Assembly: GCA_934167875.1 (NCBI GenBank)
Contig: CAKPMC010000006.1
Span: 16,646 to 80,645, forward strand
DNA from: an uncultured Bacilli bacterium
GTDB taxonomy: Bacteria > Bacillota_I > Bacilli_A > RF39 > UBA660
Length of the DNA stretch: 64,000 nucleotides
Direction of reading: 5' to 3'
Shown: piece by piece, positions 1-64,000 of the stretch
Layout: each line of letters begins with the position of its first letter
How positions within the stretch are numbered: position 1 is the first letter of the stretch
Made by a program: the position numbers and the translations under genes
Notes under the pieces: model-generated
Told to the model about the DNA's origin: nothing
The model's input: the letters and a program-made list of their open reading frames with translations, nothing else
The model's database searches: none

Positions 1-635
1 GTTATATCTTTTTAGGTAAAGATCAAACAAAAGGTTCTATAGTTGGTTCTATTTTATTTCCTATTCTTGTTAATCTAACTGCCAATATTAATCAATACAT
101 AAATATTGATACTAGTAATATTTTATTATCAGTAATATTTGGCGGTATTTTATATGGCTTTGGTGCCGGATTAGTATTTAAAGCAGGTTTTACTACTGGT
201 GGAACTGATGTTATTAATCAAATAATATCTAAATATTTTCATGTTAGTATGGGAAATGCTATGTTAATGAGTGATGGTCTTATTGTTTTAGCAGGTGGTT
301 TCTTCTTTGGTATCACTAAACTTATGTATGCTATTATTGTCGTATATATAATAGGTATAATGACAGATAAAGTTTTATTAGGAATATCTAATTCAAAAGC
401 TTTTTATATAATCACTAATGAAGATGAAAAAATAAGAGATTACTTAATAAATGAACTTCATCATGGTGTTACTATTTTTAGTGTAAAAGGTGGTTATACC
501 CATAAAAAGGATGAAGTAATTCTTTGTGTAGTACCAACTAATGAATATTATCGTGTTAAAGAAGGTATCCGTGAAATAGATGAACAAGCATTCTTTGTAA
601 TTTGTGATGCTTATGAAGTATTTGGAGGAGAATAA
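1..635 (+). CDS. YitT/DUF2179-family membrane protein, C-terminal part (gene begins upstream of window)
   Basis: Open frame from the window start. The last ~100 aa (GISNSKAFYIITNEDEKIRDY...EIDEQAFFVICDAYEVFGGE) closely parallel the C-terminus of the next ORF. Confidence 0.55.
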   Translation, partial: YIFLGKDQTKGSIVGSILFPILVNLTANINQYINIDTSNILLSVIFGGILYGFGAGLVFKAGFTTGGTDVINQIISKYFHVSMGNAMLMSDGLIVLAGGFFFGITKLMYAIIVVYIIGIMTDKVLLGISNSKAFYIITNEDEKIRDYLINELHHGVTIFSVKGGYTHKKDEVILCVVPTNEYYRVKEGIREIDEQAFFVICDAYEVFGGE

Positions 636-1524
636 AATGAAACTATTTAAAAAAGGAAAAGATAGTGCTCTAAGTATCTTAGAAACAGTTAAAAAAAAGA
701 AATTAGTTAGAAGATATATATTATTGATATTATCATTATTTATATCAGCATGCTATTTTAATTTGCTACAATTACCTACTCAAATAGTAACTGGTGGAAG
801 TAGCGGTGTTTCAATTATTCTAAATTATTATTTCAATTGGGATCCATCTCAAGTTATATTTATTATATCAGCAATTTTACTTATAGCAGGTTTTATCTTT
901 CTAGGTTTTGAAAAAACATCCGGTGCCCTTGTAACCACAATTATTTATCCAATGTTTGTTAACCTAACTGCTAATATTTCTGACTATATAGTAGTAGATT
1001 TATCAGATAAAATATTAATATCTATTTTTATAGGCTTACTTGCTGGTATAACTACAGGTATGGTATATAAAGCCGGTTTTAGTAACGGTGGCTTTTCAAT
1101 AATTAGTGAAATAATATCAGAACGAAAAAAAATTCCCATTTCCAATATCAGTTTTATAATTAATTTTATAATTGTTATACTTGGTGGAGTCAGCTTTGGT
1201 TGGACTATGGTAATGTATGCTGCTATTATTTTATATATTAATAGTGTAATATTAGATCGGGTTCTAATCGGTGTATCCAAAAATAAGGCACTATATATCA
1301 TAACTTCTGAGGAAGAAAAAATGAAAGATTATATTATGAATAGTTTAAAACATGGAATTACTATTTTTGATGTTAAGGGTGGCTTTTTAGAAAAGAAAAG
1401 AAAAGTATTAATGACAGTAATACCTAATCATGATTATTTTAAATTAAAAGAAGGAATAAAAGAAATAGATAAAGAAGCATTCTTTATTGTAACTGATTCT
1501 TATCAAGTATATGGAGGAGAGTAA
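604..1524 (+). CDS. YitT-family integral membrane protein (DUF161 + C-terminal DUF2179)
   Basis: Multiple TM segments, GGxxGGxS-like motifs, conserved C-terminal soluble domain ending ...FFIVTDSYQVYGGE. Confidence 0.6.
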   Translation: MMLMKYLEENKMKLFKKGKDSALSILETVKKKKLVRRYILLILSLFISACYFNLLQLPTQIVTGGSSGVSIILNYYFNWDPSQVIFIISAILLIAGFIFLGFEKTSGALVTTIIYPMFVNLTANISDYIVVDLSDKILISIFIGLLAGITTGMVYKAGFSNGGFSIISEIISERKKIPISNISFIINFIIVILGGVSFGWTMVMYAAIILYINSVILDRVLIGVSKNKALYIITSEEEKMKDYIMNSLKHGITIFDVKGGFLEKKRKVLMTVIPNHDYFKLKEGIKEIDKEAFFIVTDSYQVYGGE

Positions 1525-1619
1525 TCTCCTCTTTTTCCATTAATTAACATCATAAATTAATATAAAAATAGTAAAAATTGTCGAATTTATGATATAATGT
1601 AGAAAATAGATGAAGTTGG

Positions 1620-2330
1620 ATGGTGATAATATTGGAATTAATTAGAATCAAAGATGTGACCAAACAATACAAAAATGGAGTAACAGCTATTTTTGATTTG
1701 AATTTAAAGATAAAAAAAGGTGATTTTGTTTTTATTATAGGTGGAACCGGTTGTGGTAAATCAACCTTAATAAAAATGCTATATAGAGAAGAAAAACCTA
1801 CTCGTGGTGAAATTATAGTAGGTGGATTAAATGTAGCTAAACTAAGAAATAGTAAAGTTTATAAATTAAGAAGAAAATTAGGAATTGTTTTCCAAGACTA
1901 TAGACTTTTACCTAAGTCTACAGTATATGAAAATGTTGCTTTTGCCTTAGAAGTAATAGGAACAAAGAAAGATGAAATTAATAAAAAGGTATTAAGAGCA
2001 TTAGAACTTGTTGGGCTTAAAGGAAAATTAAGAAATTATCCAGATCAGTTATCAGGTGGTGAACAACAAAGAGTAGCTATAGCTCGTGCTATTGTAAATG
2101 AACCAAAACTATTACTTTGTGATGAACCTACTGGAAACCTAGATCCAGAAAAGAGTATGGAAATAATGAAAGTACTTGAGGATATCAATGCTACTTTAGG
2201 TACTACCATCATAATGGCAACTCATGATAAAGATATAGTAAATAAAATGAAAAAAAGAGTTGTTACATTAAAAGATGGAAGACTAGTAAGTGATGTAGAG
2301 AAAGGAAAGTATAATAATGAAGCCATTTAG
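1620..2330 (+). CDS. ftsE: cell division ATP-binding protein FtsE
   Basis: Walker A GGTGCGKST, signature LSGGEQQRVAIARA, Walker B LLLCDEPTGNLD, H-loop ATHD. Followed by ftsX. Confidence 0.85.
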   Translation: MVIILELIRIKDVTKQYKNGVTAIFDLNLKIKKGDFVFIIGGTGCGKSTLIKMLYREEKPTRGEIIVGGLNVAKLRNSKVYKLRRKLGIVFQDYRLLPKSTVYENVAFALEVIGTKKDEINKKVLRALELVGLKGKLRNYPDQLSGGEQQRVAIARAIVNEPKLLLCDEPTGNLDPEKSMEIMKVLEDINATLGTTIIMATHDKDIVNKMKKRVVTLKDGRLVSDVEKGKYNNEAI

Positions 2331-3216
2331 AATGTTTGGTAGAAGTATAAGAGATGCCTTCAAAAGTGTATTTAGAAATTTTTCTTTATCATTAGCCTCT
2401 ATTTCCTGTATTACAATTACTCTAATAGTAGTAGCTATTGCTTTATTGGCATCATTAAATGTAAATAATTTTACTAAAGAAATAAAAGAAGACATTACGA
2501 TAGTTGTTTTCGTAAATAGAGATGTTGAAGAAGAATCGTTAAATAGGATCAAAGCAAAATTAAATCAAATAGATAATATATCATCTATTGAGTATAAATC
2601 TAAAGCTGAATTAAGAAAAGAAATGCAAGCTTCATCAACAATGCTAGATGCAACAATGAAGAATTGGACTGAAGAAGAAAATCCATTAAAAGATACATTT
2701 CAAGTTAAAGTATCAGATATTGAAAAGATAAAGGAAACCGCATCAACAATAGAAAAGTTAGATGGAATAGATTCAGTAAATTACGGAGAAACAATGGTTA
2801 ATAGATTTTTATCAGCTTTTAGAATGATTCAAAAAGGAACTATAGTAGCTGTAATTATGTTAATAATAGTAACCGTTTTTCTAATTGTTAATACTATCAA
2901 ATTAACTATCTTTTCTAGAAAAAGAGAAATTTCAATTATGAGACTTGTAGGTGCAGGGAACTTTTCAATTAAAATGCCATTCGTTATTGAAGGAATGGTA
3001 CTAGGTATGATTGGTTCTATTATTCCTATTTTAATTGTTATATATGGCTATTTTGCCTTATATAAACACTTTGATGGTCAGTTATTCTCACCATTAATTA
3101 AATTAATATCTCCAGAACCATTTATATACATTGTATCTTTAGTTATATTAGTAATAGGTATAGTAGTAGGTATGATAGGAAGTTATAAAGCAGTTAGGAA
3201 GTACTTAAAAGTATGA
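2317..3216 (+). CDS. ftsX: cell division permease-like protein FtsX
   Basis: N-terminal TM helix, large extracellular loop, three C-terminal TM helices. Overlaps the ftsE stop. Confidence 0.8.
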   Translation: MKPFRMFGRSIRDAFKSVFRNFSLSLASISCITITLIVVAIALLASLNVNNFTKEIKEDITIVVFVNRDVEEESLNRIKAKLNQIDNISSIEYKSKAELRKEMQASSTMLDATMKNWTEEENPLKDTFQVKVSDIEKIKETASTIEKLDGIDSVNYGETMVNRFLSAFRMIQKGTIVAVIMLIIVTVFLIVNTIKLTIFSRKREISIMRLVGAGNFSIKMPFVIEGMVLGMIGSIIPILIVIYGYFALYKHFDGQLFSPLIKLISPEPFIYIVSLVILVIGIVVGMIGSYKAVRKYLKV

Positions 3217-4418
3217 TGAAAAAATTGTTTTCTAAGTTTCTACTACTATTAATAATTATTTCTATCATACTCCCTTCAACTGTTAATGCCGCCGATTTAA
3301 CTTATGGTCAAGTATTAGATGATTTGACCAATGCTAAAAAAGAATTAAATAAGAATAATCAATTAATTTCTGATAAAAATAATCAAATAGTTCAAAATAA
3401 CAGTACTATTAAAAATTTAAAATCAGAAGTAGAAAAAATGGGTGCTGAAGCAGTTGAACTTCAACAACAAATAGCAGATGCCAACACTGAAATAGATCAA
3501 AAAAAAGAACAAACTAAAAATTTAATTGTTTACTTACAAATGAGTCAAGGAAGTAATGTTTATTTAGATTATGTACTTGGTGGTGATTCTATAACTGATC
3601 TTGTTTATCGTTTATCTGTAGTAGAACAAATAACAGAATATAATGATAATATGGTTAAAGAATTAGAGGATTTAATAAGTAATAATGAAAAAAGAAAAGT
3701 TGAGTTAGCTAATAAACAAAAAGAATATGAAAACAAAATGACAACTTTAAATAATGAGGTTAATAAACTAACTAATTCAATAGCTAAGTTAGGTGACTTA
3801 TCACCAAGCTTGGAACAACAAGTAAAAGAAAAAGAAAAGTTAGTTAACTATTATAAATCTCAAGGATGTAAAAATCGTAGTGATGTAATAGGTAGAGATT
3901 GTGCTGTAACTAGTTCTAATGCTACTTTTTCAAGACCTATTAAAACAGGTTATGTGACTAGTTTTATTGGTTATAGATGGGGTAGTTTTCATAGAGGAAC
4001 TGATATAGGAAGCTCACTTGGAAGAAATACGCCATTATATTCGATTGGTAATGGTACTATTACTAGTATATGGAATGATGCGTATGGTGCAAAATGTATA
4101 AATGTTCAATATAGAACCTTAGATGGTAAATACTATACAGCTATTTATGCCCACCTAAGTAGATATGCATCAAATATATATGAAGGTATGCAAGTAAATT
4201 CTAATACTATACTTGGTTATATGGGTAATACAGGATATGCTTTTGGAGTACATCTTCACCTAGAAGTATGGCCATGTCGACTATATGGTGATAGTAATTG
4301 TAGCTCATGGAGTAAATATGTATCATTTGCTGAACGTAAATTTAGAGAAGGTTTTAAGGGAGCTGAAAGTGTAATATCATTCCCTAATAGAACATACCAA
4401 ACTTGGTATAATAAATAA
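3213..4418 (+). CDS. secreted coiled-coil M23 (LytM) peptidoglycan endopeptidase, PcsB/EnvC-like FtsEX partner
   Basis: Signal peptide, long coiled-coil region, C-terminal M23 motifs HRGTDIG ... HLHLEV. ATG overlaps the ftsX TGA stop. Confidence 0.75.
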   Translation: MMKKLFSKFLLLLIIISIILPSTVNAADLTYGQVLDDLTNAKKELNKNNQLISDKNNQIVQNNSTIKNLKSEVEKMGAEAVELQQQIADANTEIDQKKEQTKNLIVYLQMSQGSNVYLDYVLGGDSITDLVYRLSVVEQITEYNDNMVKELEDLISNNEKRKVELANKQKEYENKMTTLNNEVNKLTNSIAKLGDLSPSLEQQVKEKEKLVNYYKSQGCKNRSDVIGRDCAVTSSNATFSRPIKTGYVTSFIGYRWGSFHRGTDIGSSLGRNTPLYSIGNGTITSIWNDAYGAKCINVQYRTLDGKYYTAIYAHLSRYASNIYEGMQVNSNTILGYMGNTGYAFGVHLHLEVWPCRLYGDSNCSSWSKYVSFAERKFREGFKGAESVISFPNRTYQTWYNK

Positions 4419-4423
4419 TTAAT

Positions 4424-4463
4424 TTATGAGAGAAAAATTTTAAAATATTTTTCTCTTTTCTAT
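4424..4463 (+). terminator. rho-independent terminator after the M23 peptidase gene
   Basis: AGAGAAAAAT...ATTTTTCTCT stem followed by TTTTC. Confidence 0.4.
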
Positions 4464-4517
4464 TGTGGTTAAAAAGAAATAATATTATAATAAATTAAAT
4501 CAGGGAGTAGTATTATT

Positions 4518-5714
4518 ATGGTTGAAAAATTAGAACAAATTTATTTAATGGATAAAAACTTTAAATTTGTCCAAAGAACTAAAGACAAATTTATCTATAA
4601 GTATGAAGATAAAGAATTAGAACAATTAAATATTCTAGAACTTTTATTTTCTGAAGAAGAACAAAGAATTAAAAAAATAGATATCTATACTTTTTCAGGA
4701 TTAGAACCAATAGAAACTATGCATATTATAAGGGGTACAGACAATATCACTGAGGTTGATTATTATCCTAATGGATATGAGAATCTAACTATAGATAAAA
4801 TAAGCGAGCCTTATAGTATTAGTGTTTATCTTCAATTTAGTGAATTAGATGGTAATAATTACCAAGAATACAAAGAAATAGAATTGGTAAAAAAGGGTCA
4901 TAAAAAACACAAAGTATTATCTCAAATTCCATTAGAAGAAAATTACTATATTACTAAAGATAGTAGAATTCATTATATTTCTTCTAATAGTATAAGCAAA
5001 CTAAAAAGATTAACAGAGTTTTTAGTACCATCAATAAAAGAGATAGAAAAAAGATTATTTAATCCAGAAAGTATTGAATCATTAGAGAATGAAGATGATA
5101 ATGATCAAGCTATATTAGAACCTATTGATGGAACATATCCTGAACAAATGTATATATATGATCGTAATTATAATTTATTAGGAAAAAAATCTGGTGCTAT
5201 AGTATATCAAAATACTGAAGATGAAATTAAAGAGTTAGAAATTTATTTTACTGACGATAAGAGCAAATTAAAAGAAGTAAGATTAATTGATTATAGTGAT
5301 TCATATTTAGAAGGAATCAAAGTAAAATCTAAACGTAGAATAATTAGATTTTTGGTTACTAAAGATAATAAAATAAATGTAACATTATGTAATCGTAGAA
5401 AAGAACCAATGATAATAAATAGTCACACTATAGATAGAAATAATATTGCTGCTAGAGCCATAATAAATCAAAGTAATGAAATAGAAAAATTAGAAGTAAA
5501 AATCCAAAATCAATTAGGAACTTTCAATTTAACTAAATCACCTACTAAAAATATGGAATTTATTGATAAAAATAATGTTAGTTATCTAATTTCCTCAAAT
5601 TCTTTTGAACAGTTTAGAGTGTTTATAAGATATGTACCATTTATTCTAGGAGCATTAGAAAACAAATTAATCCCAGTTGACGAAGAAAAAAGTCCTATAT
5701 TAATTAAAAAGTAA
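4518..5714 (+). CDS. hypothetical protein (398 aa), first gene of the accessory segment
   Basis: Long ORF with RBS GGGAG. No motif recognised. Confidence 0.35.
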   Translation: MVEKLEQIYLMDKNFKFVQRTKDKFIYKYEDKELEQLNILELLFSEEEQRIKKIDIYTFSGLEPIETMHIIRGTDNITEVDYYPNGYENLTIDKISEPYSISVYLQFSELDGNNYQEYKEIELVKKGHKKHKVLSQIPLEENYYITKDSRIHYISSNSISKLKRLTEFLVPSIKEIEKRLFNPESIESLENEDDNDQAILEPIDGTYPEQMYIYDRNYNLLGKKSGAIVYQNTEDEIKELEIYFTDDKSKLKEVRLIDYSDSYLEGIKVKSKRRIIRFLVTKDNKINVTLCNRRKEPMIINSHTIDRNNIAARAIINQSNEIEKLEVKIQNQLGTFNLTKSPTKNMEFIDKNNVSYLISSNSFEQFRVFIRYVPFILGALENKLIPVDEEKSPILIKK

Positions 5715-5922
5715 AAGCTATCATCTTACAGCTTTTACTTTTTACTATTACATAATTTTTATATCTACATTCAATTAATAATCAACTCAATAATGTTGTT
5801 TAATTATTTTTAGAAATATGATATCATAAGCTTAATACAGAAAGATGATCCGAGATTAAAGATTCCATGTGAAGAAGTAGTAGATTTTGAAAATAAAGAA
5901 TTTTATCAAAATTTAATTAATC

Positions 5923-5977
5923 AAATTGTGGCAGCGAGCGTAAATCAATATGCATTTGCTGCAGCAGCCCACAATTT
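5923..5977. repeat. imperfect inverted repeat AAATTGTGGCAGC...GCTGCAGCAGCCCACAATTT
   Basis: 9-bp perfect outer arms AAATTGTGG/CCACAATTT plus inner CAGC/GCTG pairing. The arms resemble the AAATTTGTGG cassette core found at 7439-11239. Confidence 0.5.
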
Positions 5978-6087
5978 GGTATAAATAAAAGATTTATTTT
6001 AATGATAAGTGCAGTAGAAAGAAAAGTAAAAAATATAAATTAAAACAAATTTCATTAAAACCACTTGTTAAAAAGATAAAACAAAAA

Positions 6088-6513
6088 ATGTATCTTCCAG
6101 AGATGACAGTAGATGATTTCTTTACTACACAAGAAGAAAGAGATTTAAAAAGTAAAGAACACGTTGAAATGGTTGATATTAATGATATATCAGATTTTCC
6201 TAATCATCCTTTTAAAGTTATAGTAAATGAAGATATGTTAAATATGAGTAAGAGTATTGAAAAATATGGGGTGTTAGTACCGGCTTTAGTTAGACCAAAA
6301 GAAAATGGTAAATATGAAATGATTTCAGGTCATAGAAGAAAGAAAGCATTAGAAATTTTAGGAATACAAGAAATAGAAAAGATTACTGATAAATCTAGAG
6401 AAGAATTAATATTAACTAAAGAATCTGATAAAACTTACTGGTTTAATGGAAATTTAACTTATAATATTACTTTTAGGCTGAATATTTGCAATGACCATTA
6501 TTGGAGATATTAA
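6088..6513 (+). CDS. ParB/Srx-like N-terminal nuclease-domain protein, probably truncated
   Basis: VPALVRPKENGKYEMISGHRRKKALEILG matches the ParB N-terminal domain GxRR box. The C-terminal 30 aa is low-complexity with no HTH domain. Confidence 0.45.
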   Translation: MYLPEMTVDDFFTTQEERDLKSKEHVEMVDINDISDFPNHPFKVIVNEDMLNMSKSIEKYGVLVPALVRPKENGKYEMISGHRRKKALEILGIQEIEKITDKSREELILTKESDKTYWFNGNLTYNITFRLNICNDHYWRY

Positions 6514-6552
6514 ATTACTTAAGTGATTCTTTACTTATAAAAACCGATATAT

Positions 6553-7140
6553 TTAATAATTACTTTTTAATCTTTTTTGAATAATTTGGCTTTTTCGTTT
6601 CGTTTCATTTGTTAAATCTTCTAATGTGAATCCAAGCAATTGTGAAAGATATAGTATTTCTACTAATAATTTTTTTACAGTTTCTTTTTCAAGCTTTTGG
6701 ATTAAATCATTTCCTAATTTATAAAGTGTCAGAAATGTTTCTATAATATCTTTGTTACTTGTTGCAGAAAAATTTTCACTTAAAGATACATTTGTAATGT
6801 TACAAAAATATAATATCATAAATAAACAATCAATATATTCTTCTAATATATGATTTTTTTCACCAGTTTGATTTATTGACCAAAATTTAAAACATCTTGT
6901 TTCGTTAGCTAGTTCCCCAAATTCTACCAATAATTCAAGTTTATATTTTTTTATAATTTCAGGAGATTTGATATCAAATTGTAATGAAAATAAATCATCT
7001 AAATATTTTGTTTCTTTATATATTTCTTCTATGTTTAGCATAAATGTCACTTCTTTCTTAAAATCTATAGATTGATTATGAGTATTGTTAATTAATCGGA
7101 TTATATGATGTATTTTATCATTAAAATTAGTATTTAGCAA
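6553..7140 (-). CDS. all-alpha NTP-pyrophosphatase, dimeric dUTPase-like (tentative)
   Basis: Pattern ...LELLVEFGELANE..CFKFW....EEYIDCLFMILYF resembles dimeric dUTPase/MazG-like motifs, which are typical of phage and plasmid cargo. Confidence 0.3.
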   Translation of the reverse strand: MLNTNFNDKIHHIIRLINNTHNQSIDFKKEVTFMLNIEEIYKETKYLDDLFSLQFDIKSPEIIKKYKLELLVEFGELANETRCFKFWSINQTGEKNHILEEYIDCLFMILYFCNITNVSLSENFSATSNKDIIETFLTLYKLGNDLIQKLEKETVKKLLVEILYLSQLLGFTLEDLTNETKRKSQIIQKRLKSNY

Positions 7141-7430
7141 CTAACTGATGTTGTAACATACATCTAATGGAGATTTTGCTATGTTTCAAGATAATACTAA
7201 CTTAAACTTGTATAAATTATTTTATGATGTTGCTAAATAGGAAAGTATTTTAAATGTTGTTCAAAAAAATAATTGATATTACGGACACGGATTTAGAAAT
7301 TGAACATTATATCAATTAAATACCATAATAATAGAAAAGGGAGTTAAGATGACTTCCTTGTTTTATTGTAAAATAAGTGTTAAAATAAGTTACTAGAAAA
7401 CATTTAGTTTTACTTAGTTTTATTTAGTGT

Positions 7431-7463
7431 TATTTAGTAAATTTGTGGCCGGCATGTGTGTCC
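7431..7463 (+). repeat. cassette-boundary core, R-type copy 1 (TATTTAGTAAATTTGTGGCC...)
   Basis: Direct repeat shared with 7940, 9201, 9694 and 11228. Confidence 0.6.
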
Positions 7464-7571
7464 TATGCGTGTTCACAAAAAAAAGACCTATCAGTTAAGT
7501 GCTAGGCCACGAATTTTTGCTGATTGGACACGAATTTATTGGTTGATATGAGTCGTAATAAGGAGGGCATT

Positions 7572-7843
7572 ATGTTTAAATTAGAATCAAAATATACACC
7601 TAGTGGAGATCAACCACAGGCAATTAAGGAATTAGTAGAAGGAATTAAAGAAGGAAAAAGAGGCCAAGTTTTACTAGGGGCAACGGGGACAGGAAAAACT
7701 TTTACGATTGCTAATGTAATTAAAGAAGTTAATAAACAACCCTAGTACTTGCCCATAATAAAACACTTGCTGGACAACTTTATTCAGAATTAAAAGAATT
7801 GTTTCCAAATAATCACGTATGTTACTTTGTTTCTTATTATAGA
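7572..7843 (+). pseudogene. uvrB: uvrB 5' fragment A (promoter-proximal ~90 codons, frameshifted and truncated)
   Basis: [55 protein letters not shown] is near-identical to the N-terminus of intact UvrB at 11361. A 1-nt deletion near 7741 gives an in-frame stop at 7745, and homology continues in another frame to ...TTCTTATTAT at 7840. Confidence 0.8.
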
Positions 7844-7877
7844 AAAATCATAAAACCCCTTTTATTTCAATAATTTT

Positions 7878-7977
7878 AGTTTTATTTAATCCCTCGAAAA
7901 TACCATAAAAAGACTAAATAAAACTGGATAATGAAATGTAAATTTGTGGTCGAAATTCGTATTTATCCGTGTCTACT
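7878..7977 (+). repeat. L-type boundary: 13-bp-stem hairpin (AGTTTTATTTAAT...ACTAAATAAAACT) plus core AAATTTGTGGTCGAAATTCGTAT
   Basis: Near-identical 75-nt segment at 9655-9730. Confidence 0.6.
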
Positions 7978-8056
7978 AAAAAATTGAAAATAACGATAAT
8001 ATGTGATATATTATTAATCAATAAAAAGGGACTTTTTTAACATTGATGATTAAGGA

Positions 8057-9202
8057 ATGATTATAATGATTAAATATTATAAAGAACTAGAAAATAGATT
8101 GAATTATTATTTACCATTAGTAGATATTCAAGATAAAGGGAAAAAAGTATTATTTGATTATAAGACACCATTTTCATTTGTAGAAAAATATGAAGATTTA
8201 TTTAAAAATAGTGAATTTCTAATTACTATTTTTAAAGGGTTTAATATTGATGAATGGTTTCGAAATAATATATATATTGATTATGATAATGCCTGTTCTA
8301 TTTCTAGTGAATTTGAAAGTATAGAAGAAGAAATTTATTGCATATTAGAAGAATATGGGAAAATAAATTTTTCTTCTAGAGCAATAGAAAATTATTTATA
8401 TCTAATTAAAAGATTATCCATTTTATATATAGATTTATTTCCAAATAATAAACAATATTATACTTCACTTAATAATACAATAGTTGCAGCAATAGAAGAA
8501 TTAAAAAAATACAATACTATTCACTATATTCCAGATAAAGTAGATAATCTATATCAACCAGATGCATGGTATATAACACCTAATGGTTATTTATATAATG
8601 CCGGAAAATATGGACATAACGGTAGGGATTTAACGTTCAATTATAATAAAATGAAATATTTTATAAATAATAATGAAAATATATTAGACAATCATAAAAT
8701 TTCAAACGGATATTTAAATCTGTCTAAAAAAATAAAAGAAAATGGTTATATATCTGCAGGACAATTTAAGGTGTTTTTAAATTATATAAGTCAACCAGCC
8801 TATTTAGAGTCAATTAATGGAATACCAGTAACGAGAGAAAACCATATAATCCAATTAATTTTAGGTATAATTAATGCTCAAGCATGCTTTTATAGATTTT
8901 TTGAAGATTTATTTATATATACTGAAAAACCAGAAAATGAAATACATAAAATAATAAATTGGACTAATGATGATATAGGAGATGTATTAGTTAGGTGCTG
9001 TGGTTTTCATAAAATTGAATCAATGCTGGAAAAAACTATTACAACTAGTTGTATAAATTATGAAAATGAGTTGGAGGAATATATAAATAATGGGTGGAAC
9101 ATAGTATTTATACCACCATTTATTATTGATAAAGATAACCATTGTCTAAAAGAATATCCAGAAGATTTTTTAGTTATAAAAAGATTGTTGAAAACTATCT
9201 AG
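8057..9202 (+). CDS. hypothetical protein (381 aa), cargo of cassette 1
   Basis: Own TTGAAA-17-TATATT promoter at 7985-8013. No recognisable domain. Confidence 0.45.
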   Translation: MIIMIKYYKELENRLNYYLPLVDIQDKGKKVLFDYKTPFSFVEKYEDLFKNSEFLITIFKGFNIDEWFRNNIYIDYDNACSISSEFESIEEEIYCILEEYGKINFSSRAIENYLYLIKRLSILYIDLFPNNKQYYTSLNNTIVAAIEELKKYNTIHYIPDKVDNLYQPDAWYITPNGYLYNAGKYGHNGRDLTFNYNKMKYFINNNENILDNHKISNGYLNLSKKIKENGYISAGQFKVFLNYISQPAYLESINGIPVTRENHIIQLILGIINAQACFYRFFEDLFIYTEKPENEIHKIINWTNDDIGDVLVRCCGFHKIESMLEKTITTSCINYENELEEYINNGWNIVFIPPFIIDKDNHCLKEYPEDFLVIKRLLKTI

Positions 9203-9240
9203 TTTTATTTAGTAATTTGTGGCAAAATTCATCCTCATCC
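9201..9240 (+). repeat. cassette-boundary core, R-type copy 2 (AGTTTTATTTAGTAATTTGTGGCAAAATTCATCC)
   Basis: Direct repeat of the 7431 and 11213 elements. Confidence 0.6.
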
Positions 9241-9324
9241 AAAAAAAGACATATTTTTAATGTTATGAAAATAGATTAGGACACGAATTTGTTGGTTGAT
9301 ATGAGTCGTAATAAGGAGGGCATT

Positions 9325-9633
9325 ATGTTTAAATTAGAATCAAAATATACACCTAGTGGAGACCAACCACAAGCGATAGATGAGTTAGTTAAAGGAATAG
9401 AAAATGGCGAAAAACACCAAGTTTTACTAGGTGCAACTGGAACTGGAAAAACTTTTACGATTGCTAATGTAATTAAGGAAGTTAATAAACCAACCTTAGT
9501 ACTTGCCCATAATAAGACACTTGCGGGACAACTTTATTCAGAATTAAAAGAGTTGTTTCCAGAAAATCATGTATGCTATTTTGTTTCTTATTATAGGAAC
9601 CCATCGAAAACTATCTTATTCAGTACCTTTTAG
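9325..9633 (+). pseudogene. uvrB: uvrB 5' fragment B (in-frame 103-aa truncated copy retaining the Walker A GATGTGKT)
   Basis: [90 protein letters not shown], then diverges at the same TTCTTATTAT point (9594) as fragment A. Confidence 0.8.
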
Positions 9634-9730
9634 ATTTATTTAGTACCTCAAAGATACTATAAAAAGACTAAATAAAACTAGATAATAAAATGTAAATTTG
9701 TGGCCAAAATTCGTATTCATTCGTATTTAT
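9632..9730 (+). repeat. L-type boundary: hairpin (AGATTTATTTAGT...ACTAAATAAAACT) plus core AAATTTGTGGCCAAAATTCGTAT
   Basis: Parallels 7878-7977. Confidence 0.6.
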
Positions 9731-9822
9731 AAAAAATAATAAATTTAAACTAATATATTTTTATTATTTTTTTTGTAAGATTAAAGTTATAATAATAAAA
9801 ATATGATAAAATAATATGAGAG

Positions 9823-10533
9823 GTGATTTTAGTGAAATTAAATGATATTGAACAATTAACAAATGAAGAAATAGAAAAGATATATGAAAAATGTTTAGAA
9901 TATGCAAATAGAATTAAAAATCCAGATTTAAAGGAATGTTGTTTAGAAATTTATAATGATTATAAATCAAAACTTATAGCAAAACCAGCTACTGGAGATC
10001 CATGTCATCATTTTTTTAGAGGTGGTTTAATATATCATAGTTATTGCGTAACCAGAAATGCTATTATGATTGCAGAATTGTATGATTATATAAAATTAGA
10101 TATGGACTTAATAATATTTGGTTCATTATTACATGATATAGGAAAGACAAATGATTATAAAGATTTTGATTCTATAGAAAAAGGTGAAACAGGAATACTA
10201 AGTAGTGGTTCATATATGGTGGGTCATTCATACGAAGGAACTCATATTGTTGAAAATTATTTAGAAAAATATAATTTAGAAGATAAGTTTAAATATCAAG
10301 TTTTACATATGATAGGAAGTCATATGAAAGAATTTAGTGAATGGGGAGTATTAACATCACCAAAAATGTTAGAAGTAATAGTAATTAACTATGGTGATTC
10401 AATGGATGCTAGATTAGATAAAACAAGAAATGGTATTAATAATTCTGAAAAAGGTGAATTATATTATAATGAAAATCAAACGGCAAAATTTTATAAATCA
10501 ATAAATCCATATTACGAAAATGATAATTTATAA
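9823..10533 (+). CDS. HD-superfamily phosphohydrolase (YhaM-like HD domain), cargo of cassette 2
   Basis: HHFFRGGLIYHSYCV ... LLHDIGK ... HSYEGTH ... SHM ... D: an HD metal-binding motif series. Confidence 0.55.
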   Translation: MILVKLNDIEQLTNEEIEKIYEKCLEYANRIKNPDLKECCLEIYNDYKSKLIAKPATGDPCHHFFRGGLIYHSYCVTRNAIMIAELYDYIKLDMDLIIFGSLLHDIGKTNDYKDFDSIEKGETGILSSGSYMVGHSYEGTHIVENYLEKYNLEDKFKYQVLHMIGSHMKEFSEWGVLTSPKMLEVIVINYGDSMDARLDKTRNGINNSEKGELYYNENQTAKFYKSINPYYENDNL

Positions 10534-10663
10534 TTAAAATAAATATGCATCAAAAAGAAAAATTATAAAATATAAAAAAATATTCAAGAAGAAAATTTAA
10601 CTAATGATGGAATTAACGAGCTGATTATGGAACATTATATTTTCATAAATAAAGGAGTAAAAA

Positions 10664-11086
10664 ATGCAAAAAAAATTAAGTTTTATGACCTTGAATGATG
10701 TAAATATTGGAATAAGTAAAATTGAATTAAATAAATGGGATTTAATAATTATTGATAAATCTGGTAAATATTGTTTAAAAATCTGTGTGCAATATAATTG
10801 GAAAGATATCAATAACATAAAAACTGGTCAAAAACAAGAAATTGATTTTAACGAATATTGTTTAGCTGAAAACAATGAATCTGCTTTGATTTGGCCATCT
10901 AATTCCTATGTAGAAAAAATAAGTGATGATTCTATATGTTTTAATTTGGAATTTAAAAATTTATCTAATTCGACGCATTATATGAATAAAAGAGGTTGTT
11001 TTGATATTCAGTTAAATTCTCTTGAGGCTAAGGTTTTTATTGATTATAAAGATGCAATAGATGATTCTGTCATATATAATCTATAA
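10664..11086 (+). CDS. hypothetical protein (140 aa), cargo of cassette 2
   Basis: ORF with RBS AAAGGAG. No motif recognised. Confidence 0.35.
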   Translation: MQKKLSFMTLNDVNIGISKIELNKWDLIIIDKSGKYCLKICVQYNWKDINNIKTGQKQEIDFNEYCLAENNESALIWPSNSYVEKISDDSICFNLEFKNLSNSTHYMNKRGCFDIQLNSLEAKVFIDYKDAIDDSVIYNL

Positions 11087-11212
11087 AAAAAAGAAGTTGT
11101 TATGATAGAAAATAAAATAATGTATAATAATATATTGGAAGCATTAATTTTGCTTCCTTGTTTTATTATCAAAATAATGTTAAAATGAATTATTGAGAAA
11201 GACTTTAATTAC

Positions 11213-11360
11213 TTATTTTTATTTAATAAATTTGTGGCCGAAATTCGTATCCAAGAAAAAAAGATACATTTTTGATGCTGTAAAAATAGGTTAGGATACG
11301 AATTTTTAAAAATAGGATACGAATTATCTGGCTGGTAGTAGTCATAGTAAGGAGGACCAT
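11213..11360 (+). promoter_or_regulatory. uvrB upstream region: R-type core copy 3 plus dyad AAATTCGTATCC-N43-GGATACGAATTT(+GGATACGAATT), RBS AGGAGG
   Basis: Seen directly in the sequence. The same half-site GGACACGAATTT precedes both uvrB fragments (7526, 9279). Confidence 0.5.
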
Positions 11361-13319
11361 ATGTTCAAAATTCATTCAAAATATACACCGAGTGGTGATC
11401 AACCCCAGGCAATTAAGGAATTAGTAGAAGGTATTAAAGAAGGAAAACGCGACCAGGTTTTACTAGGAGCAACGGGAACAGGAAAAACTTTTACGATTGC
11501 TAATGTAATTAAAGAAGTTAATAAACCAACCCTAGTTTTAGCTCATAATAAAACACTTGCGGGACAACTTTATTCAGAATTAAAAGAATTGTTTCCTAAC
11601 AATCACGTATGCTATTTTGTATCCTATTATGATTATTACCAACCAGAAGCCTATGTTCCATCTACAGATACCTATATAGAAAAAGATTCATCTATTAATG
11701 ATGAAATTGATGAACTTCGTCACTATGCAACAAGCTCTCTTTTATCTTATGATGATGTCATTGTAGTAGCCAGTGTAAGTTGTATTTACGGTATTGGTGA
11801 AGTAGAAGAATATCGAAACAAAATGCTAAGCATAGGAGTAGGAGATAATGTAGAAAGAAACACTATCATGACGAAACTAGTAGAAATGATGTACGAAAGA
11901 AATGATTTTGATTTTAAGCGTGGTACCTTTAGAGTAAAGGGTGATGTTCTAGAAATCATACCAGCCTATGAAAACACAAAAGGGTATAGAATTGAGTTTT
12001 TTGGTGATGAAATAGATAGAATTAGTGAAATAGATTCTCTAACTGGAGCAGTTATTCAAAATAAAAAAACATTAACTATTTTTCCAGCCAGTCACTTTGT
12101 AACTAGTGATGAAAAACTAATAGAGGCAGTGAAAAGAATTAAACTAGAATTAGCTGATAGGATTCAATATTTTAAAGATAATAATAAACTACTAGCAGCA
12201 GAAAGAATAGAACAGCGTACAAACTATGATATAGAAATGTTAACTGAAACAGGATTCTGTCGTGGTATTGAAAACTATTCTCGTCATATGGCTTTACGTG
12301 GTGAAGGAGAAACCCCAACTACTTTAATGGATTTCTTTCCAAAAGATTTTTTATTAGTAATAGATGAATCCCATGTAACACTTCCTCAGGTAAGGGGAAT
12401 GTATAATGGTGATAGAGCTAGAAAAATGAATTTAGTAGAGTATGGCTTTAGACTACCAAGTGCACTAGATAATAGACCATTAAAATTTGAGGAATTTGAG
12501 AAAAAAATCAATCAAGTTATTTATGTATCAGCAACTCCAGGAGATTACGAATTAGAAAAGACTAGTAATCAGTTTATTGAACAAATTATTCGTCCAACTG
12601 GACTTCTTGATCCAACAATTGAAGTAAGACCAAGTAAAGGTCAAATTGATGATTTAATTGGTGAAATTAAAGCTAGAATTGCGAAAAACGAACGTACTTT
12701 AATAACCACTCTAACAATTAGAATGGCAGAAGAATTAGCGAATTACCTAAAAGATATTGATATTAAAGTGGCATATTTACATAGTGAAGTAAAAACATTA
12801 GAAAGAATGCGCATTATTAGAGATTTAAGATTAGGTAAATATGACTGTATTGTTGGAATCAATCTATTACGTGAAGGAATTGATATACCAGAAGTTAGTT
12901 TGATAGCAATTATGGATGCTGATAAAGAAGGATTCTTGCGTAGTGAAAGAAGTTTAATTCAAACAATTGGTAGATGTGCTAGAAATGCTAGTGGTCATTG
13001 TATTATGTATGCTGATAAAATAACAGACAGTATGGATAAGGCTATTAAAGAAACAATGCGTCGTCGTACAATTCAGGAAGAATATAATAAAGAACATGGT
13101 ATTACGCCACAGACAATCAAAAAAGAAATTAGAGATTTAATTAGTAATGTCGATGACAACAAAGAAAAACAAACATCTCCTAAGAAGAAAGATAAAAAAG
13201 AATTATTAAAAATGATAGATGAAATCGAAGAATCTATGAAACAAGCAGCAAAGGAATTAGATTTCGAACGTGCTATGCAGTTAAGAGATGCATTATTTGA
13301 ATTAAAGAGTGAATTATAA
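11361..13319 (+). CDS. uvrB: excinuclease ABC subunit B
   Basis: Full-length 652 aa with helicase motifs, beta-hairpin region [10 protein letters not shown], and C-terminal UvrB-UvrC interaction domain ...[10 protein letters not shown]... Confidence 0.95.
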
Positions 13320-14158
13320 TGAAAAAGTTTAAGAAAATATATATAGAAATCACGAATATCTGTAATCTTAATTGCTCTTTTTGTAGTAAAGATAATCGTA
13401 TAAAAGAAAGTATTTCGCTAACGAATATGGAAGAACTATTAAAGAAAATTAATGATTATACGGATTATGTTTATCTTCATGTAAAAGGTGAACCATTACT
13501 ACACCCAAAGTTAAAAGAAATCTTAGATTTATGTGAAAAATATCATAAAAAAGTAAATATTACGACGAATGCTACACTTCTAAAATCCAAAGAAACAATC
13601 CTATCTCATACAGCTATTCGCCAAATTAATTTATCAGTACATAGTGAAAATCAAGAAAAAAATTATTTAGAAGAAATCTTTGAAGTAACTGATAAACTGA
13701 AAGAAAAGAATATTGTTTATCGTTTTTGGACTATGAATGATAATAATCTAAATAAAAAATCAACAGAATTAGTGGAAAAAATAATAAATCATTACAAGTT
13801 GTCCCCAGAAATTGTGGAAAAAATAAAAACAGACAACAATATTAAAATAAATAGTAACACTTATGTGAATAAAGCTAATCAATTTGTTTGGCCTAATATT
13901 AATAATGATTATTATAACGATAAAGGATATTGTTACGCTTTAAAAGATCAATTAGCTATTTTAGTAGACGGTACTGTTGTACCATGCTGTTTAGATAGTG
14001 ATGGCATCATTAATTTAGGAAACATTTATAGTAATACTATAGAAGTTATTATAAATAGTAGTCGCTATCAAAAAATGAGAAGTGGTTTCTGCAATCGTAA
14101 AGTAACTGAAGAACTATGTAAACACTGTAGTTACAAAGAAAGATTTGACATTAATTAA
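13319..14158 (+). CDS. radical SAM / SPASM-domain enzyme (279 aa)
   Basis: CNLNCSFC (CxxxCxxC) near the N-terminus plus GEPLL. The C-terminal Cys-rich region PCCLDSDG...CKHC is SPASM/twitch-like. ATG overlaps the uvrB TAA. Confidence 0.65.
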   Translation: MKKFKKIYIEITNICNLNCSFCSKDNRIKESISLTNMEELLKKINDYTDYVYLHVKGEPLLHPKLKEILDLCEKYHKKVNITTNATLLKSKETILSHTAIRQINLSVHSENQEKNYLEEIFEVTDKLKEKNIVYRFWTMNDNNLNKKSTELVEKIINHYKLSPEIVEKIKTDNNIKINSNTYVNKANQFVWPNINNDYYNDKGYCYALKDQLAILVDGTVVPCCLDSDGIINLGNIYSNTIEVIINSSRYQKMRSGFCNRKVTEELCKHCSYKERFDIN

Positions 14159-14188
14159 ATTATAAATATAATAGAAAAGGTGATTTGA

Positions 14189-14656
14189 ATGAAAATAGTA
14201 CAAAATGAAGTATGTTATGTAGAAAGAGAAGATATTTATAATTTAAGAATGTTTCCTCAGTATGTTGTTTCTGAAATTAACTTTAGATCTAATTCTAAAT
14301 ATATAAAATTTGAAAATCCTAGATCAATAAATTATTTCTCAGAAAGTGATTTTATAATCGACTATACTGAAATATGCAATTTATCATTAGCAGAAATAAC
14401 TCTAAAGATAGAAAAATTAAAACAAAGTTTAAGTAATTTAGCTGGTGAATGGTTATATGCTTCTGAAAATTTAAGAGAAAGTTTGGATAGGAATAGAGAT
14501 TATAATTATAAAATTAAGTCAATTAAATACATACTAATGTCTATGGAAAAATATATGAATAATAAAGAAACTTATGATGAAGAAATAGAACAGTTATCAT
14601 TTACTAAAAGTAAATTAAAAGAACCTATAAAAGCTTTAGAATATCATTATCAGTAA
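14189..14656 (+). CDS. hypothetical protein (155 aa)
   Basis: ORF with RBS AAAGGTG. Confidence 0.35.
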   Translation: MKIVQNEVCYVEREDIYNLRMFPQYVVSEINFRSNSKYIKFENPRSINYFSESDFIIDYTEICNLSLAEITLKIEKLKQSLSNLAGEWLYASENLRESLDRNRDYNYKIKSIKYILMSMEKYMNNKETYDEEIEQLSFTKSKLKEPIKALEYHYQ

Positions 14657-14726
14657 GATATTGACATGATTGCTTATATATAGTAAAATAATCCTCCTGA
14701 TTAAAATTAGGAGAAAAGGTGATTAT

Positions 14727-15023
14727 ATGGGTATATATAATAAAGTATATATAGGGCATGTTGAAACAGTTAATCTTGATGTAAGTGTACACCAATCACC
14801 AATAGAGTCTAAAGTAATTGCACTCCAATTGAATAATATTGATAAAAACAGAAATATTATAACTTATAAACCATTAAGACAATATAGTGAATATTATAAG
14901 TTAGTTAGTGTAGAGGAAAAACCATTAACAGGTACTTTTGGTAATATTGTTGGTGATAAGGATATTAATTTTGCCTTAAAGAAAACTGGAAAACAGGAAG
15001 TAAAAAAACTGAGAAAGTGTTAA
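14727..15023 (+). CDS. hypothetical protein (~98 aa; track ORF 14670 probably starts at the internal Met after RBS AGGAGAAAAGGTG)
   Basis: ORF only. Confidence 0.3.
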   Translation: MGIYNKVYIGHVETVNLDVSVHQSPIESKVIALQLNNIDKNRNIITYKPLRQYSEYYKLVSVEEKPLTGTFGNIVGDKDINFALKKTGKQEVKKLRKC

Positions 15024-15107
15024 ATGCACTTTCTTTTTCTATAAACATTTAACTGATTGCTATAAAGAACTTATTTTGTTAAAATTGTTGTAAAGGAGAG
15101 GAATGAA

Positions 15108-15497
15108 ATGAAAAATAGACAATATAAATTATTACTATTTTTTGGATTGTTAGTAATGTACTATATCTTTGCTTTAAACAATATAACCATTCCTTGTTTA
15201 TTTAATAAGATAACTAATTTATATTGTCCAGGATGTGGTGTTACCAGAATGTTATTATCCATTTCAAAATTAAATTTTTACCAAGCCTTTAGATATAATC
15301 AATTAGTATTTATATTTTTGCCCTTTATTTTATTACTATTAATAGACTTTTTATTAAAATGGCTGAAGAATCAAAATAATTACATATATTTAAGAATAAA
15401 TAATAAAGTATGGGTAGTTTTGTTAATAATCGTTTTAGTATTTGGAATACTAAGAAATATTCCCCTCTTTGATTATCTAAAACCAATTATTATATAG
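15108..15497 (+). CDS. small membrane protein, DUF2752-like (CPGCG motif)
   Basis: LYCPGCGVTRM plus 3-4 TM segments. Confidence 0.35.
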   Translation: MKNRQYKLLLFFGLLVMYYIFALNNITIPCLFNKITNLYCPGCGVTRMLLSISKLNFYQAFRYNQLVFIFLPFILLLLIDFLLKWLKNQNNYIYLRINNKVWVVLLIIVLVFGILRNIPLFDYLKPIII

Positions 15498-15619
15498 GAT
15501 TATTTATTTGAAAAGTTACTTAGCTGGGTAACTTTTTTAAATACAAATAATTAATTGTCTTGTCAAACAAATGTTTCATTGATATAATAAAAATGTATTT
15601 TCATAAAAAAGAAAATTTG

Positions 15620-15628
15620 TGGTATAAT
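15620..15628 (+). promoter_or_regulatory. extended -10 (TGgTATAAT) promoter for uvrA
   Basis: AAATTTGTGGTATAAT lies 23 nt upstream of the uvrA ATG. Confidence 0.4.
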
Positions 15629-15651
15629 AACATGCAGAAAAAGGTGATAGT

Positions 15652-18459
15652 ATGGATAAAATTATTATAAAAGGTGCTAGAGAAAACAATTTAAAAAATG
15701 TGGATTTAGAGTTACCAAAAAATAAATTAATAGTAATGACTGGGGTATCAGGAAGTGGAAAATCTTCTCTTGCTTTTGATACTATTTATGCCGAAGGCCA
15801 AAGAAGATATGTAGAAAGTTTATCGGCTTATGCAAGACAGTTTTTAGGAGGAACAGAAAAACCAGATGTAGATTCTATTGAAGGATTATCTCCTTCTATT
15901 AGTATTGACCAAAAAACAACCTCTAAAAACCCTCGTTCAACAGTAGGAACAGTAACGGAAATTTATGACTACTTAAGACTTTTATTTGCAAGAATTGGAA
16001 TCCCTTATTGCCCAGAACATCATATTCCAATATCAAGTCAAACTGTTGATGAAATTGTAGATAAAGTATTAGAAAATGAAATAGGTACTAAGTTAATTAT
16101 TATGGCGCCAGTTGCTCATGGTGAAAAAGGTACTCATAAAGATTTATTAGAAGACCTAAGAAAAGAAGGTTATGTAAGAGTAAGAGTAAATGGAGAAATG
16201 CTTGATTTAAGTGAAGAAATTACGCTAGAAAAAAATAAAAAAGATAACATTGATGTAATTATTGATAGAATTGTTTTAAAAGATGGCATTCGTAGTCGTT
16301 TATCAGAATCTATTGAACAAGCTATCAAACTATCAAAGGGAAAAGTAGTAATTGATTATGTTGGTAATAAAGAAGTAATCTATTCTGAAAACTTTGCTTG
16401 TCCATACTGTGATTTCTCACTTCCAGAATTAGAACCAAGAATGTTCTCATTTAATGCACCATTTTGTAGTTGCCCTGACTGTAAAGGCCTTGGTGTGAAA
16501 CTAAAAATGGATCCTGATTTAGTAGTACCAGACGCTACTAAAAGTTTAAATAATGGAGCTATTAAAACTTTAACAGATGATCCTGAAGCACTTGATTTTA
16601 AACGATTAGAATGTTTATGTAAGCATTATAAAATAGATATGAATAAATCATGGAATAAACTATCTAAAAAAGAACAGAATTACATTTTATATGGTAGTGA
16701 TGAAGTAATCCATTTTCAGTATCATTCTAAAAGTGGTAACCTTTATAATCAAAAAGATTTCTATGAAGGAATTATCAATAATCTAGAAAGAAGATACATG
16801 GAAACAAGTAGTACCTGGATTCGTGATTGGTTAGAAAATTATATGTTAGAAACCATATGTGAAACCTGTCATGGAGCAAGACTTCAAGATAATGTCTTAT
16901 CAGTTTTAGTAGGTGGAAAAAACATTTACGAAGTTACTTGCATGAGTATTAAACAATTAATTCCATTCTTTGAAAATCTAAAATTAACGAAATCTCAAAA
17001 AGAAATATCAGGATTATTAGTAAAAGAAATTTTATCTCGATTAACATTCTTAAAAAATGTAGGACTTGAATATTTAACGTTAAGTCGTTCTGCTGGCACC
17101 TTATCAGGTGGAGAAGCCCAAAGAATAAGACTTGCTACACAAATAGGTTCAAAACTAACAGGAGTTCTTTATGTACTAGATGAACCAAGTATAGGATTAC
17201 ACCAAAAAGATAACGAAAAATTAATTAAATCATTATTAGAAATGAGAGATTTAGGAAATACTCTAATCGTAGTAGAACATGATACTGATACAATGTTAGC
17301 CAGTGACTTTTTAGTAGATGTAGGACCTGGTGCTGGAGATCATGGTGGAGAAATCATTGCTGCTGGTACTCCAGAAGAAGTAATGAAAAATGAAAACAGT
17401 ATTACTGGTCGTTATTTAAGTGGTAAAGAAAAAATAGAAGTACCTACTACTAGAAGAAAAGGTACTAAAAAGTTTATTGAAATTAAGGGTGCAAGTGAAA
17501 ATAATTTAAAAAATATTAATGTTAAATTTCCACTAGGAACCTTTACTTGTGTTACCGGTGTATCAGGAAGTGGAAAAAGTACCTTAGTAAATCAAATTTT
17601 ATGTAATGCTGCTTATCAAAAAATATATAATTCCAAAGTGAAACCAGGTAAACATAAAAAAATAACCGGTTTAGAAGAAATTGATAAGGTAGTTGAAATT
17701 AGTCAAAATCCAATCGGTAGAACGCCAAGAAGTAATCCAGCTACCTATACAGGAGTATTTGATGAAATCAGAGATTTATTTACAACTACGAAAGAAGCTA
17801 AAATGTATGGCTTTGGAAAAGATCGTTTTTCTTTCAATGTAAAAGGTGGTCGTTGTGAAGCTTGCCGTGGTGATGGTGTTAAAAAAATAGAAATGCATTT
17901 CTTACCAGATGTATATATTCCTTGTGAAGTATGTCATGGTACAAGGTATAATAGTGAAACTTTAAGAATAAAATATAAAGACAAAAATATTGCGGAAGTA
18001 TTAGATATGCGTGTAAGTGAAGCACTTGAATTCTTTGAAAATGTTCCTAAAATCAAATCTAAACTTCAAGTGTTAGAAGATGTGGGAATTGGTTACATTA
18101 AATTAGGACAAAGTGCTACAACCTTATCAGGTGGAGAAGCTGGACGTGTAAAACTAGCTAAAGAATTACAGAAAAAGCCAACTGGTAAAACACTTTACAT
18201 TATGGACGAACCTACAACAGGTCTTCATAGTGCTGATATTAAGAGATTACTTGCAATTATTCAAAAAATAGTAGATAATAAAGATACCGTAATAGTAATT
18301 GAACACAACCTAGATGTTATAAAATGTGCTGATTATATAATTGATTTAGGACCTACTGGTGGCGATGGTGGTGGTGAAGTAATAGCTACTGGAACACCAG
18401 AAGAAATTGCCAAAGTAAAGGAATCAGCTACAGGAGAATTTTTAAAGAAAATGTTATAG
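15652..18459 (+). CDS. uvrA: excinuclease ABC subunit A
   Basis: 935 aa with two ABC modules (GVSGSGKSS / GVSGSGKST, two LSGGE signatures) and zinc-finger cysteines. Confidence 0.95.
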   Translation: MDKIIIKGARENNLKNVDLELPKNKLIVMTGVSGSGKSSLAFDTIYAEGQRRYVESLSAYARQFLGGTEKPDVDSIEGLSPSISIDQKTTSKNPRSTVGTVTEIYDYLRLLFARIGIPYCPEHHIPISSQTVDEIVDKVLENEIGTKLIIMAPVAHGEKGTHKDLLEDLRKEGYVRVRVNGEMLDLSEEITLEKNKKDNIDVIIDRIVLKDGIRSRLSESIEQAIKLSKGKVVIDYVGNKEVIYSENFACPYCDFSLPELEPRMFSFNAPFCSCPDCKGLGVKLKMDPDLVVPDATKSLNNGAIKTLTDDPEALDFKRLECLCKHYKIDMNKSWNKLSKKEQNYILYGSDEVIHFQYHSKSGNLYNQKDFYEGIINNLERRYMETSSTWIRDWLENYMLETICETCHGARLQDNVLSVLVGGKNIYEVTCMSIKQLIPFFENLKLTKSQKEISGLLVKEILSRLTFLKNVGLEYLTLSRSAGTLSGGEAQRIRLATQIGSKLTGVLYVLDEPSIGLHQKDNEKLIKSLLEMRDLGNTLIVVEHDTDTMLASDFLVDVGPGAGDHGGEIIAAGTPEEVMKNENSITGRYLSGKEKIEVPTTRRKGTKKFIEIKGASENNLKNINVKFPLGTFTCVTGVSGSGKSTLVNQILCNAAYQKIYNSKVKPGKHKKITGLEEIDKVVEISQNPIGRTPRSNPATYTGVFDEIRDLFTTTKEAKMYGFGKDRFSFNVKGGRCEACRGDGVKKIEMHFLPDVYIPCEVCHGTRYNSETLRIKYKDKNIAEVLDMRVSEALEFFENVPKIKSKLQVLEDVGIGYIKLGQSATTLSGGEAGRVKLAKELQKKPTGKTLYIMDEPTTGLHSADIKRLLAIIQKIVDNKDTVIVIEHNLDVIKCADYIIDLGPTGGDGGGEVIATGTPEEIAKVKESATGEFLKKML

Positions 18460-18468
18460 GGTGAGAAA

Positions 18469-18885
18469 ATGAAAAATAATATAAAAGGGATAAGTTATAA
18501 AATTATAGATTGGAGTCTACATTTTATAACCTATGCTATCATTTTAGTATTTGTAGCGACTTTTTTTGATAGTTTTAAAATAGATGATACTCATTTATAC
18601 CTATATGGTATCCTAGCAACTTTAATTATATTTATCTTAAATAAAACAGTTAAACCAATTATTTTTAGATTAACTTTACCAATAACTGGTTTAACGCTAG
18701 GATTATTTTATCCATTTATTAATGTAATTATCTTGAAACTAACTGAGTGGATTTTAGGACCTCATTTTGAAATAGAAGGTATATGGACAGTTTTCTTTTT
18801 AGCCATTCTAATATCAGTAATGAATATTATAATAGAAAACATAGTAATCACACCAATTATGAGGAGGATAAAGAAAAATGGATAG
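18469..18885 (+). CDS. small integral membrane protein (YvlD/DUF360-like)
   Basis: 138 aa with 4 TM segments. Confidence 0.35.
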   Translation: MKNNIKGISYKIIDWSLHFITYAIILVFVATFFDSFKIDDTHLYLYGILATLIIFILNKTVKPIIFRLTLPITGLTLGLFYPFINVIILKLTEWILGPHFEIEGIWTVFFLAILISVMNIIIENIVITPIMRRIKKNG

Positions 18886-19690
18886 AGTAGCATTGGATTT
18901 AGGATTTATACAAATATATTGGTATTCAATCTTTATCTTTTTAGGAGTTTTTTTTGCTAGTTTAGTAATACTAAGAGAATGTAAAAAACAGAATATTAAT
19001 CAAGAATTTATTATCAATTTAATCTTTTATGGGGTTATTTTTGGACTTATTGGTGCTAGATTATATTATGTTTTATTTAATTTAGACTACTATCTTAAAT
19101 ATCCAATCGAAATATTTGAAGTATGGAATGGTGGTTTAGCTATTCATGGAGGTATTTTATTTGGTTTACTAACAGTGATAATATATTGTAAAAAATATCA
19201 TGCTAAAACTCTAAAAGTTTTAGATATACTAGTTGTTGGTTTAATATTAGGACAGGCTATTGGTAGATGGGGAAACTTTTTTAATGGCGAAGCTTATGGC
19301 GGTATAACTACTTTAGAACATCTACAAAAATTAGGTTTACCTGAATTTATTATAAATGGAATGTATATAAATGGTGCATATCATCAACCAACATTTATCT
19401 ATGAATCAATTTGGACCTTTTTTGGTTTTCTAGTGTTGTTAGTAGTTAGAAGATATAAATACTTAAAAACTGGTCAATTAACTGGTGTATATCTAGTTTG
19501 GTATTCAGTAGGTAGAATAGTAATAGAAGGAATGCGCACTGATAGTTTAATGCTAGGTAATTTTAGGGTAGCTCAATTAGTGTCAGGATTATTAATAATA
19601 CTAGGAATTCTAATGATAATATTCTGTAAAAAGGGTACAAGATTTGATAACCTATATAAAGATGAAGAAAAAACTGATATTTTATTTTAA
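18878..19690 (+). CDS. lgt: prolipoprotein diacylglyceryl transferase
   Basis: Lgt signature IGRWGNFFNGEAYG; polytopic membrane protein. Confidence 0.85.
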   Translation: MDRVALDLGFIQIYWYSIFIFLGVFFASLVILRECKKQNINQEFIINLIFYGVIFGLIGARLYYVLFNLDYYLKYPIEIFEVWNGGLAIHGGILFGLLTVIIYCKKYHAKTLKVLDILVVGLILGQAIGRWGNFFNGEAYGGITTLEHLQKLGLPEFIINGMYINGAYHQPTFIYESIWTFFGFLVLLVVRRYKYLKTGQLTGVYLVWYSVGRIVIEGMRTDSLMLGNFRVAQLVSGLLIILGILMIIFCKKGTRFDNLYKDEEKTDILF

Positions 19691-19702
19691 AGGAGGACAT
19701 TT

Positions 19703-20608
19703 ATGGACTACAACACAGTAATAATTGGATCAGGTGTAGCTGGAATGACAGCTGCCATATATCTAAAAAGGGCACGTAAGAGTGTATGTATATTAGAAAA
19801 TAGTGTTCCTGGTGGCCAAATAACATTAACTTCTACAGTTGAAAATTATCCAGGTTTTAAATCTATATCTGGTTCTGATTTAGCTTTAAATATATATAAT
19901 CAAGTGCTTGATTTAGGTGTTGATTATATATACAAAAAAGCTTGTAAAGTACAAGTGGTAAACGATAAAATAAAAATATTAACACCCGATGCTGAAATTA
20001 CTGCAAATAATTTAATCATAGCTACCGGACGTTCACCACGAAAATTAGAAGTAAAGATGGAAGATAGATTAATAGGAAATGGTGTTAGTTTTTGTGCTAC
20101 CTGTGATAGCAGTCTATATAAAAATAAAAAAGTAGCCGTGATTGGTGGCGGAACTTCTGCACTTGAAGAAGCAGTTTATCTTTCTAAAATCTGTGATAGT
20201 GTTACACTAATTCATAGAAGAGATGTTTTTACTGCTCCAGAGGCTCTTATAGAAACAGTAAAATCAACTAAAAATATAAATATAATAACCAATAGTGTGG
20301 TAAAAGAATTTAAAACTAACGATAATAAACTATCAAAAATAATATTAGAAGATAAAAATAAAAATTTAACAGAAATCGATGTTGATGGTTGTTTTGAATA
20401 CATAGGCCAAGTTCCTAATACTGATATTTTTAAAGATCTTAATATCTTAGATGAAAAGGGTTATGTAAATGTTAATGATAATTACGAGACCTCAATTCCT
20501 GGAATTTATGCCGTTGGTGATTGTATAAAAAAAGACTTATACCAAGTAATAACTGCTTGCAGTGATGGTGCTACAGCCGCTAATAGAATTATCAAGAGTA
20601 AAAGATAA
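19703..20608 (+). CDS. trxB: thioredoxin-disulfide reductase
   Basis: FAD motif GSGVAG, redox CATCD, NADPH site GGGTSALEEA. Confidence 0.85.
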   Translation: MDYNTVIIGSGVAGMTAAIYLKRARKSVCILENSVPGGQITLTSTVENYPGFKSISGSDLALNIYNQVLDLGVDYIYKKACKVQVVNDKIKILTPDAEITANNLIIATGRSPRKLEVKMEDRLIGNGVSFCATCDSSLYKNKKVAVIGGGTSALEEAVYLSKICDSVTLIHRRDVFTAPEALIETVKSTKNINIITNSVVKEFKTNDNKLSKIILEDKNKNLTEIDVDGCFEYIGQVPNTDIFKDLNILDEKGYVNVNDNYETSIPGIYAVGDCIKKDLYQVITACSDGATAANRIIKSKR

Positions 20609-20680
20609 TTCTTTTTTTTGAAGTAAAAAATATGATATACTATCAAGTGTAATTAACAGAATTTTAAATAAACTAAAAAG

Positions 20681-21637
20681 GTGAAACATATGAAGAAAAA
20701 AATAGTAGTATTTGGCGGCGGAACAGGATTATCAAGTCTACTAACAGGACTAAAGGATTTTCCAGTAGAAATAACGGCTGTAATAACAGTATCTGATAAT
20801 GGAAGATCAACTGGTAAATTAAGAGAAGAATTTTCAACTCCAGCCGTTGGCGATATTAGAAAAGTGTTAACTAATTTATCTGATTTACCAGAAGAAATAA
20901 AAAGCATAATGGAATATCGTTTTGAAACATACAGTGATTTAGATGGCCACCCTTTAGGAAATTTAGTACTTACTGCAATGTTAAATAAAACCAAAAATCT
21001 AAAGAAAAGCATTGAATATCTCAGTAAACTTTTAGATGTTAAACACAAGGTACTTCCACTATCTGAAGATTACCTAACACTAATGGGTGAAACATATGAT
21101 GGTAAGATAATAGAGGGAGAAGCTAATTTAACCAAAGCACATACTAAATACAAAAAAATATTTTATAAAGAAACACCTCATGTAGAAAAAGATGTGTTAA
21201 AAGCAGTAAAAGAAGCTGATTTAATAATATTATCAATGGGTAGCTTATATACTAGTATATTGCCACATTTATTATGTAAACAAATAATAGAAGCTATCAA
21301 TACTTCCCAAGCTAAAGTAATGTATTTATGTAATGCTATGACTCAACCTGGAGAAACAGATAACTTTGGTGTTAGTGACCATATAGATATTTTAGAAAAA
21401 TATTTAGGAACAAATTCTATTGATGTAGTAGTTGCTAGCAATACTAAACTAGATAGTAAAATATTAGAGAAATATGAAACTGAGGAACAAAAAGATCCTG
21501 TCGTAATAGATTATGAAAATTTAAAAAATAGAAAACTAGAAATAATAGAATCAGATTTACTAACAACTAAAGATAATACTATTAGACATAATAGTTTAAA
21601 ACTAAGTTCCATTATTTTTTCATATTTAATGAGGTGA
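20681..21637 (+). CDS. yvcK: gluconeogenesis factor YvcK (CofD-like UPF0052)
   Basis: VVFGGGTGLSSLLTGLK N-terminal motif. Followed by whiA as in the Bacillus yvcK-whiA arrangement. Confidence 0.75.
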   Translation: MKHMKKKIVVFGGGTGLSSLLTGLKDFPVEITAVITVSDNGRSTGKLREEFSTPAVGDIRKVLTNLSDLPEEIKSIMEYRFETYSDLDGHPLGNLVLTAMLNKTKNLKKSIEYLSKLLDVKHKVLPLSEDYLTLMGETYDGKIIEGEANLTKAHTKYKKIFYKETPHVEKDVLKAVKEADLIILSMGSLYTSILPHLLCKQIIEAINTSQAKVMYLCNAMTQPGETDNFGVSDHIDILEKYLGTNSIDVVVASNTKLDSKILEKYETEEQKDPVVIDYENLKNRKLEIIESDLLTTKDNTIRHNSLKLSSIIFSYLMR

Positions 21638-21641
21638 TAAT

Positions 21642-22586
21642 ATGTCTTTTACCACAACAATCAAAGAAGAAATTTCAAGAATTCCTAATACTAGATCAGA
21701 AAGTATAGCTGAATTATCAGGTTTTTTTAGAAATAATGGTACTTGTACTGATACAACTATCGATCTAGTTACAGAAAATGCTACAGTTGCTAAAAGAATA
21801 TATCAGTTAATTAAAGATTTATATGATATAACTTGTGAAATTGAAAATAGAAAAAGTCTAAACTTTAGTAAAAATAATTTATATTTAATAATGATTAATG
21901 AAAAGGTAAATTTTATTCTAAAAGATTTATCTATAATTAATGAAAATGGTGATTTTTTAGATACTCCAAATGAATTTATAGTAGATTCAGAAGATGAAAT
22001 TAGAGCCTATTTAAGGGGAGCTTTTTTAGCAAAAGGTAGTATAAATGATCCTAAAACAGCTAGATATCATTTGGAATTATTAATAGAAGAATTAGAAGAA
22101 GCAAAATTTATATCAAACCTATTAAATAGTTTTGATTTAAATAGTAAAATTTTATCTAGAGATAAGGGATATATGGTTTATATTAAAGAATCAGAAAAAA
22201 TAGGCGATTTCTTGAGAATAATAAATGCAAATCAGGCTGTTCTTTACTATGAGGATATTAGGATATATCGTGATCATAAAAATATGACCAATCGTCTAAA
22301 CAATTGTGAACAAGCTAACATTGATAAAGTAGTAGAAACTGCTACTAAACAAATTGAAGATATAGAATACTTAAAAGAAAATTTAGGTATTGAACTATTA
22401 GATGAAAAAACCAAAGAAGCAATTGAATACCGTTTAAAGTATCCAGAATCTTCGCTTCTAGAATTAAGTGAAATTATAAGTTATGAAACAGGAAAACCAA
22501 TTACTAAATCAGGTTTAAATCATCGTTTTAGAAAAGTAAGAGAATTAGCTAATAAAATGAAAGAAGGTAGTAATAATGAAAATTAA
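21642..22586 (+). CDS. whiA: sporulation/cell-division transcription regulator WhiA
   Basis: Around 314 aa with C-terminal HTH. Conserved position after yvcK. Confidence 0.8.
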   Translation: MSFTTTIKEEISRIPNTRSESIAELSGFFRNNGTCTDTTIDLVTENATVAKRIYQLIKDLYDITCEIENRKSLNFSKNNLYLIMINEKVNFILKDLSIINENGDFLDTPNEFIVDSEDEIRAYLRGAFLAKGSINDPKTARYHLELLIEELEEAKFISNLLNSFDLNSKILSRDKGYMVYIKESEKIGDFLRIINANQAVLYYEDIRIYRDHKNMTNRLNNCEQANIDKVVETATKQIEDIEYLKENLGIELLDEKTKEAIEYRLKYPESSLLELSEIISYETGKPITKSGLNHRFRKVRELANKMKEGSNNEN

Positions 22587-23094
22587 ACCTATTAGCATCA
22601 ATGGTAATTTATGTAAAGAGTTTAATAGTGTTGATATAGAAGATTTATCCGTTTTATCAGGTGGATATATCATTACACCTAATGGTGAAATAATATTGGT
22701 AAAAGATACTGATCAACATCAGGTAATTTTCTCAGATTATATAAATGCTTATTTAGAAAATAATGATTATATAAAATATAATACATTAACAGCTACAAAA
22801 ATGTTATGTGAGATTGGCTGCTGTGTATATGCTGGTGTTAGATTAGAGTATTTCAAAAATAAATTAGAAAAAATGACACAAAGTATGGCCAGTTTAACAT
22901 TCCCCAATGATCCTAGTGACTTAACTGATAGTCAAAAGCAAATAATTAAAACATTGTTGAAAACTAATAAATCGCTATTTGGATCTAGTGAGAAAATATT
23001 AATTCAATATGGTAGTTTTCCTGATAACGTATATAATATAGAAGAAGTAAATGTATTTCTAAATAGTAATATAAAAAATAATAGTATTCAATAA
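22576..23094 (+). CDS. hypothetical protein (172 aa)
   Basis: ORF overlapping the whiA stop. Confidence 0.35.
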   Translation: MKIKPISINGNLCKEFNSVDIEDLSVLSGGYIITPNGEIILVKDTDQHQVIFSDYINAYLENNDYIKYNTLTATKMLCEIGCCVYAGVRLEYFKNKLEKMTQSMASLTFPNDPSDLTDSQKQIIKTLLKTNKSLFGSSEKILIQYGSFPDNVYNIEEVNVFLNSNIKNNSIQ

Positions 23095-23103
23095 TGTCTA
23101 CTA

Positions 23104-23688
23104 TTATTTTTTTATTATTTTATCTACTAATCCATATTTTAAAGCTTCATCACTATCCATAAAATTATCTCTTTCTGTATCTAAAGCAATTGTTTCCAAG
23201 CTTTGATTAGTATTTTTTGATAGTATTTTATTAAGCTTATCTCTAAGTTTTAATATATGTTCAGCAGCAATTTTTATTTCTGTAGCCTGCCCTTGAGCAC
23301 CACCTAAAGGTTGATGAATCATAACTTCAGCATTAGGAAGTATATAGCGCTTTCCATTCTCTCCAGAAGATAAAAGAAATGCAGCCATACTTGCAGCCAT
23401 ACCTATACATATTGTTGATACATTACTCTTAACAAAGTTCATAGTATCATAAATAGCCATTCCTGCAGTAACAGATCCACCTGGTGAATTAATATAAAGA
23501 CTAATATCATCATGATTAATAGAATCTAAATATAAAAGTTGAGCAACAATACTATTAGAAAGATTATCATCAATCTCTCCACTAAGTAAAACAATACGAT
23601 TCTTAAGTAATCTAGAAAAAATATCATAACTTCTTTCACCATTAACTTCTTTATCTACAACCATTGGTACTAAATTCATTTTTATCAC
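23104..23688 (-). CDS. clpP: ATP-dependent Clp protease proteolytic subunit
   Basis: [14 protein letters not shown] and catalytic Ser/His/Asp context. Confidence 0.9.
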
Positions 23689-23745
23689 CTATAATTATAA
23701 TAGTGTAAACTTAATAAAAATATACATTTATTAGTTAGACAAAAT

Positions 23746-24660
23746 GTGCTACAATATCCTTATCATAGGGTAGAAGGTGAATTGATGTTAGAAGAAGTAA
23801 AAACAATATTAATAAACCAAAAAGAAAAAGAATTAAACCAGATTGAAGTAATAAATAAACAAATAGCAGAGTTAAATCAAAAAGAAAAACAAAATAATTT
23901 TACTGCCATAGATAAGCATATAATTGAATTAGAAAATGAAATAGCTAGAATAAATCAAAGTTTAATAACTAAATTATCAACTTCTAAAAAATTAAAAAAA
24001 TTATATGATGAATATTATCAATTATCAGCCAACAAAATTAAAGTTCTTGAGGAATTTAATAATGAAAGAGAGAAATTAATTATTGAATTATCAAAATTAA
24101 TAAGTAATGCTGGTTTAATAGAACAAGAAATAATAAATATTAAAAAAGCTAGTACCCTTCAAGAGTTAGGACTTAACGAAGAAACAGCTAAAAGTTTATT
24201 AAGAAAGAACCATAATCACTATGAAGATTCAGCTATTCAAAAAGTTTTTTCTAAAGTAGTATTAAGAAAACCGTCAACTAGAGAAGAAATCTTTAGAATA
24301 ATGCAAGAATTATATCAAACTAACTCATCTGTATTCGTTCTAGAAATGCAGAAAATTAGTCCAACTGATTTAGCTAATCAATTAATAGAAATAGGTATCG
24401 TTATAGATAAAGATAAATTGAATTTAATGAATAAAGTATACTATTATCTAAAACAGACTAATAAGATATTACCAACTATGCAAGATATAGAAATAAATGA
24501 CCGACTAGATCATTACTACTGTAATGAAATAGAAAAAGTACTAGCTAACATTGAAAATTATCCAAATATTAATTCAACTGCTTTATCACAAATGTTATCC
24601 TTAACTGCTATAGTATCAATAGCTAAAGAAAATAAAAAAACACAAAGAATAAATAAATAA
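23746..24660 (+). CDS. hypothetical coiled-coil protein (304 aa)
   Basis: Heptad-rich ORF. Confidence 0.35.
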   Translation: MLQYPYHRVEGELMLEEVKTILINQKEKELNQIEVINKQIAELNQKEKQNNFTAIDKHIIELENEIARINQSLITKLSTSKKLKKLYDEYYQLSANKIKVLEEFNNEREKLIIELSKLISNAGLIEQEIINIKKASTLQELGLNEETAKSLLRKNHNHYEDSAIQKVFSKVVLRKPSTREEIFRIMQELYQTNSSVFVLEMQKISPTDLANQLIEIGIVIDKDKLNLMNKVYYYLKQTNKILPTMQDIEINDRLDHYYCNEIEKVLANIENYPNINSTALSQMLSLTAIVSIAKENKKTQRINK

Positions 24661-24677
24661 ATAAAAGGGGAATTATC

Positions 24678-26327
24678 ATGAATGAAATAAAAGTTAAAAT
24701 AAATAATACTACAATTGATGTTAATCGTGGTATTACTTTAGAAGAATTAGCTAAAAACTATCAAAATAATTTTAAATATGAAATAATTTTAGCTAAGGTA
24801 GATGGTATTTATAAAGAATTAACAGAGACAATTCATAAAGACTGTACTATTGAATTTTTTGATTTAACAGATCGTGGTGCTAATCAAGTTTATCTGAATG
24901 GATTAATTTACTTAACTGTATATGCCTATAAACTATTATTTGGTAGAACTAATGATATAAAAATAAATCATTCTCTTGATAAGGGATTATATATAGAAAC
25001 ATCATTAAAACTACAGGAAGAAGATTTAGTTAAACTAGAAGAAAAGATGAAAACATTAGTAAATAGTAATTTACCTATAACCAGATTAACTGTATCTAGA
25101 ATGGATGCTATTGACTATTTTAATAGTGTTAATGATCATGTTAAAGCTGAGATAATGAAATATATCACTTCTACTCATTTAACTTTATATAAATTGGAAA
25201 ATAATTATGATTACTTTTACAGTATGATGCCAACTTCATCCAAAGTTTTATCTCATTTTGAATTAACTTATTTAAATGAAGATGGCTTTGTCTTAAGATT
25301 CCCAACTATTTATATGAAAAATGGTATTAAACCATATGAACATAGAGAAAATATCTTTAATTTATTTAAAGAGTCAAGAAAGTGGGCTAAGAACTTAAAT
25401 TTAGAAAATGTCGTTGACTTAAATAGAAAAGTATCGTCAGGTAGTATTCTAGAATTAATTCAAATGGATGAGTTAATGAAAAATTATGAATTAATGGAAC
25501 TAGCCAAAAAAATAATATCTAATGAGAATGCTAAAATAGTATTATTAGCTGGACCATCATCAACTGGTAAAACCACAACCACTAATAAACTTACTTTATG
25601 TTTAAAAAGTTTAGGTAAAAATCCTAAAATGTTATCTATGGATGATTTTTTTGTAGATAGAAAAGATACTCCAGTAGATGAAAATGGTGAATTAGATTAT
25701 GAAAGGTTAGAAACAGTAGATTTAGCTTTATTTGAAAAAACTATAGAAAGCTTACTTTCTAACAATGAAACTATTTTACCAAGCTTTAATTTTGTTTTAG
25801 GCGAAAAAGAATTTAAAACTAAAATGAAAATGGATAAAGATGATATTCTGTTAATTGAAGGAATCCATGCCTTAAATCCTAAAGTGTTAGAACATATTCC
25901 AAAAGAAAAGAAAACAACAGTTTATTTGTCAGCACTAACAGAATTAAATATAGATAATCATACTCGTATTTCAACTACTGATAATAGATTACTACGTAGA
26001 ATAGTAAGAGATAATAGAACTAGAGGTAATAATGTTGAAGAAACTTTGAAAAGTTGGCCTAAAGTAAGAAAAGGTGAGGAAAATTATATTTTCCCATTCC
26101 AAGATGAAGCAGATTATACTTTTAACACAGCTATGATATATGAACTTGGTGTATTAAAAACATTTGTAGAGCCATTATTATATTCTGTAGAACCAACATC
26201 ACCATATTATAATGAAGCAATTCGTTTAATTAACTTTTTAAGATTATTTTTGCCAATCTCATCAGAAAGTATACCAAAAGATTCAATTATAAGAGAATTT
26301 ATCGGTGGCGGTTGTTTTAAAGTATAA
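24678..26327 (+). CDS. TGS-domain / uridine-kinase-family (PRK-like P-loop) nucleoside kinase fusion protein
   Basis: N-terminal TGS-like region and P-loop LLAGPSSTGKTTTTNKL within a Udk-like domain. Confidence 0.6.
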   Translation: MNEIKVKINNTTIDVNRGITLEELAKNYQNNFKYEIILAKVDGIYKELTETIHKDCTIEFFDLTDRGANQVYLNGLIYLTVYAYKLLFGRTNDIKINHSLDKGLYIETSLKLQEEDLVKLEEKMKTLVNSNLPITRLTVSRMDAIDYFNSVNDHVKAEIMKYITSTHLTLYKLENNYDYFYSMMPTSSKVLSHFELTYLNEDGFVLRFPTIYMKNGIKPYEHRENIFNLFKESRKWAKNLNLENVVDLNRKVSSGSILELIQMDELMKNYELMELAKKIISNENAKIVLLAGPSSTGKTTTTNKLTLCLKSLGKNPKMLSMDDFFVDRKDTPVDENGELDYERLETVDLALFEKTIESLLSNNETILPSFNFVLGEKEFKTKMKMDKDDILLIEGIHALNPKVLEHIPKEKKTTVYLSALTELNIDNHTRISTTDNRLLRRIVRDNRTRGNNVEETLKSWPKVRKGEENYIFPFQDEADYTFNTAMIYELGVLKTFVEPLLYSVEPTSPYYNEAIRLINFLRLFLPISSESIPKDSIIREFIGGGCFKV

Positions 26328-26365
26328 TATGTGTTAAAATAACTCCTCACAAAGGAGTTATTTAT

Positions 26366-26758
26366 ATGAAAGTAAGATATTATATTGTTGAAAACTGTTA
26401 TGAGTTTATAGATACCTTGGAAAGAGAATTATGTCAAAAAGGTATTTCATATGTAAGAATAGATACAGAAATTCATTTTTTAGATCAAATTATTAGATTT
26501 TTAGACTTCGATCTTGATATGGATTTAATAGTAAAATTATATTTTTCTAAATTAGAGCTAAGATCAACTAATGACATTACTTTGTTTACTGATCTAAATC
26601 AAAATGATTATTTAGATTTTATACCACAAAATAATACTTATCAACAATATCATACAAAATTTACACACAATAATCATACTTATCAACAGCTAAATAAAAG
26701 AATGTTAAAAAATCAATCAAACAATGCCAATCAAAAATTAAAAAGGTATAAAAAATAA
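26366..26758 (+). CDS. hypothetical protein (130 aa)
   Basis: ORF with RBS AAAGGAG. Confidence 0.3.
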   Translation: MKVRYYIVENCYEFIDTLERELCQKGISYVRIDTEIHFLDQIIRFLDFDLDMDLIVKLYFSKLELRSTNDITLFTDLNQNDYLDFIPQNNTYQQYHTKFTHNNHTYQQLNKRMLKNQSNNANQKLKRYKK

Positions 26759-26781
26759 GATATCCACAATTTTGTGGATAT
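26759..26781 (+). terminator. perfect palindrome GATATCCACAATTTTGTGGATAT (copy 1)
   Basis: Immediately follows the stop at 26758. The identical palindrome recurs at 27787. Confidence 0.4.
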
Positions 26782-26799
26782 AAATATATATCAATTTAA

Positions 26800-26830
26800 T
26801 TGACAAAATCCCCCGGGGGGGGGGTAGAAT
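26800..26830 (+). promoter_or_regulatory. sigma-A-type promoter TTGACA-19-TAGAAT with a C5G10 homopolymer in the spacer
   Basis: TTGACA at 26800-26805, spacer AAATCCCCCGGGGGGGGGG (19 nt), TAGAAT at 26825-26830, RBS AAGGGAGG, ATG at 26859. Confidence 0.55.
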
Positions 26831-26858
26831 AAAAATATAAAATAAAAAGGGAGGAAAT

Positions 26859-27779
26859 ATGGAAAATAAACAAAAAAGTAAATTAGGTTTAGGAATATTA
26901 ATAGGAGTACTAATTGCAGTTATTATTTTACTTACGGGATATATTGTTTATGATAAAGTTATAGCCAAAGATAAAAATAATACTGAAGAAAAAAATCAGG
27001 ATAATATTACTCCAACGAATACTCCAGCTGAAATATCAAAAACAGAACCAGTTAATTTGAATGATGAAAAAATATCAGCCTTAATAAGTTATATAATGAA
27101 CGTTTATGATAATGAAACTGAAATGTATGGAACATATAAAGTAGAAACTGGTCGTAATAAAGTTGGGTTATTCTATCATAAAAATGATAAACAAATAATT
27201 GATAATATAGATTCTAATGTTAAATTAGAAATGTTATCATCAAAAATATACAATGAATATATGAAATCTCTAGCATCATCAGGAGTATATGAAAAAACAT
27301 TTACCAAAACAGAAATTGATAAATTATATCATGAGTTATTTGGATCACATGCAAGTAGCATAAAATATACTAGTAATACCTGTCCAACATTAAAAGAAGA
27401 AAATGACAAAGTACAAGTAATGAGTAGTTGTGGTAATGTTATTGGGCCAGGATTTCACTATTCTATTTTAACTCAATTCTATAAGGCTGAAAAAACCAAT
27501 GATGAATTATATTTATACCAATTAGTTGGTTATCCAAAATACGATGACGAAAATGATACTAATATTCCACATAATATTGATGATAGTTTCATCATATATA
27601 AAGATTATGATTTAACTACTAAAACATCAGGTACTAATACTAATTTAGGAACGGCTAATGAAAATGGTGGTTATAACTATGATTTAACTAAAATTAAAAG
27701 CGAATTAGATAGTTATAAATATACTTTAAAATTAGAAAATGGTAACTATTATTTCTATAGCGTCGAAAAGGAAAAGTAA
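26859..27779 (+). CDS. N-terminally membrane-anchored extracellular protein (306 aa)
   Basis: Basic N-terminus and TM helix LGLGILIGVLIAVIILLTGYIVY, then a Thr/Asn-rich linker and a globular region. Confidence 0.45.
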   Translation: MENKQKSKLGLGILIGVLIAVIILLTGYIVYDKVIAKDKNNTEEKNQDNITPTNTPAEISKTEPVNLNDEKISALISYIMNVYDNETEMYGTYKVETGRNKVGLFYHKNDKQIIDNIDSNVKLEMLSSKIYNEYMKSLASSGVYEKTFTKTEIDKLYHELFGSHASSIKYTSNTCPTLKEENDKVQVMSSCGNVIGPGFHYSILTQFYKAEKTNDELYLYQLVGYPKYDDENDTNIPHNIDDSFIIYKDYDLTTKTSGTNTNLGTANENGGYNYDLTKIKSELDSYKYTLKLENGNYYFYSVEKEK

Positions 27780-27786
27780 AATAAAA

Positions 27787-27816
27787 GATATCCACAATTT
27801 TGTGGATATCTTTTTT
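27787..27816. terminator. bidirectional rho-independent terminator: palindrome GATATCCACAATTTTGTGGATATC + TTTTTT (copy 2)
   Basis: Sits between convergent genes, A-run before and T-run after. Confidence 0.55.
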
Positions 27817-28567
27817 AAACAATATCATCAGCTAAGTTAACTACATTAGAAGTAATAATATAAGAATTATCCATGATATTATCACCTAAATAGTTTTTAA
27901 TTTCCTTATACTCATTCGAACTACTAATATCTCCCAGCATAATTGAATGATTTTTATTTACTTGATTATTAATATTGTTATAGCATTCTAATAATGAAGC
28001 ATCTTGTACAGAAATAGAATAAAAATCTAAATCTAATCCCCAAAAGTATTCTTCACTGTTTCTAATAACTGCTCCTGTACGAGCCTTATCAATTCTATCT
28101 TTAATATTTAAAACAATTTCCTTACATGGACTTTTCATATAAATATTATCATTAGGATAATTATTTATGATTTGAACAATTTTGTCTATAAAAATATTAT
28201 TGTTTTCCCCATGATTTTCAAGATTTAAAACTAATAATTTTGTGGTTGTTTTAAATAATTCTAATAACTCCTCTAATGTTATGATATTATGTTTTTTAAC
28301 TTTAGTACCAAGATTATATTTGCTAATATCAGCTAAAGTTAGATCAGAAATTTTATGTTTAGGATGTCCCATAAAACTATTATCATTATAAACAATAATA
28401 TTACCATCTTTAGTAAGATTTAAATTAACTTCAATTCCATCCACATAATCAGTATTGATAGCAAGCAAAAAAGCATCCATAGAATCACTAGGAGTATTTT
28501 TAGTATTAGTACCACTTCTAACTAATATTTTCATAATTCCACCTCTATTAAATATATGCAGAACCAA
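27815..28567 (-). CDS. glycerophosphodiester phosphodiesterase (GDPD)-fold protein with substituted catalytic motifs
   Basis: GDPD-like layout, but the canonical motifs are substituted: HRG is VRSG, ExD is EVN and HD is YND. Confidence 0.45.
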   Translation of the reverse strand: MVLHIFNRGGIMKILVRSGTNTKNTPSDSMDAFLLAINTDYVDGIEVNLNLTKDGNIIVYNDNSFMGHPKHKISDLTLADISKYNLGTKVKKHNIITLEELLELFKTTTKLLVLNLENHGENNNIFIDKIVQIINNYPNDNIYMKSPCKEIVLNIKDRIDKARTGAVIRNSEEYFWGLDLDFYSISVQDASLLECYNNINNQVNKNHSIMLGDISSSNEYKEIKNYLGDNIMDNSYIITSNVVNLADDIV

Positions 28568-28620
28568 TATTGAATATATATTTTTATAATGTTATAATTA
28601 AACTATAATAGGAGAAAATT

Positions 28621-28791
28621 ATGGAAAATAGTGAAAGTAAAGTTACTAATAAGAGTAATAATAAATTTTTAATAATAATAATAATCTTATCAGTAATAAT
28701 AGTTGTACTTGCTACTTTATTAATCTTAAATGTAATGAAAAAAGATAATAAAGATAATGGTATAGTAAATTCTACTGAAAAACTGATGTAA
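28621..28791 (+). CDS. small single-TM protein (56 aa), not in the ORF track
   Basis: RBS AGGAGAAAAT, MENSESKVTNKSNNKFLIIIIILSVIIVVLATLLILNVMKKDNKDNGIVNSTEKLM. Ends 15 nt before the serpin ATG. Confidence 0.3.
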   Translation: MENSESKVTNKSNNKFLIIIIILSVIIVVLATLLILNVMKKDNKDNGIVNSTEKLM

Positions 28792-28805
28792 CTTCGGCTT
28801 ATAGA

Positions 28806-30206
28806 ATGTCAAGTAATAATCTAGAGAACTTTGATTTATCTTTTCTAAAATTAGAAAATAATAACAGTAATATGATTTATAGTCCCATATCTATAAAATA
28901 TGCTCTAGAAATGTTAGCAGATGGTAGTAATGGTACTACTAAACAACAAATAAATGCAATAATAGGAGATTATAAAGCTAACAAATATTCAAATAGTTCT
29001 AATTTATCATTTGCTAATGCCTTATTTGTGAAAGATACATACAGAAATAGTATAAAAGAAGAATATACTTCTATGTTAACTACTAAGTATAATGCAGAAA
29101 TTATATATGATTCATTTACTAATCCCAATAATATAAATTCATGGGTAAATGAAAAAACACTTGGTTTAATCAACAATGCTGTTGATAGTGATTCTTTAAA
29201 AAATAATTTTATTTTGTTTAATGCCTTAGCTATTAATATGAACTGGAAATATAAATTACAGTCTGGCTCAACAGATCCTAATGTTCCAGATATATATTAT
29301 AATGTAAATTATTTACATGAAGATTATTCAGCAGGTATATCACCACTATTTGATGAAGAATCATATCATAGTCTTAAATTCAATAATAACAAGCAAGTTA
29401 AGTCAGTTGAGATTGGTGCTAGTATAAATAATTATGATATAGTTAATACTTTAGGAAGAGATAATATTAAGAAAACTATTACTGAAGAGTTAATTGAATA
29501 TCTAAATGGTGAAAATCCAATTTGGGAAGGTGACAAATCTGAAGAAAATATCAACAATTACGTTGAAGAATTTATTGATTCACTAGATTCAAACTATAAA
29601 GATGTCAAAGTATCTACAGATTTTGAGTTATATACTGATGACAATATTAAAGTTTTTGCTAAAGATTTAAAAGAATATGATGGTAAAAGCCTACAATATA
29701 TAGGTATAATGCCCAAAGAAGAGGAATTAAGTAGTTACATAAAAAATAGTACTTCAACAAGTATCAATAACTTAATAAATAATTTAAAAGAAATTAAATT
29801 AGAAAATTTCACCACTGGAAAAGTAACTAAAATAACTGGATATATTCCATTATTTAAATTTGATTATGAGTTAAACTTAACAGATGATTTAAAAAAATTA
29901 GGTGTAACTGATGTATTTGATGAATCCAAGGCAGATTTATCGAACTTAACTAATGATACAAATGCCTATATTTCTGAAGCTTCACATAAATCAACAATCG
30001 AATTTTCCAATGATGGTATAAAAGCTTCGGCTGTAACAGAAGTTGGTGGTTTGGGAGACGCTTCAGGTGGCTTTGAACATCTTTACGAAGTACCAGTAGA
30101 AATAATAGATATGACTTTTGATAAACCATATATGTTCTTAATAAGAGATAAATCAACAGGAGAAATTTGGTTTGCTGGTACAGTATACGAACCAATTAAT
30201 AAATAA
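28806..30206 (+). CDS. serpin (serine protease inhibitor) family protein
   Basis: N-terminal SPISIKYALEMLADGSNGTTKQQI, hinge/RCL ...GIKASAVTEVGGLGDASGG..., C-terminal KPYMFLIRDKSTGEIWFAGTVYEP serpin signature. Confidence 0.8.
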   Translation: MSSNNLENFDLSFLKLENNNSNMIYSPISIKYALEMLADGSNGTTKQQINAIIGDYKANKYSNSSNLSFANALFVKDTYRNSIKEEYTSMLTTKYNAEIIYDSFTNPNNINSWVNEKTLGLINNAVDSDSLKNNFILFNALAINMNWKYKLQSGSTDPNVPDIYYNVNYLHEDYSAGISPLFDEESYHSLKFNNNKQVKSVEIGASINNYDIVNTLGRDNIKKTITEELIEYLNGENPIWEGDKSEENINNYVEEFIDSLDSNYKDVKVSTDFELYTDDNIKVFAKDLKEYDGKSLQYIGIMPKEEELSSYIKNSTSTSINNLINNLKEIKLENFTTGKVTKITGYIPLFKFDYELNLTDDLKKLGVTDVFDESKADLSNLTNDTNAYISEASHKSTIEFSNDGIKASAVTEVGGLGDASGGFEHLYEVPVEIIDMTFDKPYMFLIRDKSTGEIWFAGTVYEPINK

Positions 30207-30221
30207 TTTGAATAAATTTAT

Positions 30222-30258
30222 CAAACCTTGCTTTTTAAAAGGCAAGGTTTTATTATGA
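30222..30258 (+). terminator. rho-independent terminator after the serpin gene
   Basis: AAACCTTGC-loop-GCAAGGTTT then T-rich. Confidence 0.5.
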
Positions 30259-30339
30259 CAACTTTTGTCTACCAAACCATGAATATATTGAAGAAAACAT
30301 GAGAAAATTATATAATGAAATAGAAAGGATGATACAAAT

Positions 30340-31344
30340 ATGAAAGTAGCAATTAATGGTTTTGGTAGAATTGGAAGACTTGCTTTTCGTCAAATATTTC
30401 ATAAACCTGGCTTTGAAGTAGTAGCAATTAATGACTTAACTTCACCTGAAATGTTAGCCTATTTATTAAAATATGATTCTGCCCAAAAAAAATATGAATT
30501 AGCCGATACTATCAGTCATACCGATGACTCAATAATAGTTGATAATGAGGAAATTAAAATTTTTAAAGAACCTGATCCTAATAATTTACCATGGAAAGAA
30601 TTAGATGTTGATGTAGTACTAGAATGTACTGGTTTCTTTACTTCTAAAGAAAAATCAGAAGCCCATATAAATGCCGGAGCTAAAAAAGTAATAATTTCTG
30701 CACCAGCTGGTGATATTCCAACTATCGTTTATGGCGTTAATGAAAATACATTAACTAATGAGGATAATATTATTTCAGCAGCATCATGTACAACTAACTG
30801 TCTAGCACCTATGGCTAAATTTTTAAATGATTATGCCCAAATAGAATCTGGTATTATGACTACTATCCATGCCTATACTGGTGATCAAATGTTATTAGAT
30901 GGTCCTCACCGTAAAGGAAACTTAAGAAGAGCTAGAGCAGCAGCAGTTAATATTGTTCCTAACTCTACAGGAGCGGCTAAGGCTATTGGTCTAGTTATCC
31001 CAGAATTAAATGGTAAGTTAATTGGTAGTGCTGAAAGAGTACCAGTAACCGATGGTTCACTAACTATTTTAGATGCTGTAGTAAATAAAAATGTTACAGT
31101 AGAAGAAATTAATAATTATATGAAACAAAAATCATCAGAATCATTTGGTTATACTGAAGAAGATGTAGTATCAAGCGATATTATTGGTGATACCCACGGT
31201 TCCATTTTTGATGCAACCCAAACTAAAGTAATATCATTAGGAAATAATCAAACCTTGGTCCAAGTAGTTGCTTGGTACGACAATGAAAACTCATACACAT
31301 CACAAATGGTAAGAGTTGCAAACTATTTAATGACTAAAATGTAA
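30340..31344 (+). CDS. gap: glyceraldehyde-3-phosphate dehydrogenase
   Basis: [11 protein letters not shown] motif, catalytic SCTTNCLAP. Confidence 0.9.
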
Positions 31345-31415
31345 GATATAAGAGGAGCTTTCCTCTTTTTTTCTTTTGATTATATGGTATAATGTTAATA
31401 GAAAATGGTGATATA

Positions 31416-32597
31416 ATGAAAAAAACTATTGAAGATTTTGATTTAAATAATAAAAGAGTAATAATAAGAGTAGATTTTAATGTACCAATTAAAGATGGTA
31501 TTATAATTGATGATAATAGAATAAGAGAAAGTTTAAAAACGATTAATTATGCTATTGATCATAATGCTAAAGTTATTTTATTATCCCATTTAGGTCGTAT
31601 AAAAAATGAAAGTGATAAGGAAAAAAATAGTTTAAGAATAGTAGCTTCTAGATTAAGTGAATTATTAAAAAGAAATGTAATTTTTATTTCCGAAACTAGA
31701 GGACCAGAACTTGAAAAAATAATATCTAATTTGAATAATAAAGATGTTGTTTTATTAGAAAATACACGTTATGAAGATTTACCTGATAAAAAAGAAAGTA
31801 CTAATAATCAAGAACTGGCAGCGTACTGGGCTTCATTGGGTGATATTTTTATAAATGATGCTTTTGGTACTATTCATAGAAGTCATGCTTCAAATGTTGG
31901 TATTGCTAGTATTTTACCTAGTGGTATAGGTTTCCTTGTAGCAAATGAATTAGATGCTCTTAAAGCCTTAGATGAACCAGTAAGACCATATATAGTAATA
32001 CTAGGAGGAGCTAAAGTATCAGATAAATTAGGAGTAATTAATAATCTAATTAAAAAAGCTGATAAAATTATTATTGGTGGTGCAATGGCATTTACCTTTT
32101 TAAAAGCTAAAGGACTAAACATTGGTAAATCATTAGTAGAAGATGACTACTTATCATATTGTAAAGATTTAATGATAAATTATCCTAACAAACTAGTTTT
32201 ACCTATTGATGTAGTTGTATCTAATGAAATTAGTGCTGCGTCATCAAATAAAACGGTATCTATAAACAATATTTGTGATAATGAAATAGGACTTGACTTA
32301 GGTAAAGAAACAATTGATATAATAAAAAATGATCTAAAAGATGCCAAAACAGTAGTTTGGAATGGACCACTAGGTTATTATGAAATACCTGCTTATCAAA
32401 CATCAACTAAAGAAATATTAAAGTATCTAACAGAAAATAATATTAACACAATTTTAGGTGGTGGCGATATAGTAGCAGCTAGTAGCGAACTTGGCTATAA
32501 AGATAAAGTAACTCATGCTTCAACTGGCGGTGGAGCAACATTAGAATATTTAGAGGGAAAGGTTTTACCAGGTCTTAAGATAATAGATGAGAAATAA
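31416..32597 (+). CDS. pgk: phosphoglycerate kinase
   Basis: RVDFNVP N-terminus and C-terminal GGGA motifs. An extended -10 TGgTATAAT at 31385-31393 suggests the start is the internal Met at 31416. Confidence 0.9.
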   Translation: MKKTIEDFDLNNKRVIIRVDFNVPIKDGIIIDDNRIRESLKTINYAIDHNAKVILLSHLGRIKNESDKEKNSLRIVASRLSELLKRNVIFISETRGPELEKIISNLNNKDVVLLENTRYEDLPDKKESTNNQELAAYWASLGDIFINDAFGTIHRSHASNVGIASILPSGIGFLVANELDALKALDEPVRPYIVILGGAKVSDKLGVINNLIKKADKIIIGGAMAFTFLKAKGLNIGKSLVEDDYLSYCKDLMINYPNKLVLPIDVVVSNEISAASSNKTVSINNICDNEIGLDLGKETIDIIKNDLKDAKTVVWNGPLGYYEIPAYQTSTKEILKYLTENNINTILGGGDIVAASSELGYKDKVTHASTGGGATLEYLEGKVLPGLKIIDEK

Positions 32598-32609
32598 TAA
32601 GGAGATAGC

Positions 32610-33632
32610 ATGAAAAATTTAAAAAAGAACAGTATTATTTTATTAGCCATTACCATTGTTGTACTTATTTGTGTTTTAAAAGATGATTTCAGTAATATTA
32701 TAAACACATTAAGTGGAGCTAACTATGGATGGATTATAATCGCTCTATTATGCTTTTTTGTTGGTATAGGATTTGAGGCTAAAGCTTATCAAGAAATAAT
32801 TCAAGGCTATGAATATGATTATACCTTTAAAAAATCATATCGTATGTTATTAATAACTAAATTTTTTAATGGTATTACTCCTTTTTCATCAGGTGGTCAA
32901 CCAATGCAAATATTCATGTTAAAAAAAGATGGAGTTAGAATAACTAAAGCTACCAATATTATTATTCAAAATTTTATAATTTATCAAGCAGCCTTAGTAA
33001 TGTTTGGTATTATTGCTATTATTATTAATAATTCTCTTAAATTATTTACTCAAGTAACTATTTTAAAACAGTTAGTAACATTAGGCTTTATAATTAATAC
33101 TCTTGTTATGATAGGTTTAATAATAATTAGTTTTAGTAATAAATTTAATCATTTCATTGTAAGTAAAAGTATTAATATTTTAAGTAAGATGAAATTAATT
33201 AAAGACAAAGAAAAAATGCAAGAAAAATGGCGTGAAAAAGTAGATGATTTTCATGAAGGAGCCGAATATTTAAAGAAAAACAAAATGTTATGTTTAAGAA
33301 CTTTTGTATATAATCTAATTTATTTAGCTTTAAATTATGTAATGCCATATTTTGTTATATTAGCTCTAGCTAAAACAGTAACCGATGCAACACCATTAAA
33401 AGCAATTTGTGCATCAGCTTATGTTCTAATAATGGGTTCATTTGTACCAATTCCTGGTGCTAGTGGTGGCATTGAATATGGTTATTTAAAATTCTTTGGT
33501 AATTTTATTGGTGGCACTTTGTTAAAAGCATCTTTATTAATATGGCGTACAATTTCATATTACTTGCCAATGTTAATAGGTGGAATTTTATTTAATATCA
33601 ATATAAAAAGAGGCGAAGAAAAATGCGAATAG
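32610..33632 (+). CDS. flippase-like polytopic membrane protein (UPF0104 / LPG-synthase TM-domain family)
   Basis: About 8 TM segments. Paired with a downstream GT4 glycosyltransferase. Confidence 0.5.
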   Translation: MKNLKKNSIILLAITIVVLICVLKDDFSNIINTLSGANYGWIIIALLCFFVGIGFEAKAYQEIIQGYEYDYTFKKSYRMLLITKFFNGITPFSSGGQPMQIFMLKKDGVRITKATNIIIQNFIIYQAALVMFGIIAIIINNSLKLFTQVTILKQLVTLGFIINTLVMIGLIIISFSNKFNHFIVSKSINILSKMKLIKDKEKMQEKWREKVDDFHEGAEYLKKNKMLCLRTFVYNLIYLALNYVMPYFVILALAKTVTDATPLKAICASAYVLIMGSFVPIPGASGGIEYGYLKFFGNFIGGTLLKASLLIWRTISYYLPMLIGGILFNINIKRGEEKCE

Positions 33633-34888
33633 GAATATTTACTGAAACATACACTCCTTATATTAGTGGTTTAGTTACTAGTGAAGTTATGCTTAAAAAG
33701 GGTTTAGAAAAACTAGGACATGAAGTTTATGTAGTAACAGCAAATCTAGAATCATTTCATTATGAATATGATGAAAAAGAAAGAGTTTTAAAAGTACCTG
33801 GCATTCCAACCGGTATATATGATTCAAGATTAACGGCGGTTTATCCATTAAAAGCCGTAAATAAAATTAAAAGTTGGAATCTTGATATAATTCATTCTCA
33901 AACTGAATTTGCTATAGGAACTTTTGCTAGAATAATGGCTTATCAATTAGATATACCTTTAGTTCATACTTACCATACTATGTATGAAGATTACATTCAT
34001 TATATAACTAAAGGTTATTTTGACAAATCAAGTAAGAAAATAGTTGAATATTTAACTCTTTTCTATTGTGATAAAACAGCTAGTGAATTAATTGTTCCTA
34101 CTAAGAAAACTTATGATTTATTTAAAGAAAAGTATCAAGTAGATAGAAATATTCATATAATCCCAACTGGAATAGAATTAGAAAGATTCTACACTGAACA
34201 GATTGACTCTAAAAAATTAGAATCATTGCGTAAAAAAGAAAAAATTAAAAAAGATGATTTTGTATTATTATTTATAGGCAGATTAGCCCAAGAAAAAAAT
34301 GTTGTTTATATAATAGATGTAATTAAAGATATTATTCCAAAATGTCCTAAAATAAAGTTGTTAATAGTTGGTGATGGACCAGATTTTGAAGAATATAAAG
34401 AATTAATAACTAAATATAAAATAGAAGATAATGTTATTATGACAGGAAAGGTTCCTTGGGAAAAAGTTCCGTATTATTATCACTTAGCTGATTTATTTTT
34501 AACTGCGTCACATACAGAAACTCAGGGTTTAACAGTAATTGAAGCTATGGCTTCAAGTGTACCTCCTATATGTATAGACGATGAAAGTTTCAGAAATACT
34601 GTTGTTGATGGTTTAAATGGTAGAATATTTAATACAGAAGAAGAATGTAAAAACATTATCATCGAATTATATAATGATCCTCAAAAATTGGAAAGATTAT
34701 CTAAACAAGCAAGAATTAATTCAGATCGTTTCAGTTCTAAATATTTTGCTGAATCAGTTTTAGATGTTTATAAATATGCAATAGTTAATAAAAAACAGCG
34801 TACAGGCTTATTTGGAAAACTAGTAGATAAGGTAAAAGGCTCTAAGGAAGAAGTAAAGGATACTAAAGATGAAGTTGATAATAAGTAA
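33623..34888 (+). CDS. GT4-family glycosyltransferase (glycolipid synthase-like)
   Basis: GT-B fold motifs; the E(x7)E region ...TASHTETQGLTVIEAMASSVPPI. Confidence 0.7.
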   Translation: MRIGIFTETYTPYISGLVTSEVMLKKGLEKLGHEVYVVTANLESFHYEYDEKERVLKVPGIPTGIYDSRLTAVYPLKAVNKIKSWNLDIIHSQTEFAIGTFARIMAYQLDIPLVHTYHTMYEDYIHYITKGYFDKSSKKIVEYLTLFYCDKTASELIVPTKKTYDLFKEKYQVDRNIHIIPTGIELERFYTEQIDSKKLESLRKKEKIKKDDFVLLFIGRLAQEKNVVYIIDVIKDIIPKCPKIKLLIVGDGPDFEEYKELITKYKIEDNVIMTGKVPWEKVPYYYHLADLFLTASHTETQGLTVIEAMASSVPPICIDDESFRNTVVDGLNGRIFNTEEECKNIIIELYNDPQKLERLSKQARINSDRFSSKYFAESVLDVYKYAIVNKKQRTGLFGKLVDKVKGSKEEVKDTKDEVDNK

Positions 34889-35543
34889 CCATAAAAATGG
34901 TTTATCAGATGAAAAATTAAATGATTATCTATTAAATATAAATAATCTTGATACATCAAATATTAAATTAATAATTTGTCCAAGTACAAAACACTTAGCA
35001 GCTTTTAAAAATAGTAATTGTATAATAGGAAGTCAGGACATAGAAAATAACAATTTAGAATATTTAAAAAATAATCGAGTTGAATATACTATTGTTGGAC
35101 ATTCTTATAATAGAAAAAAATATAATGAGACAAACACTGAAATTAATATAAAAGTAAAGGAATTAATCAAAAATAATATTATGCCTATTTTATGCATTGG
35201 CGAAGAAACTATGAATCAGTCTAATATCTACCAAATATTAGATGAACAGTTAGAAGAAGGTTTAAAAGATATTAAACAGAAGTTAATCATAGCATATGAA
35301 CCAGTCTGGGCAATTAGTAGTGGTAATATACCAAGTAATGATATTTTAATAGACAGAATCAATTATATTATAAAAAAAGTAGTTGAAATAACTGGAAATA
35401 TGCCATTAATGATTTATGGTGGTAGTGTTAATGAAAAAACTATCTTATCTCTAAAAGAAATAACTGAAATAGATGGTTATTTAATAGGTGTAATTAGTTT
35501 AGAAATAGATAAATTAAAAAGAATAATTGAGGTGGTTAGATGA
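34869..35543 (+). CDS. tpiA: triosephosphate isomerase-like protein (short, divergent)
   Basis: AYEPVWAISSG (cf. AYEPVWAIGTG), GHSYNR (cf. GHSERR), YGGSV. Only 224 aa. Confidence 0.6.
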   Translation: MKLIISNHKNGLSDEKLNDYLLNINNLDTSNIKLIICPSTKHLAAFKNSNCIIGSQDIENNNLEYLKNNRVEYTIVGHSYNRKKYNETNTEINIKVKELIKNNIMPILCIGEETMNQSNIYQILDEQLEEGLKDIKQKLIIAYEPVWAISSGNIPSNDILIDRINYIIKKVVEITGNMPLMIYGGSVNEKTILSLKEITEIDGYLIGVISLEIDKLKRIIEVVR

Positions 35544-35707
35544 TAGCTAGTATTTTTACAGATATATGGGACAAAATTAATCAAGTATTTGGTGATTTTT
35601 ACGATTTTATCATGGAAAATTATGATAAACCATTTTTATGGATTATATTATTTGGTGTTTTATTATTGATTGCTTATGCAACAATAGCTAATTTGACAAA
35701 TAAATAG
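35540..35707 (+). CDS. small membrane protein (55 aa), not in the ORF track
   Basis: ATG overlaps the tpiA-like TGA. One TM segment WIILFGVLLLIAYATIA. Confidence 0.3.
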   Translation: MIASIFTDIWDKINQVFGDFYDFIMENYDKPFLWIILFGVLLLIAYATIANLTNK

Positions 35708-35741
35708 CTAATTCGACAAATATTGACATATGTTGTCAATA
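35685..35741 (+). promoter_or_regulatory. Spo0A-box-like direct repeats (TAGCTAATTTGACAAATA / TAGCTAATTCGACAAATA) plus palindrome TATTGACA-N5-TGTCAATA upstream of spo0A
   Basis: TTCGACA is the reverse complement of the 0A-box TGTCGAA. Lies about 70-120 nt upstream of the spo0A ATG. Confidence 0.4.
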
Positions 35742-35808
35742 TTAGCTGTATCATTTTGTTGAATATTATTATATAATAATACTTGCGTGAAGTACGAAAG
35801 GAGACAAA

Positions 35809-36582
35809 ATGGAAAAAATCAGAGTACTTATGATCGATGATAACATCGAGTTAGTAAGCATGATTAAGGAGTACTTTAATAATCACGCTAGTATAGAGAT
35901 TGTATTAGAAGCAAATGATGGACAAGAAGGTATTGATTTAGCCAAAAAGTATCAACAAAATTATGATGTTATTATTTTGGATTTAATTATGCCTAAGAAA
36001 GATGGCTTATCAGTATTAGAGGAATTAAAAATTGAAAATATTGATAAAAAGATAATTGTTTTAACTTCTTATAATGCTCAAGATATGATTAGAAAAGTAT
36101 CAGAGTTAGGAGTAAATTATTTTATCTTAAAACCATTTGAATTAACAGACTTAGAAAAAAGAATTGAAGATTGCCGTGAAATTAAAAATTATAATAATAC
36201 TTCGATTGATATTTATCATAATAATCTTCAAATATCAATTACTAAAATTCTACATGAATTAGGAATACCATCTCATATTAAAGGGTATCAATATATAAGA
36301 GAGGGAATATCAATTCTTTATGAAAAACCTGAAGTCATTGGTGGAATAACCAAAGAATTATATCCTGATATAGCTTCAAAGTTTGATACAACAGTATCCC
36401 GAGTAGAACGAGCTATTCGCCACGCCATTGAGGTAAGTTGGAATAGAGGAGATTGGGATTTAATGGAAGAAATATTTGGTCACAGTGTTGATATTGATAA
36501 AGCTAAACCAACGAACTCAGAATTCATTGTAACGGTAGCCGATAAATTAAGATTAGAATTTCAAAAGGACTATATTAAGTGA
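35809..36582 (+). CDS. spo0A: sporulation master regulator Spo0A
   Basis: Receiver domain (D..LIMP.KDG) plus Spo0A C-terminal DNA-binding domain [13 protein letters not shown]...[13 protein letters not shown]. Confidence 0.85.
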
Positions 36583-36643
36583 AATAGTTCTTTTTTCTTT
36601 ACATTTTTACTAAAATAATGTATAATATGTCTACGAAAAAGAG

Positions 36644-37939
36644 GTGATGGCTATGGATTTTGCTTTGTTTTTAAAGATGCATTATAATCAAATAGCAGAG
36701 TTAATTAACAACTATAGCTATATAAAAAATAAAGACGTTCAAAAAGAAATTGTAGATATTATTGAAAATGAAGTTTCTAAAGATAAGAATGTATCATTTA
36801 GTACAATAGAAAGCATAGTTTCAGAAAAATACTCTTGTCAATCAAACAAACAACCATCAGATGATAAAGATACTTTAATAGCACTTATTGATCAATTAAA
36901 TAATTATGATGCCGATTTAACTATAGAAGATTACATTCAATTAATTAATGATAATGCTGAGATAGAAGAATGGTTATCAGAATTAGTATCAAGTTTTGAA
37001 GTTAACGATAATGACGAATTAATCATTCCTGCAAATGAAAAGAATAAAAACATAGTAAAGATTTATTGTAGAGAAAATGGTATTTCAATCCAAGGAGAAG
37101 TATCAAATTATTCAGAAAATAATTATAATCAACATTTATATGAAATAAATGAAAGAGCTCTGTTAACAAAAGAAGAAGAATATGAGCTAGCAATAAGAAT
37201 TAAAAATGGCGATAAAGAGGCAAAAAATAAATTGATTGAATCTAATTTACGTTTAGTAAAATCAATAGCCAAAAGATATTTAAATAGAGGTATATCATTG
37301 GATGATTTAATTCAAGAAGGTAGTTTAGGTTTAATAACTGCAGCAGAAAAGTTTGATCCTGATAAAGGATATAGATTTTCAACATATGCAACTTGGTGGA
37401 TTCGTCAAGGAATTTTACGATCTATTTACAATAAAGGAAAAAGCATAAGATTACCAATCAAACTAGAACTAGAAATTAATGAATATTATAATATAAAATC
37501 AAAGTTAATTAAAGAATTGTTTCGTGAACCAACTGATGAGGAAGTAGCGCAAAGAATGAATTTGAGTATAGATAGAATAAAAGAGTTTAAAGTTTATGAT
37601 CGAAAAACAATTTCATTAGATTTAAAAGTTGGTAATGATGAAGATGACTGTTTAGGAGATTTTGTAGCCATAAATAATGGTATGACTACAGAAGATTATG
37701 TGTTAGAAGTATTATTACAAGAAGATGTACAAAAAGTACTATCAAAGTGTTTAACACCATTGGAAAAAGAAATTATAGAATTACGATTTGGAATTAATAG
37801 GAATAACCCTATGACGCAAAATGACATTGGTAAGAATTATAATGTCAGTCATCAGAGAATATGTCAAATAGAAACAAGAGCCATTCAGAAATTAAAAAGA
37901 TTATCAAGCACTAAAAAATTAATAGACTATTATCAGTAA
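36644..37939 (+). CDS. sigma-70 family sigma factor, SigA paralog with extended N-terminal domain
   Basis: Regions 2-4 present ([16 protein letters not shown]..., [11 protein letters not shown]-terminal HTH). The N-terminal ~190 aa is homologous to the N-terminus of the next gene. Confidence 0.7.
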
Positions 37940-37951
37940 AGGAGTGATTAT

Positions 37952-39298
37952 ATGGAAATGTCAGTATATTTAAAAAAACATACTAAAGAAATAGCTGAAC
38001 TTATTGAAAAGTATAGTTATGTTGAAGATGTTAATGTACAAGAAGTAATACTTAGTATTATTGAAAATCATCTTAAAAAAAATCAGAATGTATCATTTGA
38101 AAATATCACTAAATCTGTTGACAAATTTTTTGAAGTAAAAGATGCTAAAAAATTATCACCAACAGAGTTAACTAATAAATATGTAAGACAGTTGATTGAA
38201 GGTGGCACAGAAAATATTTTGTTACCATTCTCTAAAAGACTAGTTGCCTATAAAGTTCAATTAGATCCAGAAGATTATTTAGAAATTATTAAAAACAATA
38301 AAATAATAAAAACGGAGTTGCAAGAATTAATTGATAGTTATGACACTAATGACAAAAATGAAGTTATTTTACCCAAAAATTTTGCTAATTACCATTTAAG
38401 AAACTTAATAGAAGGATATTGTTTATTAAATAAAATAGAAATATATGAACCTCAACTAATTGAAAATGATCCTACAATGACAGATGATATAAGATTGTAT
38501 TTAAAAGAAATAAGTAAAGTACCATTATTAACTAAAGAGTTAGAATATAAATATGCTGTTGCTACCAAAGCTGGTGATGAAATAGCTAGAAAAAAATTAA
38601 TTGAATCTAATCTACGTTATGTTGTAGCTATAGCTAAAAAATATATAGGTAGTGGAATGACCTTATTAGATTTAATCCAAGAAGGAAATATTGGCTTAAT
38701 GAAAGCTGTAGATAAGTATGATCCTGAAATGGGATATAGATTTACTACATATGCAACCTGGTGGATACGACAAGCTATTACTCGTTCGATAGCTGATCAG
38801 TCTCGAACTATTAGAATACCAGTTCATTTACATGATAGAGTCAACAAAATGAATAGAGTATCAAAATACTTATATCAAAAGTTAGGCCATGATCCAAGTG
38901 ATGAAGAACTAGCAAAAGAATTAAATTTAACTGTTAAAGATATATTAGATATGAGACAGATAAGTCAAGAATTAGTATCATTAGAAAGACCTATAGGTGA
39001 GGATGAAGATGATACTGTTGGCCAATTTATAAGTGATGATAAACCAACACCAGAAGAAGAAGCAATCAATAATAAATTTCAAGAAGAAGTAATTAAACTA
39101 TTAGATTGTTTGACAGAAAGAGAAAGAAAAGTTATCGAACTTCGTTTTGGAATAGGAGTACCTGAACCTATGACACTTGAAGAAGTTGGCCACATATTTG
39201 GTGTAACAAGAGAAAGAATTCGCCAAATAGAAGCCAAATCATTAAGAAAATTAAGAAGTCCACTTAGGTCAAAGCACTTAAGAGGATATATTGATTAA
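37952..39298 (+). CDS. sigA: primary-like sigma factor (RpoD/SigA-like)
   Basis: Regions 1.2-4.2 match the RpoD consensus closely ([67 protein letters not shown]). Confidence 0.8.
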   Translation: MEMSVYLKKHTKEIAELIEKYSYVEDVNVQEVILSIIENHLKKNQNVSFENITKSVDKFFEVKDAKKLSPTELTNKYVRQLIEGGTENILLPFSKRLVAYKVQLDPEDYLEIIKNNKIIKTELQELIDSYDTNDKNEVILPKNFANYHLRNLIEGYCLLNKIEIYEPQLIENDPTMTDDIRLYLKEISKVPLLTKELEYKYAVATKAGDEIARKKLIESNLRYVVAIAKKYIGSGMTLLDLIQEGNIGLMKAVDKYDPEMGYRFTTYATWWIRQAITRSIADQSRTIRIPVHLHDRVNKMNRVSKYLYQKLGHDPSDEELAKELNLTVKDILDMRQISQELVSLERPIGEDEDDTVGQFISDDKPTPEEEAINNKFQEEVIKLLDCLTERERKVIELRFGIGVPEPMTLEEVGHIFGVTRERIRQIEAKSLRKLRSPLRSKHLRGYID

Positions 39299-39299
39299 A

Positions 39300-39330
39300 G
39301 ATACAAATCATTGTATCTTTTTTCTTATCT
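39300..39330 (+). terminator. rho-independent terminator after sigA
   Basis: AAGATACAA-loop-TTGTATCTT + TTTT. Confidence 0.5.
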
Positions 39331-39405
39331 TTTATTACTTCAATTGACATTATTTTGAAAGAAAACTATAATAGAATTATAAATAATGTAAGGAGGATAC
39401 GATTT

Positions 39406-40680
39406 ATGGAACGAAAAATATATTCTGATTTACTTAAATGGAAAAAGGATTCTAATAGAAAGCCCCTTTTAATTTATGGCAATAAGCAGATTGGTAAAAC
39501 CTATACAACTATAGAATTTGGAGAAAGGGAATATAAAACAGTAGCATACATTAATACTTATAATAATCAACAATTATTAAGTATCATGCAAAAAGAAAGA
39601 ACTATTGATAAAATAATAGCTAGACTATCTTTATTAGTAGGAGAAACTATTTTAAAAAATGATACTTTAATTATATTAGATAATGTTGTAGATGAAGACA
39701 TTGTTAAAGCAGTTAAAAAATTTGGTAAGGAACAAAATGATTACCATATTATTATGATAACTTCTTTAAAAGAAAAATTGTTAACTTTTAAAGGCGAAGA
39801 ACTACAATATAAATACATGTTTGCTATGGATTTTGAGGAATATTTACGTGCTGTTGGCAATGTTGAACTAATTGATTTCATTAAAACATCATATCGCAAT
39901 AATAAACCGATGCCTTTTCATAATATAGCTATGGATTATTATGAAGAATACTTAATGACTGGTGGATTACCAGAAAGTGTTCAAGCTAACATCAATAAAG
40001 AAACAGATTTAAAAGTTAGAATTATTCATGAAAAACAGTTAGATTGCTATAAAGAACAGTTATTATATATGAATAATTTAATTGATGTATCAAGAGCTAA
40101 TGAAGTATTAAACATTTTACCATATCAGTTATTAAAACCAAATCGTAAATTCCAATACGGTTTAATGAGAACAGGTGGACGTAGCAAAGATTATGAAAAA
40201 GCTATAGAATTTTTAACCAACAATGGTATTATTTACAAGTGTCATAAAATAAGTGAGGTAAAACCACCTCTTAGTAAATGCAAAGATCCAGAAAGCTTTA
40301 AATTATATTTAAATGATACAGGTGTTTTATTTATGATGATGCACCTATCTAAATTAAAACTATTTACTGATGATAACTTAAAATATATTCTATATGAAAA
40401 TAACTTAGCAGATACTATTATTTCATGTGGATATAATCTATATTATTACCAGTCAGATGGCAAAGCAGAAGTACCTTTTGTTGTTCAAACTAGAGCTGGT
40501 AAAGTAATTCCAATAGAAATAGTAAATAAGAACCTATCAAAAGCAAAATCTTTATCTTTATTTATGAGTAAATTTAATATTAATGAAGCAATTCGTTTTA
40601 CTGATGATAATTTTAGTATTAAAAAAGGAATCAAGTATGTTCCTATTTATGCATCTTTTTGTCTTAAAGAAAATTTATAG
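39406..40680 (+). CDS. AAA-family ATPase (AAA_14 + DUF4143-like)
   Basis: P-loop GNKQIGKT. Start taken at the Met after AGGAGG. Confidence 0.5.
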   Translation: MERKIYSDLLKWKKDSNRKPLLIYGNKQIGKTYTTIEFGEREYKTVAYINTYNNQQLLSIMQKERTIDKIIARLSLLVGETILKNDTLIILDNVVDEDIVKAVKKFGKEQNDYHIIMITSLKEKLLTFKGEELQYKYMFAMDFEEYLRAVGNVELIDFIKTSYRNNKPMPFHNIAMDYYEEYLMTGGLPESVQANINKETDLKVRIIHEKQLDCYKEQLLYMNNLIDVSRANEVLNILPYQLLKPNRKFQYGLMRTGGRSKDYEKAIEFLTNNGIIYKCHKISEVKPPLSKCKDPESFKLYLNDTGVLFMMMHLSKLKLFTDDNLKYILYENNLADTIISCGYNLYYYQSDGKAEVPFVVQTRAGKVIPIEIVNKNLSKAKSLSLFMSKFNINEAIRFTDDNFSIKKGIKYVPIYASFCLKENL

Positions 40681-40694
40681 AAAAGAGGAAAATA

Positions 40695-42194
40695 ATGAAA
40701 CCAGTTTTATTAACTATTATTGATGGATTTGGAATAAGAGATGAAATTAAAGGTAATGCAGTGAAATTAGCAAGTAAACCAAATTATGATTACTTATGGA
40801 ATAAATATCCTCATAGTACATTAGAGGCAAGTGGTGAAGCTGTTGGTCTACCTGCTGGGCAAATGGGAAATTCAGAAGTAGGTCATATGAATATAGGCGC
40901 AGGGCGTCTTGTTTATCAACCTCAAGAACTAATAAATTCTAGTATTAGAAATAAAGAGTTTTTCCATAATGAAGAAATCTTAAAAGTAATAACTCATGTT
41001 AAACAAGAAAATTCTAAATTACACATTATGGGTCTAGTTAGTGATGGTGGAGTACATTCTCATATTAATCATTTATTGGCATTATTAGATATGTGCAAAC
41101 AAAATAATATTGAAAAATTATATCTTCATTTATTTACTGATGGCAGAGATGTAGATCCACATAGTGCCAAAAAATATATAGATCAAGTACAGAACAAGTT
41201 AAACGAAATTGGTATAGGCAAGATCTCTAGTATAAGTGGAAGATATTATGCTATGGATAGAGATAATAATTATGATCGTTTAATAAAAGCTTATGACGTT
41301 ATTATTAATGATAGTGAAGTTATTCAAACTTCTATTGATGATTATATTACTGATAGTTATAATCGTGGAATAAGCGATGAATTTTTAATACCAGCTAGTT
41401 TTGATCCAAATGGTAAAATTACCGAAAATGATGGTGTTATTGTTTTTAATTATCGTAAAGATCGTTTAAGAGAATTGCTAACAGCCCTAACTAATCATGA
41501 TTTTAATGAGATGGAAGTGACTAAGTTCAATAATCTTAAATTAGTTACTATGTTACCTGTAGTGGAGTCAGTTAAAGCACCTCACGCCTTCAATGATCCA
41601 TCACTAAAAAACATTTTAGGTGAATATATTGCTGATCAAGGATTATCCCAATTAAGAATAGCTGAAACAGAAAAGTATGCTCACGTTACCTTCTTTTTTG
41701 ATGGGGGTAAAGAAAAAGATTATCCTAATGAGAAAAAAATATTAATACCATCACCTAAAGTAGCAACTTATGATTTAAAACCAGAAATGAGTATTGAAGA
41801 AGTAACAGAATCATTGCTTAATGAATTAAATACTAATAAATATGACTTAATTATTTTAAACTTTGCCAACTGTGATATGGTTGGACATACTGGAAGTTTG
41901 GAAGCAGCAATCAAAGCTGTAGAAGCTGTAGATAAAAATTTAGGAAAACTATATCAAAAGATTCAAGAACTTAATGGTACAATGTTAATAACAGCTGATC
42001 ATGGTAATTGTGAATTAATGATTGATGAAAATGATAATGTTATAACATCTCATACAACTAATAAAGTACCATTTATAATATGTAATGAAAACTATAAACT
42101 TAAAGATGGAAAACTTGGTGATATTGCTCCAACTATTCTAAAAATAATGGATTTAAAAATTCCAGAAGAGATGACTGGAAATAGTTTAATTTAG
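40695..42194 (+). CDS. gpmI: 2,3-bisphosphoglycerate-independent phosphoglycerate mutase
   Basis: 499 aa with iPGM motifs ILDGFG, SEVGHMN, ADHGN. Confidence 0.9.
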   Translation: MKPVLLTIIDGFGIRDEIKGNAVKLASKPNYDYLWNKYPHSTLEASGEAVGLPAGQMGNSEVGHMNIGAGRLVYQPQELINSSIRNKEFFHNEEILKVITHVKQENSKLHIMGLVSDGGVHSHINHLLALLDMCKQNNIEKLYLHLFTDGRDVDPHSAKKYIDQVQNKLNEIGIGKISSISGRYYAMDRDNNYDRLIKAYDVIINDSEVIQTSIDDYITDSYNRGISDEFLIPASFDPNGKITENDGVIVFNYRKDRLRELLTALTNHDFNEMEVTKFNNLKLVTMLPVVESVKAPHAFNDPSLKNILGEYIADQGLSQLRIAETEKYAHVTFFFDGGKEKDYPNEKKILIPSPKVATYDLKPEMSIEEVTESLLNELNTNKYDLIILNFANCDMVGHTGSLEAAIKAVEAVDKNLGKLYQKIQELNGTMLITADHGNCELMIDENDNVITSHTTNKVPFIICNENYKLKDGKLGDIAPTILKIMDLKIPEEMTGNSLI

Positions 42195-42209
42195 TGTTTA
42201 TAATTATAC

Positions 42210-42245
42210 TAAAGATTGATAATGACCTATCAATCTTTTAATATG
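42210..42245 (+). terminator. rho-independent terminator after gpmI
   Basis: AAAGATTGATA-loop-TATCAATCTTT. Confidence 0.5.
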
Positions 42246-42330
42246 TTTTAAACTAACTATAGATAAAGAAGACACTTTAACTAATCAAAATTTTGTGTAA
42301 AAAAATGAAAAAAATTTTATTAAAAAAAGC

Positions 42331-42492
42331 TTGATTTCCTTATATATATTGTGTTATACTTATCCATGTGTGGCTGCTTAGATGTGTGAGGTTGCTGATA
42401 CGCCAGGTTAAGTTGTTAAAATTTTACTTAGCGAATTCAGGTTTTTACACGGAGCAAGTCTATACTAGATATAGGCGAAGGGAGGATTCGAA
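42331..42492 (+). promoter_or_regulatory. S10-operon promoter (TTGATT-18-TGtTATACT) and ~130-nt GC-enriched leader
   Basis: The leader 42361-42492 is conspicuously GC-rich and structured relative to its flanks. This is the position of the L4-responsive S10 leader in other bacteria. Confidence 0.4.
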
Positions 42493-42810
42493 ATGTCAAA
42501 AGACAAAGTTCGCATAAGATTAAAAGCATATGATCATAGAATTCTAGACAATGCTGCAAAGAAAATAGTTGAAACAGTTAAACGTTCTGGTGGAGAAATC
42601 AGTGGACCAGTACCACTTCCAACAGAAATCGAAAAATTCACTATTTTACGTGCTGTACACAAATACAAAGACAGTCGTGAACAATTTGAAATGCGTACGC
42701 ATAAGAGACTTATTGATATCAAGAACCCAAGCAAGGAAACTATTGATGCATTAGCACATTTAGATTTACCAAGCGGTGTTGATATTCAAATCAAAGTTGA
42801 ACAAAATTAA
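42493..42810 (+). CDS. rpsJ: 30S ribosomal protein S10
   Basis: Sequence identity to S10. Confidence 0.95.
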
Positions 42811-42826
42811 TTAGGAGGAAAGTAAA

Positions 42827-43576
42827 ATGAAAGGAATCTTAGGGAAAAAGATAGGAATGACTCAAGTTTTTACACAAAGCGGTAAGTTAATTCCTGTTAC
42901 AGTCATTGAAGTTGAACCAAATGTTGTAACTCAAATTAAAACAGTTGAAAAAGACGGATATGATGCCATCCAATTAGGATGTGAAACAGTAAGAGCAAAA
43001 GTAAGCAACAAAGCTAAAATTGGTCATACAAACAAAGCTAATACAGAACCTAAGCGCTTCTTAAGAGAAATCAGGGGAGTAAATGTTAATGATTACACAT
43101 TAGGACAAGTAATCGATGCTAGCTTATTTGCAAAAGGAGAAATCGTTGATGTAAGTGGAGTTAGTAAAGGTAAAGGGTTCCAAGGTGTTATTAAACGTTA
43201 TAACCAATCTCGTGGACCAATGGGACATGGTTCTCAATATCATAGAGGTGTTGGTTCATTAGGTACATTGTTACCAATGCACGTATTAAAAGGTAAAAAA
43301 TTACCAGGACATATGGGTAATGTAGCATGTACAATTCAAAATCTAGAAGTTGTAGATGTTGATTTAGAAAATAATGTTATCTTAGTTAAAGGTAATGTAC
43401 CAGGTCCTAAACAATCTTTAGTTATGATTAGAACATCAGTTAAAAAAGGTGAAAAGATTAACGAAACTGAAGAATTAATTTCTTATGTTGAAGTAGTTGA
43501 AACACCAGTTGAAGCTGCTGAAGAAGTAGCAGAAACTGAAGTAACTGAAGAAACTCAAGAAGAAGTAAACGAATAA
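42827..43576 (+). CDS. rplC: 50S ribosomal protein L3 (with ~40-aa acidic C-terminal extension)
   Basis: L3 core plus tail [37 protein letters not shown]. Confidence 0.9.
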
Positions 43577-43635
43577 TCACTGCAGATTAAATAATAATTA
43601 AAAATTTTAAATTGTAGTGAAAGGAGGAATTAAAG

Positions 43636-44232
43636 ATGGAAAAACTAAAGGACATTAAATTAAACAAAGAATTACTTAACATTGAACCAAATGAAAAAGT
43701 TTTATATGATGCCATCATTTTACAAAGAGCATCATTAAGACAAGGAACTCACTCAACAAAAACTCGTAGTGAAGTAAGCGGTGGTGGAAGAAAACCATGG
43801 CGTCAAAAAGGAACAGGACATGCTCGTCAAGGATCTATCCGTGCAGTACAATGGGTAGGTGGAGGAAGATATGGTACTCCAGTTCCAAGAGATTACTCAA
43901 AGAAACAAAATCGTAAAGAAAGAAGATTAGCATTACAAACAGCTTTCTTAAATCTTTACAATAATAAAGGATTAGTAGTAGTTGATGAAATTAAAGTTGC
44001 TACTCCTAAAACTAAAGAAATGGTTAATATGTTAAATTCATTAGAATTAATGAACAAAAAAGTATTAATCGTAGTAAATGAATTAGAAGAAAACTTAATC
44101 TTAGCTTCTCGTAACTTATTAAATATCGCATTAATTGAAGCAAATGAACTTAATGTATTAGATTTAAGTTATGCAGATGTAGTATTAACTACTAAAGAAG
44201 GATTAAAATCTATCGAGGAGGTGCTTAAATAA
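43636..44232 (+). CDS. rplD: 50S ribosomal protein L4
   Basis: [19 protein letters not shown]. Confidence 0.9.
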
Positions 44233-44516
44233 TGAATACAAAGTATTTAGAAATCGTAAAAGCGCCAGTTATTACAGAAAAATCTGCTAACTTAGGACAA
44301 GAAAGAGGACAATATGTTTTCAAAGTTGATCCTAAAGCAAATAAAACTGAAATAAAACAAGCAATTGAAAAATTATTTAACGTAAAAGTACAAGAAATTC
44401 GTACAGTTAATGTTAAACCAAAGAAAAGAAGAGTTGGACGTTACGCTGGACTTACAAACCGTAGCAAAAAAGCTATCGTTACACTAGCTGAAGGTCAAAC
44501 AATTGAACTTAATTAA
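44232..44516 (+). CDS. rplW: 50S ribosomal protein L23
   Basis: Conserved order and sequence. Confidence 0.9.
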
Positions 44517-44537
44517 TAATTTAAAGGAGGGTTACTC

Positions 44538-45368
44538 ATGTCAGTAAGAAACTATAAACCAATTACTCCAGGACAAAGAAAAAGAAGTACTTTAGTTAAT
44601 TCAGAAATTACTAAAACTACTCCTGAAAAAAGTCTAGTAGTTAGTTTAAAGAAAAACGGTGGTCGTAACAATCAAGGTAGAATTACAGTAAGACATCAAG
44701 GTGGCGGAGCAAAAAGAAAATATCGTGTTATTGATTTCAAACGTAACAAATTAGATATTCCAGGAACTGTAGCAAGCATTGAATACGATCCAAACAGAAC
44801 AGCAAATATTGCTTTAATTAATTATAACGATGGTGAAAAGAGATATATCATCGCTCCAAAAAATTTAAAAGTAGGAGATGTTATTGTATCAGGAGAAACA
44901 GCTGATATCAAAGTAGGAAACGCACTTCCTATTATGAATATTCCAGTTGGTACTATGATTCATAATATCGAGCTTCGTCCAGGTAAAGGTGGAGAATTAG
45001 CACGTAGTGCTGGATCATCTGCTCAAATCTTAGGACGTGAAGGAAACTATGTAATGGTTAGACTTTCAAGTGGTGAACAAAGATTAATCTTAGGAACTTG
45101 TTTTGCTACTATTGGTGAAGTTGGTAACGAAGACCAAAACTTAGTAAGATTAGGTAAAGCTGGACGTACTCGTCATAAAGGAATTCGTCCTACAGTACGT
45201 GGATCAGTTATGAACCCTAATGACCATCCACATGGTGGTGGTGAAGGTCGTGCACCTATCGGTCGTAAAGGACCTGTTACTCCTTGGGGTAAACCAGCAC
45301 TTGGATATAAGACAAGAAAGAATAAAGCGTCTGATAAATTTATCGTACGTCGTCGTAATAGTAAGTAA
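44538..45368 (+). CDS. rplB: 50S ribosomal protein L2
   Basis: Conserved sequence. Confidence 0.95.
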
Positions 45369-45382
45369 AGGAGGAGATTATT

Positions 45383-45652
45383 ATGGCAAGAAGTGCAAAG
45401 AAAAAGCCTTATGTATTCGAAAGATTATTAGCTAAGGTTGAAAAGTTAAATGAAACTGGAAAAAAAGAAGTCATTAAAACATGGTCACGCCGTTCAACAA
45501 TCTATCCTGCATTTATTGGACATACATTCGCAGTACACAATGGAAAAGAATTTATTCCAGTATATGTTACTGAAGATATGGTAGGACACAAACTTGGTGA
45601 ATTTTCACAAACTCGTAAGTTTGGTGGACATGGCGACAATAAGAAAAAATAG
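45383..45652 (+). CDS. rpsS: 30S ribosomal protein S19
   Basis: Conserved sequence. Confidence 0.95.
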
Positions 45653-45671
45653 TGACTAGGAGGAGAAAAAT

Positions 45672-46004
45672 ATGGAAGCAAGAGCAATCGCAAAGACTCT
45701 TAGAGTATCACCTATTAAAACTCGTTTAGTTGTAGATTTAATTCGTGGTAAAAATGTTAACGATGCATTAAACATCTTAAACAATATGAATAAAAAGCCT
45801 GCTCGTCTTACAAAAAAAGTTCTTGAATCTGCTATCGCTAACGCTGTTAATAATAATGGTGCTAAGCAAGAAGAGCTTTATGTAAAAGAAGCAAGAGTAG
45901 ATGCTGGTCCAGTGATGAAGAGACATATGTTTGACTCACGTAGTCACATTGGACATAACGATAAAAGAACAAGTCACATCGTAATCGTTGTGGCAACTAA
46001 GTAG
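45672..46004 (+). CDS. rplV: 50S ribosomal protein L22
   Basis: Conserved sequence. Confidence 0.9.
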
Positions 46005-46023
46005 GCAAAGGAGGGTTAGAAAC

Positions 46024-46677
46024 ATGGGTCAAAAAGTAAATCCTAATGGATTAAGACTTGGAATCAATAAAGATTGGGACTCAAAATGGTACGCTAATAA
46101 AAAAGACTTTTCTAAATATTTAGCTAACGATGTTAAAATCCGTGAATATTTTGAAAAAGATCAAAAAGCAAATGGTATCAGTAAAGTTCAAATCGAAAGA
46201 AATTCTAAAAGAACAGAAGTTATTGTTCACACTGCTAAGCCTGGTGTCATCATCGGTCGTGGTGGAGAACAAATCGAAGCAATGAAAAAAGACTTATCTA
46301 AATTAGTAAATGAAGATATTCAAATTTCAATTGTTGATATTAAAAAACCTGATATTAATGCACAAATCGTTGCTGATTCAATCGCAGCACAAATTGAAAA
46401 CCGTGCATCATTCAGAATGGCTCAAAAAAGAGCTATCCGTAACGCTATGAAAGCTGGAGCTAAGGGTATTAAAACTTTAGTATCTGGACGTTTAGGTGGA
46501 GCAGATATGGCTCGTAGCGAAGGATATACAGAAGGAACAATTCCTCTACATACTTTAAGAGCAGATGTTGATTATGCTACTAGTGAAGCAGATACAACAT
46601 TTGGAAAAATTGGTGTTAAAGTATGGATTTATAAAGGAGAAATTCTTCCATCTAAGAAGACTAAAGGAGGTAATTAA
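46024..46677 (+). CDS. rpsC: 30S ribosomal protein S3
   Basis: [13 protein letters not shown] start after RBS GGAGGG; the track ORF begins earlier at an upstream Met. Confidence 0.9.
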
Positions 46678-46679
46678 TT

Positions 46680-47111
46680 ATGTTAATCCCATCAAGAACT
46701 AAATATCGTCGTGTTCATAGATTACCTTACGAAGGTCATGCAAAAGGAAATACAACATTAACACAAGGTGAATATGGACTACAAGCTAAAGAAGGTGCTT
46801 GGATTACAGCAAATCAAATCGAAGCAGCTCGTGTAGCTATGACACGTTATATGAAGCGTGGTGGAAAAGTATGGATCAACATCTTCCCACACATGCCAGT
46901 TACTAAAAAACCTATTGGTACTCGTCAAGGTAAAGGTAAAGGAAACGTTGAACTTTGGGTAGCAGTAGTAAAAGAAGGAAAAATTATGTTTGAAATTAGT
47001 GGAGTAGATGAAGCTACAGCTCGTGAAGCTTTAAGACTTGCTTCTCATAAACTTCCAATTAAAACAAAATTTGTAAAAAAAGAAAATGGTGGTGAATTAA
47101 ATGAAGGTTAA
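46680..47111 (+). CDS. rplP: 50S ribosomal protein L16
   Basis: Conserved sequence. Confidence 0.95.
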
Positions 47112-47304
47112 AGAAATTAGAGAACTAACCACTGAACAAATCGTTGCAAAGGTTAAGGAAGCTAAAGAAGAATTATTCAACTTACGTTTCCAACAAGCAA
47201 CAGGAAATTTAGAAAAACCTTCAAGAATTAGAGAATTAAGACACGATGTAGCAAGATGCAAGACTGTATTACGTGAACGTGAGCTTAACGAGGAGGTTAA
47301 GTAA
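47101..47304 (+). CDS. rpmC: 50S ribosomal protein L29
   Basis: Conserved sequence. Confidence 0.9.
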
Positions 47305-47306
47305 AA

Positions 47307-47564
47307 ATGGAAAAAGTACAAAAAGAATTGGTTGGTACAGTAGTAAGTGCTAGCAACAATAAAACAATTACTGTTCTAGTTGAAACTTACAAAAAACATC
47401 CAAAATATGGAAAAAGAGTTAAATATTCAAAGAAATATGCAGCTCATGATGAATCAAACAAAGCTAAAGTAGGAGATACAGTTAGAATAGTTGAAACAAA
47501 ACCAATTTCTAAAACTAAACACTTCTATTTAGCTGAAATCGTAAAAGAAGCAGTTATTCTATAA
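47307..47564 (+). CDS. rpsQ: 30S ribosomal protein S17
   Basis: Conserved sequence. Confidence 0.9.
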
Positions 47565-47590
47565 CTCTTAGGTGAAGGAGGAAATAATTT

Positions 47591-47959
47591 ATGTTACAAC
47601 AAGAAAGCCGTTTAAAAGTTGCTGACAACTCAGGTGCTAAAAGCTTATTAGTAATCAGAGTACTTGGTGGAAGCAAAGTAAAAACTGGTAATATCGGTGA
47701 CATAGTTGTTGGTACAGTAAAAGATGCCACACCTAATGGAACTGTTAAATCCGGAAAAGTTGTAAAAGCAGTTATCGTAAGAAGTAAACAAGGTCTTCGT
47801 AGAGATGACGGAAGTTACATTAAGTTTGATGATAACGCTTGCGTAATTATAAAAGATGATAAGAGTCCAGTTGGAACTCGTATCTTCGGACCAGTAGCAC
47901 GTGAATTACGTGACAAAGATTTCATGAAAATAGTATCTTTAGCTAAAGAAGTGCTATAG
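47591..47959 (+). CDS. rplN: 50S ribosomal protein L14
   Basis: Conserved sequence. Confidence 0.95.
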
Positions 47960-47971
47960 AGGGAGGATATT

Positions 47972-48283
47972 ATGAAACTTAAAGTTGGAGACAAAGTAGT
48001 AGTAATAGCCGGATCTAGTAAAGGTAAAGAAGGAAAGATTACTAAGACTTTCAAAGATGAAAATAAAGTAATCGTTGAAGGTGTTAATATCGTTAAAAAA
48101 CACAAAAAAGGAAATGGCCAAGAAACTGGTGGAATCCTTGAAGTAGAAGCACCAATCAATGCTTCAAACGTAATGTTAATCGACACTAAAACTAAAAAAA
48201 GAACTAGAATCGGTTACACTATCGATGAAAAATCAAATAAAAAAATTAGAATTTCAAAAAAATCAAACGAAAAGATTGATTAG
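47972..48283 (+). CDS. rplX: 50S ribosomal protein L24
   Basis: KOW motif. Confidence 0.9.
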   Translation: MKLKVGDKVVVIAGSSKGKEGKITKTFKDENKVIVEGVNIVKKHKKGNGQETGGILEVEAPINASNVMLIDTKTKKRTRIGYTIDEKSNKKIRISKKSNEKID

Positions 48284-48301
48284 TTGGAAGGAGGGTAATA
48301 T

Positions 48302-48841
48302 ATGAACCGCCTAAAAGAAAAATATCTTAATGAAGTAGTTCCAAGCTTAAAAGCAAAACATGATTATAAGTCAATCATGGAAGTTCCAAAATTAGAAAAA
48401 ATCGTAATTAACATGGGTGTAGGAGATGCTACATCAAACTCTAAATTATTAGAAGCAGCAGTTAAAGACTTAGAAGTAATCGCAGGTCAAAAACCAGTTA
48501 TTACTAAAGCTAAGAAATCAATTGCTGGATTCAAAGTAAGAGAAGGACAATCAATTGGATGTAAAGTAACATTACGTGGAGAAAACATGTATAACTTTAT
48601 GGATAAATTAATTTCAATTGCACTTCCTCGTGTACGTGACTTTAGAGGAGTTTCTCCAAAGGCATTTGATGGTAGAGGAAACTATACAATGGGAATTAAA
48701 GAACAATTAATCTTCTCAGAAATCGATTATGATAATGTTGTAAAAGTACGTGGTATGGATATCGTATTCGTTACAACTGCAAAATCTAATGAAGAAGCAT
48801 TTGACTTATTAAATGAACTTGGAATTCCTTTTAGAAAGTAA
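48302..48841 (+). CDS. rplE: 50S ribosomal protein L5
   Basis: Conserved sequence. Confidence 0.95.
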
Positions 48842-48853
48842 TAGGAGGATATT

Positions 48854-49039
48854 ATGGCAAAGAAAAGTATGATCGTTAAAGCTAATCGTAAGCAAAAATT
48901 TAAAGTTCGTGAATATACTCGTTGCGAAAGATGTGGAAGACCACATGCAGTAATGAGCAAGTTCGGAATTTGCCGTATTTGCTTTAGAGAATTAGCAAGT
49001 AAAGGACAAATACCAGGTGTTAAGAAATCAAGCTGGTAG
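48854..49039 (+). CDS. rpsZ: 30S ribosomal protein S14 type Z (zinc-binding, 61 aa)
   Basis: [23 protein letters not shown]. Confidence 0.9.
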
Positions 49040-49060
49040 ACTTAGGAAGGAGGATTAATT

Positions 49061-49462
49061 ATGGCTGTTGTTACAGATACAATCGCAGACATGCTAACTC
49101 GCATTCGTAATGCAAACAGTATGCGTTATACTGAAGTAAAAGTACCTGCTTCTAATCTAAAATTAGAATTAGCTAGAATTTTAAAAGAAGAAGGATTTAT
49201 TAAAGATTATAAAGTTTTAGATGAAACTGCTCAAGGAACAATTGAGATTTCATTAAAATATGGACCAAAGAAAGAAAGAGTTATCACAGGACTTAAACGT
49301 ATTTCTAAACCAGGTCTTAGAGTATATGCTAAGGCTGACGAAGTACCTAAAGTATTAAATGGTTTAGGTATAGCTATCATTTCTACTTCAAAAGGAATTA
49401 TGACTGATAAAGAAGCTAGAAAAGAAGGTTTAGGTGGAGAAGTTTTAGCTTATATTTGGTAA
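49061..49462 (+). CDS. rpsH: 30S ribosomal protein S8
   Basis: Conserved sequence. Confidence 0.95.
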
Positions 49463-49488
49463 AAAACATTATATAAGGAGGTGCAAGT

Positions 49489-50025
49489 ATGAGCCGTATT
49501 GGTAATAGAAAAATTATAGTACCTGCAGGTGTTACTGTTACAAATGAAAATAACAAAGTTACAGTAAAAGGACCAAAAGGAGAATTATCATTAGACTTAG
49601 TAAAAGGAATTGAAGTAAACATTGAAGAAAATACTTTAACTGTTACTCGTCCTAATGATGAAAAAGCTATTAAAGCAATGCATGGAACAACAAATGCAAA
49701 CATCGAAAATATGATTAAAGGTGTAACAGAAGGGTTCCAAAAAGGTTTAGAGATTATTGGTGTAGGTTATCGTTTCAATGTAAAAGGTAATACATTAGTA
49801 ATCAATGCTGGATATTCTCATCCAGTAGAATTAGCTATTCCTACAGGATTAACTGTTGAACAAGTTTCAAATACTGAAATCACTGTAAAAGGAATAGACA
49901 AAGTTTTAGTTGGAAAATATGCAGCTGAAATTAGAGAAGTAAGACAACCTGAACCATACAAAGGAAAAGGTATTCGTTACAAAGATGAATTCATTCGTCG
50001 TAAAGAAGGAAAGAAAGCTGCTTAA
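49489..50025 (+). CDS. rplF: 50S ribosomal protein L6
   Basis: Conserved sequence. Confidence 0.95.
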
Positions 50026-50052
50026 TAAATAAGTAGAAGGGAGAAGTTACTT

Positions 50053-50409
50053 ATGATTAATAAAGTATCTCGTAATGAAATGCGTGTAATGAGACATTCA
50101 AGAGTACGTTCAAAAATTTCTGGTACTCCTGAAACTCCTAGATTATGCGTATTCCGTTCAAATAAAAACATTAGTTGTCAAATCATTGATGATGAAAATG
50201 GTGTTACTTTAGCAAGTGCTTCATCATTAAGTTTAAAACTTAAAAATGGTGGAAATATCGAAGCAGCTACAGCAGTAGGAAAAGCTATCGCTGAAGCAGC
50301 TAAGAAAGCAAAAATTACTAAAGTAGTATTCGATAGAGGTGGATACCTTTATCACGGACGTGTAGAAGCATTAGCTAATGCTGCACGTGAAAATGGATTA
50401 GAATTCTAA
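50053..50409 (+). CDS. rplR: 50S ribosomal protein L18
   Basis: Conserved sequence. Confidence 0.9.
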
Positions 50410-50422
50410 TAGGAGGGTATTT

Positions 50423-50932
50423 ATGCAAAATAGAAACAATGACCCTAAACAAAAACAATTCGAAGAACAAGTAATTGAAGTAAAATCTGTTGTTAAAGTT
50501 AACAAAGGTGGACGTCAAAGAAGATTCTCTGCATGTGTTGTTGTTGGGGATAGAAAAGGTCAAGTTGGATTAGGTATTGGAAAAGCAAACGAAGTACCTG
50601 ATGCAATCAAAAAAGCAATTCAAGCTGCCAATAAAAATATCGTTAAAATACCTTTAGTTGATGGAAGAACAATAGAGCACGAAGTAACTGGAGTAAATGG
50701 TGCAGCAAAAATATTCTTAAGACCTGCTGCAGCTGGTACTGGAGTTATCGCTGGTGGAGCTGTTCGTGCTGTATTAGAACTTGCTGGAGTTAAAGACATT
50801 TTATCTAAATCACTTGGATCTCGTACTAAACTAAACATGGCTACTGCTACAATCAATGCTTTAAAATCTGTTAAATCTGCAGAAGAAGTTGCAAAATTAA
50901 GAGGAAAAACAGTAGAGGAGATTTTAGGATAA
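50423..50932 (+). CDS. rpsE: 30S ribosomal protein S5
   Basis: Conserved sequence. Confidence 0.95.
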
Positions 50933-51375
50933 TGAAATTACATGAATTAGTAGCAAATGAAGGAGCAACTCAAGCTAAGAAAAGAGTTGGTCGTGGATCA
51001 GGTAGCGGTTTAGGAAAAACAAGTGGCAAAGGACAAAAAGGTCAAAAAGCACGTAGTGGTGGCGGAAAAGGAGCAACCTTCGAAGGAGGACAATTACCTT
51101 TATATAGACGTTTACCAAAACGTGGATTCTCAAATGCAGAGTTTAAAACAGTTTATGCTAGTATCAACTTAAGTGATTTAAATAGATTTGAAGATGGTAC
51201 AGTAGTTACACCTGCTTTATTAAAAGAAGTAGGATTAGTTAAAAAAGGATTAGATGGAATTAAAGTACTAGGTTCTGGAAACTTAGAAAAGAAATTAACT
51301 ATTCAAGCTAATAAGTTCTCAGCTAGTGCAATTGAAAAAATTGAAAAGAGCGGAAGTAAAGCTGAGGTGATCTAA
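50932..51375 (+). CDS. rplO: 50S ribosomal protein L15
   Basis: ATG overlaps the rpsE stop, with no rpmD between them. Confidence 0.9.
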
Positions 51376-51376
51376 T

Positions 51377-52657
51377 ATGTTTCATACTATGAAACAATTA
51401 TTTGCACCAACCAACAAAGATTTAAGACAAAGAATTTTATTTACGCTTGGTGCATTAATGATCTTTGTAATTGGAACATCAATTAGAGTTCCAGGTACAG
51501 ATGAAATAACAAGTAATCTAGGATTTCTAGAATTAATGAATGCTATGGGTGGTGGTTCTTTAAAGAACTTCTCAATCTTTGCATTAGGTGTAATGCCTTA
51601 CATTACAGCATCAATTATTATGCAATTATTACAGTTAGATATTATTCCTTACTTTAGTGAACTTGCTAAAGAAGGACCTGTAGGAAGACAAAAGATTAAT
51701 CAAATTACTCGTTATATGGGTATAATCTTTGCTTTCATTGAAGGATTCGCATTCTCATTTGTGTTCTTTAGAGCATCAAGTGCCCTAGATCACTTATACA
51801 TTGCAACAATCCTTACAGCAGGTACTGCCTTTACATTATGGTTAGGAGATCAAATTACACAAAAAGGTATTGGAAATGGTATGAGTTTAATTATCATGGC
51901 TGGTATCATTAAAGAACTTCCAACTATGTTTGTATTGGCATTCCAAGGATTAATATTAAATTCACAATTAGCTTCATGGCTAGGAATATTATTATTTGTA
52001 TTATTTGTTATTGTATATTTCTTAATTATCATTGGCGTAATTTGGGTACAAGAAGCCGATCGTAAGATTCCAATTCAATATGCTAATAAATCAACAAGTG
52101 CATATGGTAATCAACAATCTTATATGCCAATAAAAATTAATTCAGCTGGAGTTGTACCGGTAATCTTTGCATCAAGTTTCTTGATGATACCTGCAACAAT
52201 CGCTCAATTTACTAAAAATACAGGATTCATAAACTTCTGTAATAACTATTTAAGTTATAATACACCAGTAGGATTTTTAATATATGTATTCTTAATTTTC
52301 TTCTTTGGATACTTCTATACATTTATCCAAATTAAACCAGAAGAATTAGCTAAGAACCTACAACAAAATGGTGGTTTTATTCCAGCTGTAAGACCTGGAA
52401 AAGAAACAGAAGATTATGTATCAAAAGTATTATCAAGATTAACCGTAGTTGGTTCTATCTTCTTAATAATAATTGCTGGACTTCCAATATTATTTACAGC
52501 ACTTGTTAATCTTTCTGATAAAGTAAGCTTATCAAGTCAAGTAACAATAGGTGGTACTGGATTATTAATCGTAGTTGGAGTAGCTCTTGAAACTTATAAA
52601 CAATTAGAGGGAAGTTTAGTAACTCGTAGTTATAAGAAGAGTTATAGGAGAAGATAA
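51377..52657 (+). CDS. secY: preprotein translocase subunit SecY
   Basis: 10 TM helices, conserved position. Confidence 0.95.
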   Translation: MFHTMKQLFAPTNKDLRQRILFTLGALMIFVIGTSIRVPGTDEITSNLGFLELMNAMGGGSLKNFSIFALGVMPYITASIIMQLLQLDIIPYFSELAKEGPVGRQKINQITRYMGIIFAFIEGFAFSFVFFRASSALDHLYIATILTAGTAFTLWLGDQITQKGIGNGMSLIIMAGIIKELPTMFVLAFQGLILNSQLASWLGILLFVLFVIVYFLIIIGVIWVQEADRKIPIQYANKSTSAYGNQQSYMPIKINSAGVVPVIFASSFLMIPATIAQFTKNTGFINFCNNYLSYNTPVGFLIYVFLIFFFGYFYTFIQIKPEELAKNLQQNGGFIPAVRPGKETEDYVSKVLSRLTVVGSIFLIIIAGLPILFTALVNLSDKVSLSSQVTIGGTGLLIVVGVALETYKQLEGSLVTRSYKKSYRRR

Positions 52658-52660
52658 AAA

Positions 52661-53314
52661 ATGAATATTATTTTGTTAGCTCCACCTGCTGCTGGTAAAG
52701 GAACACAAGCAGAATTATTAACAGAGGAGTATAATTTAAATCATATTTCAACAGGTGATCTATTAAGGGAAGCATCCCAAGAACAAACAGAGTTTGGAAA
52801 CAAATTAAAAAGTATGTTGGAAAGCGGTAATCTAGTTAGTGATGAAATAGTATTAGAAGTATTAGATAAATATTTAGATAAAACTAATAATTTCAATTTG
52901 CTACTAGATGGCTTTCCACGAGATATCTATCAAGCAGAAAAATTAGATGAACTTCTAAAATCAAAAGGAAGTAAAATCGATTACGTTTTTCTACTAAATG
53001 TAGATAAAGATACCCTGCTTTATAGAATAACCGGTCGAAGACTATGTAAAAGTTGCGGAGCAATCTACAATGTCAATATAGATCCGTTAAAACCAAAAAT
53101 TGATTCAATATGTGATAAGTGTGGAGGTAATTTGATAGCTCGTAAAGATGATAATGAAGAAACATTCGAAGTTCGTTATCAAGAATATGAGCATCAAACT
53201 AAACCACTAATAGATTATTATCTACGTCAAAATAATCTTTATGAAATAGATAGTAGTATTAGTAAAGAAGATACTTTTAGACAAATTAAATCAATCTTTG
53301 AACAATCAAAGTGA
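52661..53314 (+). CDS. adk: adenylate kinase (Zn-binding LID)
   Basis: P-loop GPPAAGKGTQ; LID cysteines CKSCG...CDKCGG. Confidence 0.9.
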   Translation: MNIILLAPPAAGKGTQAELLTEEYNLNHISTGDLLREASQEQTEFGNKLKSMLESGNLVSDEIVLEVLDKYLDKTNNFNLLLDGFPRDIYQAEKLDELLKSKGSKIDYVFLLNVDKDTLLYRITGRRLCKSCGAIYNVNIDPLKPKIDSICDKCGGNLIARKDDNEETFEVRYQEYEHQTKPLIDYYLRQNNLYEIDSSISKEDTFRQIKSIFEQSK

Positions 53315-53473
53315 TAAAAGAATCATTGAACTTACAGAAAACATTGTTTCCTGCATATCAATATCAAGCCTTAAAAAGAAGTAATTACTATATATAGTAA
53401 TTCTTCTTCTGCAAGGTTATATACCATCTTGCACTTTGATAAAAGATGGTTAAAAAGACGGGAGAGTGATAAA

Positions 53474-53689
53474 ATGGCAAAGGATGATATAATTGAAGTA
53501 GAAGGAAAAGTCCTAGAAATTATTCCAGGTGGAAAATTTAAAGTTCAATTAGAAAATGGCCACATTGTGGAAGCCCACGTTTCTGGTAAAATCCGAATGA
53601 ATTACATTCGCATTCTACCAGGTGATACCGTAACTATAGAATTAACGCCTTATGATTTAACACGTGGGAGAATAACCTATAGAAAGTAG
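53474..53689 (+). CDS. infA: translation initiation factor IF-1
   Basis: [13 protein letters not shown]... The track ORF starts at an upstream in-frame Met. Confidence 0.9.
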
Positions 53690-53701
53690 GAGGGAATAAA
53701 A

Positions 53702-53815
53702 ATGAAAGTAAAACCATCAGTAAAGAAAATGTGTGCAAAATGTAGAATAATCAGACGTAAAGGTAAAGTAATGGTTATTTGTGAAAATCCAAAGCACAAA
53801 CAAAAACAAGGATAA
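53702..53815 (+). CDS. rpmJ: 50S ribosomal protein L36 (37 aa), not in the ORF track
   Basis: [37 protein letters not shown] after RBS GGAGGG. Confidence 0.85.
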
Positions 53816-53833
53816 TAAATAGGAGGTGTATTT

Positions 53834-54199
53834 ATGGCACGTATTAAAGGAATTGATTTACCTAACGAAAAACACGTATCAATAGCATTAACTAGTATTT
53901 ATGGTATTGGAAGAAAATTAGCACTTACAATTTGTAATGATGCAAAAGTTGATCCATCTAAGAAAGCAAAAGACTTAGATCAAGATGAGCAAACAAGACT
54001 TCGTGATGAGGTAAATAAATATCTAACTGAAGGAGATCTTCGTCGTGAAGTTAATATGAACATCAAAACTAAGATGGAAATTAACTCATATCAAGGAACT
54101 CGTCATAAAAAAGGATTACCAGTAAGAGGACAAAGAACTAATAGAAATGCTCGTACTCGCAAAGGTAAACCAAAAACAATAGCTAATAAAAAGAAATAA
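53834..54199 (+). CDS. rpsM: 30S ribosomal protein S13
   Basis: Conserved sequence. Confidence 0.95.
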
Positions 54200-54224
54200 A
54201 AATTAATATAAAGGAGGAGAGACT

Positions 54225-54608
54225 ATGGCCTACAAGACAAGAAAAAGAAAAGTCAAAAAGAATGTACCTGAAGGAATGGCACATATTCATTCAACATTTA
54301 ATAATACTATCGTAACAATCAGCGATAAAGAAGGAAATGCAATCAGTTGGGCATCAAGTGGAGCAATCGGTTATAAAGGAAGTAAGAAATCAACTCCATT
54401 TGCAGCTGGTCAAGCAGCAGAAGCAGCTGGAAAAGCAGCATACGATATGGGAATGCGTAAAGTTGAAGTATTCGTAAAAGGTATGGGACCAGGACGTGAA
54501 ACAGCAATTCGTTCATTACAAACAGCTGGATTAGAAGTAACAGCTATCTCAGATGTAACTCCAATTCCACATAATGGATGTCGTCCACCAAAACGCCCTC
54601 GTGGGTAA
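54225..54608 (+). CDS. rpsK: 30S ribosomal protein S11
   Basis: Conserved sequence. Confidence 0.95.
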
Positions 54609-54630
54609 TTAAAATAAGGAGGTTAGTTTC

Positions 54631-55581
54631 ATGTTACAATTTGAAAAACCAGTATATAAAATAGTAGAAAACGTAGAAAGTAATTTCTATGGAAAATTCG
54701 AACTTGAACCATTAGAAAGAGGATTTGGTACTACATTAGGTAATGCTTTAAGAAGAGTAATGCTATCTAGCTTACCAGGATCAGCAATAACTAGTGTTAA
54801 AATTGATGGTGTTAGCCATGAATTCCAAACTATCGATGGTATCAGAGAAGATGTAGCATTAATCGTTTTAAATTTAAAGGGAGTAGTTATTAAAAACCAT
54901 TCTAATGAAAATAAAATAATCCGTTTAAATGCTACTAAAGAAGGTGTCGTTACTGCTGGAGATTTTGAGCATGATAGCGATATCGAAATTTTAAACCCTG
55001 ATAAAGAGATAGCTACTATCGCTAAGGGTGGAAAATTAGTTATGGAAATGACAGTAGGAAACGGTAGAGGTTATGTTAAGAGTGATGACAACAAAAAATT
55101 ATTAACAGATAAAAAAGTTGGAACAATCGCAATTGATTCTCTATATTCACCTATTGAAAGAGTTGCATACGAAGTTGAACCTGCTCGTGTTGGACAAAAC
55201 GAAAACTATGATAAATTAGTATTAAGCGTATGGACAAACGGTTCTATTAGACCAGAAGAAGCAGTAGCTTTAGCATCTCGTATCTTAATTGAACATTTTG
55301 AAATTTTAACAGATTTAAGTAGTATAGCTGATATGAGTGGAATTATGATTGAAAAAACAGAAGATCCAAAAGTAAAAGCTTTAGAAACTACTATTGAAGA
55401 CTTAGATTTCTCAGTAAGAGCTTATAATTGCTTAAAGAGAGCTGGAATTCATACATTACAAGACCTTGTTAACAAATCAGAATCAGATATGATGAAGATT
55501 CGTAACTTAGGTAAGAAATCATTAAAAGAAGTATTAGATAAAGTAAGAGACTTAGGTTTAGTACTACGTGATGAAGATTAA
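54631..55581 (+). CDS. rpoA: DNA-directed RNA polymerase subunit alpha
   Basis: Conserved sequence, alpha-CTD. Confidence 0.95.
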   Translation: MLQFEKPVYKIVENVESNFYGKFELEPLERGFGTTLGNALRRVMLSSLPGSAITSVKIDGVSHEFQTIDGIREDVALIVLNLKGVVIKNHSNENKIIRLNATKEGVVTAGDFEHDSDIEILNPDKEIATIAKGGKLVMEMTVGNGRGYVKSDDNKKLLTDKKVGTIAIDSLYSPIERVAYEVEPARVGQNENYDKLVLSVWTNGSIRPEEAVALASRILIEHFEILTDLSSIADMSGIMIEKTEDPKVKALETTIEDLDFSVRAYNCLKRAGIHTLQDLVNKSESDMMKIRNLGKKSLKEVLDKVRDLGLVLRDED

Positions 55582-55599
55582 TAAGTAAGGAGGATCAAG

Positions 55600-55944
55600 A
55601 TGGCTTATAGAAAATTAGGTCGTGATAATAAACATAGAAGAAGCATGCTTGCTAACTTAACTAAAGATGTTATCATGAATGAAAAAATCGTTACAACTGA
55701 AACAAGAGCTAAAGAAGTTCGCTCTTTAGTTGATAAAATGATTACTTATGGAAAAAATGGTAGCTTAGTATCTAGAAGAAAAGCTTTAGCTTTCTTACAA
55801 AATGATACAGTAGCTGTTAAAAAAGTATTTGACGAATTAGCTCCACGTTACAAAGATCGTAACGGTGGATATACTAGAATTTTAAAACTTTCTGAAAGAA
55901 GAGGAGACGACGCTTTAGAAGTTATTCTAGAACTAGTAAAATAA
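55600..55944 (+). CDS. rplQ: 50S ribosomal protein L17
   Basis: Conserved sequence. Confidence 0.95.
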
Positions 55945-55949
55945 TTTTA

Positions 55950-55985
55950 AGACTATCGAAAGATAGTCTTTTATTATATAATAAT
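55950..55985 (+). terminator. rho-independent terminator after rplQ
   Basis: AAGACTATC-GAAA-GATAGTCTT + TTTT. Confidence 0.5.
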
Positions 55986-55998
55986 GCTAGGTGATAAA

Positions 55999-56787
55999 AT
56001 GTATAAACTAATAGCAATGGATTTTGATGGTACTTTATTAACTACTGATAAAAAAGTTACTGATTATACAAAGAAAGTATTATTAGAATTAAAACAACTA
56101 AATTATATTATAGTTGGGGTAACCGCAAGAACACTAGACAGTGTGAAAAGTGTTGCTGATATTAATATGTTTGATTATCTAATTTTAAATAACGGTGGAT
56201 ATATTTATGATATTAAAAATAATAGTGGAGAGTATCAAGATATGATTAGTAAACAGGACTATACCAGTATTACTGAGCAACTAAAAGATCTAAGTAAAAG
56301 AATTGATTACTGTTCTAAGAACTTTTATTACTATTATAAAGAAACACTTGGCGATGAACGTCCATTTATTAAAAGAATAACTTCATTAGATGAAATCAAT
56401 GAAAAAATACTAAGAATGAATATTCATATATCAAATGAAGATACAATAGATTATTGTCTTAATTCAATAACTAATAACTATAAAGATTTAAAGTGTTTTA
56501 TAATGGAAGATTCTGATAATGCTGGAAAATGGTTAGTTGTTAGTCCCAAAAATATAGATAAAGGAGTATCATTAAAAAAATTGGGTAATAAACTAAAAAT
56601 TAATAATGATGAGATGATATTTTTTGGTGATGGACCTAACGATTTAGAGGTAATTAAATTAGTTGGTTGTGGAGTAGCCATGTCTAATGCTATTGATATA
56701 ATTAAATCAGAAGCTAAATACATAACACTATCCAATAATCAGGACGGTATAGCCATATTTTTAGAAAAATATTTATTAAAAAGGTAG
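55999..56787 (+). CDS. Cof-type HAD-IIB family hydrolase
   Basis: DFDGTLL motif I, ...FGDGPND motif. Confidence 0.7.
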   Translation: MYKLIAMDFDGTLLTTDKKVTDYTKKVLLELKQLNYIIVGVTARTLDSVKSVADINMFDYLILNNGGYIYDIKNNSGEYQDMISKQDYTSITEQLKDLSKRIDYCSKNFYYYYKETLGDERPFIKRITSLDEINEKILRMNIHISNEDTIDYCLNSITNNYKDLKCFIMEDSDNAGKWLVVSPKNIDKGVSLKKLGNKLKINNDEMIFFGDGPNDLEVIKLVGCGVAMSNAIDIIKSEAKYITLSNNQDGIAIFLEKYLLKR

Positions 56788-56873
56788 TTTTACATCATTA
56801 TTATCAAATTTTCTATGTAAAAAGTGCTTTAAAAACACAAAAAACAATGCTATAATGAAATTAGGGTGGTAAT

Positions 56874-57626
56874 ATGAAAGCTTTAGTAACAGGTGCATCA
56901 AGTGGAATTGGTAAAGAAATTGCCATATATCTTGATAAATTAGGATATGAAGTAATATTGGTAGCTAGAAATAAAGAAAAATTAGAAAGTGTTGCCAAAA
57001 CTTTAACTCATAAGCCTAAAATTATTGTGATGGACTTACAACAGGTAGAAGATATAAAATCTTTATATGTATTGGTAAAAAATGACGACATTGATATTTT
57101 AGTAAACAATGCCGGCTTTGGATTATGTGGTAACTTCACTGATATAGAATTATCAAAAGAATTAGAAATGATTGATATTAATATTAAAGCAGTGCACATA
57201 TTAACCAAATTGTTTTTAAAAGATATGAAAAGGAAAAATAGGGGCTATATTCTTAATGTTGCTTCATCAGCTGCTTTTGAATCAGGTCCATTAATGGCCA
57301 CTTACTATAGTACTAAATCATATATCTATAGATTAACTGAAGCTATAAATTATGAGTTAAAAAAGGAAAAAGTAAATGTTAACGTATCTTGTTTATGTCC
57401 TGGACCAGTAGATACTAATTTTAACAATGTAGCTAATGTTAAGTTTTCAGTTAAACCATTAAAAGCAGACTATGTAGCTAAATATGCTGTAGATAAAATG
57501 TTCAATAATAAAATGCTTATAATTCCAGGGTTAAAAATGAAATTAGCTAAATTTTTTGGTAGATTTTTATCAGATAAAGCCCTTATGAGAATGACCTATC
57601 GAATTCAAAGAAGAAAAATCAAATAA
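56874..57626 (+). CDS. short-chain dehydrogenase/reductase (SDR)
   Basis: TGASSGIGK, NNAG, YxxxK (YYSTKSY). Confidence 0.75.
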   Translation: MKALVTGASSGIGKEIAIYLDKLGYEVILVARNKEKLESVAKTLTHKPKIIVMDLQQVEDIKSLYVLVKNDDIDILVNNAGFGLCGNFTDIELSKELEMIDINIKAVHILTKLFLKDMKRKNRGYILNVASSAAFESGPLMATYYSTKSYIYRLTEAINYELKKEKVNVNVSCLCPGPVDTNFNNVANVKFSVKPLKADYVAKYAVDKMFNNKMLIIPGLKMKLAKFFGRFLSDKALMRMTYRIQRRKIK

Positions 57627-57629
57627 GAA

Positions 57630-57652
57630 TACTAGAAATAGTATTTTTTTCA
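57630..57652 (+). terminator. rho-independent terminator after the SDR gene
   Basis: AATACTA-GAA-TAGTATT + T7. Confidence 0.45.
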
Positions 57653-57704
57653 TTGAATTAAATACAGTAATCGAGTATAATAATAAAGCAAATGAGGTGG
57701 TAGA

Positions 57705-58514
57705 ATGGCAAATATTTTAGAAATAAAAAAATTAAATTTCAGCTATGGTAAAACTACCATTTTCAAAGATTTTGATTTATCAGTACCGGAAGGTAAATAT
57801 ATAAGTATAGCTGGAAATAATACTAGTGGTAAAACTACTTTAATCAAAATAATTAGTGGTATTCTTCCAAGTAAAAATACCGTTACTATAGGTTATTCTT
57901 ATGTAGATAATAATCGTATACAAGATCATACCAAAGAATTAGGAATTGTTTTTGGTGATAATATAAATACATTTTTATTTGAAGATGTCTATAAAGAAAT
58001 GGCCTTTCCTCTAGAAAATTTAAATATGGCCCCAGCAGAAATAGAAAAAAGAATTTTAGAACTAGCTAAAAGTTTTGGAATATCTAAATTACTAGACAAA
58101 AAAACCATAGATTTAACTCAATCAGAAAAACAAGAAATTTTATTAGTATTATCACTTCTTCATAAACCAAGAATTTTGCTACTAGATAATCCTTTTTCTA
58201 TGATGGATAGTAACACTAAGGCTAAAATTAAAAAGGCTTTAAAAGATTATCAAAAAAATAATAAACTAACTATTGTATTAACTACTACTAATCTAGAAGA
58301 TACCATAGATACTGATTATTTATACATTATAAATGATGGCGATATTTTAATAGAAGGAGAGCCACTAACAGTATTAAAAGAAGACACAATGTTAAATCAT
58401 TTAGGATTATATAATTCATTCATGGTAGATCTATCATTAAAATTAAAATTCTATGAGTTATTAGATGATGTAGAACTAGATATGGACAGGATGGTGAATA
58501 CATTATGGAAATAA
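57705..58514 (+). CDS. ecfA1: ECF-transporter ATPase-like subunit EcfA1 (degenerate motifs)
   Basis: Position after rplQ as in Firmicutes. Walker A GNNTSGKTT is present, but the Q-loop, signature (LTQSEKQ), Walker B (LLLDNP) and H-loop are degenerate. Confidence 0.55.
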   Translation: MANILEIKKLNFSYGKTTIFKDFDLSVPEGKYISIAGNNTSGKTTLIKIISGILPSKNTVTIGYSYVDNNRIQDHTKELGIVFGDNINTFLFEDVYKEMAFPLENLNMAPAEIEKRILELAKSFGISKLLDKKTIDLTQSEKQEILLVLSLLHKPRILLLDNPFSMMDSNTKAKIKKALKDYQKNNKLTIVLTTTNLEDTIDTDYLYIINDGDILIEGEPLTVLKEDTMLNHLGLYNSFMVDLSLKLKFYELLDDVELDMDRMVNTLWK

Positions 58515-59314
58515 CTTTAAAAAATGTTAGTTACCGCTATAAAAATAAAAAATTACTTGAAAGAATTAATTTAAAAATAGAAGATAATCATATTACTGGT
58601 ATCATAGGTGAATACAAATCTCTACTATGCGAATTAATTGATTCTCTAAAAAAACCATCAACTGGTTCTATTTTAGTAGGAGCACTAGAAATAAATAAAG
58701 AAAATCTAAAAACAGTACGTAAAGAAGTTTCATTAATTAGACAAAATGCTTATGATCAATTTTTTACAGATAATGTAAAAGAAGAGATGATGTTTTTAAT
58801 ATCTAGACTAAATTATAAGCCAAGAGATTTAAATAAAAAAATGAATCAGGCATTATTACTAGTAGGTCTTGATAAGAGTTATTTGAATAAATCAATTCAA
58901 AGTCTATCTAGTGGTGAAAAAAAATTATTTCAAGTAGCCATAAGTTTAATATACAATCCAAGTATTATTATATTTGATGAACCATTTGCTACTCTAGATT
59001 ATTCAAATCAAAAGAAGTTATCCAAACTAATCAAATTACTTAAAGAAAAATATAATAAAACAGTAATTATAGCTAGTAATAATTGTGATTTATTATATGA
59101 ATTAACGGACGACATAGTAATACTAAAAAAAGGTCATATTATAGCTGCTGATGATACAGTTAAAGTATATCAAGATATTGAATTACTAAAAGATAATGAA
59201 ATAGAAATGCCTAATTTAGTTAAATTTACAATGTTAGCAAAGGCTAAAAAAGTCAAATTATCTTACCATCGAGATATACGTGATTTGATAAAGGATGTGT
59301 ATAAACATGTTTAA
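58505..59314 (+). CDS. ecfA2: ECF-transporter ATPase-like subunit EcfA2 (Walker A lost)
   Basis: Signature LSSGEKK and Walker B IIIFDEP are present, but Walker A is GIIGEYKSLL (no GK[ST]). Confidence 0.55.
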   Translation: MEITLKNVSYRYKNKKLLERINLKIEDNHITGIIGEYKSLLCELIDSLKKPSTGSILVGALEINKENLKTVRKEVSLIRQNAYDQFFTDNVKEEMMFLISRLNYKPRDLNKKMNQALLLVGLDKSYLNKSIQSLSSGEKKLFQVAISLIYNPSIIIFDEPFATLDYSNQKKLSKLIKLLKEKYNKTVIIASNNCDLLYELTDDIVILKKGHIIAADDTVKVYQDIELLKDNEIEMPNLVKFTMLAKAKKVKLSYHRDIRDLIKDVYKHV

Positions 59315-59957
59315 TAAGAATTCCATTATCAAAGAAGTAAATATTATTAATAAATTAGTATGTTACTTACTAATATTAATAGCTTTAATAATATGTAGGG
59401 AACCAATATTCATAGTATTTGTTAACTTAACACTGTTGATAATAACTAGACAATATTCAAAACTGTTTAAAACTAATTTAGTAATCATGTTTTTATCAAT
59501 ACTATCTATCTTTTTTCCACAGATTTTGTGGATAACTAAAATGGGAATCTTAATTATATATACAGTATTGTTGAAAAAAGTAACTCAAACAGTTGAATTA
59601 AGATATGTGCTAGAAAGCACATTATATCGCTTTCAAAGTAAAAAAATAACTTATAAAATTTTATATGCAATTTACTTTATTAAGTATTTTAAGAAAAATA
59701 TAAAGAGAATGTTAGTATTAAAAGATGATTATAGTATGCCTTTAAATTATAAATTAATTAAATTTATAATAAAACATGCTTATAATAAGACTAAAAATCA
59801 AATGAAAGTATTCATTGAAGTAAATAAATTGCGATTTTATAATGATTCTAAAAATAGAACTTATATTGAAAAAAAAGAAACATGGGAATCATGGGATACT
59901 AATTATTTAATTGCTCATATAATTATAATGTTATTAACAGTTTTTTATGGGAGGTAG
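59295..59957 (+). CDS. ecfT: ECF-transporter transmembrane T-component-like protein (short, divergent)
   Basis: Polytopic membrane protein in the syntenic ecfT position before truA. Confidence 0.4.
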   Translation: MCINMFNKNSIIKEVNIINKLVCYLLILIALIICREPIFIVFVNLTLLIITRQYSKLFKTNLVIMFLSILSIFFPQILWITKMGILIIYTVLLKKVTQTVELRYVLESTLYRFQSKKITYKILYAIYFIKYFKKNIKRMLVLKDDYSMPLNYKLIKFIIKHAYNKTKNQMKVFIEVNKLRFYNDSKNRTYIEKKETWESWDTNYLIAHIIIMLLTVFYGR

Positions 59958-59959
59958 TT

Positions 59960-60691
59960 ATGCGCTATAGAATTGATTTTTCATATGATGGTACCAATTT
60001 TAATGGTTATCAACTTCAACCCAATTTAAGGACTGTTCAAAATGAATTAGAAAAGGCAGTTAGTTACTTAAATAGACAAACTTATACTCAAGTTCAATCA
60101 TCGGGAAGAACTGATAAAGGTGTTCATGCTCTAAACCAGGTTGCCCATTTTGATTTAGACGTAGAAATACCACTATACAAAATCAAGAGAGGTCTAAATT
60201 CTAATTTACCTGCTGATATACATATTATTGATGTTAGATCTGTATCAAATAATTTTCATGCTAGATTTTCAGCTAAAAAAAAGGAGTACATATATAAAAT
60301 AAATATTGGTGAATATAATCCTATGATGAGAAATTATATTTATCAATATAATAAAGATCTAGATCTAAATAAAATGAAAGAAGCAATTAAATATTTTGAA
60401 GGAACACATGATTTTACGTCATTTGTATCTAGTGAAGATGCAAGAGAAAATAAAATAAGAACTATTTTAAAAACATCTATTAAAGAAAAAAATAATATAG
60501 TTGAAATAAGCTTTCAAGCTGATGGCTTTATGAAATATCAAGTAAGAAATATGGTAGGTCTTCTATTATATATTGGTAGTGGTAAGAAAGAACCTAAAGA
60601 TGTAGTAAGTATTATTGAAGCCAAAGATAGAACTAAATCAGTAAAAACAGCTCCACCTGAAGGATTATATTTGAAAAAAGTATGGTATTAG
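59960..60691 (+). CDS. truA: tRNA pseudouridine(38-40) synthase
   Basis: GTNFNGYQLQP ... RTDKGVHA catalytic Asp motif. Confidence 0.9.
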   Translation: MRYRIDFSYDGTNFNGYQLQPNLRTVQNELEKAVSYLNRQTYTQVQSSGRTDKGVHALNQVAHFDLDVEIPLYKIKRGLNSNLPADIHIIDVRSVSNNFHARFSAKKKEYIYKINIGEYNPMMRNYIYQYNKDLDLNKMKEAIKYFEGTHDFTSFVSSEDARENKIRTILKTSIKEKNNIVEISFQADGFMKYQVRNMVGLLLYIGSGKKEPKDVVSIIEAKDRTKSVKTAPPEGLYLKKVWY

Positions 60692-60850
60692 GATAAATAA
60701 TACTATAAAAAGTTTAAAAAAAGTAGATTTTAATTGACTTTGACACCTGTTTATAATATAATTTTAACTGGTACATTTTATAGATTCCATATTTTTGATT
60801 AAGTCGTGGGAAAACTTAATTGAAACGGAAAAAGTAAAAGGAGAAAAATT

Positions 60851-61279
60851 ATGACAAGTTTTATGCAAACAAAAGAAACTGTTGATCGCAAATGGTATAT
60901 TATTGATGCCAAAGATCAACCATTAGGAAAAGTAGCTGCAAAAGCTGCTCACATGTTAAGAGGTAAACATAAACCTACTTACACACCACATGTTGACTGT
61001 GGAGATTACATTATCATTATTAATGCAAAAGATGTTAAATTAACTGGTAACAAGTTAGACCAAAAAATGTATTATAATCATTCTATGTATCCAGGTGGAT
61101 TAAGAGAAAGAACTGCAAGAGTAATGAAAGAACAATATCCAATTGAAATGATGGAAAGAGCTGTAAAAGGAATGCTTCCACATAACAGATTAGGACGCGC
61201 AATGTACAAAAAATTATTCGTATATGAAGGAGAAACTCATAATCAACAAGCTCAAAAACCTGTTGTTATTGAGTTATAA
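60851..61279 (+). CDS. rplM: 50S ribosomal protein L13
   Basis: Conserved sequence. Confidence 0.95.
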
Positions 61280-61291
61280 TAGGAGGATAAT

Positions 61292-61711
61292 ATGGCAAAA
61301 GATAAAGTTTATACTGGAACTGGTAGAAGAAAAACTAGTGTTGCTAGAGTTAAATTAATTCCAGGAAAAGGTAAGGTAACAATCAATGGTAAAGATGTAC
61401 ATGAATATTTACCATATGAAACTCTTATTATGGATTTAATGCAACCATTAGTACTTACTAACACAAATGAAATGTTTGATGTTGAAGTAAATGTAACTGG
61501 TGGTGGATTCTCTGGTCAAACAGGAGCAATTCGTTTAGGAATTACTAGAGCACTTTTAAGTTATGATTCAACAACAGCTAAAGATTCTGAAAATAGCTTC
61601 AGAAAGCCTTTAAAAGCTGCTGGATTTATTACTCGTGACGCTCGTAAGAAAGAACGTAAAAAACCAGGATTAAAGAAAGCACGTCGTGCACCACAATTCT
61701 CAAAACGTTAG
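61292..61711 (+). CDS. rpsI: 30S ribosomal protein S9
   Basis: Conserved sequence with C-terminal ...FSKR. Confidence 0.95.
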
Positions 61712-61715
61712 AATA

Positions 61716-61760
61716 TTGGATATCAAAAAGTATTGGCAATCAGCCAATACTTTTTTTATA
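61716..61760 (+). terminator. rho-independent terminator after rpsI
   Basis: AAAAAGTATTGGC-AATCA-GCCAATACTTTTTTT. Confidence 0.6.
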
Positions 61761-62093
61761 CATAAAAAAAGACTATCAAATAGTCTAAAGATAGATATCA
61801 TTATTAGATGTATTAACAAATTTAGTTTCATTAAAAGCATCAATAATAGAAAAATCAGAAATTCCATTATCTCTAAAAAAATGTTCATAATCACATAAAA
61901 TATTAGAATAATGAATAATACGATTGACAGCCAAATTAGTATAACTGACATCCCTAACTTTTTCTTCTATCTTTTTACCATGAATATACATGCTTGCATC
62001 TCCTTTTAAAATTACGGCATGTATTAATGATATCAAAACTAACCAAAAAAATAGTAATTTATATTTAAAACGACATTTTTCGATGAAAAAAGT

Positions 62094-62834
62094 TTAATTA
62101 TTAATAATCATATCATCAGTAATTAATTTTTTTAACTTATTTTTTCTATGTTCTGTTAACAATTTAACATCATACTGTCCAACTCGAATAACGCTATTAT
62201 TCCAATCTAAATAATTAATGTTATCCAAATTAATGATACAACTTCTATGAATTTTGAAAAAATGTGGATCATCCTCCAGTTTTTTACCTATCTGAATAAT
62301 ACTTTCATTAATTTTATATGAATTATACTTGGTATAAAGAAAAGTATAATTATCATTTAAATCTTTTTCAAAGTAACATACATCGTCATAATGCACATGA
62401 AATACTTCACCATTATATTGGAAAGTATAATTATTAAAATCATTAACTATTCCATATATTATATCAAGTGTTTCAATAAGTCTTTTTTCAACAGGTTCTC
62501 TTTTACATATAAAATCAAGCATTAAAACTTTACTAGTAAATCCAGTATTTCTAAGATAAGAATAACTGGTAATAACTATTAAAGGGCTCATCCAATCGCC
62601 GCTTTCTCTAATATTACGTGCCAAATCAAGCCCAGATTTACCAGGTACTTCAATATCCATAATATATATTTTTTTACCAGAAATATTCCTAAATTTAGTT
62701 TCCAAGTTTTTACTATAATGGTCAAATATATACAACTTTATATCTTGCTTCTTACTTTTGAAGTAACGATTTAAAGCTTTCTTGTATAAATTCTGCATAT
62801 TTCTACTATCTTCATAAATTATAATGTTAATCAT
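62094..62834 (-). CDS. LytTR-family (AgrA/LytR-type) two-component response regulator
   Basis: Receiver domain (DIEVPGKSGLDLA) and C-terminal LytTR domain (...FFKIHRSCIINLDNI...). Confidence 0.7.
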   Translation of the reverse strand: MINIIIYEDSRNMQNLYKKALNRYFKSKKQDIKLYIFDHYSKNLETKFRNISGKKIYIMDIEVPGKSGLDLARNIRESGDWMSPLIVITSYSYLRNTGFTSKVLMLDFICKREPVEKRLIETLDIIYGIVNDFNNYTFQYNGEVFHVHYDDVCYFEKDLNDNYTFLYTKYNSYKINESIIQIGKKLEDDPHFFKIHRSCIINLDNINYLDWNNSVIRVGQYDVKLLTEHRKNKLKKLITDDMIINN

Positions 62835-62968
62835 ATTGCTTCAACTCCAAAAAAATTCTAACATATTTACTTCAAAGCAACTAAATAACCATACGAAAGG
62901 TCAAAAATAGTTGCTTTTTTGTATAAAAAATAATATAAAAAGGCATATATTTAACTAGGTGAGACAAT

Positions 62969-63634
62969 ATGACCTTAAAGAAATATAGTTTAATAATTAT
63001 TTTACTATTTATATTAGGACTATGTTTATTAATAAAAGTAGATGCATCCATTAATGAACTACCACTTCTAGGTAGAGTTATCTTTGTAGACCCAGGACAT
63101 GGTGGCAGAGACCCTGGTACCAGTTATGGAAAAATAGAAGAAAAAGATATTGTATTAGAAATATCAAAAAAATTAAGAGATGAGTTAATGGAAAAAGGAG
63201 CAATAGTTTATATGACTAGAGAATCAGATGATGATTTATCTAGTAAATGGGATACCAAAAAGAAAAGAGGTGATTTATATCGTCGCATTCTCATGTATAA
63301 AAAATATAATGCCGAACTCTACTTATCAATACATATAAATTATTATAGTAATACCAAAGAACAGGGTGCCGAAGTACTATATAATTCTATAAATCCTGAA
63401 AATAAAATTTTTGGCGAAATACTTATGAATAATTTTAAAACTAAATTAGGTTCTAAAAGAATTTTAAAAAAAACCGACTTATATATGTACAAAAATACTA
63501 CCACCCCGGGTGTATTAATAGAGTGTGGTTTCTTATCAAATCCCAATGAACGCTACCTCATGCAAAAATCATCTTATCAAAAAAAACTATCCGAAATAAT
63601 AACGGATAGTGTTATAACGTATTTTAATAGTTAA
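62969..63634 (+). CDS. cwlD: N-acetylmuramoyl-L-alanine amidase CwlD-like (Amidase_3)
   Basis: Signal/TM, then VDPGHGGRDPG ... HINY Amidase_3 motifs. Conserved position downstream of rpsI as in Bacillus. Confidence 0.75.
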   Translation: MTLKKYSLIIILLFILGLCLLIKVDASINELPLLGRVIFVDPGHGGRDPGTSYGKIEEKDIVLEISKKLRDELMEKGAIVYMTRESDDDLSSKWDTKKKRGDLYRRILMYKKYNAELYLSIHINYYSNTKEQGAEVLYNSINPENKIFGEILMNNFKTKLGSKRILKKTDLYMYKNTTTPGVLIECGFLSNPNERYLMQKSSYQKKLSEIITDSVITYFNS

Positions 63635-64000
63635 CCTTTTCTAAATAAGTATTAGGATAATAATGGGAAATAATTTGTTTATAATTATAACCAGCCTTAG
63701 CCATAGCTTCAGCCCCATATTTACTTAAACCAAGTCCATGTCCATGCCCACGTGTAGTAAATGTAGTATAAGTATCTTCTACACTAACTGTAAAATCATT
63801 AGAATCAAGTCCCAATCTTTTACCTAGAATAAGTCCATCAAAAACTTTATCATTAAACTTAATATATTTAACCCTATGACCAATAGTTTTCATAAGTATT
63901 TCTATCTTAGTATCTTTAGTAATAGGCATATTAAGCAATTTACTTAAATAACTATTAGGAACAACTCTTCTACTTACAAGATCATTACTAGTTTCCCAAT
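63624..64000 (-). CDS. SpoIID/LytB-domain protein, C-terminal part (gene continues beyond the window end)
   Basis: TTRGHGHGLGLSKYGAEAMAKAGYNYKQIISHYYPNTYL. The reading frame stays open upstream to position 64000. Confidence 0.65.
   Translation of the reverse strand, partial: WETSNDLVSRRVVPNSYLSKLLNMPITKDTKIEILMKTIGHRVKYIKFNDKVFDGLILGKRLGLDSNDFTVSVEDTYTTFTTRGHGHGLGLSKYGAEAMAKAGYNYKQIISHYYPNTYLEKVNY

Follow-up and report, generated by a model that had tools for sequence, protein, structure and literature searches.

CIME decay and tandem accretion at the end of a target gene have been described, with ICESt1/ICESt3 as the model (PMC5704250). The uvrB locus analysed here lies in a 64,000-nucleotide stretch of DNA (the window) from an uncultured Bacilli bacterium, and resembles CIME/ICE/IME accretion (PMC5704250) in that a conserved gene has site-specific elements in tandem at one of its ends. 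As in CIMEs, the older units have no integration or transfer genes and keep att-type repeats, units come and go singly, and an intact conjugative-type element has the same end sequence. Unlike CIMEs, the elements target the 5' end of a protein gene (codon 89) rather than a tRNA or a 3' end. At ~490 nt the repeat is long, and it covers 89 codons as well as a promoter and a palindromic 5'UTR block; many units are very small (1.2-2 kb cargo), and no recombinase was seen in the readable parts.

Three other systems invite comparison. SXT/R391 ICEs insert in the 5' part of prfC, a conserved housekeeping gene whose promoter and 5' coding end they supply anew, leaving the gene functional, as the uvrB elements do. 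SXT differs from them in its tyrosine integrase, its short (17-bp) identity segment and its Gammaproteobacteria hosts. To our knowledge, integrase-less cassette stacks are not typical of SXT/R391, and we know of no sequence relationship to the uvrB elements. Conjugative elements of Clostridia and Bacilli (L135) share with the uvrB elements the order ParA, ParB, small protein and SpaA/TED adhesin, with ParB ~50% identical; in a remnant in L139, a decayed ParA'-ParB' lies inside a split gene with a large serine recombinase (LSR) at its end. These elements interrupt their target and do not replace its 5' end, whereas the uvrB elements do; relatives of the ParAB backbone end in an LSR, whereas none was seen at the uvrB elements, where S sites and palindromes are conserved at either end. 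Mobile integrons and attC arrays are similar in their small, promoter-poor, recombinase-less units, imperfect palindromic spacers and unit-wise presence or absence. In contrast to integrons, the uvrB array has no IntI or attI, its repeats hold a functional gene start, it grows into a housekeeping gene, and its L-end has no compensatory support for folded sites.

The initial annotation had read the segment at 4440-7430 as one accessory island. Our comparisons indicate that it is very probably composed of three pieces of different origin: a native gene, a deletion scar and an element remnant (Table 1). The likely overall explanation is tandem accretion of decayed, integrase-less, CIME-like elements, with the 5' end of uvrB as the new target. 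The conjugative-element debris is itself ordinary; the uvrB-targeted stack it belongs to seems to be undescribed.

Table 1. Features between the M23 peptidase gene and the end of uvrB (window positions)
Feature	Position	Strand	Description
M23-p398 intergenic region	4419-4517	+	Terminator-like AT-rich hairpin (~4431-4459) and T-run; covers the proposed 4463 site
p398	4518-5714	+	398-aa lineage-specific, native protein after ftsE-ftsX-M23 (PcsB-like)
p398 terminator hairpin	5715-5760	+	L123 collinearity stops at 5760
def' (peptide deformylase 5' remnant)	5815-6034	+	Start lost, internal stop at 5983, cut off after ~codon 80
Filler	6035-6075	+	3' piece of a 215-aa P-loop gene, which is cassette cargo in L082
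parB'	6070-6354	+	First ~89 codons (ParB_N domain, GHRR box) of conjugative-element parB; Pfam and PHROG ParB-like matches
Read-through tail of parB' ORF	6355-6513	+	LEILGIQEIEKITDK...WRY, then stop
Dimeric dUTPase (dUTPase_2)	6553-7041	-	ORF reaches TTG at 7140
Non-coding or decayed stretch	7141-7336	.	No homologue found
Hairpin (7337-7359) and uvrB-type promoter	7337-7386	+	TTGTTT (7358-7363), 17 nt, TGt-TAAAAT (7381-7386); terminator-like scanner match
10-nt tandem unit ATTTAGTTTT	7402-7438	+	TRF: period 10, 3.7 copies; outer part of R-end
C0 R-end	7438-7537	+	Site S (TAAATTTGTGGCC..GTGTCC) and inverted copies GGCCACGAATTT (7505-7516), GGACACGAATTT (7526-7537)
uvrB' R1	7572-7840	+	uvrB codons 1-89, 1-nt deletion; unambiguous end after TCTTA (7836); tblastn and alignment
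L-end of C1	7841-7973	+	Inverted repeat TTTTAGTTTTATTTA / TAAATAAAACT, then site S (7939-7973)
C1 cargo	8057-9202	+	381-aa unknown protein, then R-end
uvrB' R2	9325-9594	+	Then L-end
C2 cargo	9823-10533, 10664-11086	+	HD-domain protein and 140-aa protein
C2 right side	11137-11325	+	Hairpin, promoter, R-end; array ends at 11360
Intact uvrB	11361-13319	+	652 aa; putative integration point after nt 2 of codon Y89 (11626; identity ambiguous to 11630)

The deletion scar and the C0 remnant

Positions 6070-7571 appear to be the right part of C0, a decayed, non-autonomous conjugative-element remnant with a truncated parB, an opposite-strand dUTPase, a uvrB promoter copy and a palindromic R-end. Complete C0 copies were found in the sister strains L123 and L128, in the order uvrB fragment, L-end, ParA, ParB' (148 aa), dUTPase (- strand), R-end and uvrB fragment; of the two flanking repeats seen there, only the right one is present in the window. 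The window matched L123 at 96-97% over 4176-5760 and 6083-13400 (97.2% for 4176-5760 against L123 1-1587), and 5761-6082 replaces L123 1588-10016. Positions 768-10003 of L128 are missing from the window.

The stretch 5761-6087 looks like a deletion scar in which a def pseudogene, 41 nt of a P-loop gene and parB' meet. The pseudogene keeps ~220 nt of the 5' part of def and no intact peptide deformylase ORF; compared with the intact def genes of L082/L083, L101 and L107 its nt identity is 80-84%, and it lies within a 92% match to L128. Intact copies of 206-211 aa (Pep_deformylase Pfam) occupy the same position in L082, L101 and L128; def is the native neighbour of uvrB. The 41-nt filler belongs to a match of 98% identity over 54 nt to L082 14695-14748, is absent from L123 and L128, and is bordered by microhomologies of 8 nt (AAAAAATA, to def) and 6 nt (ATAAAA, to parB). 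Two microhomology-mediated deletions would have fused the def pseudogene, this piece of an older cassette and parB', taking out 8-9 kb still present in sister strains. The DNA lost would have included an older uvrB fragment (R0), the L-end and parA. Neither the def pseudogene nor the P-loop fragment had been listed in the initial annotation.

The ORF at 6088-6513 (+, 141 aa), described at first as a ParB fragment with a GHRR box and no HTH, proved to contain ParB_N only (PF02195 at 1.2e-12, residues 25-107); the GHRR box was present and no HTH was found in the 141 residues. parB' was 94.7% nt-identical to L105 1838-2122 and L106 3202-3486, where a full 317-aa parB follows ParA. Homology to this protein ends at nt 6354 (~residue 89), far short of a full-length ParB (about 280-320 aa). 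The read-through tail had no match outside C0 copies, and the same tail also follows ParB N-parts of only 78-82% identity (P0143, P0144). A ParA partner upstream is absent in the window, owing to the deletion, and present in L123, L128 and L105/L106. The suggestion that the ParB piece is mobile-element cargo was thus borne out, as a partition-gene remnant of a conjugative element. Because no recombinase or conjugation Pfam was found in the array and parB' matches a large element with the same L-end at 94.7%, C0 can be classed as a decayed ICE/IME derivative.

The opposite-strand ORF (6553-7140) was likewise confirmed as a predicted dimeric dUTPase, matching PF08761 at 7.8e-27 over profile positions 1-162 of 162, that is, at full length. 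Translation probably begins at the ATG at 7041, for a protein of 162 aa, since the homologues (n=184) are mostly 161-165 aa. Relatives carry homologues of 75-84% identity in unrelated chromosomal contexts (in L120-L122, beside PPDK and ScpA/ScpB), and homology is confined to 6552-7064, ending ~20 nt beyond the gene. The dUTPase looks like a captured chromosomal gene: it is cargo here, as had been proposed, and not the phage or ICE hallmark it had been taken for. The stretch that follows, 7141-7336, had no blastn match outside C0 copies; a short LysR-HTH-like ORF in it is our own reading of the letters.

It is possible, if doubtful, that parB' and the dUTPase are not debris and are functional resident genes under selection: a ParB_N-only CTPase- or nuclease-like protein and a housekeeping dUTPase. 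The 141-aa ORF is unchanged on 16 contigs, with 148-aa variants on 9-20 contigs; for this reason, and because its odd tail is common to diverged N-parts, it may be something other than a dead fragment. The dUTPase spans its whole Pfam profile and is kept in every C0-carrying strain. However, such conservation among strains of one species is also expected of neutral DNA with a recent common origin. The ParB ORF, moreover, has an unrelated read-through tail past the homology break at 6354 and has no HTH or central domain of its 317-aa parent, and ParA is lost here.

Element ends and proposed entry into uvrB

The hairpin and TTGTTT-17-TGnTAAAAT promoter upstream of R1 recur upstream of uvrB or of the first uvrB fragment in L003, L101, L106, L107 and L114, and in the window at ~11137-11190; we infer that the 7337-7386 promoter was copied from the conserved region upstream of native uvrB. 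The C0 R-end is a ~100-nt imperfect palindrome between promoter and RBS, with one compensatory change. It is element-borne, because it is absent upstream of native uvrB in L084, L101, L106 and L115. Its outer part contains the AT-rich TTTAGT iteration that had been noticed earlier, and an inverted copy of the 10-nt unit was found in every L-end (repeat families D5, I2/I5/I12/I13). The promoter with its hairpin and the palindromic R-end had not been noticed.

Truncated uvrB copies always stop directly after TCNTA (codon Y89, TCN TA, cut after its second nucleotide), and the conserved L-end comes next. C1 and C2 both have uvrB(1-89) and an L-end on the left and an R-end and uvrB(1-89) on the right, the flanking repeats of a CIME. 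Since each element brings codons 1-89 of uvrB along with its promoter and palindromic R-end, uvrB is kept intact and old 5' ends are piled upstream. Conserved multi-copy 12-mers at both element ends look like candidate protein-binding sites. No recombinase or conjugation Pfam was found in the array and no integrase, relaxase or T4SS in 4400-11400, which is not the content of an autonomous ICE.

In L105/L106, which come from other metagenomes, the order is uvrB(1-89), L-end, ParA, 317-aa ParB, 240-aa protein and TED/SpaA adhesin, and the same gene order is annotated in a Clostridia conjugative backbone with MobC, relaxase and PcfB. The same L-end starts a large conjugative-type element in three genomic backgrounds. 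Among 20 metagenome matches to the L-end motif, 10 had uvrB codons 1-90 immediately upstream. L115, with different synteny, and L039 (Acutalibacteraceae, Clostridia) agree in junction position and in the S site; the uvrB of L039 has only ~68% aa identity over the N-terminal 93 residues. Four things were read directly from the comparison sequences: how the array is built, where the junction falls, that the ends are conserved across taxa, and which polymorphisms separate the strains. All of these sequences are metagenome assemblies, in which repeat arrays are prone to mis-assembly, yet the architecture recurs in independent samples.

The conjugative element from which the debris comes probably entered uvrB near its start and brought a spare uvrB start with it. 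Elements would insert site-specifically after nt 2 of codon Y89, and the right end would rebuild the gene with its own promoter, 5'UTR and uvrB codons 1-89. The previous 5' end, now dead, would be pushed upstream with the element's L-end attached to it. Repeated insertion, with loss of transfer and recombination genes, would leave the stacked integrase-less units C0, C1 and C2. Recombination between the ~490-nt repeats would later add or remove units, and deletion would wear them down. At least 10 distinct cassettes contained no integrase or recombinase, and neither did the readable parts of the large element, which in L105 can be read only as far as the adhesin; we infer that insertion is by a site-specific recombinase supplied in trans from an intact element.

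Homologous recombination probably reshuffles the array. It is unlikely that it also accounts for entry, with no dedicated recombinase, through RecA-dependent Campbell-type single crossover of circles carrying a ~300-450 bp uvrB promoter and 5' region, and with cassettes later looping out and re-entering between repeats. The repeats are 73-90% identical with mosaic similarity among R1, R2 and R3, every cassette lacks an integrase, ParB' N-parts are swapped while the tail is constant, and in L143 a recombination breakpoint lies immediately 5' of uvrB. The window and L123 both have C1, L128 lacks it as exactly one cargo-plus-repeat unit, and the break can fall anywhere inside the repeat. Such crossovers do not account for truncation at the same nucleotide with a conserved L-end even in the distant L039, nor for one L-end heading a large conjugative-type element in three backgrounds. 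The 12-mers at both ends resemble protein-binding sites, and first entry into a distant host's naive uvrB is left unexplained.

Every cargo and every uvrB fragment has a copy of site S on either side, and the copies are direct repeats. At L128:4001 a hybrid S with an R-type left flank and an L-type right flank stands between two cargos, the uvrB fragment having been lost. Because of this shared orientation and the hybrid, S could itself be the recombination site, by a different mechanism. In an integron-like arrangement, which we consider improbable, the ~25-35-nt S or the ~100-nt palindrome would be the true site, a trans-acting recombinase would swap cargo at S, and uvrB 5' pieces would be just one module type among the units. 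At least 10 different small cargo units without a recombinase, and the compensatory change in the R-end palindrome, are consistent with it. However, no integron-type integrase or other recombinase was among the called genes around the array, which has no intI and attI beside attC cassettes, and no cassette was found away from uvrB. The L-end hairpin showed no covariation, and an ordinary deletion between two 25-nt repeats can give rise to the single hybrid S. Since naive uvrB lacks S, the codon-89 event is still required for first entry.

The native block and the edge of the accessory DNA

The 398-aa ORF p398 was confirmed as a protein of no known family, without a Pfam, PHROG or PADLOC match. 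A homologue search gave a family of 15 clusters (392-403 aa, 40-98% identity, no Pfam), with a further homologue at 37% identity in L101/L107. An AF2 model (pLDDT 83.2) found no fold match in PDB (TM below 0.2) and predicts two repeats of a beta-meander plus helix. Homologues lie directly after ftsE-ftsX-M23 in all relatives examined (L082, L084, L088, L092, L101, L107, L123, L129, L136), which argues that p398 is native. With its terminator (4419-5760) it belongs to a conserved ftsE-ftsX-M23-p398 block of this Erysipelotrichaceae group, and its assignment to island cargo does not stand: presence at this position in relatives is the very outcome that the initial annotation had named as refuting it. 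In L084 a comparable hairpin lies 3' of the p398 homologue.

The proposed M23 terminator can be read in the sequence as a low-GC hairpin and T-run at ~4431-4465, which fell under the scanner threshold of 3 G-C pairs. This intergenic region aligns with L082, L084 and L088 from 4400 onward. The core-like TATTGTGGTTAAAAAG reported at 4463 is a chance match: TTGTGG, its sole overlap with the real repeated site, has 27 occurrences in the window where 17.8 would be expected, and the longer motif of the site found no match at 4463 even with one mismatch allowed.

In L003 and L004, two of the closest GTDB relatives, ftsE-ftsX-M23 lies ~130-200 nt from uvrB, as against ~6.9 kb here, so the present gap is not ancestral; content between p398 and uvrB varies among species and even among strains. 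GC content did not discriminate, native p398 (0.236) being as low as cargo (0.215-0.263; uvrB 0.314), and of the three proteins submitted to HMM searches p398 alone had no profile match. PHROG matches were to ParB-like and NTP-PPase families only, with no phage structural, packaging or lysis genes, unlike a prophage or phage satellite. Neither the L-end motif nor ParB had a match in IMG/VR. Three S-motif matches there were rejected as chance, inside coding sequence.

All three ORFs first described are thus real, and it is highly improbable that they form one island of phage, ICE or plasmid origin filling 4440-7430 and bounded by a core-like site at 4463: GC is low throughout (0.22-0.26), M23 adjoins uvrB without p398 in L003 and L004, and phages also have ParB_N and dUTPase_2 families, but p398 is syntenic after M23 throughout the clade at 37-98% identity with uvrB directly next in L084, the intergenic DNA including 4463 is conserved also in array-free relatives, the motif there is at chance level, and sister-strain collinearity is lost at 5760, not 4440. 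The evidence supports accessory DNA of mobile-element origin from ~5761 up to intact uvrB at 11361; the ~7-kb non-core island of the initial annotation holds for that part and excludes p398.

uvrB as a possible capture platform

The uvrB locus of these gut Firmicutes might, as a rather unlikely reading, be a dedicated cassette-capture platform, in which recombinase-less cargo bounded by S and the palindrome is inserted and shuffled by a conjugative-element recombinase acting in trans. If so, integron-like logic would operate inside the 5' end of a DNA-repair gene and be common to Erysipelotrichales and Oscillospirales. Every insertion would rewrite the uvrB promoter, 5'UTR and first 89 codons, and the palindromic 5'UTR would put the expression of uvrB, and perhaps of the cargo, under element control.

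A resident gene behind the ftsEX-M23 block

The initial annotation treated 4440-7430, between the PcsB-like M23 peptidase gene and the uvrB array, as one non-core mobile island. We confirmed this observation in part, and its interpretation was partly supported. The three listed ORFs exist, the ParB-domain fragment has a GHRR box and no HTH, the dimeric-dUTPase-like gene lies on the opposite strand, and the AT-rich iterated unit upstream of the first uvrB fragment is real (see table). The assignment to a mobile-element remnant held for the truncated parB (parB') and the dUTPase gene and failed for the 398-aa gene (p398), which had been counted as island cargo. A core-like site placed at 4463 had only TTGTGG in common with the true repeated site; this hexamer had 27 occurrences in the window where 17.8 were expected, and with one mismatch allowed the longer site motif AATTTGTGGYNRNAW still had no match at 4463. 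GC content (p398, 0.236; parB', 0.263; dUTPase, 0.215; uvrB, 0.314) did not separate cargo from core, a test that is uninformative because AT content is as high in native p398 as in the cargo.

A p398 homologue was found directly 3' of ftsE-ftsX-M23 in every comparison contig examined (L082, L084, L088, L092, L101/L107, L123, L129 and L136). The M23-p398 intergenic region was conserved among relatives, and in L084 the order was M23-p398-uvrB with no other gene between. Two more distant Erysipelotrichaceae (L003 and L004) were without p398, and M23 adjoined uvrB. Since p398 is syntenic across relatives, it is a lineage-specific resident gene and a conserved partner of the ftsEX-PcsB division cluster. 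The initial annotation had named presence at this position in relatives as the finding that would refute its reading, and for p398 this is what was observed.

The p398 family as searched comprised 15 clusters of 392-403 aa at 40-98% identity, all metagenomic, and an additional homologue at 37% identity was present in L101/L107. No match to p398 was found in Pfam, PHROG or PADLOC. A confident AlphaFold model from the 15-sequence alignment (pLDDT 83.2) predicted two tandem beta-meander-plus-helix modules, and a Foldseek search of the model against PDB gave no match (best TM 0.19). From synteny, p398 may have a role connected with division or the cell wall, given its fixed place after ftsEX-pcsB. 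Upstream of ftsE, a tandem pair of YitT/DUF2179 membrane-protein genes was also kept in L082, L088 and L092. Many metagenome contigs of relatives (L085-L087, L090-L091 and L136-L138) stopped a few hundred bases past the p398 homologue, consistent with assembly breakage at the repeated uvrB-fragment array.

Features of the segment and the adjoining uvrB array, in window coordinates
Feature	Position	Strand	Description
YitT/DUF2179 gene pair	249-1524		two tandem genes upstream of ftsE; first cut by window start
p398	4518-5714	+	398-aa ORF
Deletion scar	5761-6082		322 nt
def' (peptide deformylase remnant)	5815-6034		no start, stop at 5983; 80-84% identity to intact def of L082/L083, L101, L107
P-loop-gene piece			41 nt; 98% identity over 54 nt to a 215-aa P-loop gene, cassette cargo in L082
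parB'	6088-6513	+	141-aa ORF; ParB_N match (PF02195, 1.2e-12) on residues 25-107 only
parB' tail after truncation	6355-6513		identical to P0143/P0144 copies
dUTPase gene	6553-7140	-	full dUTPase_2 profile (PF08761, 7.8e-27)
Hairpin-promoter copies	7337-7386; about 11137-11190		
AT-rich iterated unit	7402-7438		TRF; period 10, 3.7 copies
Tandem array	7572-11360		R1, R2 and two small recombinase-less cargo units, C1 and C2
R1	7572-7840		uvrB 5' fragment with 1-nt deletion
C1 cargo	between repeats		uncharacterised 381-aa protein
R2	9325-9594		uvrB 5' fragment
C2 cargo	between repeats		HD-domain protein of 236 aa and 140-aa protein
Third uvrB copy	from 11361		start of intact uvrB
Radical-SAM/SPASM gene	13319-14158		begins on last base of uvrB stop codon (1-nt overlap at 13319)
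Site upstream of uvrA	15611-15628		AAAATTTGTGGTATAAT, extended -10-like element

The deletion scar and the remnant C0

Two sister strains of the same species (L123 and L128) were recovered by way of the ParB fragment. Identity between L123 and the window was 97.2% across 4176-5760 and 96.0% across 6083-13400, and the scar stands in place of 8.4 kb of L123. L128 matched 5315-6055, which takes in the 3' end of p398 and ~80 codons from the start of def (intact and 208 aa in L128), and resumed at 6070; the window lacks 9.2 kb that L128 has. Three pieces can be recognised in what remains in the scar: the def remnant, the P-loop-gene piece and the start of parB. Its joints bear microhomologies of 8 nt (AAAAAATA) and 6 nt (ATAAAA), pointing to illegitimate deletions, of which they are a typical mark.

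The other two genes, parB' and dUTPase, are parts of C0, the decayed remnant of a conjugative element. Its fuller form is seen in L123 and L128, where ParA, a left element end (L-end) and an extra uvrB fragment (R0) lie ahead of the parB'-dUTPase block, and the complete C0 is therefore R0, L-end, ParA, ParB', dUTPase on the minus strand, right element end (R-end) and R1. Window 6070-6354 showed 94.7% nucleotide identity to the full-length 317-aa parB of L105 and L106, where the order is uvrB(1-89), L-end, ParA (276 aa), ParB, a 240-aa protein and then a protein exceeding 872 aa in which a thioester domain and five SpaA domains were recognised. The same left end is used by this large, conjugative-type element. 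This order of genes recurs in the annotation of a Clostridia conjugative backbone (L135) with MobC, relaxase and PcfB. An identical ParA lies behind a uvrB fragment in L115 in a different context (mnmE-mnmG-rsmG-noc-femAB-like-uvrB); the element therefore crosses host lineages.

Every C0 copy of parB is truncated at one point, between GHRRKKA and LEILGIQEIEKITDK of a tail ending in WRY and a stop, and the ParB N-parts diverge by up to 22% despite this common truncation point. A constant tail behind divergent N-parts implies either that the left part of C0 was exchanged as a mosaic or that insertions recurred at the GHRRKKA codons. The simplest reading is one ancestral parB truncation, after which the left part was swapped with incoming elements. 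The N-parts of the P0143/P0144 copies of parB', which have the window's tail, differ by 18-22%.

Homologues of the dUTPase are 161-165 aa long, and gene callers put its start at ATG 7041, giving 162 aa. Homologues at 75-84% identity occupy unrelated chromosomal neighbourhoods (in L120-L122, beside PPDK and ScpA/ScpB), and homology ends ~20 nt beyond the gene. The dUTPase gene looks like a captured chromosomal gene.

Other origins were rejected. For a virus, the L-end motif and ParB were without match in IMG/VR, and three hits to the motif of the repeated site S lay inside coding sequence and were due to chance. For a plasmid counterpart, megablast with the large element was empty and tblastn with ParB reached no more than 50% identity.

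Repeated uvrB starts and element ends

Codons 1-89 of uvrB, with about 50-220 nt upstream, are present three times. R1 and R2 leave uvrB at one point (TCT TA/T TAT AG and TCC TA/T TAT GA, respectively; the slash marks the break), beyond which both enter a common L-end of ~130 nt; an R-end lies upstream of each copy. A scan of metagenomes with the L-end motif gave 20 loci, half of which (10/20) had uvrB codons 1-90 immediately upstream. The junction is fixed: TCN TA, breaking after nt 2 of codon Y89, was seen in all ten of these loci and in L082, L123 and L128. The ends are conserved in distant hosts, and uvrB is rebuilt. In a GTDB MAG of Acutalibacteraceae, Clostridia (L039, 8539-9992), a uvrB(1-90) fragment broken after TCCTA is followed by an S-like site (AAATTTGTGACTTAAATTCGTGTAA), a 289-aa LRR-like cargo protein, a second S-like site and an intact uvrB.

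Within the L-end, a conserved inverted repeat (TTTTAGTTTTATTTA / TAAATAAAACT) precedes site S, TAAATTTGTGGCYGAAATKCGTRTCC, often followed by ATTCGTGTCC. In the R-end, S has the same orientation, and one or two inverted copies (GGACACGAATTT) come after it; the whole is a ~100-nt imperfect palindrome. An RNA or ssDNA structure of the L-end was rejected, since its inverted repeat is conserved but has 0 compensatory pairs among 10 variants; the R-end palindrome has only 1. A known RNA or tRNA target was likewise rejected (only a sub-threshold Rfam match, E = 0.5; no tRNA in 4000-12000).

Many native uvrB upstream regions share a hairpin and TTGTTT-17-TGnTAAAAT, read as the predicted uvrB promoter. 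In the window's copies of this hairpin and promoter (7337-7386 and about 11137-11190) the palindrome sits between promoter and RBS, and the R-end palindrome block was absent from the native uvrB upstream regions of L084, L101, L106 and L115. Inspection of the R-end by eye gave no convincing match to a LexA/SOS box (CGAAC-N4-GTTCG). The site upstream of uvrA has AAATTTGTGG in common with S, either by coincidence or as a shared regulatory motif. The radical-SAM/SPASM gene after uvrB is conserved in L002, L082, L084 and L114; this gene and three small genes part uvrA from uvrB, which are adjacent as uvrBA in Bacillus (L006 and L007).

Polymorphism among strains is unit-wise. Both the window and L123 have C1, which L128 lacks as exactly one cargo-plus-repeat unit. 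L128 has an older cargo, NT5C-GH2, with a partial uvrB fragment and L-end before it and a hybrid S after it, R-type in its left flank and L-type in its right, with no uvrB fragment. L082 has two L-ends and cargo unlike that of the window. Contigs recovered with the radical-SAM gene downstream of uvrB gave only the array already described and L143, an array-free recombinant. L143 has neither p398 nor the array; its radical-SAM protein is identical to that of the window and its uvrB region 96.9% identical, and ftsE-M23 only 80%, a pattern that marks a recombination breakpoint just upstream of uvrB. Because of these unit-wise and strain differences, the p398/def-to-uvrB region is a stack of different-aged units, eroded by deletion and reshuffled by recombination. 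L143 (4733-7280, compared with window 11114-15674) carries genes for a 346-aa membrane Zn-ribbon-like protein and an MFS transporter before a palindrome-bearing uvrB upstream region.

Proposed insertion at uvrB and its consequences

We propose that the intact element encodes a site-specific recombinase that would join attP (element uvrB' and L-end) with uvrB codon 89. The element's promoter, 5'UTR and codons 1-89 would take over as the working uvrB start, displacing the former one. Later elements would use either the regenerated site or resident att sites, and older ones would lose their mobility genes. This scheme of insertion, displacement and decay corresponds to the published CIME/accretion scenario (PMC5704250).

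None of the arrays, C1 and C2 included, showed a recombinase, and neither did the part of the large element that could be read, which stops short of the right end of the intact element. In L139 a relative of the ParAB backbone lies as a decayed remnant within a split gene for a P-type ATPase, and a large serine recombinase forms its end. Multi-copy 12-mers at both element ends resemble the arm-type sites of tyrosine systems. An integron-like reading of the array is possible. In L139 the ParA'-ParB' remnant (4636-16570, inside a P-type cation ATPase gene) carries bAvd and a reverse-transcriptase fragment (DGR-like), and the 534-aa recombinase adjoins the 3' part of the target gene.

A defence system was rejected, as PADLOC matches were weak, near E = 1e-3, and an HD/Cas3-like match at 4.8e-5 was put down to the HD fold alone. 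GInts (PMC5385486) were rejected on their different architecture and the lack of a ginABCD-like operon.

The array follows the same logic as ICE/IME/CIME tandem accretion. SXT targets prfC at its 5' end and the gene is repaired, as uvrB is by these elements. The uvrB array differs from known accretion in its target (the uvrB 5' end), in a long repeat (~490 nt) that includes a palindromic 5'UTR, in the number of very small recombinase-less units and in its spread over Erysipelotrichales and Oscillospirales. No report of uvrB as an integration target or site was found in the full-text literature searched.

As to the segment, the outcome is chiefly a correction: of the three "cargo" genes, one proves to be a conserved division-cluster partner, and erosion debris makes up the rest. 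The segment is ordinary (native gene, scar, debris) and owes its value to being the oldest, eroded end of a stack of uvrB-targeted elements. Codon 89 of uvrB is a site-specific landing pad for an element family in uncultured gut Erysipelotrichaceae and at least one Clostridia lineage. Every element would give a core repair enzyme a new promoter and a new set of its 89 N-terminal residues, the old copy staying behind, and the array is a visible historical record of successive insertions. The resulting strain-variable stack of cargo includes an HD-domain protein, P-loop proteins, GH2 with a nucleotidase, MFS transporters and an LRR protein. The uvrB repeats break metagenome assemblies just after p398, can yield chimeric UvrB proteins and mark a recombination hotspot between strains.

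Follow-up and report, generated by a model that had tools for sequence, protein, structure and literature searches.

The DNA analysed here, hereafter the window, is a stretch of 64 kb in which a repeat array is flanked by ftsEX-M23 on one side and by uvrB itself on the other. The uvrB promoter and leader, together with codons 1-90, are present three times in direct orientation, as the earlier note had claimed and as alignment, repeat family D1 and tblastn confirmed. The pairwise nucleotide identity among the three 5' copies is 82-90%. We divided the array into three units, E0 (the oldest remnant), E1 and E2, with the following features; the word arm anticipates the reading proposed below.

6088-6513, + strand: truncated ParB_N gene (Pfam ParB_N), a cargo relic of E0
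6553-7140, - strand: dimeric dUTPase gene inside the E0 remnant (Pfam dUTPase_2, E 8e-27)
7266-7319, + strand: relic of a tyrosine integrase 3' end, 17 codons and stop, KIIDITDTDLEIEHYIN* (tblastn)
7337-7386, + strand: start of the E0 right arm, with a terminator at 7337-7359 (terminator scan), then a promoter-like TTGTTT-17-TGTTAAAAT (read from the sequence)
7405-7537, + strand: right (P) arm of E0 with TAGTTTTAYTTAGT repeats (repeat families D5, D8, D11)
7572-7840, + strand: uvrB 5' copy A, codons 1-90, frameshifted (alignment, tblastn)
7841-7975, + strand: left (P') arm of E1, J region (repeat family D2; nhmmer with the J model, E 3e-37)
8057-9202, + strand: cargo of E1, gene for a 381-aa protein of unknown function (ORF list), with its own promoter-like site at 7984-8012
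9200-9324, + strand: right arm of E1, degenerate, with a TAGTTTTATTTAGT repeat, a decayed motif C (TAATTTGTGGCAAAATTCATCC), one GGACACGAATTT unit and an RBS
9325-9594, + strand: uvrB 5' copy B, codons 1-90 (alignment, tblastn)
9595-11360, + strand: core of E2, with near-identical copies in other loci
9595-9693, + strand: left arm J of E2, followed by motif C at 9694-9714
9823-10533, + strand: HD hydrolase gene (Pfam)
10664-11086, + strand: 140-aa ORF
from 11137, + strand: right side of E2, with a terminator (11137-11157), promoter, motif C (11228-11248), GGATACGAATT units (11294-11326) and leader
11361-11630, + strand: codons 1-90 of the working uvrB gene (alignment, identity matrix)
11631-13319, + strand: chromosomal remainder of uvrB, codons 91-652 (identity to L152)

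In copies A and B the match to uvrB ends after ...TATTAT (codon 90), the next letters being AGAAAA and AGGAAC, respectively. The common breakpoint noted earlier thus holds as far as codon 90 is concerned, but the true crossover probably lies about 10 nt further upstream, just after TTTGT, where sequence comparison places the first bases specific to the recombination partner. A boundary of about 130 nt is conserved after both fragments (7874-8002 and 9628-9756, 81% identical), and behind it the cargo differs: the 381-aa ORF follows A, and the HD protein and the 140-aa ORF follow B. The same breakpoint, at codons 88-90, was found in all 26 truncated uvrB fragments examined (24 loci), a fixed target position flanked by direct repeats, as for a site-specific element.

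The three copies have distinct histories. Copy A, in which a 1-nt deletion leaves a 73-aa ORF, reaches no more than 91% identity with the native alleles L152_F, L124_F and L120_F, against 96% for the remaining uvrB; judged from its sequence, it is the element-borne right end of an older, decayed element, whereas the native 5' end is something else. Compared with L152, the identity of the window is 66% in the leader, 88% in codons 1-90 and 96% in the remaining uvrB, with a step near codon 90. The 5' end of the working gene is itself chimeric according to the alignment: approximately the first 9 codons are of the E2 type ('delta') and the rest belongs to another, native-like allele ('gamma'). 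Chimeric 5' copies occur both in the window and in strain L162, where most of copy B forms the working uvrB 5' end. Besides carrying the scattered substitutions reported earlier, the copies are mosaics produced by homologous recombination.

Each cargo is flanked by a 21-nt motif, motif C (AAATTTGTGRYYNAAATTCGT), which retrieved 70 metagenome loci, 33 of them with the motif beside uvrB. At these 33 loci it either follows a fragment at a distance of about 95 nt or precedes the uvrB start by 110-161 nt. In the window, AAATTTGTGGYC occurs seven times (with at most 1 mismatch) versus 0.83 expected by chance. Motif C is missing from the short native promoter of the leftmost fragments and from the native uvrB promoters of empty sites, but is part of the element-type leader that precedes every downstream copy. 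The leader units form an inverted repeat whose outer 4 nt vary between element families and match within a family (ATCC/GGAT, GTAA/TTAC, CGTGG/CCACG). From their position and repetition, AAATTTGTGRCC-N-AAATTCGTRT to either side of every cargo and the ACGAATTT units of the leader are most likely integrase arm-type binding sites. Neither the motif nor the leader units matched Rfam, and the J region folds no better than shuffled sequence (z -0.9 to 0). The inserted units carry their own promoters, and a LexA-like box is kept upstream in elements of the L027 type.

The oldest unit, E0, retains traces of a larger element. Positions 6070-6354 are 94.7% identical to a ParB_N-Spo0A_C gene within uvrB-inserted elements of two other loci (L124, L112), and the dUTPase gene between the truncated ParB_N gene and copy A is also present in L167, L168, L172 and L174. 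The integrase relic matches a truncated integrase of L152 (tblastn, 82% identity, E 8e-4); the 219-aa truncated Phage_integrase ORF of L163, a sister strain, and the intact integrase of L178 end at this very position. The layout of 7337-7386 nearly equals the region downstream of the L178 integrase, the right arm also matches L178, and the same terminator and promoter layout recurs at 11144-11205 (repeat family D4). Within this arm, motif C (7439-7459) is conserved in its left half alone, and units GCCACGAATTT and GGACACGAATTT lie at 7506-7537. The two relics, together with the truncated L163 and intact L178 forms, indicate that E0 descends from an ICE or IME by deletion. An earlier statement that no integrase lies in or beside the array therefore needs qualification: no recombinase of the family is encoded in the window, but the relic at 7266-7319 is there. 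The accompanying proposal that the mobilising activity acts in trans or has been lost agrees with this relic, the truncated L163 integrase and the intact integrases of L178-L181.

In E1, the J region holds an inverted repeat (TAGTTTTATTTA..TAAATAAAACT), and the left arm, which is intact, contains motif C at 7940-7960 and one more ATCCGTGTC unit. The right arm is degenerate, with no motif C within 4 mismatches. No source gives a functional name for any of the 267 homologues of the 381-aa protein, and no remnant of mobility genes was found in this unit. In E2, both arms are intact and identical to copies in other species, so that attL and attR are retained as in CIMEs (cis-mobilisable elements, decayed ICEs or IMEs that keep their att sites). 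The unit is 98.5-100% identical in L167, L169, L170, L171 and L175, which include two further genomic backgrounds, and near-identity holds even in one background where the remaining uvrB is just 72% identical. In L169 it is the only unit between the native fragment and uvrB; in L173 it is doubled in tandem, with 3 differences over 2036 nt between the two. It adjoins larger elements in some loci (L170, L171) and is absent from the near-isogenic strain L162. No remnant of an integrase or of another mobility gene was found in E2, and we assume that it is a decay product.

In related elements, tyrosine recombinase genes lie directly upstream of motif C and uvrB. The loci L027, L085-L090 and L178-L181 encode a 430-aa tyrosine integrase there, preceded by a second recombinase of 395-403 aa. 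The integrase has Phage_integrase and SAM-like domains and a weak Arm-DNA-bind_4 match; against NCBIfam the recombinases gave generic Xer/integron-integrase-like matches only, far below the cut-offs. An integrase HMM run over the motif loci found full-length copies in L105, L109 and L098, end-truncated ones in L103, L118 and L126, internally truncated ones in L152 and L156 and pseudogene pieces in L097; there was no match in the 64-kb window, L039, L150 or L155. The element family thus displays a graded series of integrase decay, from full genes through truncated ones and pseudogenes to the 17-codon relic. An element's own integrase beside the att site, absent from the window, is found in L027, L085-L090, L098, L105 and L178-L181. 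Pfam revealed no relaxase or coupling-protein gene among the window units; relaxase and NikA-like genes are present in L085-L089, and ParA, ParB and RepA_N in the second element of L088.

The array is not an assembly artefact, a concern raised at the outset: the order A-cargo-B-cargo-uvrB was assembled independently from other samples at 99.6-100% identity (L163-L165, L167, L168). Nor is the arrangement fixed across strains. Related species have empty sites with M23 directly beside uvrB (L003, L004), and the combination of units differs: L162 lacks E2, L172 lacks E1, L173 has E2 twice, L167 has four copies including the left end of E0, and L088 carries a large element, then a fragment, then a second element. 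The breakpoint and flanking motifs are common to hosts of 23-57% GC from different classes of Bacillota. Many compact units of 1-4 genes have clean ends and no recombinase remnant (E1 and E2 of the window, L039/L150, L155, L139, L141, L171, L182). The L039/L150 unit is 88-98% identical versus 61-76% for uvrB; like the E2 comparison and the step near codon 90 between the window and L152, this points to horizontal movement. The pair of 5' copies that flanks each of the small units in L039, L150 and L155 shows 93-96% identity inside one genome, as opposed to 70-80% from genome to genome.

According to these results, the array very probably arose when three site-specific integrative elements, now decayed, accreted in tandem at a single attachment site within uvrB, its units being integrase-less, CIME-like derivatives of a uvrB-targeting element family. 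Serial integration, with each element bringing a promoter and N-terminus, had already been suggested; it gains support from the common breakpoint, the paired motifs and leader types, the recombinases at the site in relatives, the relic in the window, the empty sites and other presence/absence variation, and the near-identity of E2 across species. In this scenario, the parent elements would encode two adjacent tyrosine recombinases, a pair that presumably catalyses integration. In the circular form, the att site would be preceded by a terminator, promoter, leader and surrogate uvrB codons 1-~87. Recombination with the chromosomal ...TAYTTTGT (codons ~84-86) would push the resident promoter and 5' fragment upstream and fuse the element's uvrB 5' copy to the remaining uvrB, so that the gene stays intact. 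A second element could enter the new junction by the same steps, yielding [fragment]-[cargo]-[fragment]-[cargo]-[gene]. All three window units would then have lost their recombinases, E0 keeping the integrase and ParB relics, E1 holding the 381-aa gene only and E2 the HD and 140-aa genes only. Later, homologous recombination between the 270-bp direct repeats removes units and yields chimeric 5' copies. Integrase-less units probably travel with a neighbour or with help in trans.

Several observations weigh against accretion. The array encodes no recombinase, nor does the 64-kb window encode one of the family; E2 is devoid of any integrase remnant, the right arm of E1 is degenerate, and neither a circular form nor an attP junction was observed. 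The likeness of the flanking copies within the genomes of L039, L150 and L155 is unpredicted by simple integration and needs later gene conversion, and the arm-site role of the motifs is deduced from position and repetition. Alternatively, one could imagine, tentatively and with lower probability, that the small units are dedicated non-autonomous cassettes, each with a complete ~600-bp attachment region, and that a larger element's recombinase pair routinely moves them in trans, with uvrB as an integron-style platform. The uvrB 5' site of gut Bacillota would then be integron-like: recombinase-less units of 1-4 genes, each carrying arm sites, promoter, leader and surrogate uvrB N-terminus, might be moved by the tandem tyrosine recombinases of a minority of larger elements and shuffled by homologous recombination between the 270-bp fragments. 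Such cassettes would suit the near-identity of E2 in three genomic backgrounds, its solitary position in L169 and its tandem pair in L173, as well as the many compact units with clean ends, well-conserved arms and no recombinase remnant. However, the integrase decays in a graded series within the family, homologous deletions between repeats are documented at the locus, and excised circles were not observed. Moreover, mobilisation of a composite in cis followed by loss of the helper accounts for the same data, and E2 has such neighbours in L170 and L171.

The motifs themselves might have another function. Instead of serving as arm sites, motif C and the GGAYACGAATTT units could regulate uvrB, either as a structured 5' leader or as a transcriptional operator, and travel along just because the element brings a uvrB promoter. 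The units do sit between the promoter and the uvrB start, their inverted repeat has outer bases that are family-specific yet match within a family, and the LexA-like box of L027-type elements would fit such a role. We consider this improbable, since each element also has the motif and a unit at its left end, ~95 nt past the truncated fragment and before unrelated cargo, where no uvrB leader is made; native promoters lack both, Rfam gave no match, and the integrase has a weak match to an arm-binding domain. It is hardly credible that the uvrB 5' region was duplicated locally in tandem, with unequal crossing-over and later insertion of unrelated genes but no site-specific integration. Homologous recombination between copies does delete units and create chimeras, but duplication is contradicted by the same breakpoint and motifs at 23-57% GC across Bacillota classes, by identical units in species whose uvrB is 72% identical and by the recombinase genes adjacent to the site in relatives.

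If accretion is correct, uvrB codons ~84-90 are the attachment site of an integrative-element family widespread in gut Bacillota, with hosts among Erysipelotrichaceae-like Bacilli, Lachnospiraceae, Acutalibacteraceae and others. A core DNA-repair gene could thus serve as a hotspot without being inactivated, because each element would restore its promoter and its first ~90 codons. In many strains, both the regulation of UvrB and its N-terminal part (ATPase Walker A) would then be foreign and mosaic in origin. How non-autonomous elements spread can be addressed conveniently with the compact integrase-less units, given their near-identity in different species. For annotation, short 'ResIII/DEAD' ORFs upstream of uvrB would be att-site scars and markers of island boundaries.

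The mechanism proposed here is of a known kind, CIME formation and accretion; our full-text literature search found no paper describing uvrB as an integration target. [quoted passage not shown] This three-step scheme, described for the ICESt1-related CIMEs and ICE/IME accretion of Streptococcus thermophilus (reviewed in PMC5704250), fits the uvrB array. As expected of a CIME, E2 may be excised and transferred with, or by, an integrase-encoding element, for which its near-identity in three genomic backgrounds and its position next to larger elements in some loci speak indirectly. As in CIME/ICE arrays, decayed and functional elements are mixed and integrase-less units spread horizontally; the window units have no family integrase by HMM, the 17-codon relic aside, and their cargo is an unknown protein, an HD protein and another unknown. 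The described streptococcal cases are mostly at 3' ends, whereas here a protein gene, uvrB, is entered at its 5' end, which obliges each unit to carry a promoter and ~87-90 codons. The uvrB system also differs from them in its duplicated segment (270 bp of coding sequence plus leader), in the two tandem tyrosine recombinases of its parent elements and in units as small as 0.7-2 kb. The SXT/R391 family has a near-identical Int and integration in prfC as its defining traits; there, too, a conserved housekeeping gene receives the element at its 5' end through a tyrosine recombinase (PMC2791158). The uvrB elements do not belong to that family, their target being uvrB; the likeness appears to be one of mechanism only. 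The uvrB elements reside in Bacillota, not in Gammaproteobacteria, replace a much longer coding segment and occur mainly as small integrase-less derivatives; no close kinship between the integrases is indicated. According to Hochhut and Waldor in 1999, SXT reportedly restores its target gene by supplying a fresh promoter and 5' coding region, and tandem SXT/R391 arrays are known. Integron cassettes likewise form an ordered, strain-variable array of small recombinase-less units, mostly of 1-2 genes, at one chromosomal site. However, no intI/attI platform lies beside the uvrB array, the integrase HMM finding nothing in the window, and the unit boundaries are not attC sites (imperfect palindromes of 60-140 nt) but ~600-bp regions of leader, 270-nt uvrB fragment and J. 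Unlike cassettes, the uvrB units have their own promoters, and J shows no unusual folding. Finally, Tn554 has two tyrosine recombinases and uses a single preferred chromosomal site in one orientation. The uvrB elements resemble this type in having two adjacent tyrosine recombinases, one site and one orientation, but differ from it in target and end structures.

The 5' end of uvrB is very probably the target of a family of tyrosine-recombinase elements, and the window carries three integrase-less units in tandem, probable derivatives of this family, here called E0, E1 and E2 (E0 being the oldest, and decayed). The earlier note had described three repeated uvrB 5' regions with interleaved cargo, and this description was confirmed by the coordinates, the common end at codon 90 and the pairs of motif C, a 21-nt motif flanking each cargo. 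The features of the array are the following, J being the conserved boundary after each truncated copy:

6088-6513, truncated ParB_N gene, 94.7% identical to the ParB_N-Spo0A_C gene in the uvrB elements of L124 and L112
7266-7319, integrase relic encoding KIIDITDTDLEIEHYIN and a stop, matching the C-terminal end of the truncated L152 integrase at 82% identity
7572-7840, direct orientation, uvrB copy A (leader and codons 1-90, with a 1-nt deletion)
7841-9594, E1 (J, motif C, 381-aa gene, degenerate right arm, copy B)
9325-9594, direct orientation, uvrB copy B (leader and codons 1-90)
9595-11630, E2 (J, motif C, HD gene, 140-aa gene, terminator, promoter, motif C, leader, 5' copy)
11361-11630, direct orientation, 5' end of intact uvrB, third copy of codons 1-90

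The uvrB homology of copies A and B stops after TATTAT (codon 90), and each is followed by J, which terminates in motif C (AAATTTGTGGYCNAAATTCGT). A second motif C lies about 130 nt 5' of each uvrB start codon and is degenerate before copy B. The motif core AAATTTGTGGYC, with at most one mismatch, occurs 7 times in the window versus 0.83 expected. Between copies A and B the cargo encodes a 381-aa unknown protein, and between copy B and the intact gene it encodes an HD-domain protein and a 140-aa protein. The window comes from a 94.6-kb metagenome scaffold of a low-GC, Erysipelotrichaceae-like host, and the UvrB proteins of the nearest species genomes are 72-78% identical to its own. On the 3' side of uvrB, a radical SAM/SPASM gene (13319-14158) begins at the final base of the uvrB stop codon; it is found in L002 and L152 and is absent between uvrB and uvrA in L003 and L004.

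The same structure is present in distant hosts. Within a set of 80 uvrB loci of species genomes, that of an Acutalibacteraceae MAG of the class Clostridia (L039) carries a uvrB fragment ending at the same codon as the window copies; beyond it come about 95 nt, a first motif C, a 289-aa cargo, a second motif C, a new leader and the intact uvrB. Scanning metagenome contigs for the exact 21-nt motif C gave 70 loci. The motif adjoins uvrB in 33 of them, placed either about 95 nt after a fragment ending at residues 88-92 or 110-161 nt before the uvrB start, in hosts with GC contents from 23% to 57%. The break position was identical in all of the truncated uvrB fragments collected (26/26). Leftmost fragments have a short native promoter without motif C, and all copies to their right have the element-type leader. 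The empty site is seen in two related species, where ftsEX-M23 directly adjoins uvrB.

Recombinase genes occupy the same position in relatives. The L027 locus has a 430-aa tyrosine integrase gene whose end lies about 300 nt 5' of uvrB, with a motif C variant in between, and homologues of this integrase lie consistently directly 5' of uvrB, behind a second tyrosine recombinase (395-403 aa). The pair is accompanied in L085-L089 by an HTH_17 protein, a relaxase and a NikA-like protein, and low-GC versions occur in L178-L181. In L088, the integrase precedes a fragment that ends at codon 90, and a second, larger element with ParA, ParB_N and RepA_N comes next. The integrase has a Phage_integrase catalytic domain, a SAM-like domain and a weak arm-binding match; NCBIfam gave generic matches only, far under the cut-offs. 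An integrase HMM applied to the motif loci recovered genes of full or near-full length from L105, L109 and L098. Contig ends interrupt the copies of L103, L118 and L126, those of L152 and L156 are truncated, L097 has pseudogene pieces, and the window, L039, L150 and L155 gave no match. The integration module always consists of two adjacent, slightly overlapping tyrosine recombinase genes, of 395-403 aa then 428-431 aa. Both may be needed, as in Tn554 or Xer-type pairs. Examples of the module are:

L085, 8812-11293
L178, 8796-11296
L176, 8800-11287

In some elements the pair is inverted and located at the left end (L176:11280-11455; L109; L126). The integrase stop codon is then 12 nt from the left-arm motif C, and the gene reads toward the truncated uvrB fragment.

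Given the integrase and ParB_N relics, copy A is the right end of the old decayed element E0 and not a native gene start. At the place matching 7266-7319, a 219-aa integrase ORF ends in the sister strain L163 and an intact integrase in L178. In L178 the integrase is followed by a terminator, a promoter, TAGTTTTAYTTAGT repeats, motif C and ACGAATTT units, resembling window 7320-7575. Among the close relatives L152, L124 and L120, native alleles share 95-99% identity, versus 91% at most with any window copy, and for the remainder of uvrB the window and L152 share 96% identity. The native uvrB allele is not among the three window copies. As J is present in only two copies in the window, the left end of E0 has been lost there; no extra J or uvrB fragment marking it was found in the window, and it is retained in L167 and L168, both with four copies. 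Between the M23 peptidase gene and the E0 remnant there is a 398-aa ORF (4518-5714) for which Pfam and PADLOC gave no match. At its place, L167 and L172 have other genes together with the leftmost uvrB fragment and ParA. Deletion or replacement has removed the left end of E0 from the window strain.

Exact-protein look-ups revealed array variants among otherwise near-identical strains: L162 is without E2, L172 and L174 are without E1, L167 and L168 have E0 complete on the left, and L163 retains more of the integrase. The serial integration proposed in the earlier note is the correct reading of the layout, in agreement with the common breakpoint, the recombinases of relatives and this strain variation. 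The identical HD protein also occurs in two other genomic backgrounds. In the first (L169, L171), alr is on the upstream side and lgt on the downstream side, and the rest of uvrB shares 72% identity with the window; in the second (L170, L173), gidAB-noc-mscL is upstream. From J to the leader, E2 in those loci and E2 in the window share 98.5-100% identity, and L173 has a tandem pair of E2 differing at 3/2036 nt. A further unit in L171 encodes a thymidylate kinase, UDG, a MazG-like protein and a nucleoside deoxyribosyltransferase, and L182 has a single MFS-transporter unit. The units of L039 and L150 are 88-98% identical, versus 61-76% for their chromosomal uvrB. Integrase-less units have thus travelled between distant hosts and inserted at one and the same site.

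The exchange point was narrowed by delta, the 5' copy after E2, which is 99-100% identical in L169, L170 and L173 and 93-96% identical in L167 and L171. Delta copies diverge right after TATTTTGT, according to their right-hand neighbour:

before J of E2, TTCTTATTAT then AGGAACC
before J of a ParA-type element, ATCATAGTAT then AGTAACC
before the chromosomal remainder of uvrB, TTCTTACTAT then GATTAT

This neighbour-dependent divergence points to strand exchange at or just after TTTGT, about 10 nt 5' of the visible break. The left end of the element mimics the next 10 nt of uvrB, which in some element families creates an in-frame TAA or TAG at codon 89. One could imagine that insertion simply duplicates the host's own codons 1-90. 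As a general rule this is rejected by the post-E2 copy, for which identity across three backgrounds is 93-100% and the switch falls at codon ~87. It may hold for L039, L150 and L155, where the paired 5' copies are 93-96% identical within a genome (from about codon 11 on) versus 70-80% between genomes, with cargo and arms 88-98% identical; gene conversion or homologous recombination is the likely source of this within-genome likeness. Indeed, alignment shows that the 5' copies are mosaics. The working copy of L162 is B-type to about codon 55 and delta-type beyond; this chimera indicates that E2 was lost by homologous recombination between repeats, so L162 is not a clean empty site left by precise excision. 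The window working copy has about 9 codons of delta type, then a different native-like allele, which suggests a similar later homologous event.

Motif C consists of two tandem top-strand units, AAATTTGTG and AAATTCGTG/A, and one or two more ACGAATTT units, on the opposite strand, precede the start codon by 55-75 nt. In the left arm, motif C is joined by one extra unit. The final four unit bases vary between element families and agree across all sites within one family, including the left arm, which belongs to no uvrB leader. This family-specific pattern, together with the weak arm-binding domain match, suggests that motif C and the ACGAATTT units are putative arm-type integrase sites, a better fit than a uvrB operator or a leader RNA. 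Rfam gave no match at E<=1 over 7000-11800. A hairpin or attC-like structure at J was discarded, as folding was no better than that of shuffles, and a promoter-like motif match 5' of uvrA (15613) is no more than an extended -10 element. Lachnospiraceae-type elements supply a LexA/Cheo-box-like GAACAAATGTTTG in the uvrB promoter (L027:1372-1385; L085 ~11325), and the same box occurs in the native promoter of L039 (L039:8443-8456); none was seen in the window's clade. These elements seem to preserve SOS control. A phage origin was not retained: in 50,697 phage records, the UvrB N-terminus (tblastn) matched only host-type sequences that either continued beyond residue 90 or were interrupted by the end of the record, and none ended at residue 90. 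In viral contigs motif C gave three matches (L082-L084, IMG/VR) that are one sequence, inside an apparently coding stretch read as HQICGQNSCVNPEHL, HNH-like; with no uvrB nearby, this is probably a chance match.

The cargo is often nucleotide-related, as with a dimeric dUTPase (window 6553-7140), the HD hydrolase (9823-10533) and the L171:3778-6180 set. PADLOC found no defence family in the cargo, save weak Cas3-HD-like matches to the HD protein. In other species, homologues of the 381-aa cargo (75-86% identical) and a 304-aa gene occur immediately 5' of the native uvrB fragment and belong to no recognisable unit:

L182, 6001-8101
L139 (reverse-complemented), 8571-11778
L167, 917-1831

Such a neighbourhood may be where the E1 cargo was acquired; alternatively, the genes there may themselves be older units that no longer have a left fragment.

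Among known systems, integrons do not include the array: intI/attI and attC-like palindromes are missing from it, and its units come with promoters of their own. That the small units form a dedicated trans-mobilised class, comparable in this respect to integron cassettes, is an unlikely reading. Replacement of a gene start has a precedent in SXT, which reportedly provides a new promoter and 5' coding sequence (work attributed to Hochhut and Waldor, 1999). We found no description of uvrB as an ICE, IME or prophage integration target in a literature coverage that is incomplete, and an earlier mention is possible. The scheme that fits the window array is that of CIMEs (cis-mobilisable elements, decayed ICEs or IMEs with their att sites kept) and accretion, in which integration is followed by the loss of integration and transfer genes with att sites kept, the next element enters the att site beside the target, and composites can be mobilised in cis (PMC5704250). 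The uvrB family goes beyond this textbook case in its long surrogate gene start, its recombinase pair and its very small integrase-less units, which are abundant and show cross-species identity.

Follow-up and report, generated by a model that had tools for sequence, protein, structure and literature searches.

A tandem array of decayed elements at codon 90 of uvrB in an uncultured Bacilli bacterium, very probably the product of lambda/Tn916-type tyrosine integrases

In lambda and Tn916 one arm has its arm sites in tandem, and the other has them inverted. The SXT/R391 ICE reportedly integrates into the 5' end of prfC, a finding that is said to go back to Hochhut and Waldor in 1999. The closest described islands are those built in Firmicutes by CIMEs and by tandem ICE-IME accretion, such as the ICESt1/ICESt3-related islands of Streptococcus thermophilus (PMC5704250). 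A CIME (cis-mobilizable element) is a decayed element that is devoid of integration and transfer genes and has kept attL and attR; CIME tandems arise in three steps (PMC5704250).

Here we describe DNA from an uncultured Bacilli bacterium, in which three integrative elements very probably form a tandem array at positions 7266-11630 of the window (the whole 64,000-nucleotide stretch that was analyzed), each of them placed at the same TATTAT in uvrB by a tyrosine integrase of the lambda/Tn916 type. Like the S. thermophilus islands, the array consists of decayed elements that keep attL and attR, and tyrosine recombinases and an intact target gene are common to both. However, the islands there lie at the 3' end of fda or of a tRNA gene, whereas here uvrB is entered near its 5' end (codon 90). 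At about 430 bp, the target segment repeated here is also unusually long (the promoter, a leader of ~190 nt with arm repeats, and 90 codons), and mobility here is putative. The array shares with SXT/R391 a housekeeping gene as target, entered by a tyrosine integrase in its 5' coding part, the formation of tandem arrays, and an element that brings a new promoter and 5' coding sequence and leaves the gene functional. This likeness is one of description: neither the integrase family nor the host phylum nor the target gene is related, and the segment shared by attP and attB of SXT/R391 is short (17 bp).

Lambda and Tn916/Tn1549 resemble the array in their three-domain integrase (N-terminal beta-sheet, SAM-like core-binding and catalytic domains, predicted here) and in short direct repeats in both arms, tandem in P' and of mixed orientation in P. 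The P-arm repeats here, however, are some 390 bp away from the crossover, farther than in lambda, and fall within the target gene's leader; unlike Tn916, the array uses a single specific target site. With integron arrays it has in common ordered small cassettes at one site, the newest by a fixed point, and upstream promoters that can read into cassettes; it differs in being without IntI, attI and attC, in recombining within a protein-coding target, and in having the target's 5' end copied in every unit. The features are, from left to right:

5830-7140, no strand assigned: cassette 0, probable eroded remains of the oldest element
about 5830-5985: deformylase-like pseudogene piece of cassette 0, read from the sequence
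6088-6513, plus strand: truncated ParB_N gene of cassette 0 (Pfam ParB_N; PHROGs ParB-like protein)
6553-7140, minus strand: dUTPase_2 gene of cassette 0 (Pfam dUTPase_2; PHROGs NTP pyrophosphohydrolase)
7266-7316, plus strand: tyrosine integrase remnant, last 17 codons (tblastn with the L017 integrase fragment)
7337-7359, plus strand: terminator hairpin (terminator scan)
7358-7386, plus strand: uvrB-type promoter, TTGTTT (7358-7363), 17 nt, TGTTAAAAT (7378-7386), read from the sequence
7406-7535, plus strand: R arm A (putative P arm of attR), with three TAGTTTTATTTAGT-type repeats in 10-bp phase (7406-7438), tandem decamers ATTTGTGGCC (7441-7450), ATGTGTGTCC (7454-7463) and ATGCGTGTTC (7465-7474), and inverted decamers GGCCACGAAT (7505-7514) and GGACACGAAT (7526-7535)
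7572-7840, plus strand: uvrB' fragment A, codons 1-90, ending at TATTAT (7835-7840)
7841-7977, plus strand: L arm 1 (putative P' arm of attL) with the conserved AAAACCCCTTTTATTT block, an inverted repeat (7878-7890/7913-7925), and decamers ATTTGTGGTC (7942-7951), ATTCGTATTT (7955-7964) and ATCCGTGTCT (7965-7974)
7984-9202, plus strand: cassette 1 cargo, with a promoter-like site at 7984-8012 (promoter scan)
8066-9202, plus strand: cassette 1 gene, 378 aa, no assigned function
9200-9288, plus strand: R arm B, decayed and without a promoter of its own, with one TAGTTTTATTTAGT repeat (9200-9213), decamer ATTTGTGGCA (9215-9224), a degenerate second decamer, and a single inverted decamer GGACACGAAT (9279-9288)
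9325-9594, plus strand: uvrB' fragment B, codons 1-90, frame intact, crossover hexamer at 9589-9594
9595-9730, plus strand: L arm 2, with an inverted repeat (9632-9644/9667-9679) and decamers ATTTGTGGCC (9696-9705), ATTCGTATTC (9709-9718) and ATTCGTATTT (9719-9728)
9832-11086, plus strand: cassette 2 cargo
9832-10533, plus strand: HD-domain hydrolase of cassette 2 (Pfam HD domain)
10664-11086, plus strand: 140-aa protein of cassette 2, no assigned function
11137-11324, plus strand: terminator (11137-11157), promoter (11158-11186) and R arm C, with a degenerate repeat (11215-11227), decamers ATTTGTGGCC (11230-11239) and ATTCGTATCC (11243-11252), and inverted decamers GGATACGAAT (11294-11303 and 11315-11324)
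11361-13319, plus strand: intact uvrB (Pfam UvrB domains), crossover hexamer at 11625-11630

Cassette 0 is missing attL and the original uvrB 5' fragment; its positions 6070-6354 are 94-95% identical to the ParB gene of a ParA/ParB element in L005, L017 and L063 (L numbers denote related loci that were compared with the window). The terminator/promoter block at 7337-7386 recurs at 11144-11205 (repeat family D5), and at other loci the uvrB-type promoter is conserved both in front of R arms and in front of native uvrB genes. Fragment A has a 1-nt deletion near 7737, which places residues 1-55 and 57-90 in two frames (tblastn); fragment B is 89% identical in amino acids to intact uvrB. The TAG stop codon of the 378-aa gene is the first triplet of R arm B.

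An earlier note had described one core that occurs five times in the same orientation. The five sites do exist, all on the plus strand, but only those at 7940, 9694 and 11228 are nearly exact copies of the 23-nt motif AAATTTGTGGCCGAAATTCGTAT (1, 1 and 0 mismatches). The copies at 7439 (AAATTTGTGGCCGG, then variant decamers) and 9214 (AATTTGTGGC, then a shortened, degenerate second half) are partial. The chance expectation for the 23-nt motif is none, and it was matched in 0/100 shuffles. A looser 14-nt pattern finds the five sites and, with 1 mismatch, a further one on the opposite strand at 39185 (6 matches in the 64-kb window against 0.25 expected). Within the window the core is not simply abundant, the case in which its association with the cassettes would have lost its meaning: the motif is limited there to the 4-kb array. 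Distances between successive copies (501, 1274, 480 and 1534 nt) alternate as described.

The core itself is two of three tandem 10-bp repeats with the consensus ATTCGTGTCC and the first repeat ATTTGTGGCC. The L-arm decamers are located ~100-135 nt inside attL and the tandem decamers of the R arm ~130 nt upstream of the element-borne uvrB start; the R arm contains in addition two inverted copies (GGACACGAAT), 21 nt apart, just 5' of the uvrB ribosome-binding site. The window holds 11 decamer matches against 3.8 expected, a number that 0/100 shuffles reached, and 8 of the 11 fall within 7283-11324. The main element family has ATTTGTGGCC..ATTCGTGTCC in both arms, the L038/L040 subfamily GTTTGTGACTTTTATGTGTKGC in L and R alike, and the L036/L037/L083 subfamily TTTTGTGACTTTTATTCGTAAC; the decamer sequence covaries between the two arms across these subfamilies. 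The decamers are enriched and present in both arms, and we infer that they are arm-type sites for a putative binding by the N-terminal domain of the integrase. No such arms were found in phage or plasmid records, and a search of 5700-11500 with Rfam covariance models for a uvrB leader RNA family gave no match at E <= 1.

Every cargo is bounded by an L copy on the left and an R copy on the right, as claimed before. Over 226-242 nt the two L regions share 80% identity, which rises to about 90% in the central 75 nt, in agreement with the similar 75-nt stretch that had been pointed out; the most conserved part of the L arm is a 45-nt block, AAAAAGACTAAATAAAACT..AAATTTGTGG. The 13-bp-stem hairpin ascribed to the L copies is found at both as an inverted repeat with a 22-nt loop, but with one mismatch (12/13 positions complementary). 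The folding check gave the hairpin no support: treated as single-stranded DNA, the two regions are no stabler than shuffled sequence (z = -0.22 and -0.40). The repeat is conserved, with 80% of cells pairing versus 36-50% when the partners are slid; three pairs change on both sides, a number equalled by 60/500 shuffles. The L-arm hairpin is a conserved inverted repeat without thermodynamic support and with little support from covariation.

In the R form the motif of the hairpin's left arm abuts the core, as had been observed (7426-7438, 9201-9213 and, with 2 mismatches, 11215-11227), and at 7406-7438 it is tripled at 10-bp intervals. In the R arm the TAGTTTTATTTAGT repeats follow one another in tandem, and in the L arm they make up the inverted pair; they may be sites for an accessory or bending factor or else intrinsically curved DNA. 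To say that 45 bp are deleted in R relative to L is a fair description of the sequences, but no deletion event is needed, since other genomes have about 20 non-redundant elements with these same two layouts of the arms.

The repeats belong to site-specific recombination sites, and in this respect the proposal of att-like sites was right; the core, however, is not the crossover point. The exchange point is the TATTAT hexamer of uvrB codons 89-90 (7835-7840, 9589-9594 and 11625-11630), which lies ~100 nt left of each L core and ~390 nt right of each R core, and uvrB nt 1-270 are repeated at every junction. Comparison of core and arms with relatives, which had been suggested as a check, revealed that the arms accompany breaks at uvrB codon 90: similarity to uvrB stops after this codon in ~40 fragments on ~30 contigs of uncultured Bacilli, and an L arm comes next after most of them.

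The same position marks the replacement of the 5' end of uvrB. Between near-identical strains identity is 82-88% over nt 1-270 versus 94-99.6% beyond (window and L076, 87.8% and then 94.4-98.4%; L038 and L040, 81.9% and then 98.1-99.6%), and the last dense mismatch in these mosaic comparisons is at nt 267. The leftmost uvrB fragments of L011, L018, L020, L038, L061 and L080 have a native promoter and a short leader and are without R arm, which is the expected look of a displaced chromosomal 5' end. As in the lambda and Tn916/Tn1549 systems, the core of the exchange site is imperfectly symmetrical about an overlap of 6-7 bp (TTTCT-TATTAT-AGAAA). The attL hexamer (TAGTAT in several loci) is not the same as that of attR (TAT/TACTAT), a difference that suggests a possible tolerance of a mismatched overlap, as in Tn916.

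Tyrosine integrase genes are linked to these sites. They are located directly upstream of the R arm in L017, L027, L036-L043, L047, L049, L076, L080, L083 and L084, while L053 has a full-length gene (432 aa) directly after the L arm. The window encodes no integrase beyond the last 17 codons at 7266-7316. This remnant is in the expected place and 82% identical to residues 217-233 of the L017 fragment (tblastn), and 7266-7982 aligns with L017 2757-3472 at 88.7%. Most integrase genes of the relatives are truncated; P0009, for example, is without the N-terminal domain. In the full-length proteins a beta-sheet-plus-helix domain is predicted at the N-terminus (residues 10-65, pLDDT about 90), together with a SAM-like and a catalytic domain; in structure they match Tn1549 Int and full-length lambda Int best. 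The match of the N-terminal domain to Pfam Arm-DNA-bind_4 is sub-threshold (E about 0.005, 17 bits versus a cutoff of 22.3).

The L and R forms are very probably the inner arms P' and P of an attP of the lambda/Tn916 type, split by integration, and the uvrB fragments old 5' ends of the target gene displaced by insertions, not spacers. In its circular form an element would run from the L arm through cargo, (integrase), terminator, promoter and R arm to the leader and first 90 codons of uvrB, and from there back to the L arm. Upon integration its promoter and first 90 codons would be fused to the remaining chromosomal uvrB, and the earlier promoter and 5' end would be displaced, leaving a 90-codon fragment on the left, followed by the L arm. 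uvrB would stay intact because the integrating element supplies the promoter and the first 90 codons. Repeated integration into the intact gene would stack the elements with the oldest leftmost, and codons 1-90 of the present uvrB (11361-11630) would come from the latest one. All three have very probably lost the integrase, the leftmost retaining its last 17 codons. The junction of neighbouring elements in a tandem array is itself the attP sequence, so that assemblies cannot distinguish a circle from an array.

The decamers could alternatively be transcription-factor operators for the element-borne uvrB promoter and the cargo, in an array that still consists of integrated elements. Their position in the uvrB leader is equally compatible with such a role: the decamers of the R arm follow the promoter (7358-7386; 11158-11186) and precede the ribosome-binding site, with an inverted pair about 40-55 nt apart and a further inverted copy 21 nt on, and those of the L arm are just upstream of the cargo promoter at 7984-8012. 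Yet native uvrB promoters are without decamers, which are confined to these elements, change jointly in L and R from one element subfamily to the next, and follow the classic arm-site layout, in tandem (three copies) on one side and inverted on the other. We consider the operator role rather unlikely; the two roles are not mutually exclusive. The inverted repeat of the L arm and the adjoining 45-nt block could also form an origin of transfer, a hairpin beside a nick site, from which a helper relaxase would mobilize the integrase-less cassettes. They match the usual oriT layout, in which the inverted repeat stands a few bases 5' of a conserved stretch; the block is the most conserved part of the arm, and one related element, L036, has a NikA-like gene. 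This reading is improbable given that the core also occurs in the R arm, there without inverted repeat, that most elements have no linked relaxase, and that the AT-rich stem with its 13-45-nt loop folds no better than shuffles and covaries weakly.

Small cassettes, promoterless or with one gene, and an imperfect inverted repeat at every left boundary are also what sites of the integron kind, or others that recombine as single-strand hairpins (attC-like or IS200/IS605-like), would offer if exchange took place at the core. The sites are not integron attC, as the mismatch in geometry had already indicated: the junctions are in uvrB, and the loci yielded neither an IntI-type nor a HUH enzyme. The associated recombinases are of the lambda/Tn916 type and adjoin attP-like sequences, and the hairpin has the weaknesses given above. 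Exchange occurs at uvrB codon 90 and neither at the core nor at the hairpin; the mosaic break at uvrB nt 267-270 contradicts this reading, which is very improbable. Three direct repeats of about 430 bp (family D1) might suggest local duplication upstream of uvrB by slippage or unequal homologous recombination, followed by gene insertion and without any site-specific element. However, the copies differ among themselves by 10-27%, many genomes share the break point and the arms, there with unrelated cargo and with integrases, and cassette 1 is closer across hosts than uvrB. The comparative data contradict local duplication, to which we give almost no credence.

Integration at uvrB codon 90 remains the preferred explanation, and the cargo adds to it. 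Cassette 1 is present in 9 other contigs; its DNA is 82.7-88.2% identical between hosts and their uvrB (nt 271-1959) just 71.8-83.6%, a comparison which shows that this integrase-less cassette has spread horizontally. Its 378-aa protein could be placed in no PADLOC or PHROG family, and no Pfam match exceeded the threshold. The HD-domain hydrolase of cassette 2 gave weak matches of the Cas3-HD type only (PADLOC), and no homologue of this cargo was found in any related locus compared. Cassettes 1 and 2 contain one or two genes each, none of them integrase-like, and each has an L arm and an R arm, of which R arm B is degenerate. Because the integrases are lost and the cargo lies between attL and attR, the two cassettes are CIME-like; they fit the CIME definition by sequence, with mobility being putative.

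Our search of the literature gave no report of uvrB as the target gene of such islands. The array would represent a kind of island building that is already known, on a target, uvrB, that is new to the literature searched.

A window scan for the 23-nt core motif of the cassette boundaries, with at most one mismatch allowed, detected copies at 7940, 9694 and 11228, where chance predicts none. The earlier note had described five copies in one orientation; the orientation is indeed the same in all five, but the copies at 7439 and 9214 are partial and contain only the first 10-14 nt of the motif. The exact motif is absent elsewhere in the 64 kb. The window belongs to a metagenome scaffold (ERZ28613878 scaffold_564) whose source is an uncultured, low-GC bacterium, and the genes of the window around the array are, in order:

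ftsE
ftsX
M23 peptidase gene
4518-5714, ORF of 398 aa, located between the M23 peptidase gene and the island
5830-5985, peptide-deformylase-like pseudogene piece
6088-6513, ParB gene, shortened to 141 aa
dUTPase_2 gene
7266-7316, remnant of a tyrosine integrase gene, last 17 codons
7984-9202, cargo of cassette 1, a 378-aa protein
9832-11086, cargo of cassette 2, an HD hydrolase and a 140-aa protein
13319-15497, interval between uvrB and uvrA, a radical-SAM/SPASM gene (279 aa) and three small ORFs

The uvrB upstream region together with codons 1-90 is present in three copies, which start at 7572, 9325 and 11361; the last is the only one that runs on into a complete gene. In both of the other copies, fragments A and B, the similarity to uvrB stops after TATTAT (codons 89-90) and is followed by L-type sequence, the attL-side arm (L arm) of an inserted element. 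Fragment B (9325-9633) has an intact reading frame of 102 aa, including the Walker A region, as well as a ribosome-binding site, and for this reason it could give rise to a truncated UvrB N-terminal peptide. Positions 6070-6354 share 94-95% identity with the ParB gene of a ParA/ParB element in three related loci (L005, L017 and L063). The 398-aa ORF has no match in Pfam, PHROG or PADLOC, and within the fetched loci it is related to a single ORF, in L061, at 37% identity. The radical-SAM protein gave a weak PADLOC match to viperin (pVip, 50 bits), which may only reflect the common radical-SAM fold.

When genomes were scanned with the L-arm pattern, this arm turned up in seven Bacilli metagenome-assembled genomes, in each case immediately 3' of a uvrB fragment of 90-91 codons. 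A further 21 loci were obtained from a metagenome scan with the core pattern. The related loci are labeled "uncultured Bacilli" or "Bacillales". About 25 of the 32 genome matches (mostly Flavobacteriia) and 18 of the 39 metagenome matches are unrelated sequences that fit the search patterns by chance. In four metagenome loci (L045, L048, L058 and L073) the 21-nt search pattern falls in intergenic DNA that is AT-rich and has CGTTGATAAT inverted repeats; these loci are probably chance matches as well, because neither uvrB nor an integrase is found nearby.

The layout that recurs across contigs is a uvrB fragment, cargo, an integrase gene and the attR-side arm (R arm), followed by uvrB or by the next fragment. 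In L017 a 233-aa integrase fragment lies immediately 5' of the R arm; it has many homologues, most of them truncated. The following layouts were found:

L038, single element of 3.9 kb
L040-L043, two tandem elements, both with an integrase gene of their own (split and truncated in one, 300 aa in the other)
L053, full-length 432-aa integrase on the opposite strand, immediately after the L arm
L064, integrase on the opposite strand immediately after the L arm, partial at the contig end
L083, tandem pair of tyrosine recombinase genes, and in addition an HTH_17 excisionase-like protein
L084, tandem pair of tyrosine recombinase genes
L086, tandem pair of tyrosine recombinase genes, with three serine recombinase genes upstream
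L087, tandem pair of tyrosine recombinase genes

The gene orders of L053, L064, L083, L084, L086 and L087 are variants within the same element superfamily.

Three lines of sequence evidence agree on codon 90 as the site of exchange. All of the approximately 40 fragments end after this codon. At the left end of an array, the fragment usually keeps a native promoter with a short leader and lacks an R arm, as expected for the original chromosomal 5' end. Furthermore, uvrB itself is a mosaic: between L038 and L040 nt 1-270 are 81.9% identical and the sequence thereafter 98.1-99.6%, while the corresponding values for the window and L076 are 87.8% and 94.4-98.4%. The last dense mismatch of this mosaic is at nt 267. 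The site is surrounded by an imperfect symmetry, TTTCT-TATTAT-AGAAA. In the attL of five loci (L005, L017, L020, L036 and L082) the hexamer reads TAGTAT, which places a stop at codon 89, whereas in attR the tyrosine codon is always kept and the functional uvrB copies have TATTAT or TACTAT. This difference between attL and attR suggests an overlap region formed by the hexamer, in which mismatches are tolerated; it also fits a staggered exchange, with nt 267 within the overlap.

The core consists of the first two of three decamers in tandem, ATTTGTGGCC, ATTCGTRTCC and ATKCGTRTYC. The R arm has two further, inverted copies (GGACACGAAT) spaced by 21 nt, which sit immediately before the conserved TGGTTGATATGAGTCATAATAAGGAGG leader and the start codon. 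The decamers in both arms are of the ATTCGTGTCC type. The window contains 11 decamer matches versus 3.8 expected, and eight of these fall within 7283-11324. The decamers covary between L and R arms by subfamily; L038 and L040 have GTTTGTGACTTTTATGTGTKGC in both arms alike, and L036, L037 and L083 have the variant TTTTGTGACTTTTATTCGTAAC. The full-length integrases have three domains, including an N-terminal domain of a beta-sheet plus helix that is predicted with high confidence, and their best structural matches are the Int of Tn1549 and full-length lambda Int. Because the decamers covary in both arms and are enriched, and because the three-domain integrases resemble these two proteins, we consider it reasonably probable that the decamers are arm-type integrase sites. 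An operator role is also compatible with their location, which is between the promoter and the ribosome-binding site. A function as ParB parS sites or as replication iterons was dropped, since the same repeats occur in elements that lack ParA/ParB, namely the second element of L040 and cassettes 1 and 2.

The two L-type regions, in which the earlier note had pointed out a near-identical stretch of 75 nt, are 80% identical overall and about 90% in the center. Each contains the inverted repeat that had been described as a hairpin with a 13-bp stem; the loop is 22 nt, and only 12 of the 13 positions are complementary. As single-stranded DNA, 7860-7980 and 9614-9735 are no more stable than shuffled sequence. 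Among 15 L arms the repeat is conserved, with 80% of the cells pairing; only three pairs changed on both sides, a number matched by 60 of 500 shuffles. With folding at the level of shuffled sequence and such weak covariation, the hairpin was rejected as a structural element. In the R-type copies the left-arm motif immediately precedes the core, as had been noted, and at 7406-7438 it occurs three times at 10-bp intervals (TAGTTTTATTTAGT repeats). Because the same motif forms direct repeats phased at 10 bp in the R arm, the data favor a motif that acts in duplex DNA, by binding a protein or bending the helix, over a folded hairpin.

A phage or plasmid origin of the arms was rejected: a scan of viral contigs with the L-arm pattern gave only two matches, both by chance, a viral scan with a full-length integrase gave no relatives, and in a blastn search of 7330-7990 against phage and plasmid records the uvrB coding part alone matched. 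The integron reading fails on the features tested (exchange point and integrase type), and an IS200/IS605-type reading fails on the tested features as well. A known RNA family fails as an explanation of the leader, for which an Rfam search returned no match. The array structure does match published tandem accretion; according to the same account (PMC5704250), insertion at gene 5' ends is the rarer case. In the literature searched, only unrelated mentions of uvrB turned up and no paper names it as an integrase target. SXT in prfC is a functional parallel to integration at the uvrB 5' end. Together, these results indicate that the repeat array is real and that a known mechanism acts at a target for which we found no report.

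Neither cassette encodes an integrase. For the 378-aa and 140-aa proteins, PADLOC and PHROG gave no family and Pfam none above threshold, and the HD protein has only generic HD or weak Cas3-HD matches. Cassette 1 occurs in nine other contigs, in some of them alone beside an intact uvrB and in others internal to an array. Between hosts its DNA is 82.7-88.2% identical versus 71.8-83.6% for the adjacent uvrB, and this higher identity indicates horizontal spread. The window and L076 have completely different arrays, with uvrB 96% identical. Cargo upstream of uvrB in the relatives includes restriction-modification, helicase, ParA/ParB, adhesin and lysin genes. Beside uvrB, L084 and L085 carry MmeI/Eco57I-type restriction-modification genes, a DEAD-box helicase and a protein that has a T5orf172 domain and matches a helicase (ResIII) weakly; this cargo is likely defense.

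It is conceivable, albeit improbable in our judgment, that the integrase-less units of one or two genes are a selected class of minimal cassettes. Such a cassette would combine cargo with a complete pair of arms and with a promoter and 5' end that replace those of uvrB; it would be captured and exchanged in trans by the integrases of co-resident elements, and the displaced uvrB promoter would serve the expression of the cassette on its right. If this were true, the uvrB 5' end would be an integron-like platform for gene capture in uncultured gut Bacilli.

The known mechanism accounts for a puzzling repeat architecture and makes uvrB an integration hotspot for which no report was found. In these uncultured Bacilli of the gut, a core gene of DNA repair has its promoter and first 90 codons overwritten by mobile elements time after time. 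Between near-identical strains, the first 270 nt of the functional uvrB have diverged far more than the remainder; the 5' end of the gene is therefore element-derived and cannot be relied on as a marker of vertical descent here. Such elements can be delimited in metagenome assemblies by a simple rule based on break point and arm motifs, and strain-specific accessory genes may be sought upstream of uvrB.

Follow-up and report, generated by a model that had tools for sequence, protein, structure and literature searches.

Small genes ahead of uvrB in an uncultured Bacilli bacterium of the gut are probably passengers of two integrase-less cassettes

What are the small genes that precede uvrB in an uncultured gut Bacilli bacterium, and do they belong together? 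Three of them, encoding p381, an HD-domain protein (HD) and p140, lie in the window, the whole 64,000-nt stretch of DNA analyzed here. The original prediction regarded them as cargo of an insertion hotspot beside DNA-repair genes, HD and p140 being partners, and took such cargo to be typical of defense, toxin-immunity or stress modules. Small genes near repair genes are not automatically defense modules, and the hotspot here is an integration site inside uvrB itself, where at least part of the cargo resembles former neighbors of the gene.

Results

The three claimed open reading frames were confirmed on the + strand, at 8057-9202, 9823-10533 and 10664-11086. Clustering at 90% identity gave 267 clusters for p381, 231 for HD and 112 for p140; all three are conserved protein families and therefore genes, not chance ORFs. 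The p381 homologues all begin at the second ATG (MIKYY...), and the start most likely lies at 8066, which would give a protein of 378 aa (8066-9202). The GTG at 9823 falls within a GAGGTG ribosome-binding site, and HD homologues and gene calls begin at the GTG at 9832; by this comparison the HD gene is read as 9832-10533 (233 aa), corrected from the 9823 start. The promoter proposed for p381 (TTGAAA-17-TATATT) is present at 7984-8012 with a TG extension. In a promoter scan it shares the region's top score (10/12) and is the sole top scorer with that extension. Promoter-like matches show no excess over shuffled sequence (39 observed vs 37.7), so the weight of this promoter rests on its conservation, the element being kept in the same position in the p381 cassettes of four other loci. 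A separate candidate, AAATTTGTGG as a common operator of uvrA and uvrB, was rejected, the uvrA copy being merely an extended -10 promoter (TGGTATAAT).

The 5' region of uvrB occurs three times and a 129-nt left-end repeat twice, and these copies bracket the three genes. This layout corresponds to two cassettes stacked head to tail within the uvrB 5' end, all on the + strand. Each follows the same plan: a conserved left end (LE), the cargo, a right end (RE), then a copy of uvrB codons 1-97. Cassette 1 consists of LE1, p381, RE1 and uvrB', and cassette 2 of LE2, HD, p140, RE2 and the uvrB 5' end. The cassettes measure 1.7-2.0 kb and hold one or two genes each, with an LE of ~130 nt and an RE of 90-250 nt plus 290 nt of uvrB.

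The array opens with what is left of an older element. The last ~17 codons of a tyrosine integrase (...ITDTDLEIEHYIN*) remain at 7268..7319; this remnant aligns with the 3' end of the integrase ORFs of L004 and L106 and occupies the same place ahead of RE. RE0 of this oldest element (7337..7571) comprises a terminator (7337-7359), a TAGTTTTATTTAGT / AAATTTGTGGCC block, GGAYACGAATT repeats and the uvrB promoter/RBS. It is followed by uvrB' fragment 1 (7572..7845; repeat D1), which covers codons 1 to ~90, is disrupted by stop/frameshift and matches UvrB residues 1-90 at 94-100% in tblastn. LE1 (7846..8012; repeat D2), the left end of cassette 1 with the p381 promoter inside it, is 81% identical to LE2 and conserved across the aligned loci. 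Behind p381 (8066..9202) lie RE1 (9200..9324), a short form without terminator that holds one GGACACGAATT site and the uvrB promoter/RBS, and uvrB' fragment 2 (9325..9633), an intact 102-codon ORF with UvrB residues 1-90+ plus a short tail. Fragment 2 is the 5' end displaced on arrival of cassette 2. The latter begins with its conserved left end, LE2 (9595..9790), and continues with HD (9832..10533), which has its own -10 (TATGATAAAAT) and RBS, and with p140 (10664..11086) behind a conserved ~95-nt leader (10570..10663). RE2 (11137..11360), with a terminator (11137-11157), a AAATTTGTGGCC block, three GGATACGAATT sites and the uvrB promoter/RBS, leads into the functional uvrB (11361..13319), whose first ~291 nt are supplied by cassette 2.

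LE and RE are conserved around differing cargos and between species. Eight of the ten window matches to GGAYACGAATT lie inside 7283-11325, with 1.4 expected window-wide; LE, RE and these repeats would have att roles. In related contigs, full-length tyrosine integrases occupy the same RE position: integrase genes end directly before RE in L004, L023, L106, L112 and L061, and the full-length L073 integrase (440 aa) has Phage_int_SAM_3 and Phage_integrase domains. The window shares LE/RE blocks with the integrase-bearing elements of L106, L112 and L073. L106 as the exact precursor of the window was rejected, its uvrB 5' copy being only 87% identical to fragment 1. No integrase match was found inside cassette 1 or 2, which contain only p381 and only HD plus p140, respectively, and none was seen in about 20 p381 cassettes. 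Similarly, no locus examined held an intact autonomous element with p381, HD or p140, and no integrase relatives were found in viral contigs. A literature search on integration into uvrB gave nothing relevant. Other cargos at the same uvrB site are an MFS transporter, SoFic, p381 plus p304, and a HAD hydrolase; SoFic and MazF are carried by sister cassettes and elements.

Strain comparisons bear out the description of the genes as small, self-contained mobile cargo at an insertion site. Locus L002, from the same species, has cassette 1 and lacks cassette 2; it matches the window identically to ~9500, inside uvrB', and diverges beyond. Cassette content varies between strains of the species, in which nt 1-291 of uvrB are 81-89% identical vs 95-99% for nt 292-900. 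Between species, identity is 80-96% for p381 but only 69-78% for the UvrB body (up to 96% vs 69%), which indicates that p381 is horizontally spread. The presence/absence polymorphism and the swapping of the uvrB 5' segment point, indirectly, to predicted mobilization by a co-resident integrase. Taken together, the cassette variation, the divergent first 291 nt of uvrB and the ends shared with integrase elements fit remnants of the CIME (cis-mobilizable element) type, integrase-less and att-flanked, accreted at uvrB.

Checks against Pfam, PADLOC and, by structure, Foldseek found no family or fold for p381 or p140. These two belong to uncharacterized families, and HD is a YhaM-type nuclease core. 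For p381, no family match was obtained in Pfam, PADLOC, PHROG or NCBIfam, and profiles of 32 and 57 sequences matched none of the PDB sequences. A DUF3298 match in 1 of the 57 relatives (E = 0.003, below cut-off) was set aside as chance. Its AF2 model is confident (pLDDT 84), and Foldseek against PDB and BFVD returned nothing with E < 0.04 or a meaningful TM-score. Ten long relatives with additional N-terminal regions offered no Pfam domains and no informative fusion there, and tblastn against phages and plasmids gave no match. Several activities were weighed by eye from sequence motifs and discarded: ADP-ribosyltransferase (R-S-E; spacing wrong), HEPN Rx4H (R310-H315; not kept across the diverse alignment A5, and modeled in part as a beta strand), and PD-(D/E)xK, DDE or HKD (neither order nor secondary structure fits). 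The best-conserved polar residues are N178, H184, K316, T327 and Y339, and a ~120-aa C-terminal module recurs in many relatives with different N-terminal parts. These two features suggest an enzymatic or ligand-binding function for p381 more than a structural role.

The p381 family comprises about 250 clusters at 50% identity. In six or more species, and in many contigs from metagenomes, p381 sits in a cassette whose LE, promoter and RE are conserved; in L032 and L034 it is a pseudogene. Homologues of 74-78% identity lie away from uvrB in L024 and L026. A 64% homologue sits in a p381/def/p304/uvrB block without an element, with a native promoter free of RE motifs. More distant relatives in four species share a conserved rnr-like/smpB-like/NUDIX-like/p381-like/tmk-like context, the neighbors' identities being read from N-terminal sequence without HMM.

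The H...HD...D metal-binding motif of the HD superfamily is intact in HD, with H72, H104-D105, H167 and D192/D195 invariant in 22 homologues; the family invariants are H62, H63, H72, H104, D105, K108, H135, H162, H167, D192 and D195. The protein belongs to Pfam HD (PF01966; 42.4 bits vs a cut-off of 22, 9.7e-11). Its supposed YhaM likeness is also confirmed by a match to PDB YhaM 9h3f (E = 1.3e-13, chain residues 114-296). The NCBIfam YhaM model (NF010007), which stands for a Mn-dependent 3'-5' exoribonuclease/deoxyribonuclease with a hexameric ring, is matched at 2.5e-17 over model positions 103-295 only, scoring 62.9 vs a cut-off of 460, and the N-terminal OB-fold nucleic-acid-binding domain (YhaM residues ~20-90) is absent. 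In YhaM, the extended HD motif holds two metals through H163, H193, D194, H250, H251 and D274, and the helical linker and HD domain form a hexameric catalytic ring (PMC12107432). HD keeps five of these six ligands, the H251 equivalent being an invariant Met168. With YhaM / Cbf1 of Bacillus and Staphylococcus (PDB 9h3f, 9o7t; PMC12107432) it shares a homologous helical linker and HD domain, at about 28% identity (E = 1e-13 over the linker and HD region). However, YhaM has about 314 aa and binds substrate through its OB fold, whereas HD has 233 aa and is OB-less; and unlike the core gene yhaM, the HD gene is accessory and mobile. HD is predicted to act on single-stranded DNA or RNA as a phosphodiesterase or 3'-5' exonuclease that depends on divalent metal, using the catalytic ring core of YhaM and no OB domain for substrate binding.

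Across four HD contexts, DNA homology is confined to the -10, the RBS and the ORF, a pattern by which HD appears to move alone, as one gene plus its promoter. Close homologues (83-85% identity) occupy four unrelated loci away from uvrB. Immediate neighbors include PDC-S06 (4.8e-190) and RT_UG26 (1.4e-151), with PDC-S50 a few genes off, and HD is also found in a RhuM/KilA-N/SLFN island. About 11 of 75 neighboring ORFs match defense candidates, the PADLOC PDC families being candidates only; as a single island, in different versions, accounts for four of the nine HD loci, this enrichment is not independent. Searches of phages and plasmids by tblastn gave distant YhaM-like matches only. Because this one-gene unit often lies among defense-candidate genes, a role in nucleic-acid surveillance appears most likely. 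In another lineage, a parB-like/HD/uvrB order is a conserved chromosomal position in a common gut species, HD lying 60 bp 5' of uvrB, and there it could have a DNA-repair role instead.

The AF2 model of p140 is compact and all-beta (pLDDT 96). This orphan protein of 140 aa had no family match in Pfam, NCBIfam, PHROGs or PADLOC, no match in phages by tblastn, and no Foldseek hit in PDB with E < 0.04 or a meaningful TM-score. Its ~95-nt leader is near-identical in the window, L051 and L121 despite differing upstream sequence. Proposed as the partner of HD, p140 does not behave as one: their adjacency is not conserved, this species being the only one in which the two stand together. Without HD, p140 occurs in L007-11, L039, L051-55 and L121, adjoining uvrB in L051-55 and L121 and lying elsewhere in unrelated islands; HD occurs without p140 in five other contexts, standing alone in L012-15, L043-50 and L117-120. 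The def/p140/uvrB arrangement lacks a displaced uvrB' fragment, yet a full RE lies between p140 and uvrB, and it is not element-free. L051 likewise has a full RE 5' of uvrB without LE or uvrB' fragment, so some seemingly native contexts may be fixed old insertions. The p140 islands are rich in GNAT, ADP-ribosylglycohydrolase, Imm26 and SieB genes, and from this context, a binding or neutralizing (immunity-like) role is the best guess. The small genes beside p140 are not paralogues detectable by HMM, and the idea of p140 paralogue arrays was rejected.

Discussion

The best account of the locus is that p381, HD and p140 are probably passengers of two integrase-less, att-flanked, CIME-type remnants from a family of small tyrosine-integrase elements, and represent captured uvrB-flank genes or leftover genes. 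The elements would insert at about uvrB codon 97, directly after ...TCTTATTAT, and uvrB would be repaired by the element's own promoter and codons 1-97. Every newcomer would shift the previous uvrB 5' copy upstream, building the array. Lacking an integrase, the cassettes could be mobilized only with the help of a relative that bears one, in cis or in trans, or else be exchanged by homologous recombination across the conserved 5' part of uvrB. The three genes would not form one functional module; they would be lineage-specific accessory genes of a kind found directly 5' of uvrB in related species, p381 and p140 having separate single-gene functions. Most likely, imprecise excision in lambda-dgal style would have captured them together with the 5' flank of uvrB, or they would have been left over after deletion of the remainder of an element. 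Since no intact autonomous element carries any of the three, aberrant-excision capture is inseparable from decay after deletion.

The original prediction leaned toward defense or toxin-immunity modules. On an anti-phage or toxin-immunity reading, HD would be a nuclease effector that has p140 for a partner or antitoxin, while p381 would be a defense protein acting by itself. The place of the genes in mobile cassettes at an insertion hotspot would suit this, as would SoFic and MazF on sister cassettes and elements, the HD homologues directly beside PDC-S06 and RT_UG26 or in the RhuM/KilA-N/SLFN island, and the p140 homologues amid Imm26, ADP-ribosylglycohydrolase, GNAT and SieB genes. PADLOC-DB v2, however, gave no match to p381 or p140 at E <= 0.1, and only Cas3-HD-type matches to HD (4.8e-5 or weaker), which reflect generic HD similarity. 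Furthermore, HD and p140 are apart in every other context examined, and defense genes are scarce around p381 (about 3 specific matches among 87 ORFs). All three genes also occur without a displaced uvrB' fragment, p381 and HD there without element motifs. A conserved chromosomal context elsewhere, which the original prediction named, together with homology to ordinary metabolic enzymes, as evidence against it, is seen for HD (parB-like/HD/uvrB) and for p381 (rnr-like...tmk-like; p381/def/p304/uvrB), and this counts in part against that prediction. A defense function is therefore rather unlikely, being unsupported save for a weak guilt by association of HD.

Adjacency to uvrB could also mean that HD especially, and perhaps p381 and p140, are ancestral uvrB operon partners in the DNA-damage response, carried along by the elements; the task of HD would then be to trim 3' ends or to break down the excised oligonucleotides. 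HD does lie 60 bp 5' of uvrB in a widespread species, p381 and p140 stand directly 5' of uvrB in many, and no terminator separates p381 from the next uvrB copy. In B. subtilis, yhaM is under LexA regulation, but the yhaM mutant is not DNA-damage sensitive (PMC12107432). Moreover, close homologues of HD, and those of p381 at 74-78% identity, lie off uvrB at the loci described above, p140 is present in unrelated islands, and the insertion site itself explains the adjacency, which makes this partnership very unlikely. We give almost no credence to p381 as a function for cassette maintenance or mobility (a recombination directionality factor, replication initiator or novel recombinase). This would account for the p381 one-gene cassette being the most widespread, across the six or more species and many metagenomic contigs where it keeps its LE, promoter and RE, and it would suit an orphan protein with invariant polar residues. 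However, p381 homologues exist in ordinary chromosomal contexts without LE or RE, the autonomous elements of the family never encode p381, the protein resembles no recombinase, Rep or Xis family or fold, and in two loci the gene has decayed.

Passenger status in accreted remnants has a close precedent in CIMEs and the tandem accretion of integrative elements, both defined in PMC5704250, for example in the ICESt1/ICESt3-related islands of Streptococcus thermophilus. Like CIMEs, cassettes 1 and 2 have lost the integrase and kept both att-type ends, stand head to tail at one target gene beside integrase-bearing relatives, and differ in content between strains. Unlike CIMEs, the uvrB units target the 5' part of a protein gene (codon ~97) and carry a promoter and about 290 nt of replacement coding sequence; they are also only 1.7-2.0 kb long, and are known here from the sequence of uncultured, small-genome gut Bacilli. 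Defective specialized-transducing elements of the lambda dgal/bio type, which arise by aberrant excision, offer a second likeness, in that the cassettes carry genes natively flanking the attachment site in related hosts and have no integration genes of their own. We infer this likeness from comparative context; no phage is involved at uvrB, and no precursor/product pair was seen.

In integron cassettes and the recombinase-associated orphan-immunity (rAID) arrays of gut Bacteroidales, small units of one or two genes are lined up in one orientation beside a tyrosine recombinase, and the uvrB cassettes resemble them in this respect. An integron cassette is promoterless and bears a single attC imperfect-palindrome site, next to intI, attI and Pc. 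The uvrB cassettes have no attC-type hairpin, attI or Pc, and in contrast to both systems, each of them is driven by a promoter of its own, ends in long, asymmetric flanks and includes part of the target gene; the integrase of the element family is of the phage type with a SAM-like N-terminal domain. A bolder proposal is that the uvrB site is an integron-like capture platform of small-genome gut Bacilli, at which species would exchange integrase-less one-gene cassettes, each bringing a replacement 5' end for uvrB. In that proposal, which we consider quite unlikely, p381 and p140 would be founders of new protective functions (anti-phage or anti-toxin), and the OB-less YhaM ring a new stand-alone nuclease effector of defense islands.

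The cassettes considered here nonetheless bear on wider questions. In the human gut microbiome, p381 and p140 form orphan families of considerable size, with high-confidence models that have no fold match. The mobile OB-less YhaM core accompanies defense candidates and is thus a cheap target for biochemistry and phage challenge. Replacement of the uvrB 5' end, in turn, marks strain-level variation in uncultured Bacilli.

Structure of the uvrB array

Three same-direction ORFs (8057-9202, 9823-10533 and 10664-11086) are found in the window, whose G+C content is ~26%, between an ftsE/ftsX/M23-peptidase block on one side and uvrB, a radical-SAM gene and uvrA on the other. The uvrB 5' end is present in two further, truncated copies (7572-7845 and 9325-9633) interspersed with these ORFs, and the units are delimited by a 300-nt repeat present three times, including the start of intact uvrB, and by a 129-nt repeat present twice. 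Homologues and gene calls place the start of the first gene, p381, at 8066 (378 aa) and that of the second, HD, at a GTG at 9832 (233 aa); the third is p140. At 90% identity, 267 (p381), 231 (HD) and 112 (p140) clusters were recovered, which identifies all three as conserved families. The promoter TTGAAA-17-TATATT, with a TG extension (7984-8012), is kept in orthologous cassettes of other species. The original prediction of three cargo ORFs and of this promoter was thus borne out.

The best-supported interpretation is that p381, HD and p140 are passengers of two CIME-type remnants, left by a family of integrative elements that target uvrB. Cassette 1 comprises a left end (LE), p381, a right end (RE1) and a displaced 5' uvrB copy (uvrB'), and cassette 2 comprises a left end, HD, p140, RE2 and the uvrB 5' end. 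LE is conserved, bounds each cargo block on the left and starts at the exact break point of the displaced uvrB copy, between TCTTATTAT and AG at codon ~97. RE bounds each block on the right and is followed by the uvrB promoter, RBS and codons 1-97. An intrinsic terminator opens RE0 and RE2, and the AAATTTGTGGCC block is common to LE and RE. Several copies of GGAYACGAATT, candidate arm-type integrase binding sites, occur in both ends; 8 of the 10 window matches fall in 7283-11325, with 1.4 expected window-wide. We infer an att function for LE, RE and the repeats. Every LE and RE within 7283-11325 has the 11-mer, as does the integrase 3' end, and both orientations occur.

The uvrB' ORF of 102 aa or so is often intact, with promoter, RBS and Walker A motif (GATGTGKT), as at 9325-9633 and likewise in related loci L001, L005, L019, L079, L094 and L106; the first fragment (7572-7845) is disrupted.

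Evidence for movement

In L002, a contig from the same species, cassette 1 is present and cassette 2 missing. Its sequence agrees fully with the window as far as ~9500, inside the second uvrB' fragment, and diverges beyond; this point is a breakpoint of recombination in the 5' region of uvrB. Among three strains of the species, uvrB nucleotides 1-291 are 81-89% identical against 95-99% for nucleotides 292-900, as expected if incoming elements replace the 5' segment. Between species, p381 is 80-96% identical and the UvrB body 69-78% (96% versus 69% in L025).

Other cargos in the LE/RE frame are an MFS transporter (L019, L023), p381 with a 304-aa orphan, p304 (L019), a HAD hydrolase with a membrane protein (L094) and, in L005, a Fic/HTH protein that fits the SoFic model for defence. 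Judging by L005, cassettes of this family seem to carry defence genes from place to place. The L005 gene (8517-9494; Fic/HTH_24, PADLOC SoFic match 5e-39) is directly upstream of the displaced uvrB' and occupies an older cassette's position.

Window cassettes 1 and 2 contain no integrase and so match CIMEs accreted at an integration site in tandem, as defined in PMC5704250; the resemblance, seen by sequence comparison, lies in integrase loss and tandem stacking. Accreted integrase-less elements with cargo are a known phenomenon, to which this case adds new members: the targeting of the 5' end of uvrB with its coding start replaced, the lineage of the host, and two orphan protein families.

Integrase-bearing relatives and older insertions

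Related loci were gathered by a metagenome scan with the block common to LE and RE. The end of a tyrosine integrase gene abuts RE in L004, L023, L106, L112 and L061, and L073 carries a full-length integrase at RE (440 aa, Phage_int_SAM_3 and Phage_integrase domains). The L073 region (1-5802) is an element tandem at uvrB, in the order MazE-like, MazF (PemK), 63-aa Xis-like HTH, tyrosine integrases of 406 and 440 aa (both full-length), RE, uvrB', LE, 106-aa orphan and ParA.

L106 belongs to the window's species (UvrB body 98% identical) and reads uvrB', LE, ParA, ParB-like gene, 869-aa repeat protein, integrase, RE, uvrB. Its integrase is truncated as well, though the element is fuller than the window copy. 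Window positions 5714-7571 are a graveyard of older insertions that includes a decayed copy of this ParA/ParB/integrase element: a ParB_N fragment (6088-6513), an integrase 3' remnant of the last ~17 codons (7268-7319) and the RE0 that follows it all match L106 parts. Two other features there have no L106 counterpart: a dimeric-dUTPase ORF on the minus strand (6553-7140) and, at ~5830-5985, a peptide-deformylase (def) pseudogene.

The cargo proteins

For p381 there is no match in Pfam, NCBIfam, PHROGs or PADLOC, and none in phage and plasmid collections. Searched with a profile, 1.84 billion representatives yielded 251 clusters, among which the C-terminal ~120 residues form the most widely shared module, joined to varied N-termini. 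Ten long relatives contained no Pfam domain, and no weak match recurred consistently when 57 diverse members were scanned. AF2 models the protein with confidence (pLDDT 84, pTM 0.60); neither Foldseek against PDB and BFVD nor the sequence profile against PDB found a match. The best conserved residues in a diverse alignment are W168, L176, Y177, N178, H184, G267, K316, I325, T327, Y339 and G343.

Directly upstream of uvrB, p381 occurs in at least 10 species, about half with a displaced uvrB' and LE upstream. A 64% homologue lies in a p381/def/p304/uvrB block (L027, L029, L094) whose uvrB promoter lacks all RE motifs. Relatives of 74-78% identity are located away from uvrB (L024, L026), and those of ~32% identity share a conserved rnr/smpB/NUDIX/p381-like/tmk-looking context in four species, with neighbours named from N-terminal sequence, without HMMs. 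In L032 and L034 only a pseudogene of p381 is present. The p304 protein, whose gene separates uvrB from p381 or def in several species (L019 11187-12101; L027 6248-7162; L029 6507-7421; L094 10864-11778), is another uncharacterised uvrB-upstream gene product, with no match in Pfam or PADLOC.

The part of YhaM to which HD aligns (PDB 9h3f residues 114-296, E = 1.3e-13) builds the enzyme's hexameric catalytic ring. YhaM is a Mn-dependent, ssDNA-specific 3' exonuclease under LexA regulation, whose ring assembles independently of its OB domain (PMC12107432). HD entirely lacks this N-terminal domain. By the motif given in PMC12107432, family-invariant H72, H104-D105, H167 and D192/D195 match five of YhaM's six metal ligands; the equivalent of YhaM H251 is an invariant Met. 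HD is most likely a metal-dependent 3' exonuclease or phosphodiesterase.

HD homologues are found in six or more unrelated settings: the window cassette; a parB-like/HD/uvrB arrangement, HD lying 60 bp from uvrB, in a very common species; a DUF218/cadherin-like region; a variable island downstream of rplS (RhuM, KilA-N, SLFN/AlbA, serine recombinase); next to a 693-aa protein matching PADLOC PDC-S06 (4.8e-190); and divergent from an RT_UG26 reverse transcriptase (1.4e-151). In the last two, homologues 83-84% identical directly adjoin the PDC-S06 candidate or the defence-type reverse transcriptase (L117 4482-6560; L120 5494-6690). Across four compared contexts, DNA homology is limited to the -10 (TATGATAAAAT), RBS and ORF, and HD therefore relocates as a one-gene unit.

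For p140 there is likewise no match in Pfam, NCBIfam, PHROGs or PADLOC, and its excellent AF2 model (pLDDT 95.9, twelve strands) has no fold match in PDB. The expected partnership with HD did not hold. In L051-55, p140 is directly upstream of uvrB, and its leader there follows the HD promoter, the HD ORF being precisely missing; in L121-123 it occurs without HD under a different promoter; the two are therefore independent genes. Islands with p140 contain Imm26, LRR_5, ADP-ribosylglycohydrolase, GNAT, SieB and Bro-N genes, and in L039 it is 4 kb from a distant p381 relative. Three loci whose upstream sequence differs have a nearly identical ~95-nt leader before p140 (window 10570-10663; L051 6905-7000; L121 ~115-210), which may be a regulatory 5' UTR; it has no Rfam match at the gathering threshold.

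Origin and role of the cargo

In related species, p381, HD, p140 or close relatives are directly upstream of uvrB without a displaced uvrB'; element motifs are absent there too for p381 and HD, and def/p140 in L051 retains the full RE. An integrase was never seen together with any of the three inside one cassette. Because of this uvrB-upstream position without uvrB' and the missing integrase, we favour an origin in which uvrB-upstream flank would have been captured by imprecise excision, a process likened, from comparative context, to specialised-transducing derivatives. Simple decay of formerly autonomous elements is a possible alternative to flank capture.

That the cargo forms defence or toxin-immunity modules, as originally proposed, is not supported by catalogue searches or gene-pair conservation. 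Only guilt by association for HD still favours it: ~11 of 75 nearby ORFs match PADLOC models (E <= 1e-8), mostly PDC candidates, several loci being variants of one island, and the enrichment is suggestive. HD may have a role in surveillance; p381 and p140 are accessory proteins. Few defence genes surround p381. A DNA-repair link for HD is possible, but the insertion site itself better explains the uvrB adjacency. The results of most use are the revised anatomy, the dismissal of HD and p140 as a pair, and three proteins tractable for experiment.

Other features of the window

A 398-aa ORF (4518-5714) downstream of the M23 peptidase has no match in Pfam, PHROGs or NCBIfam, and a 37%-identical homologue is at the same position in L079. 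The uvrB-uvrA interval (13319-15497) contains a radical-SAM/SPASM gene (13319-14158), two small orphans and a DUF2752 membrane protein, and varies by species: uvrA directly follows uvrB in L114, and L051 has DHH/adh_short genes. No tRNA genes were found in the window; its sole Rfam match is an S10-Clostridia ribosomal-protein leader (RF03136, 36.5 bits) at 42371-42478.
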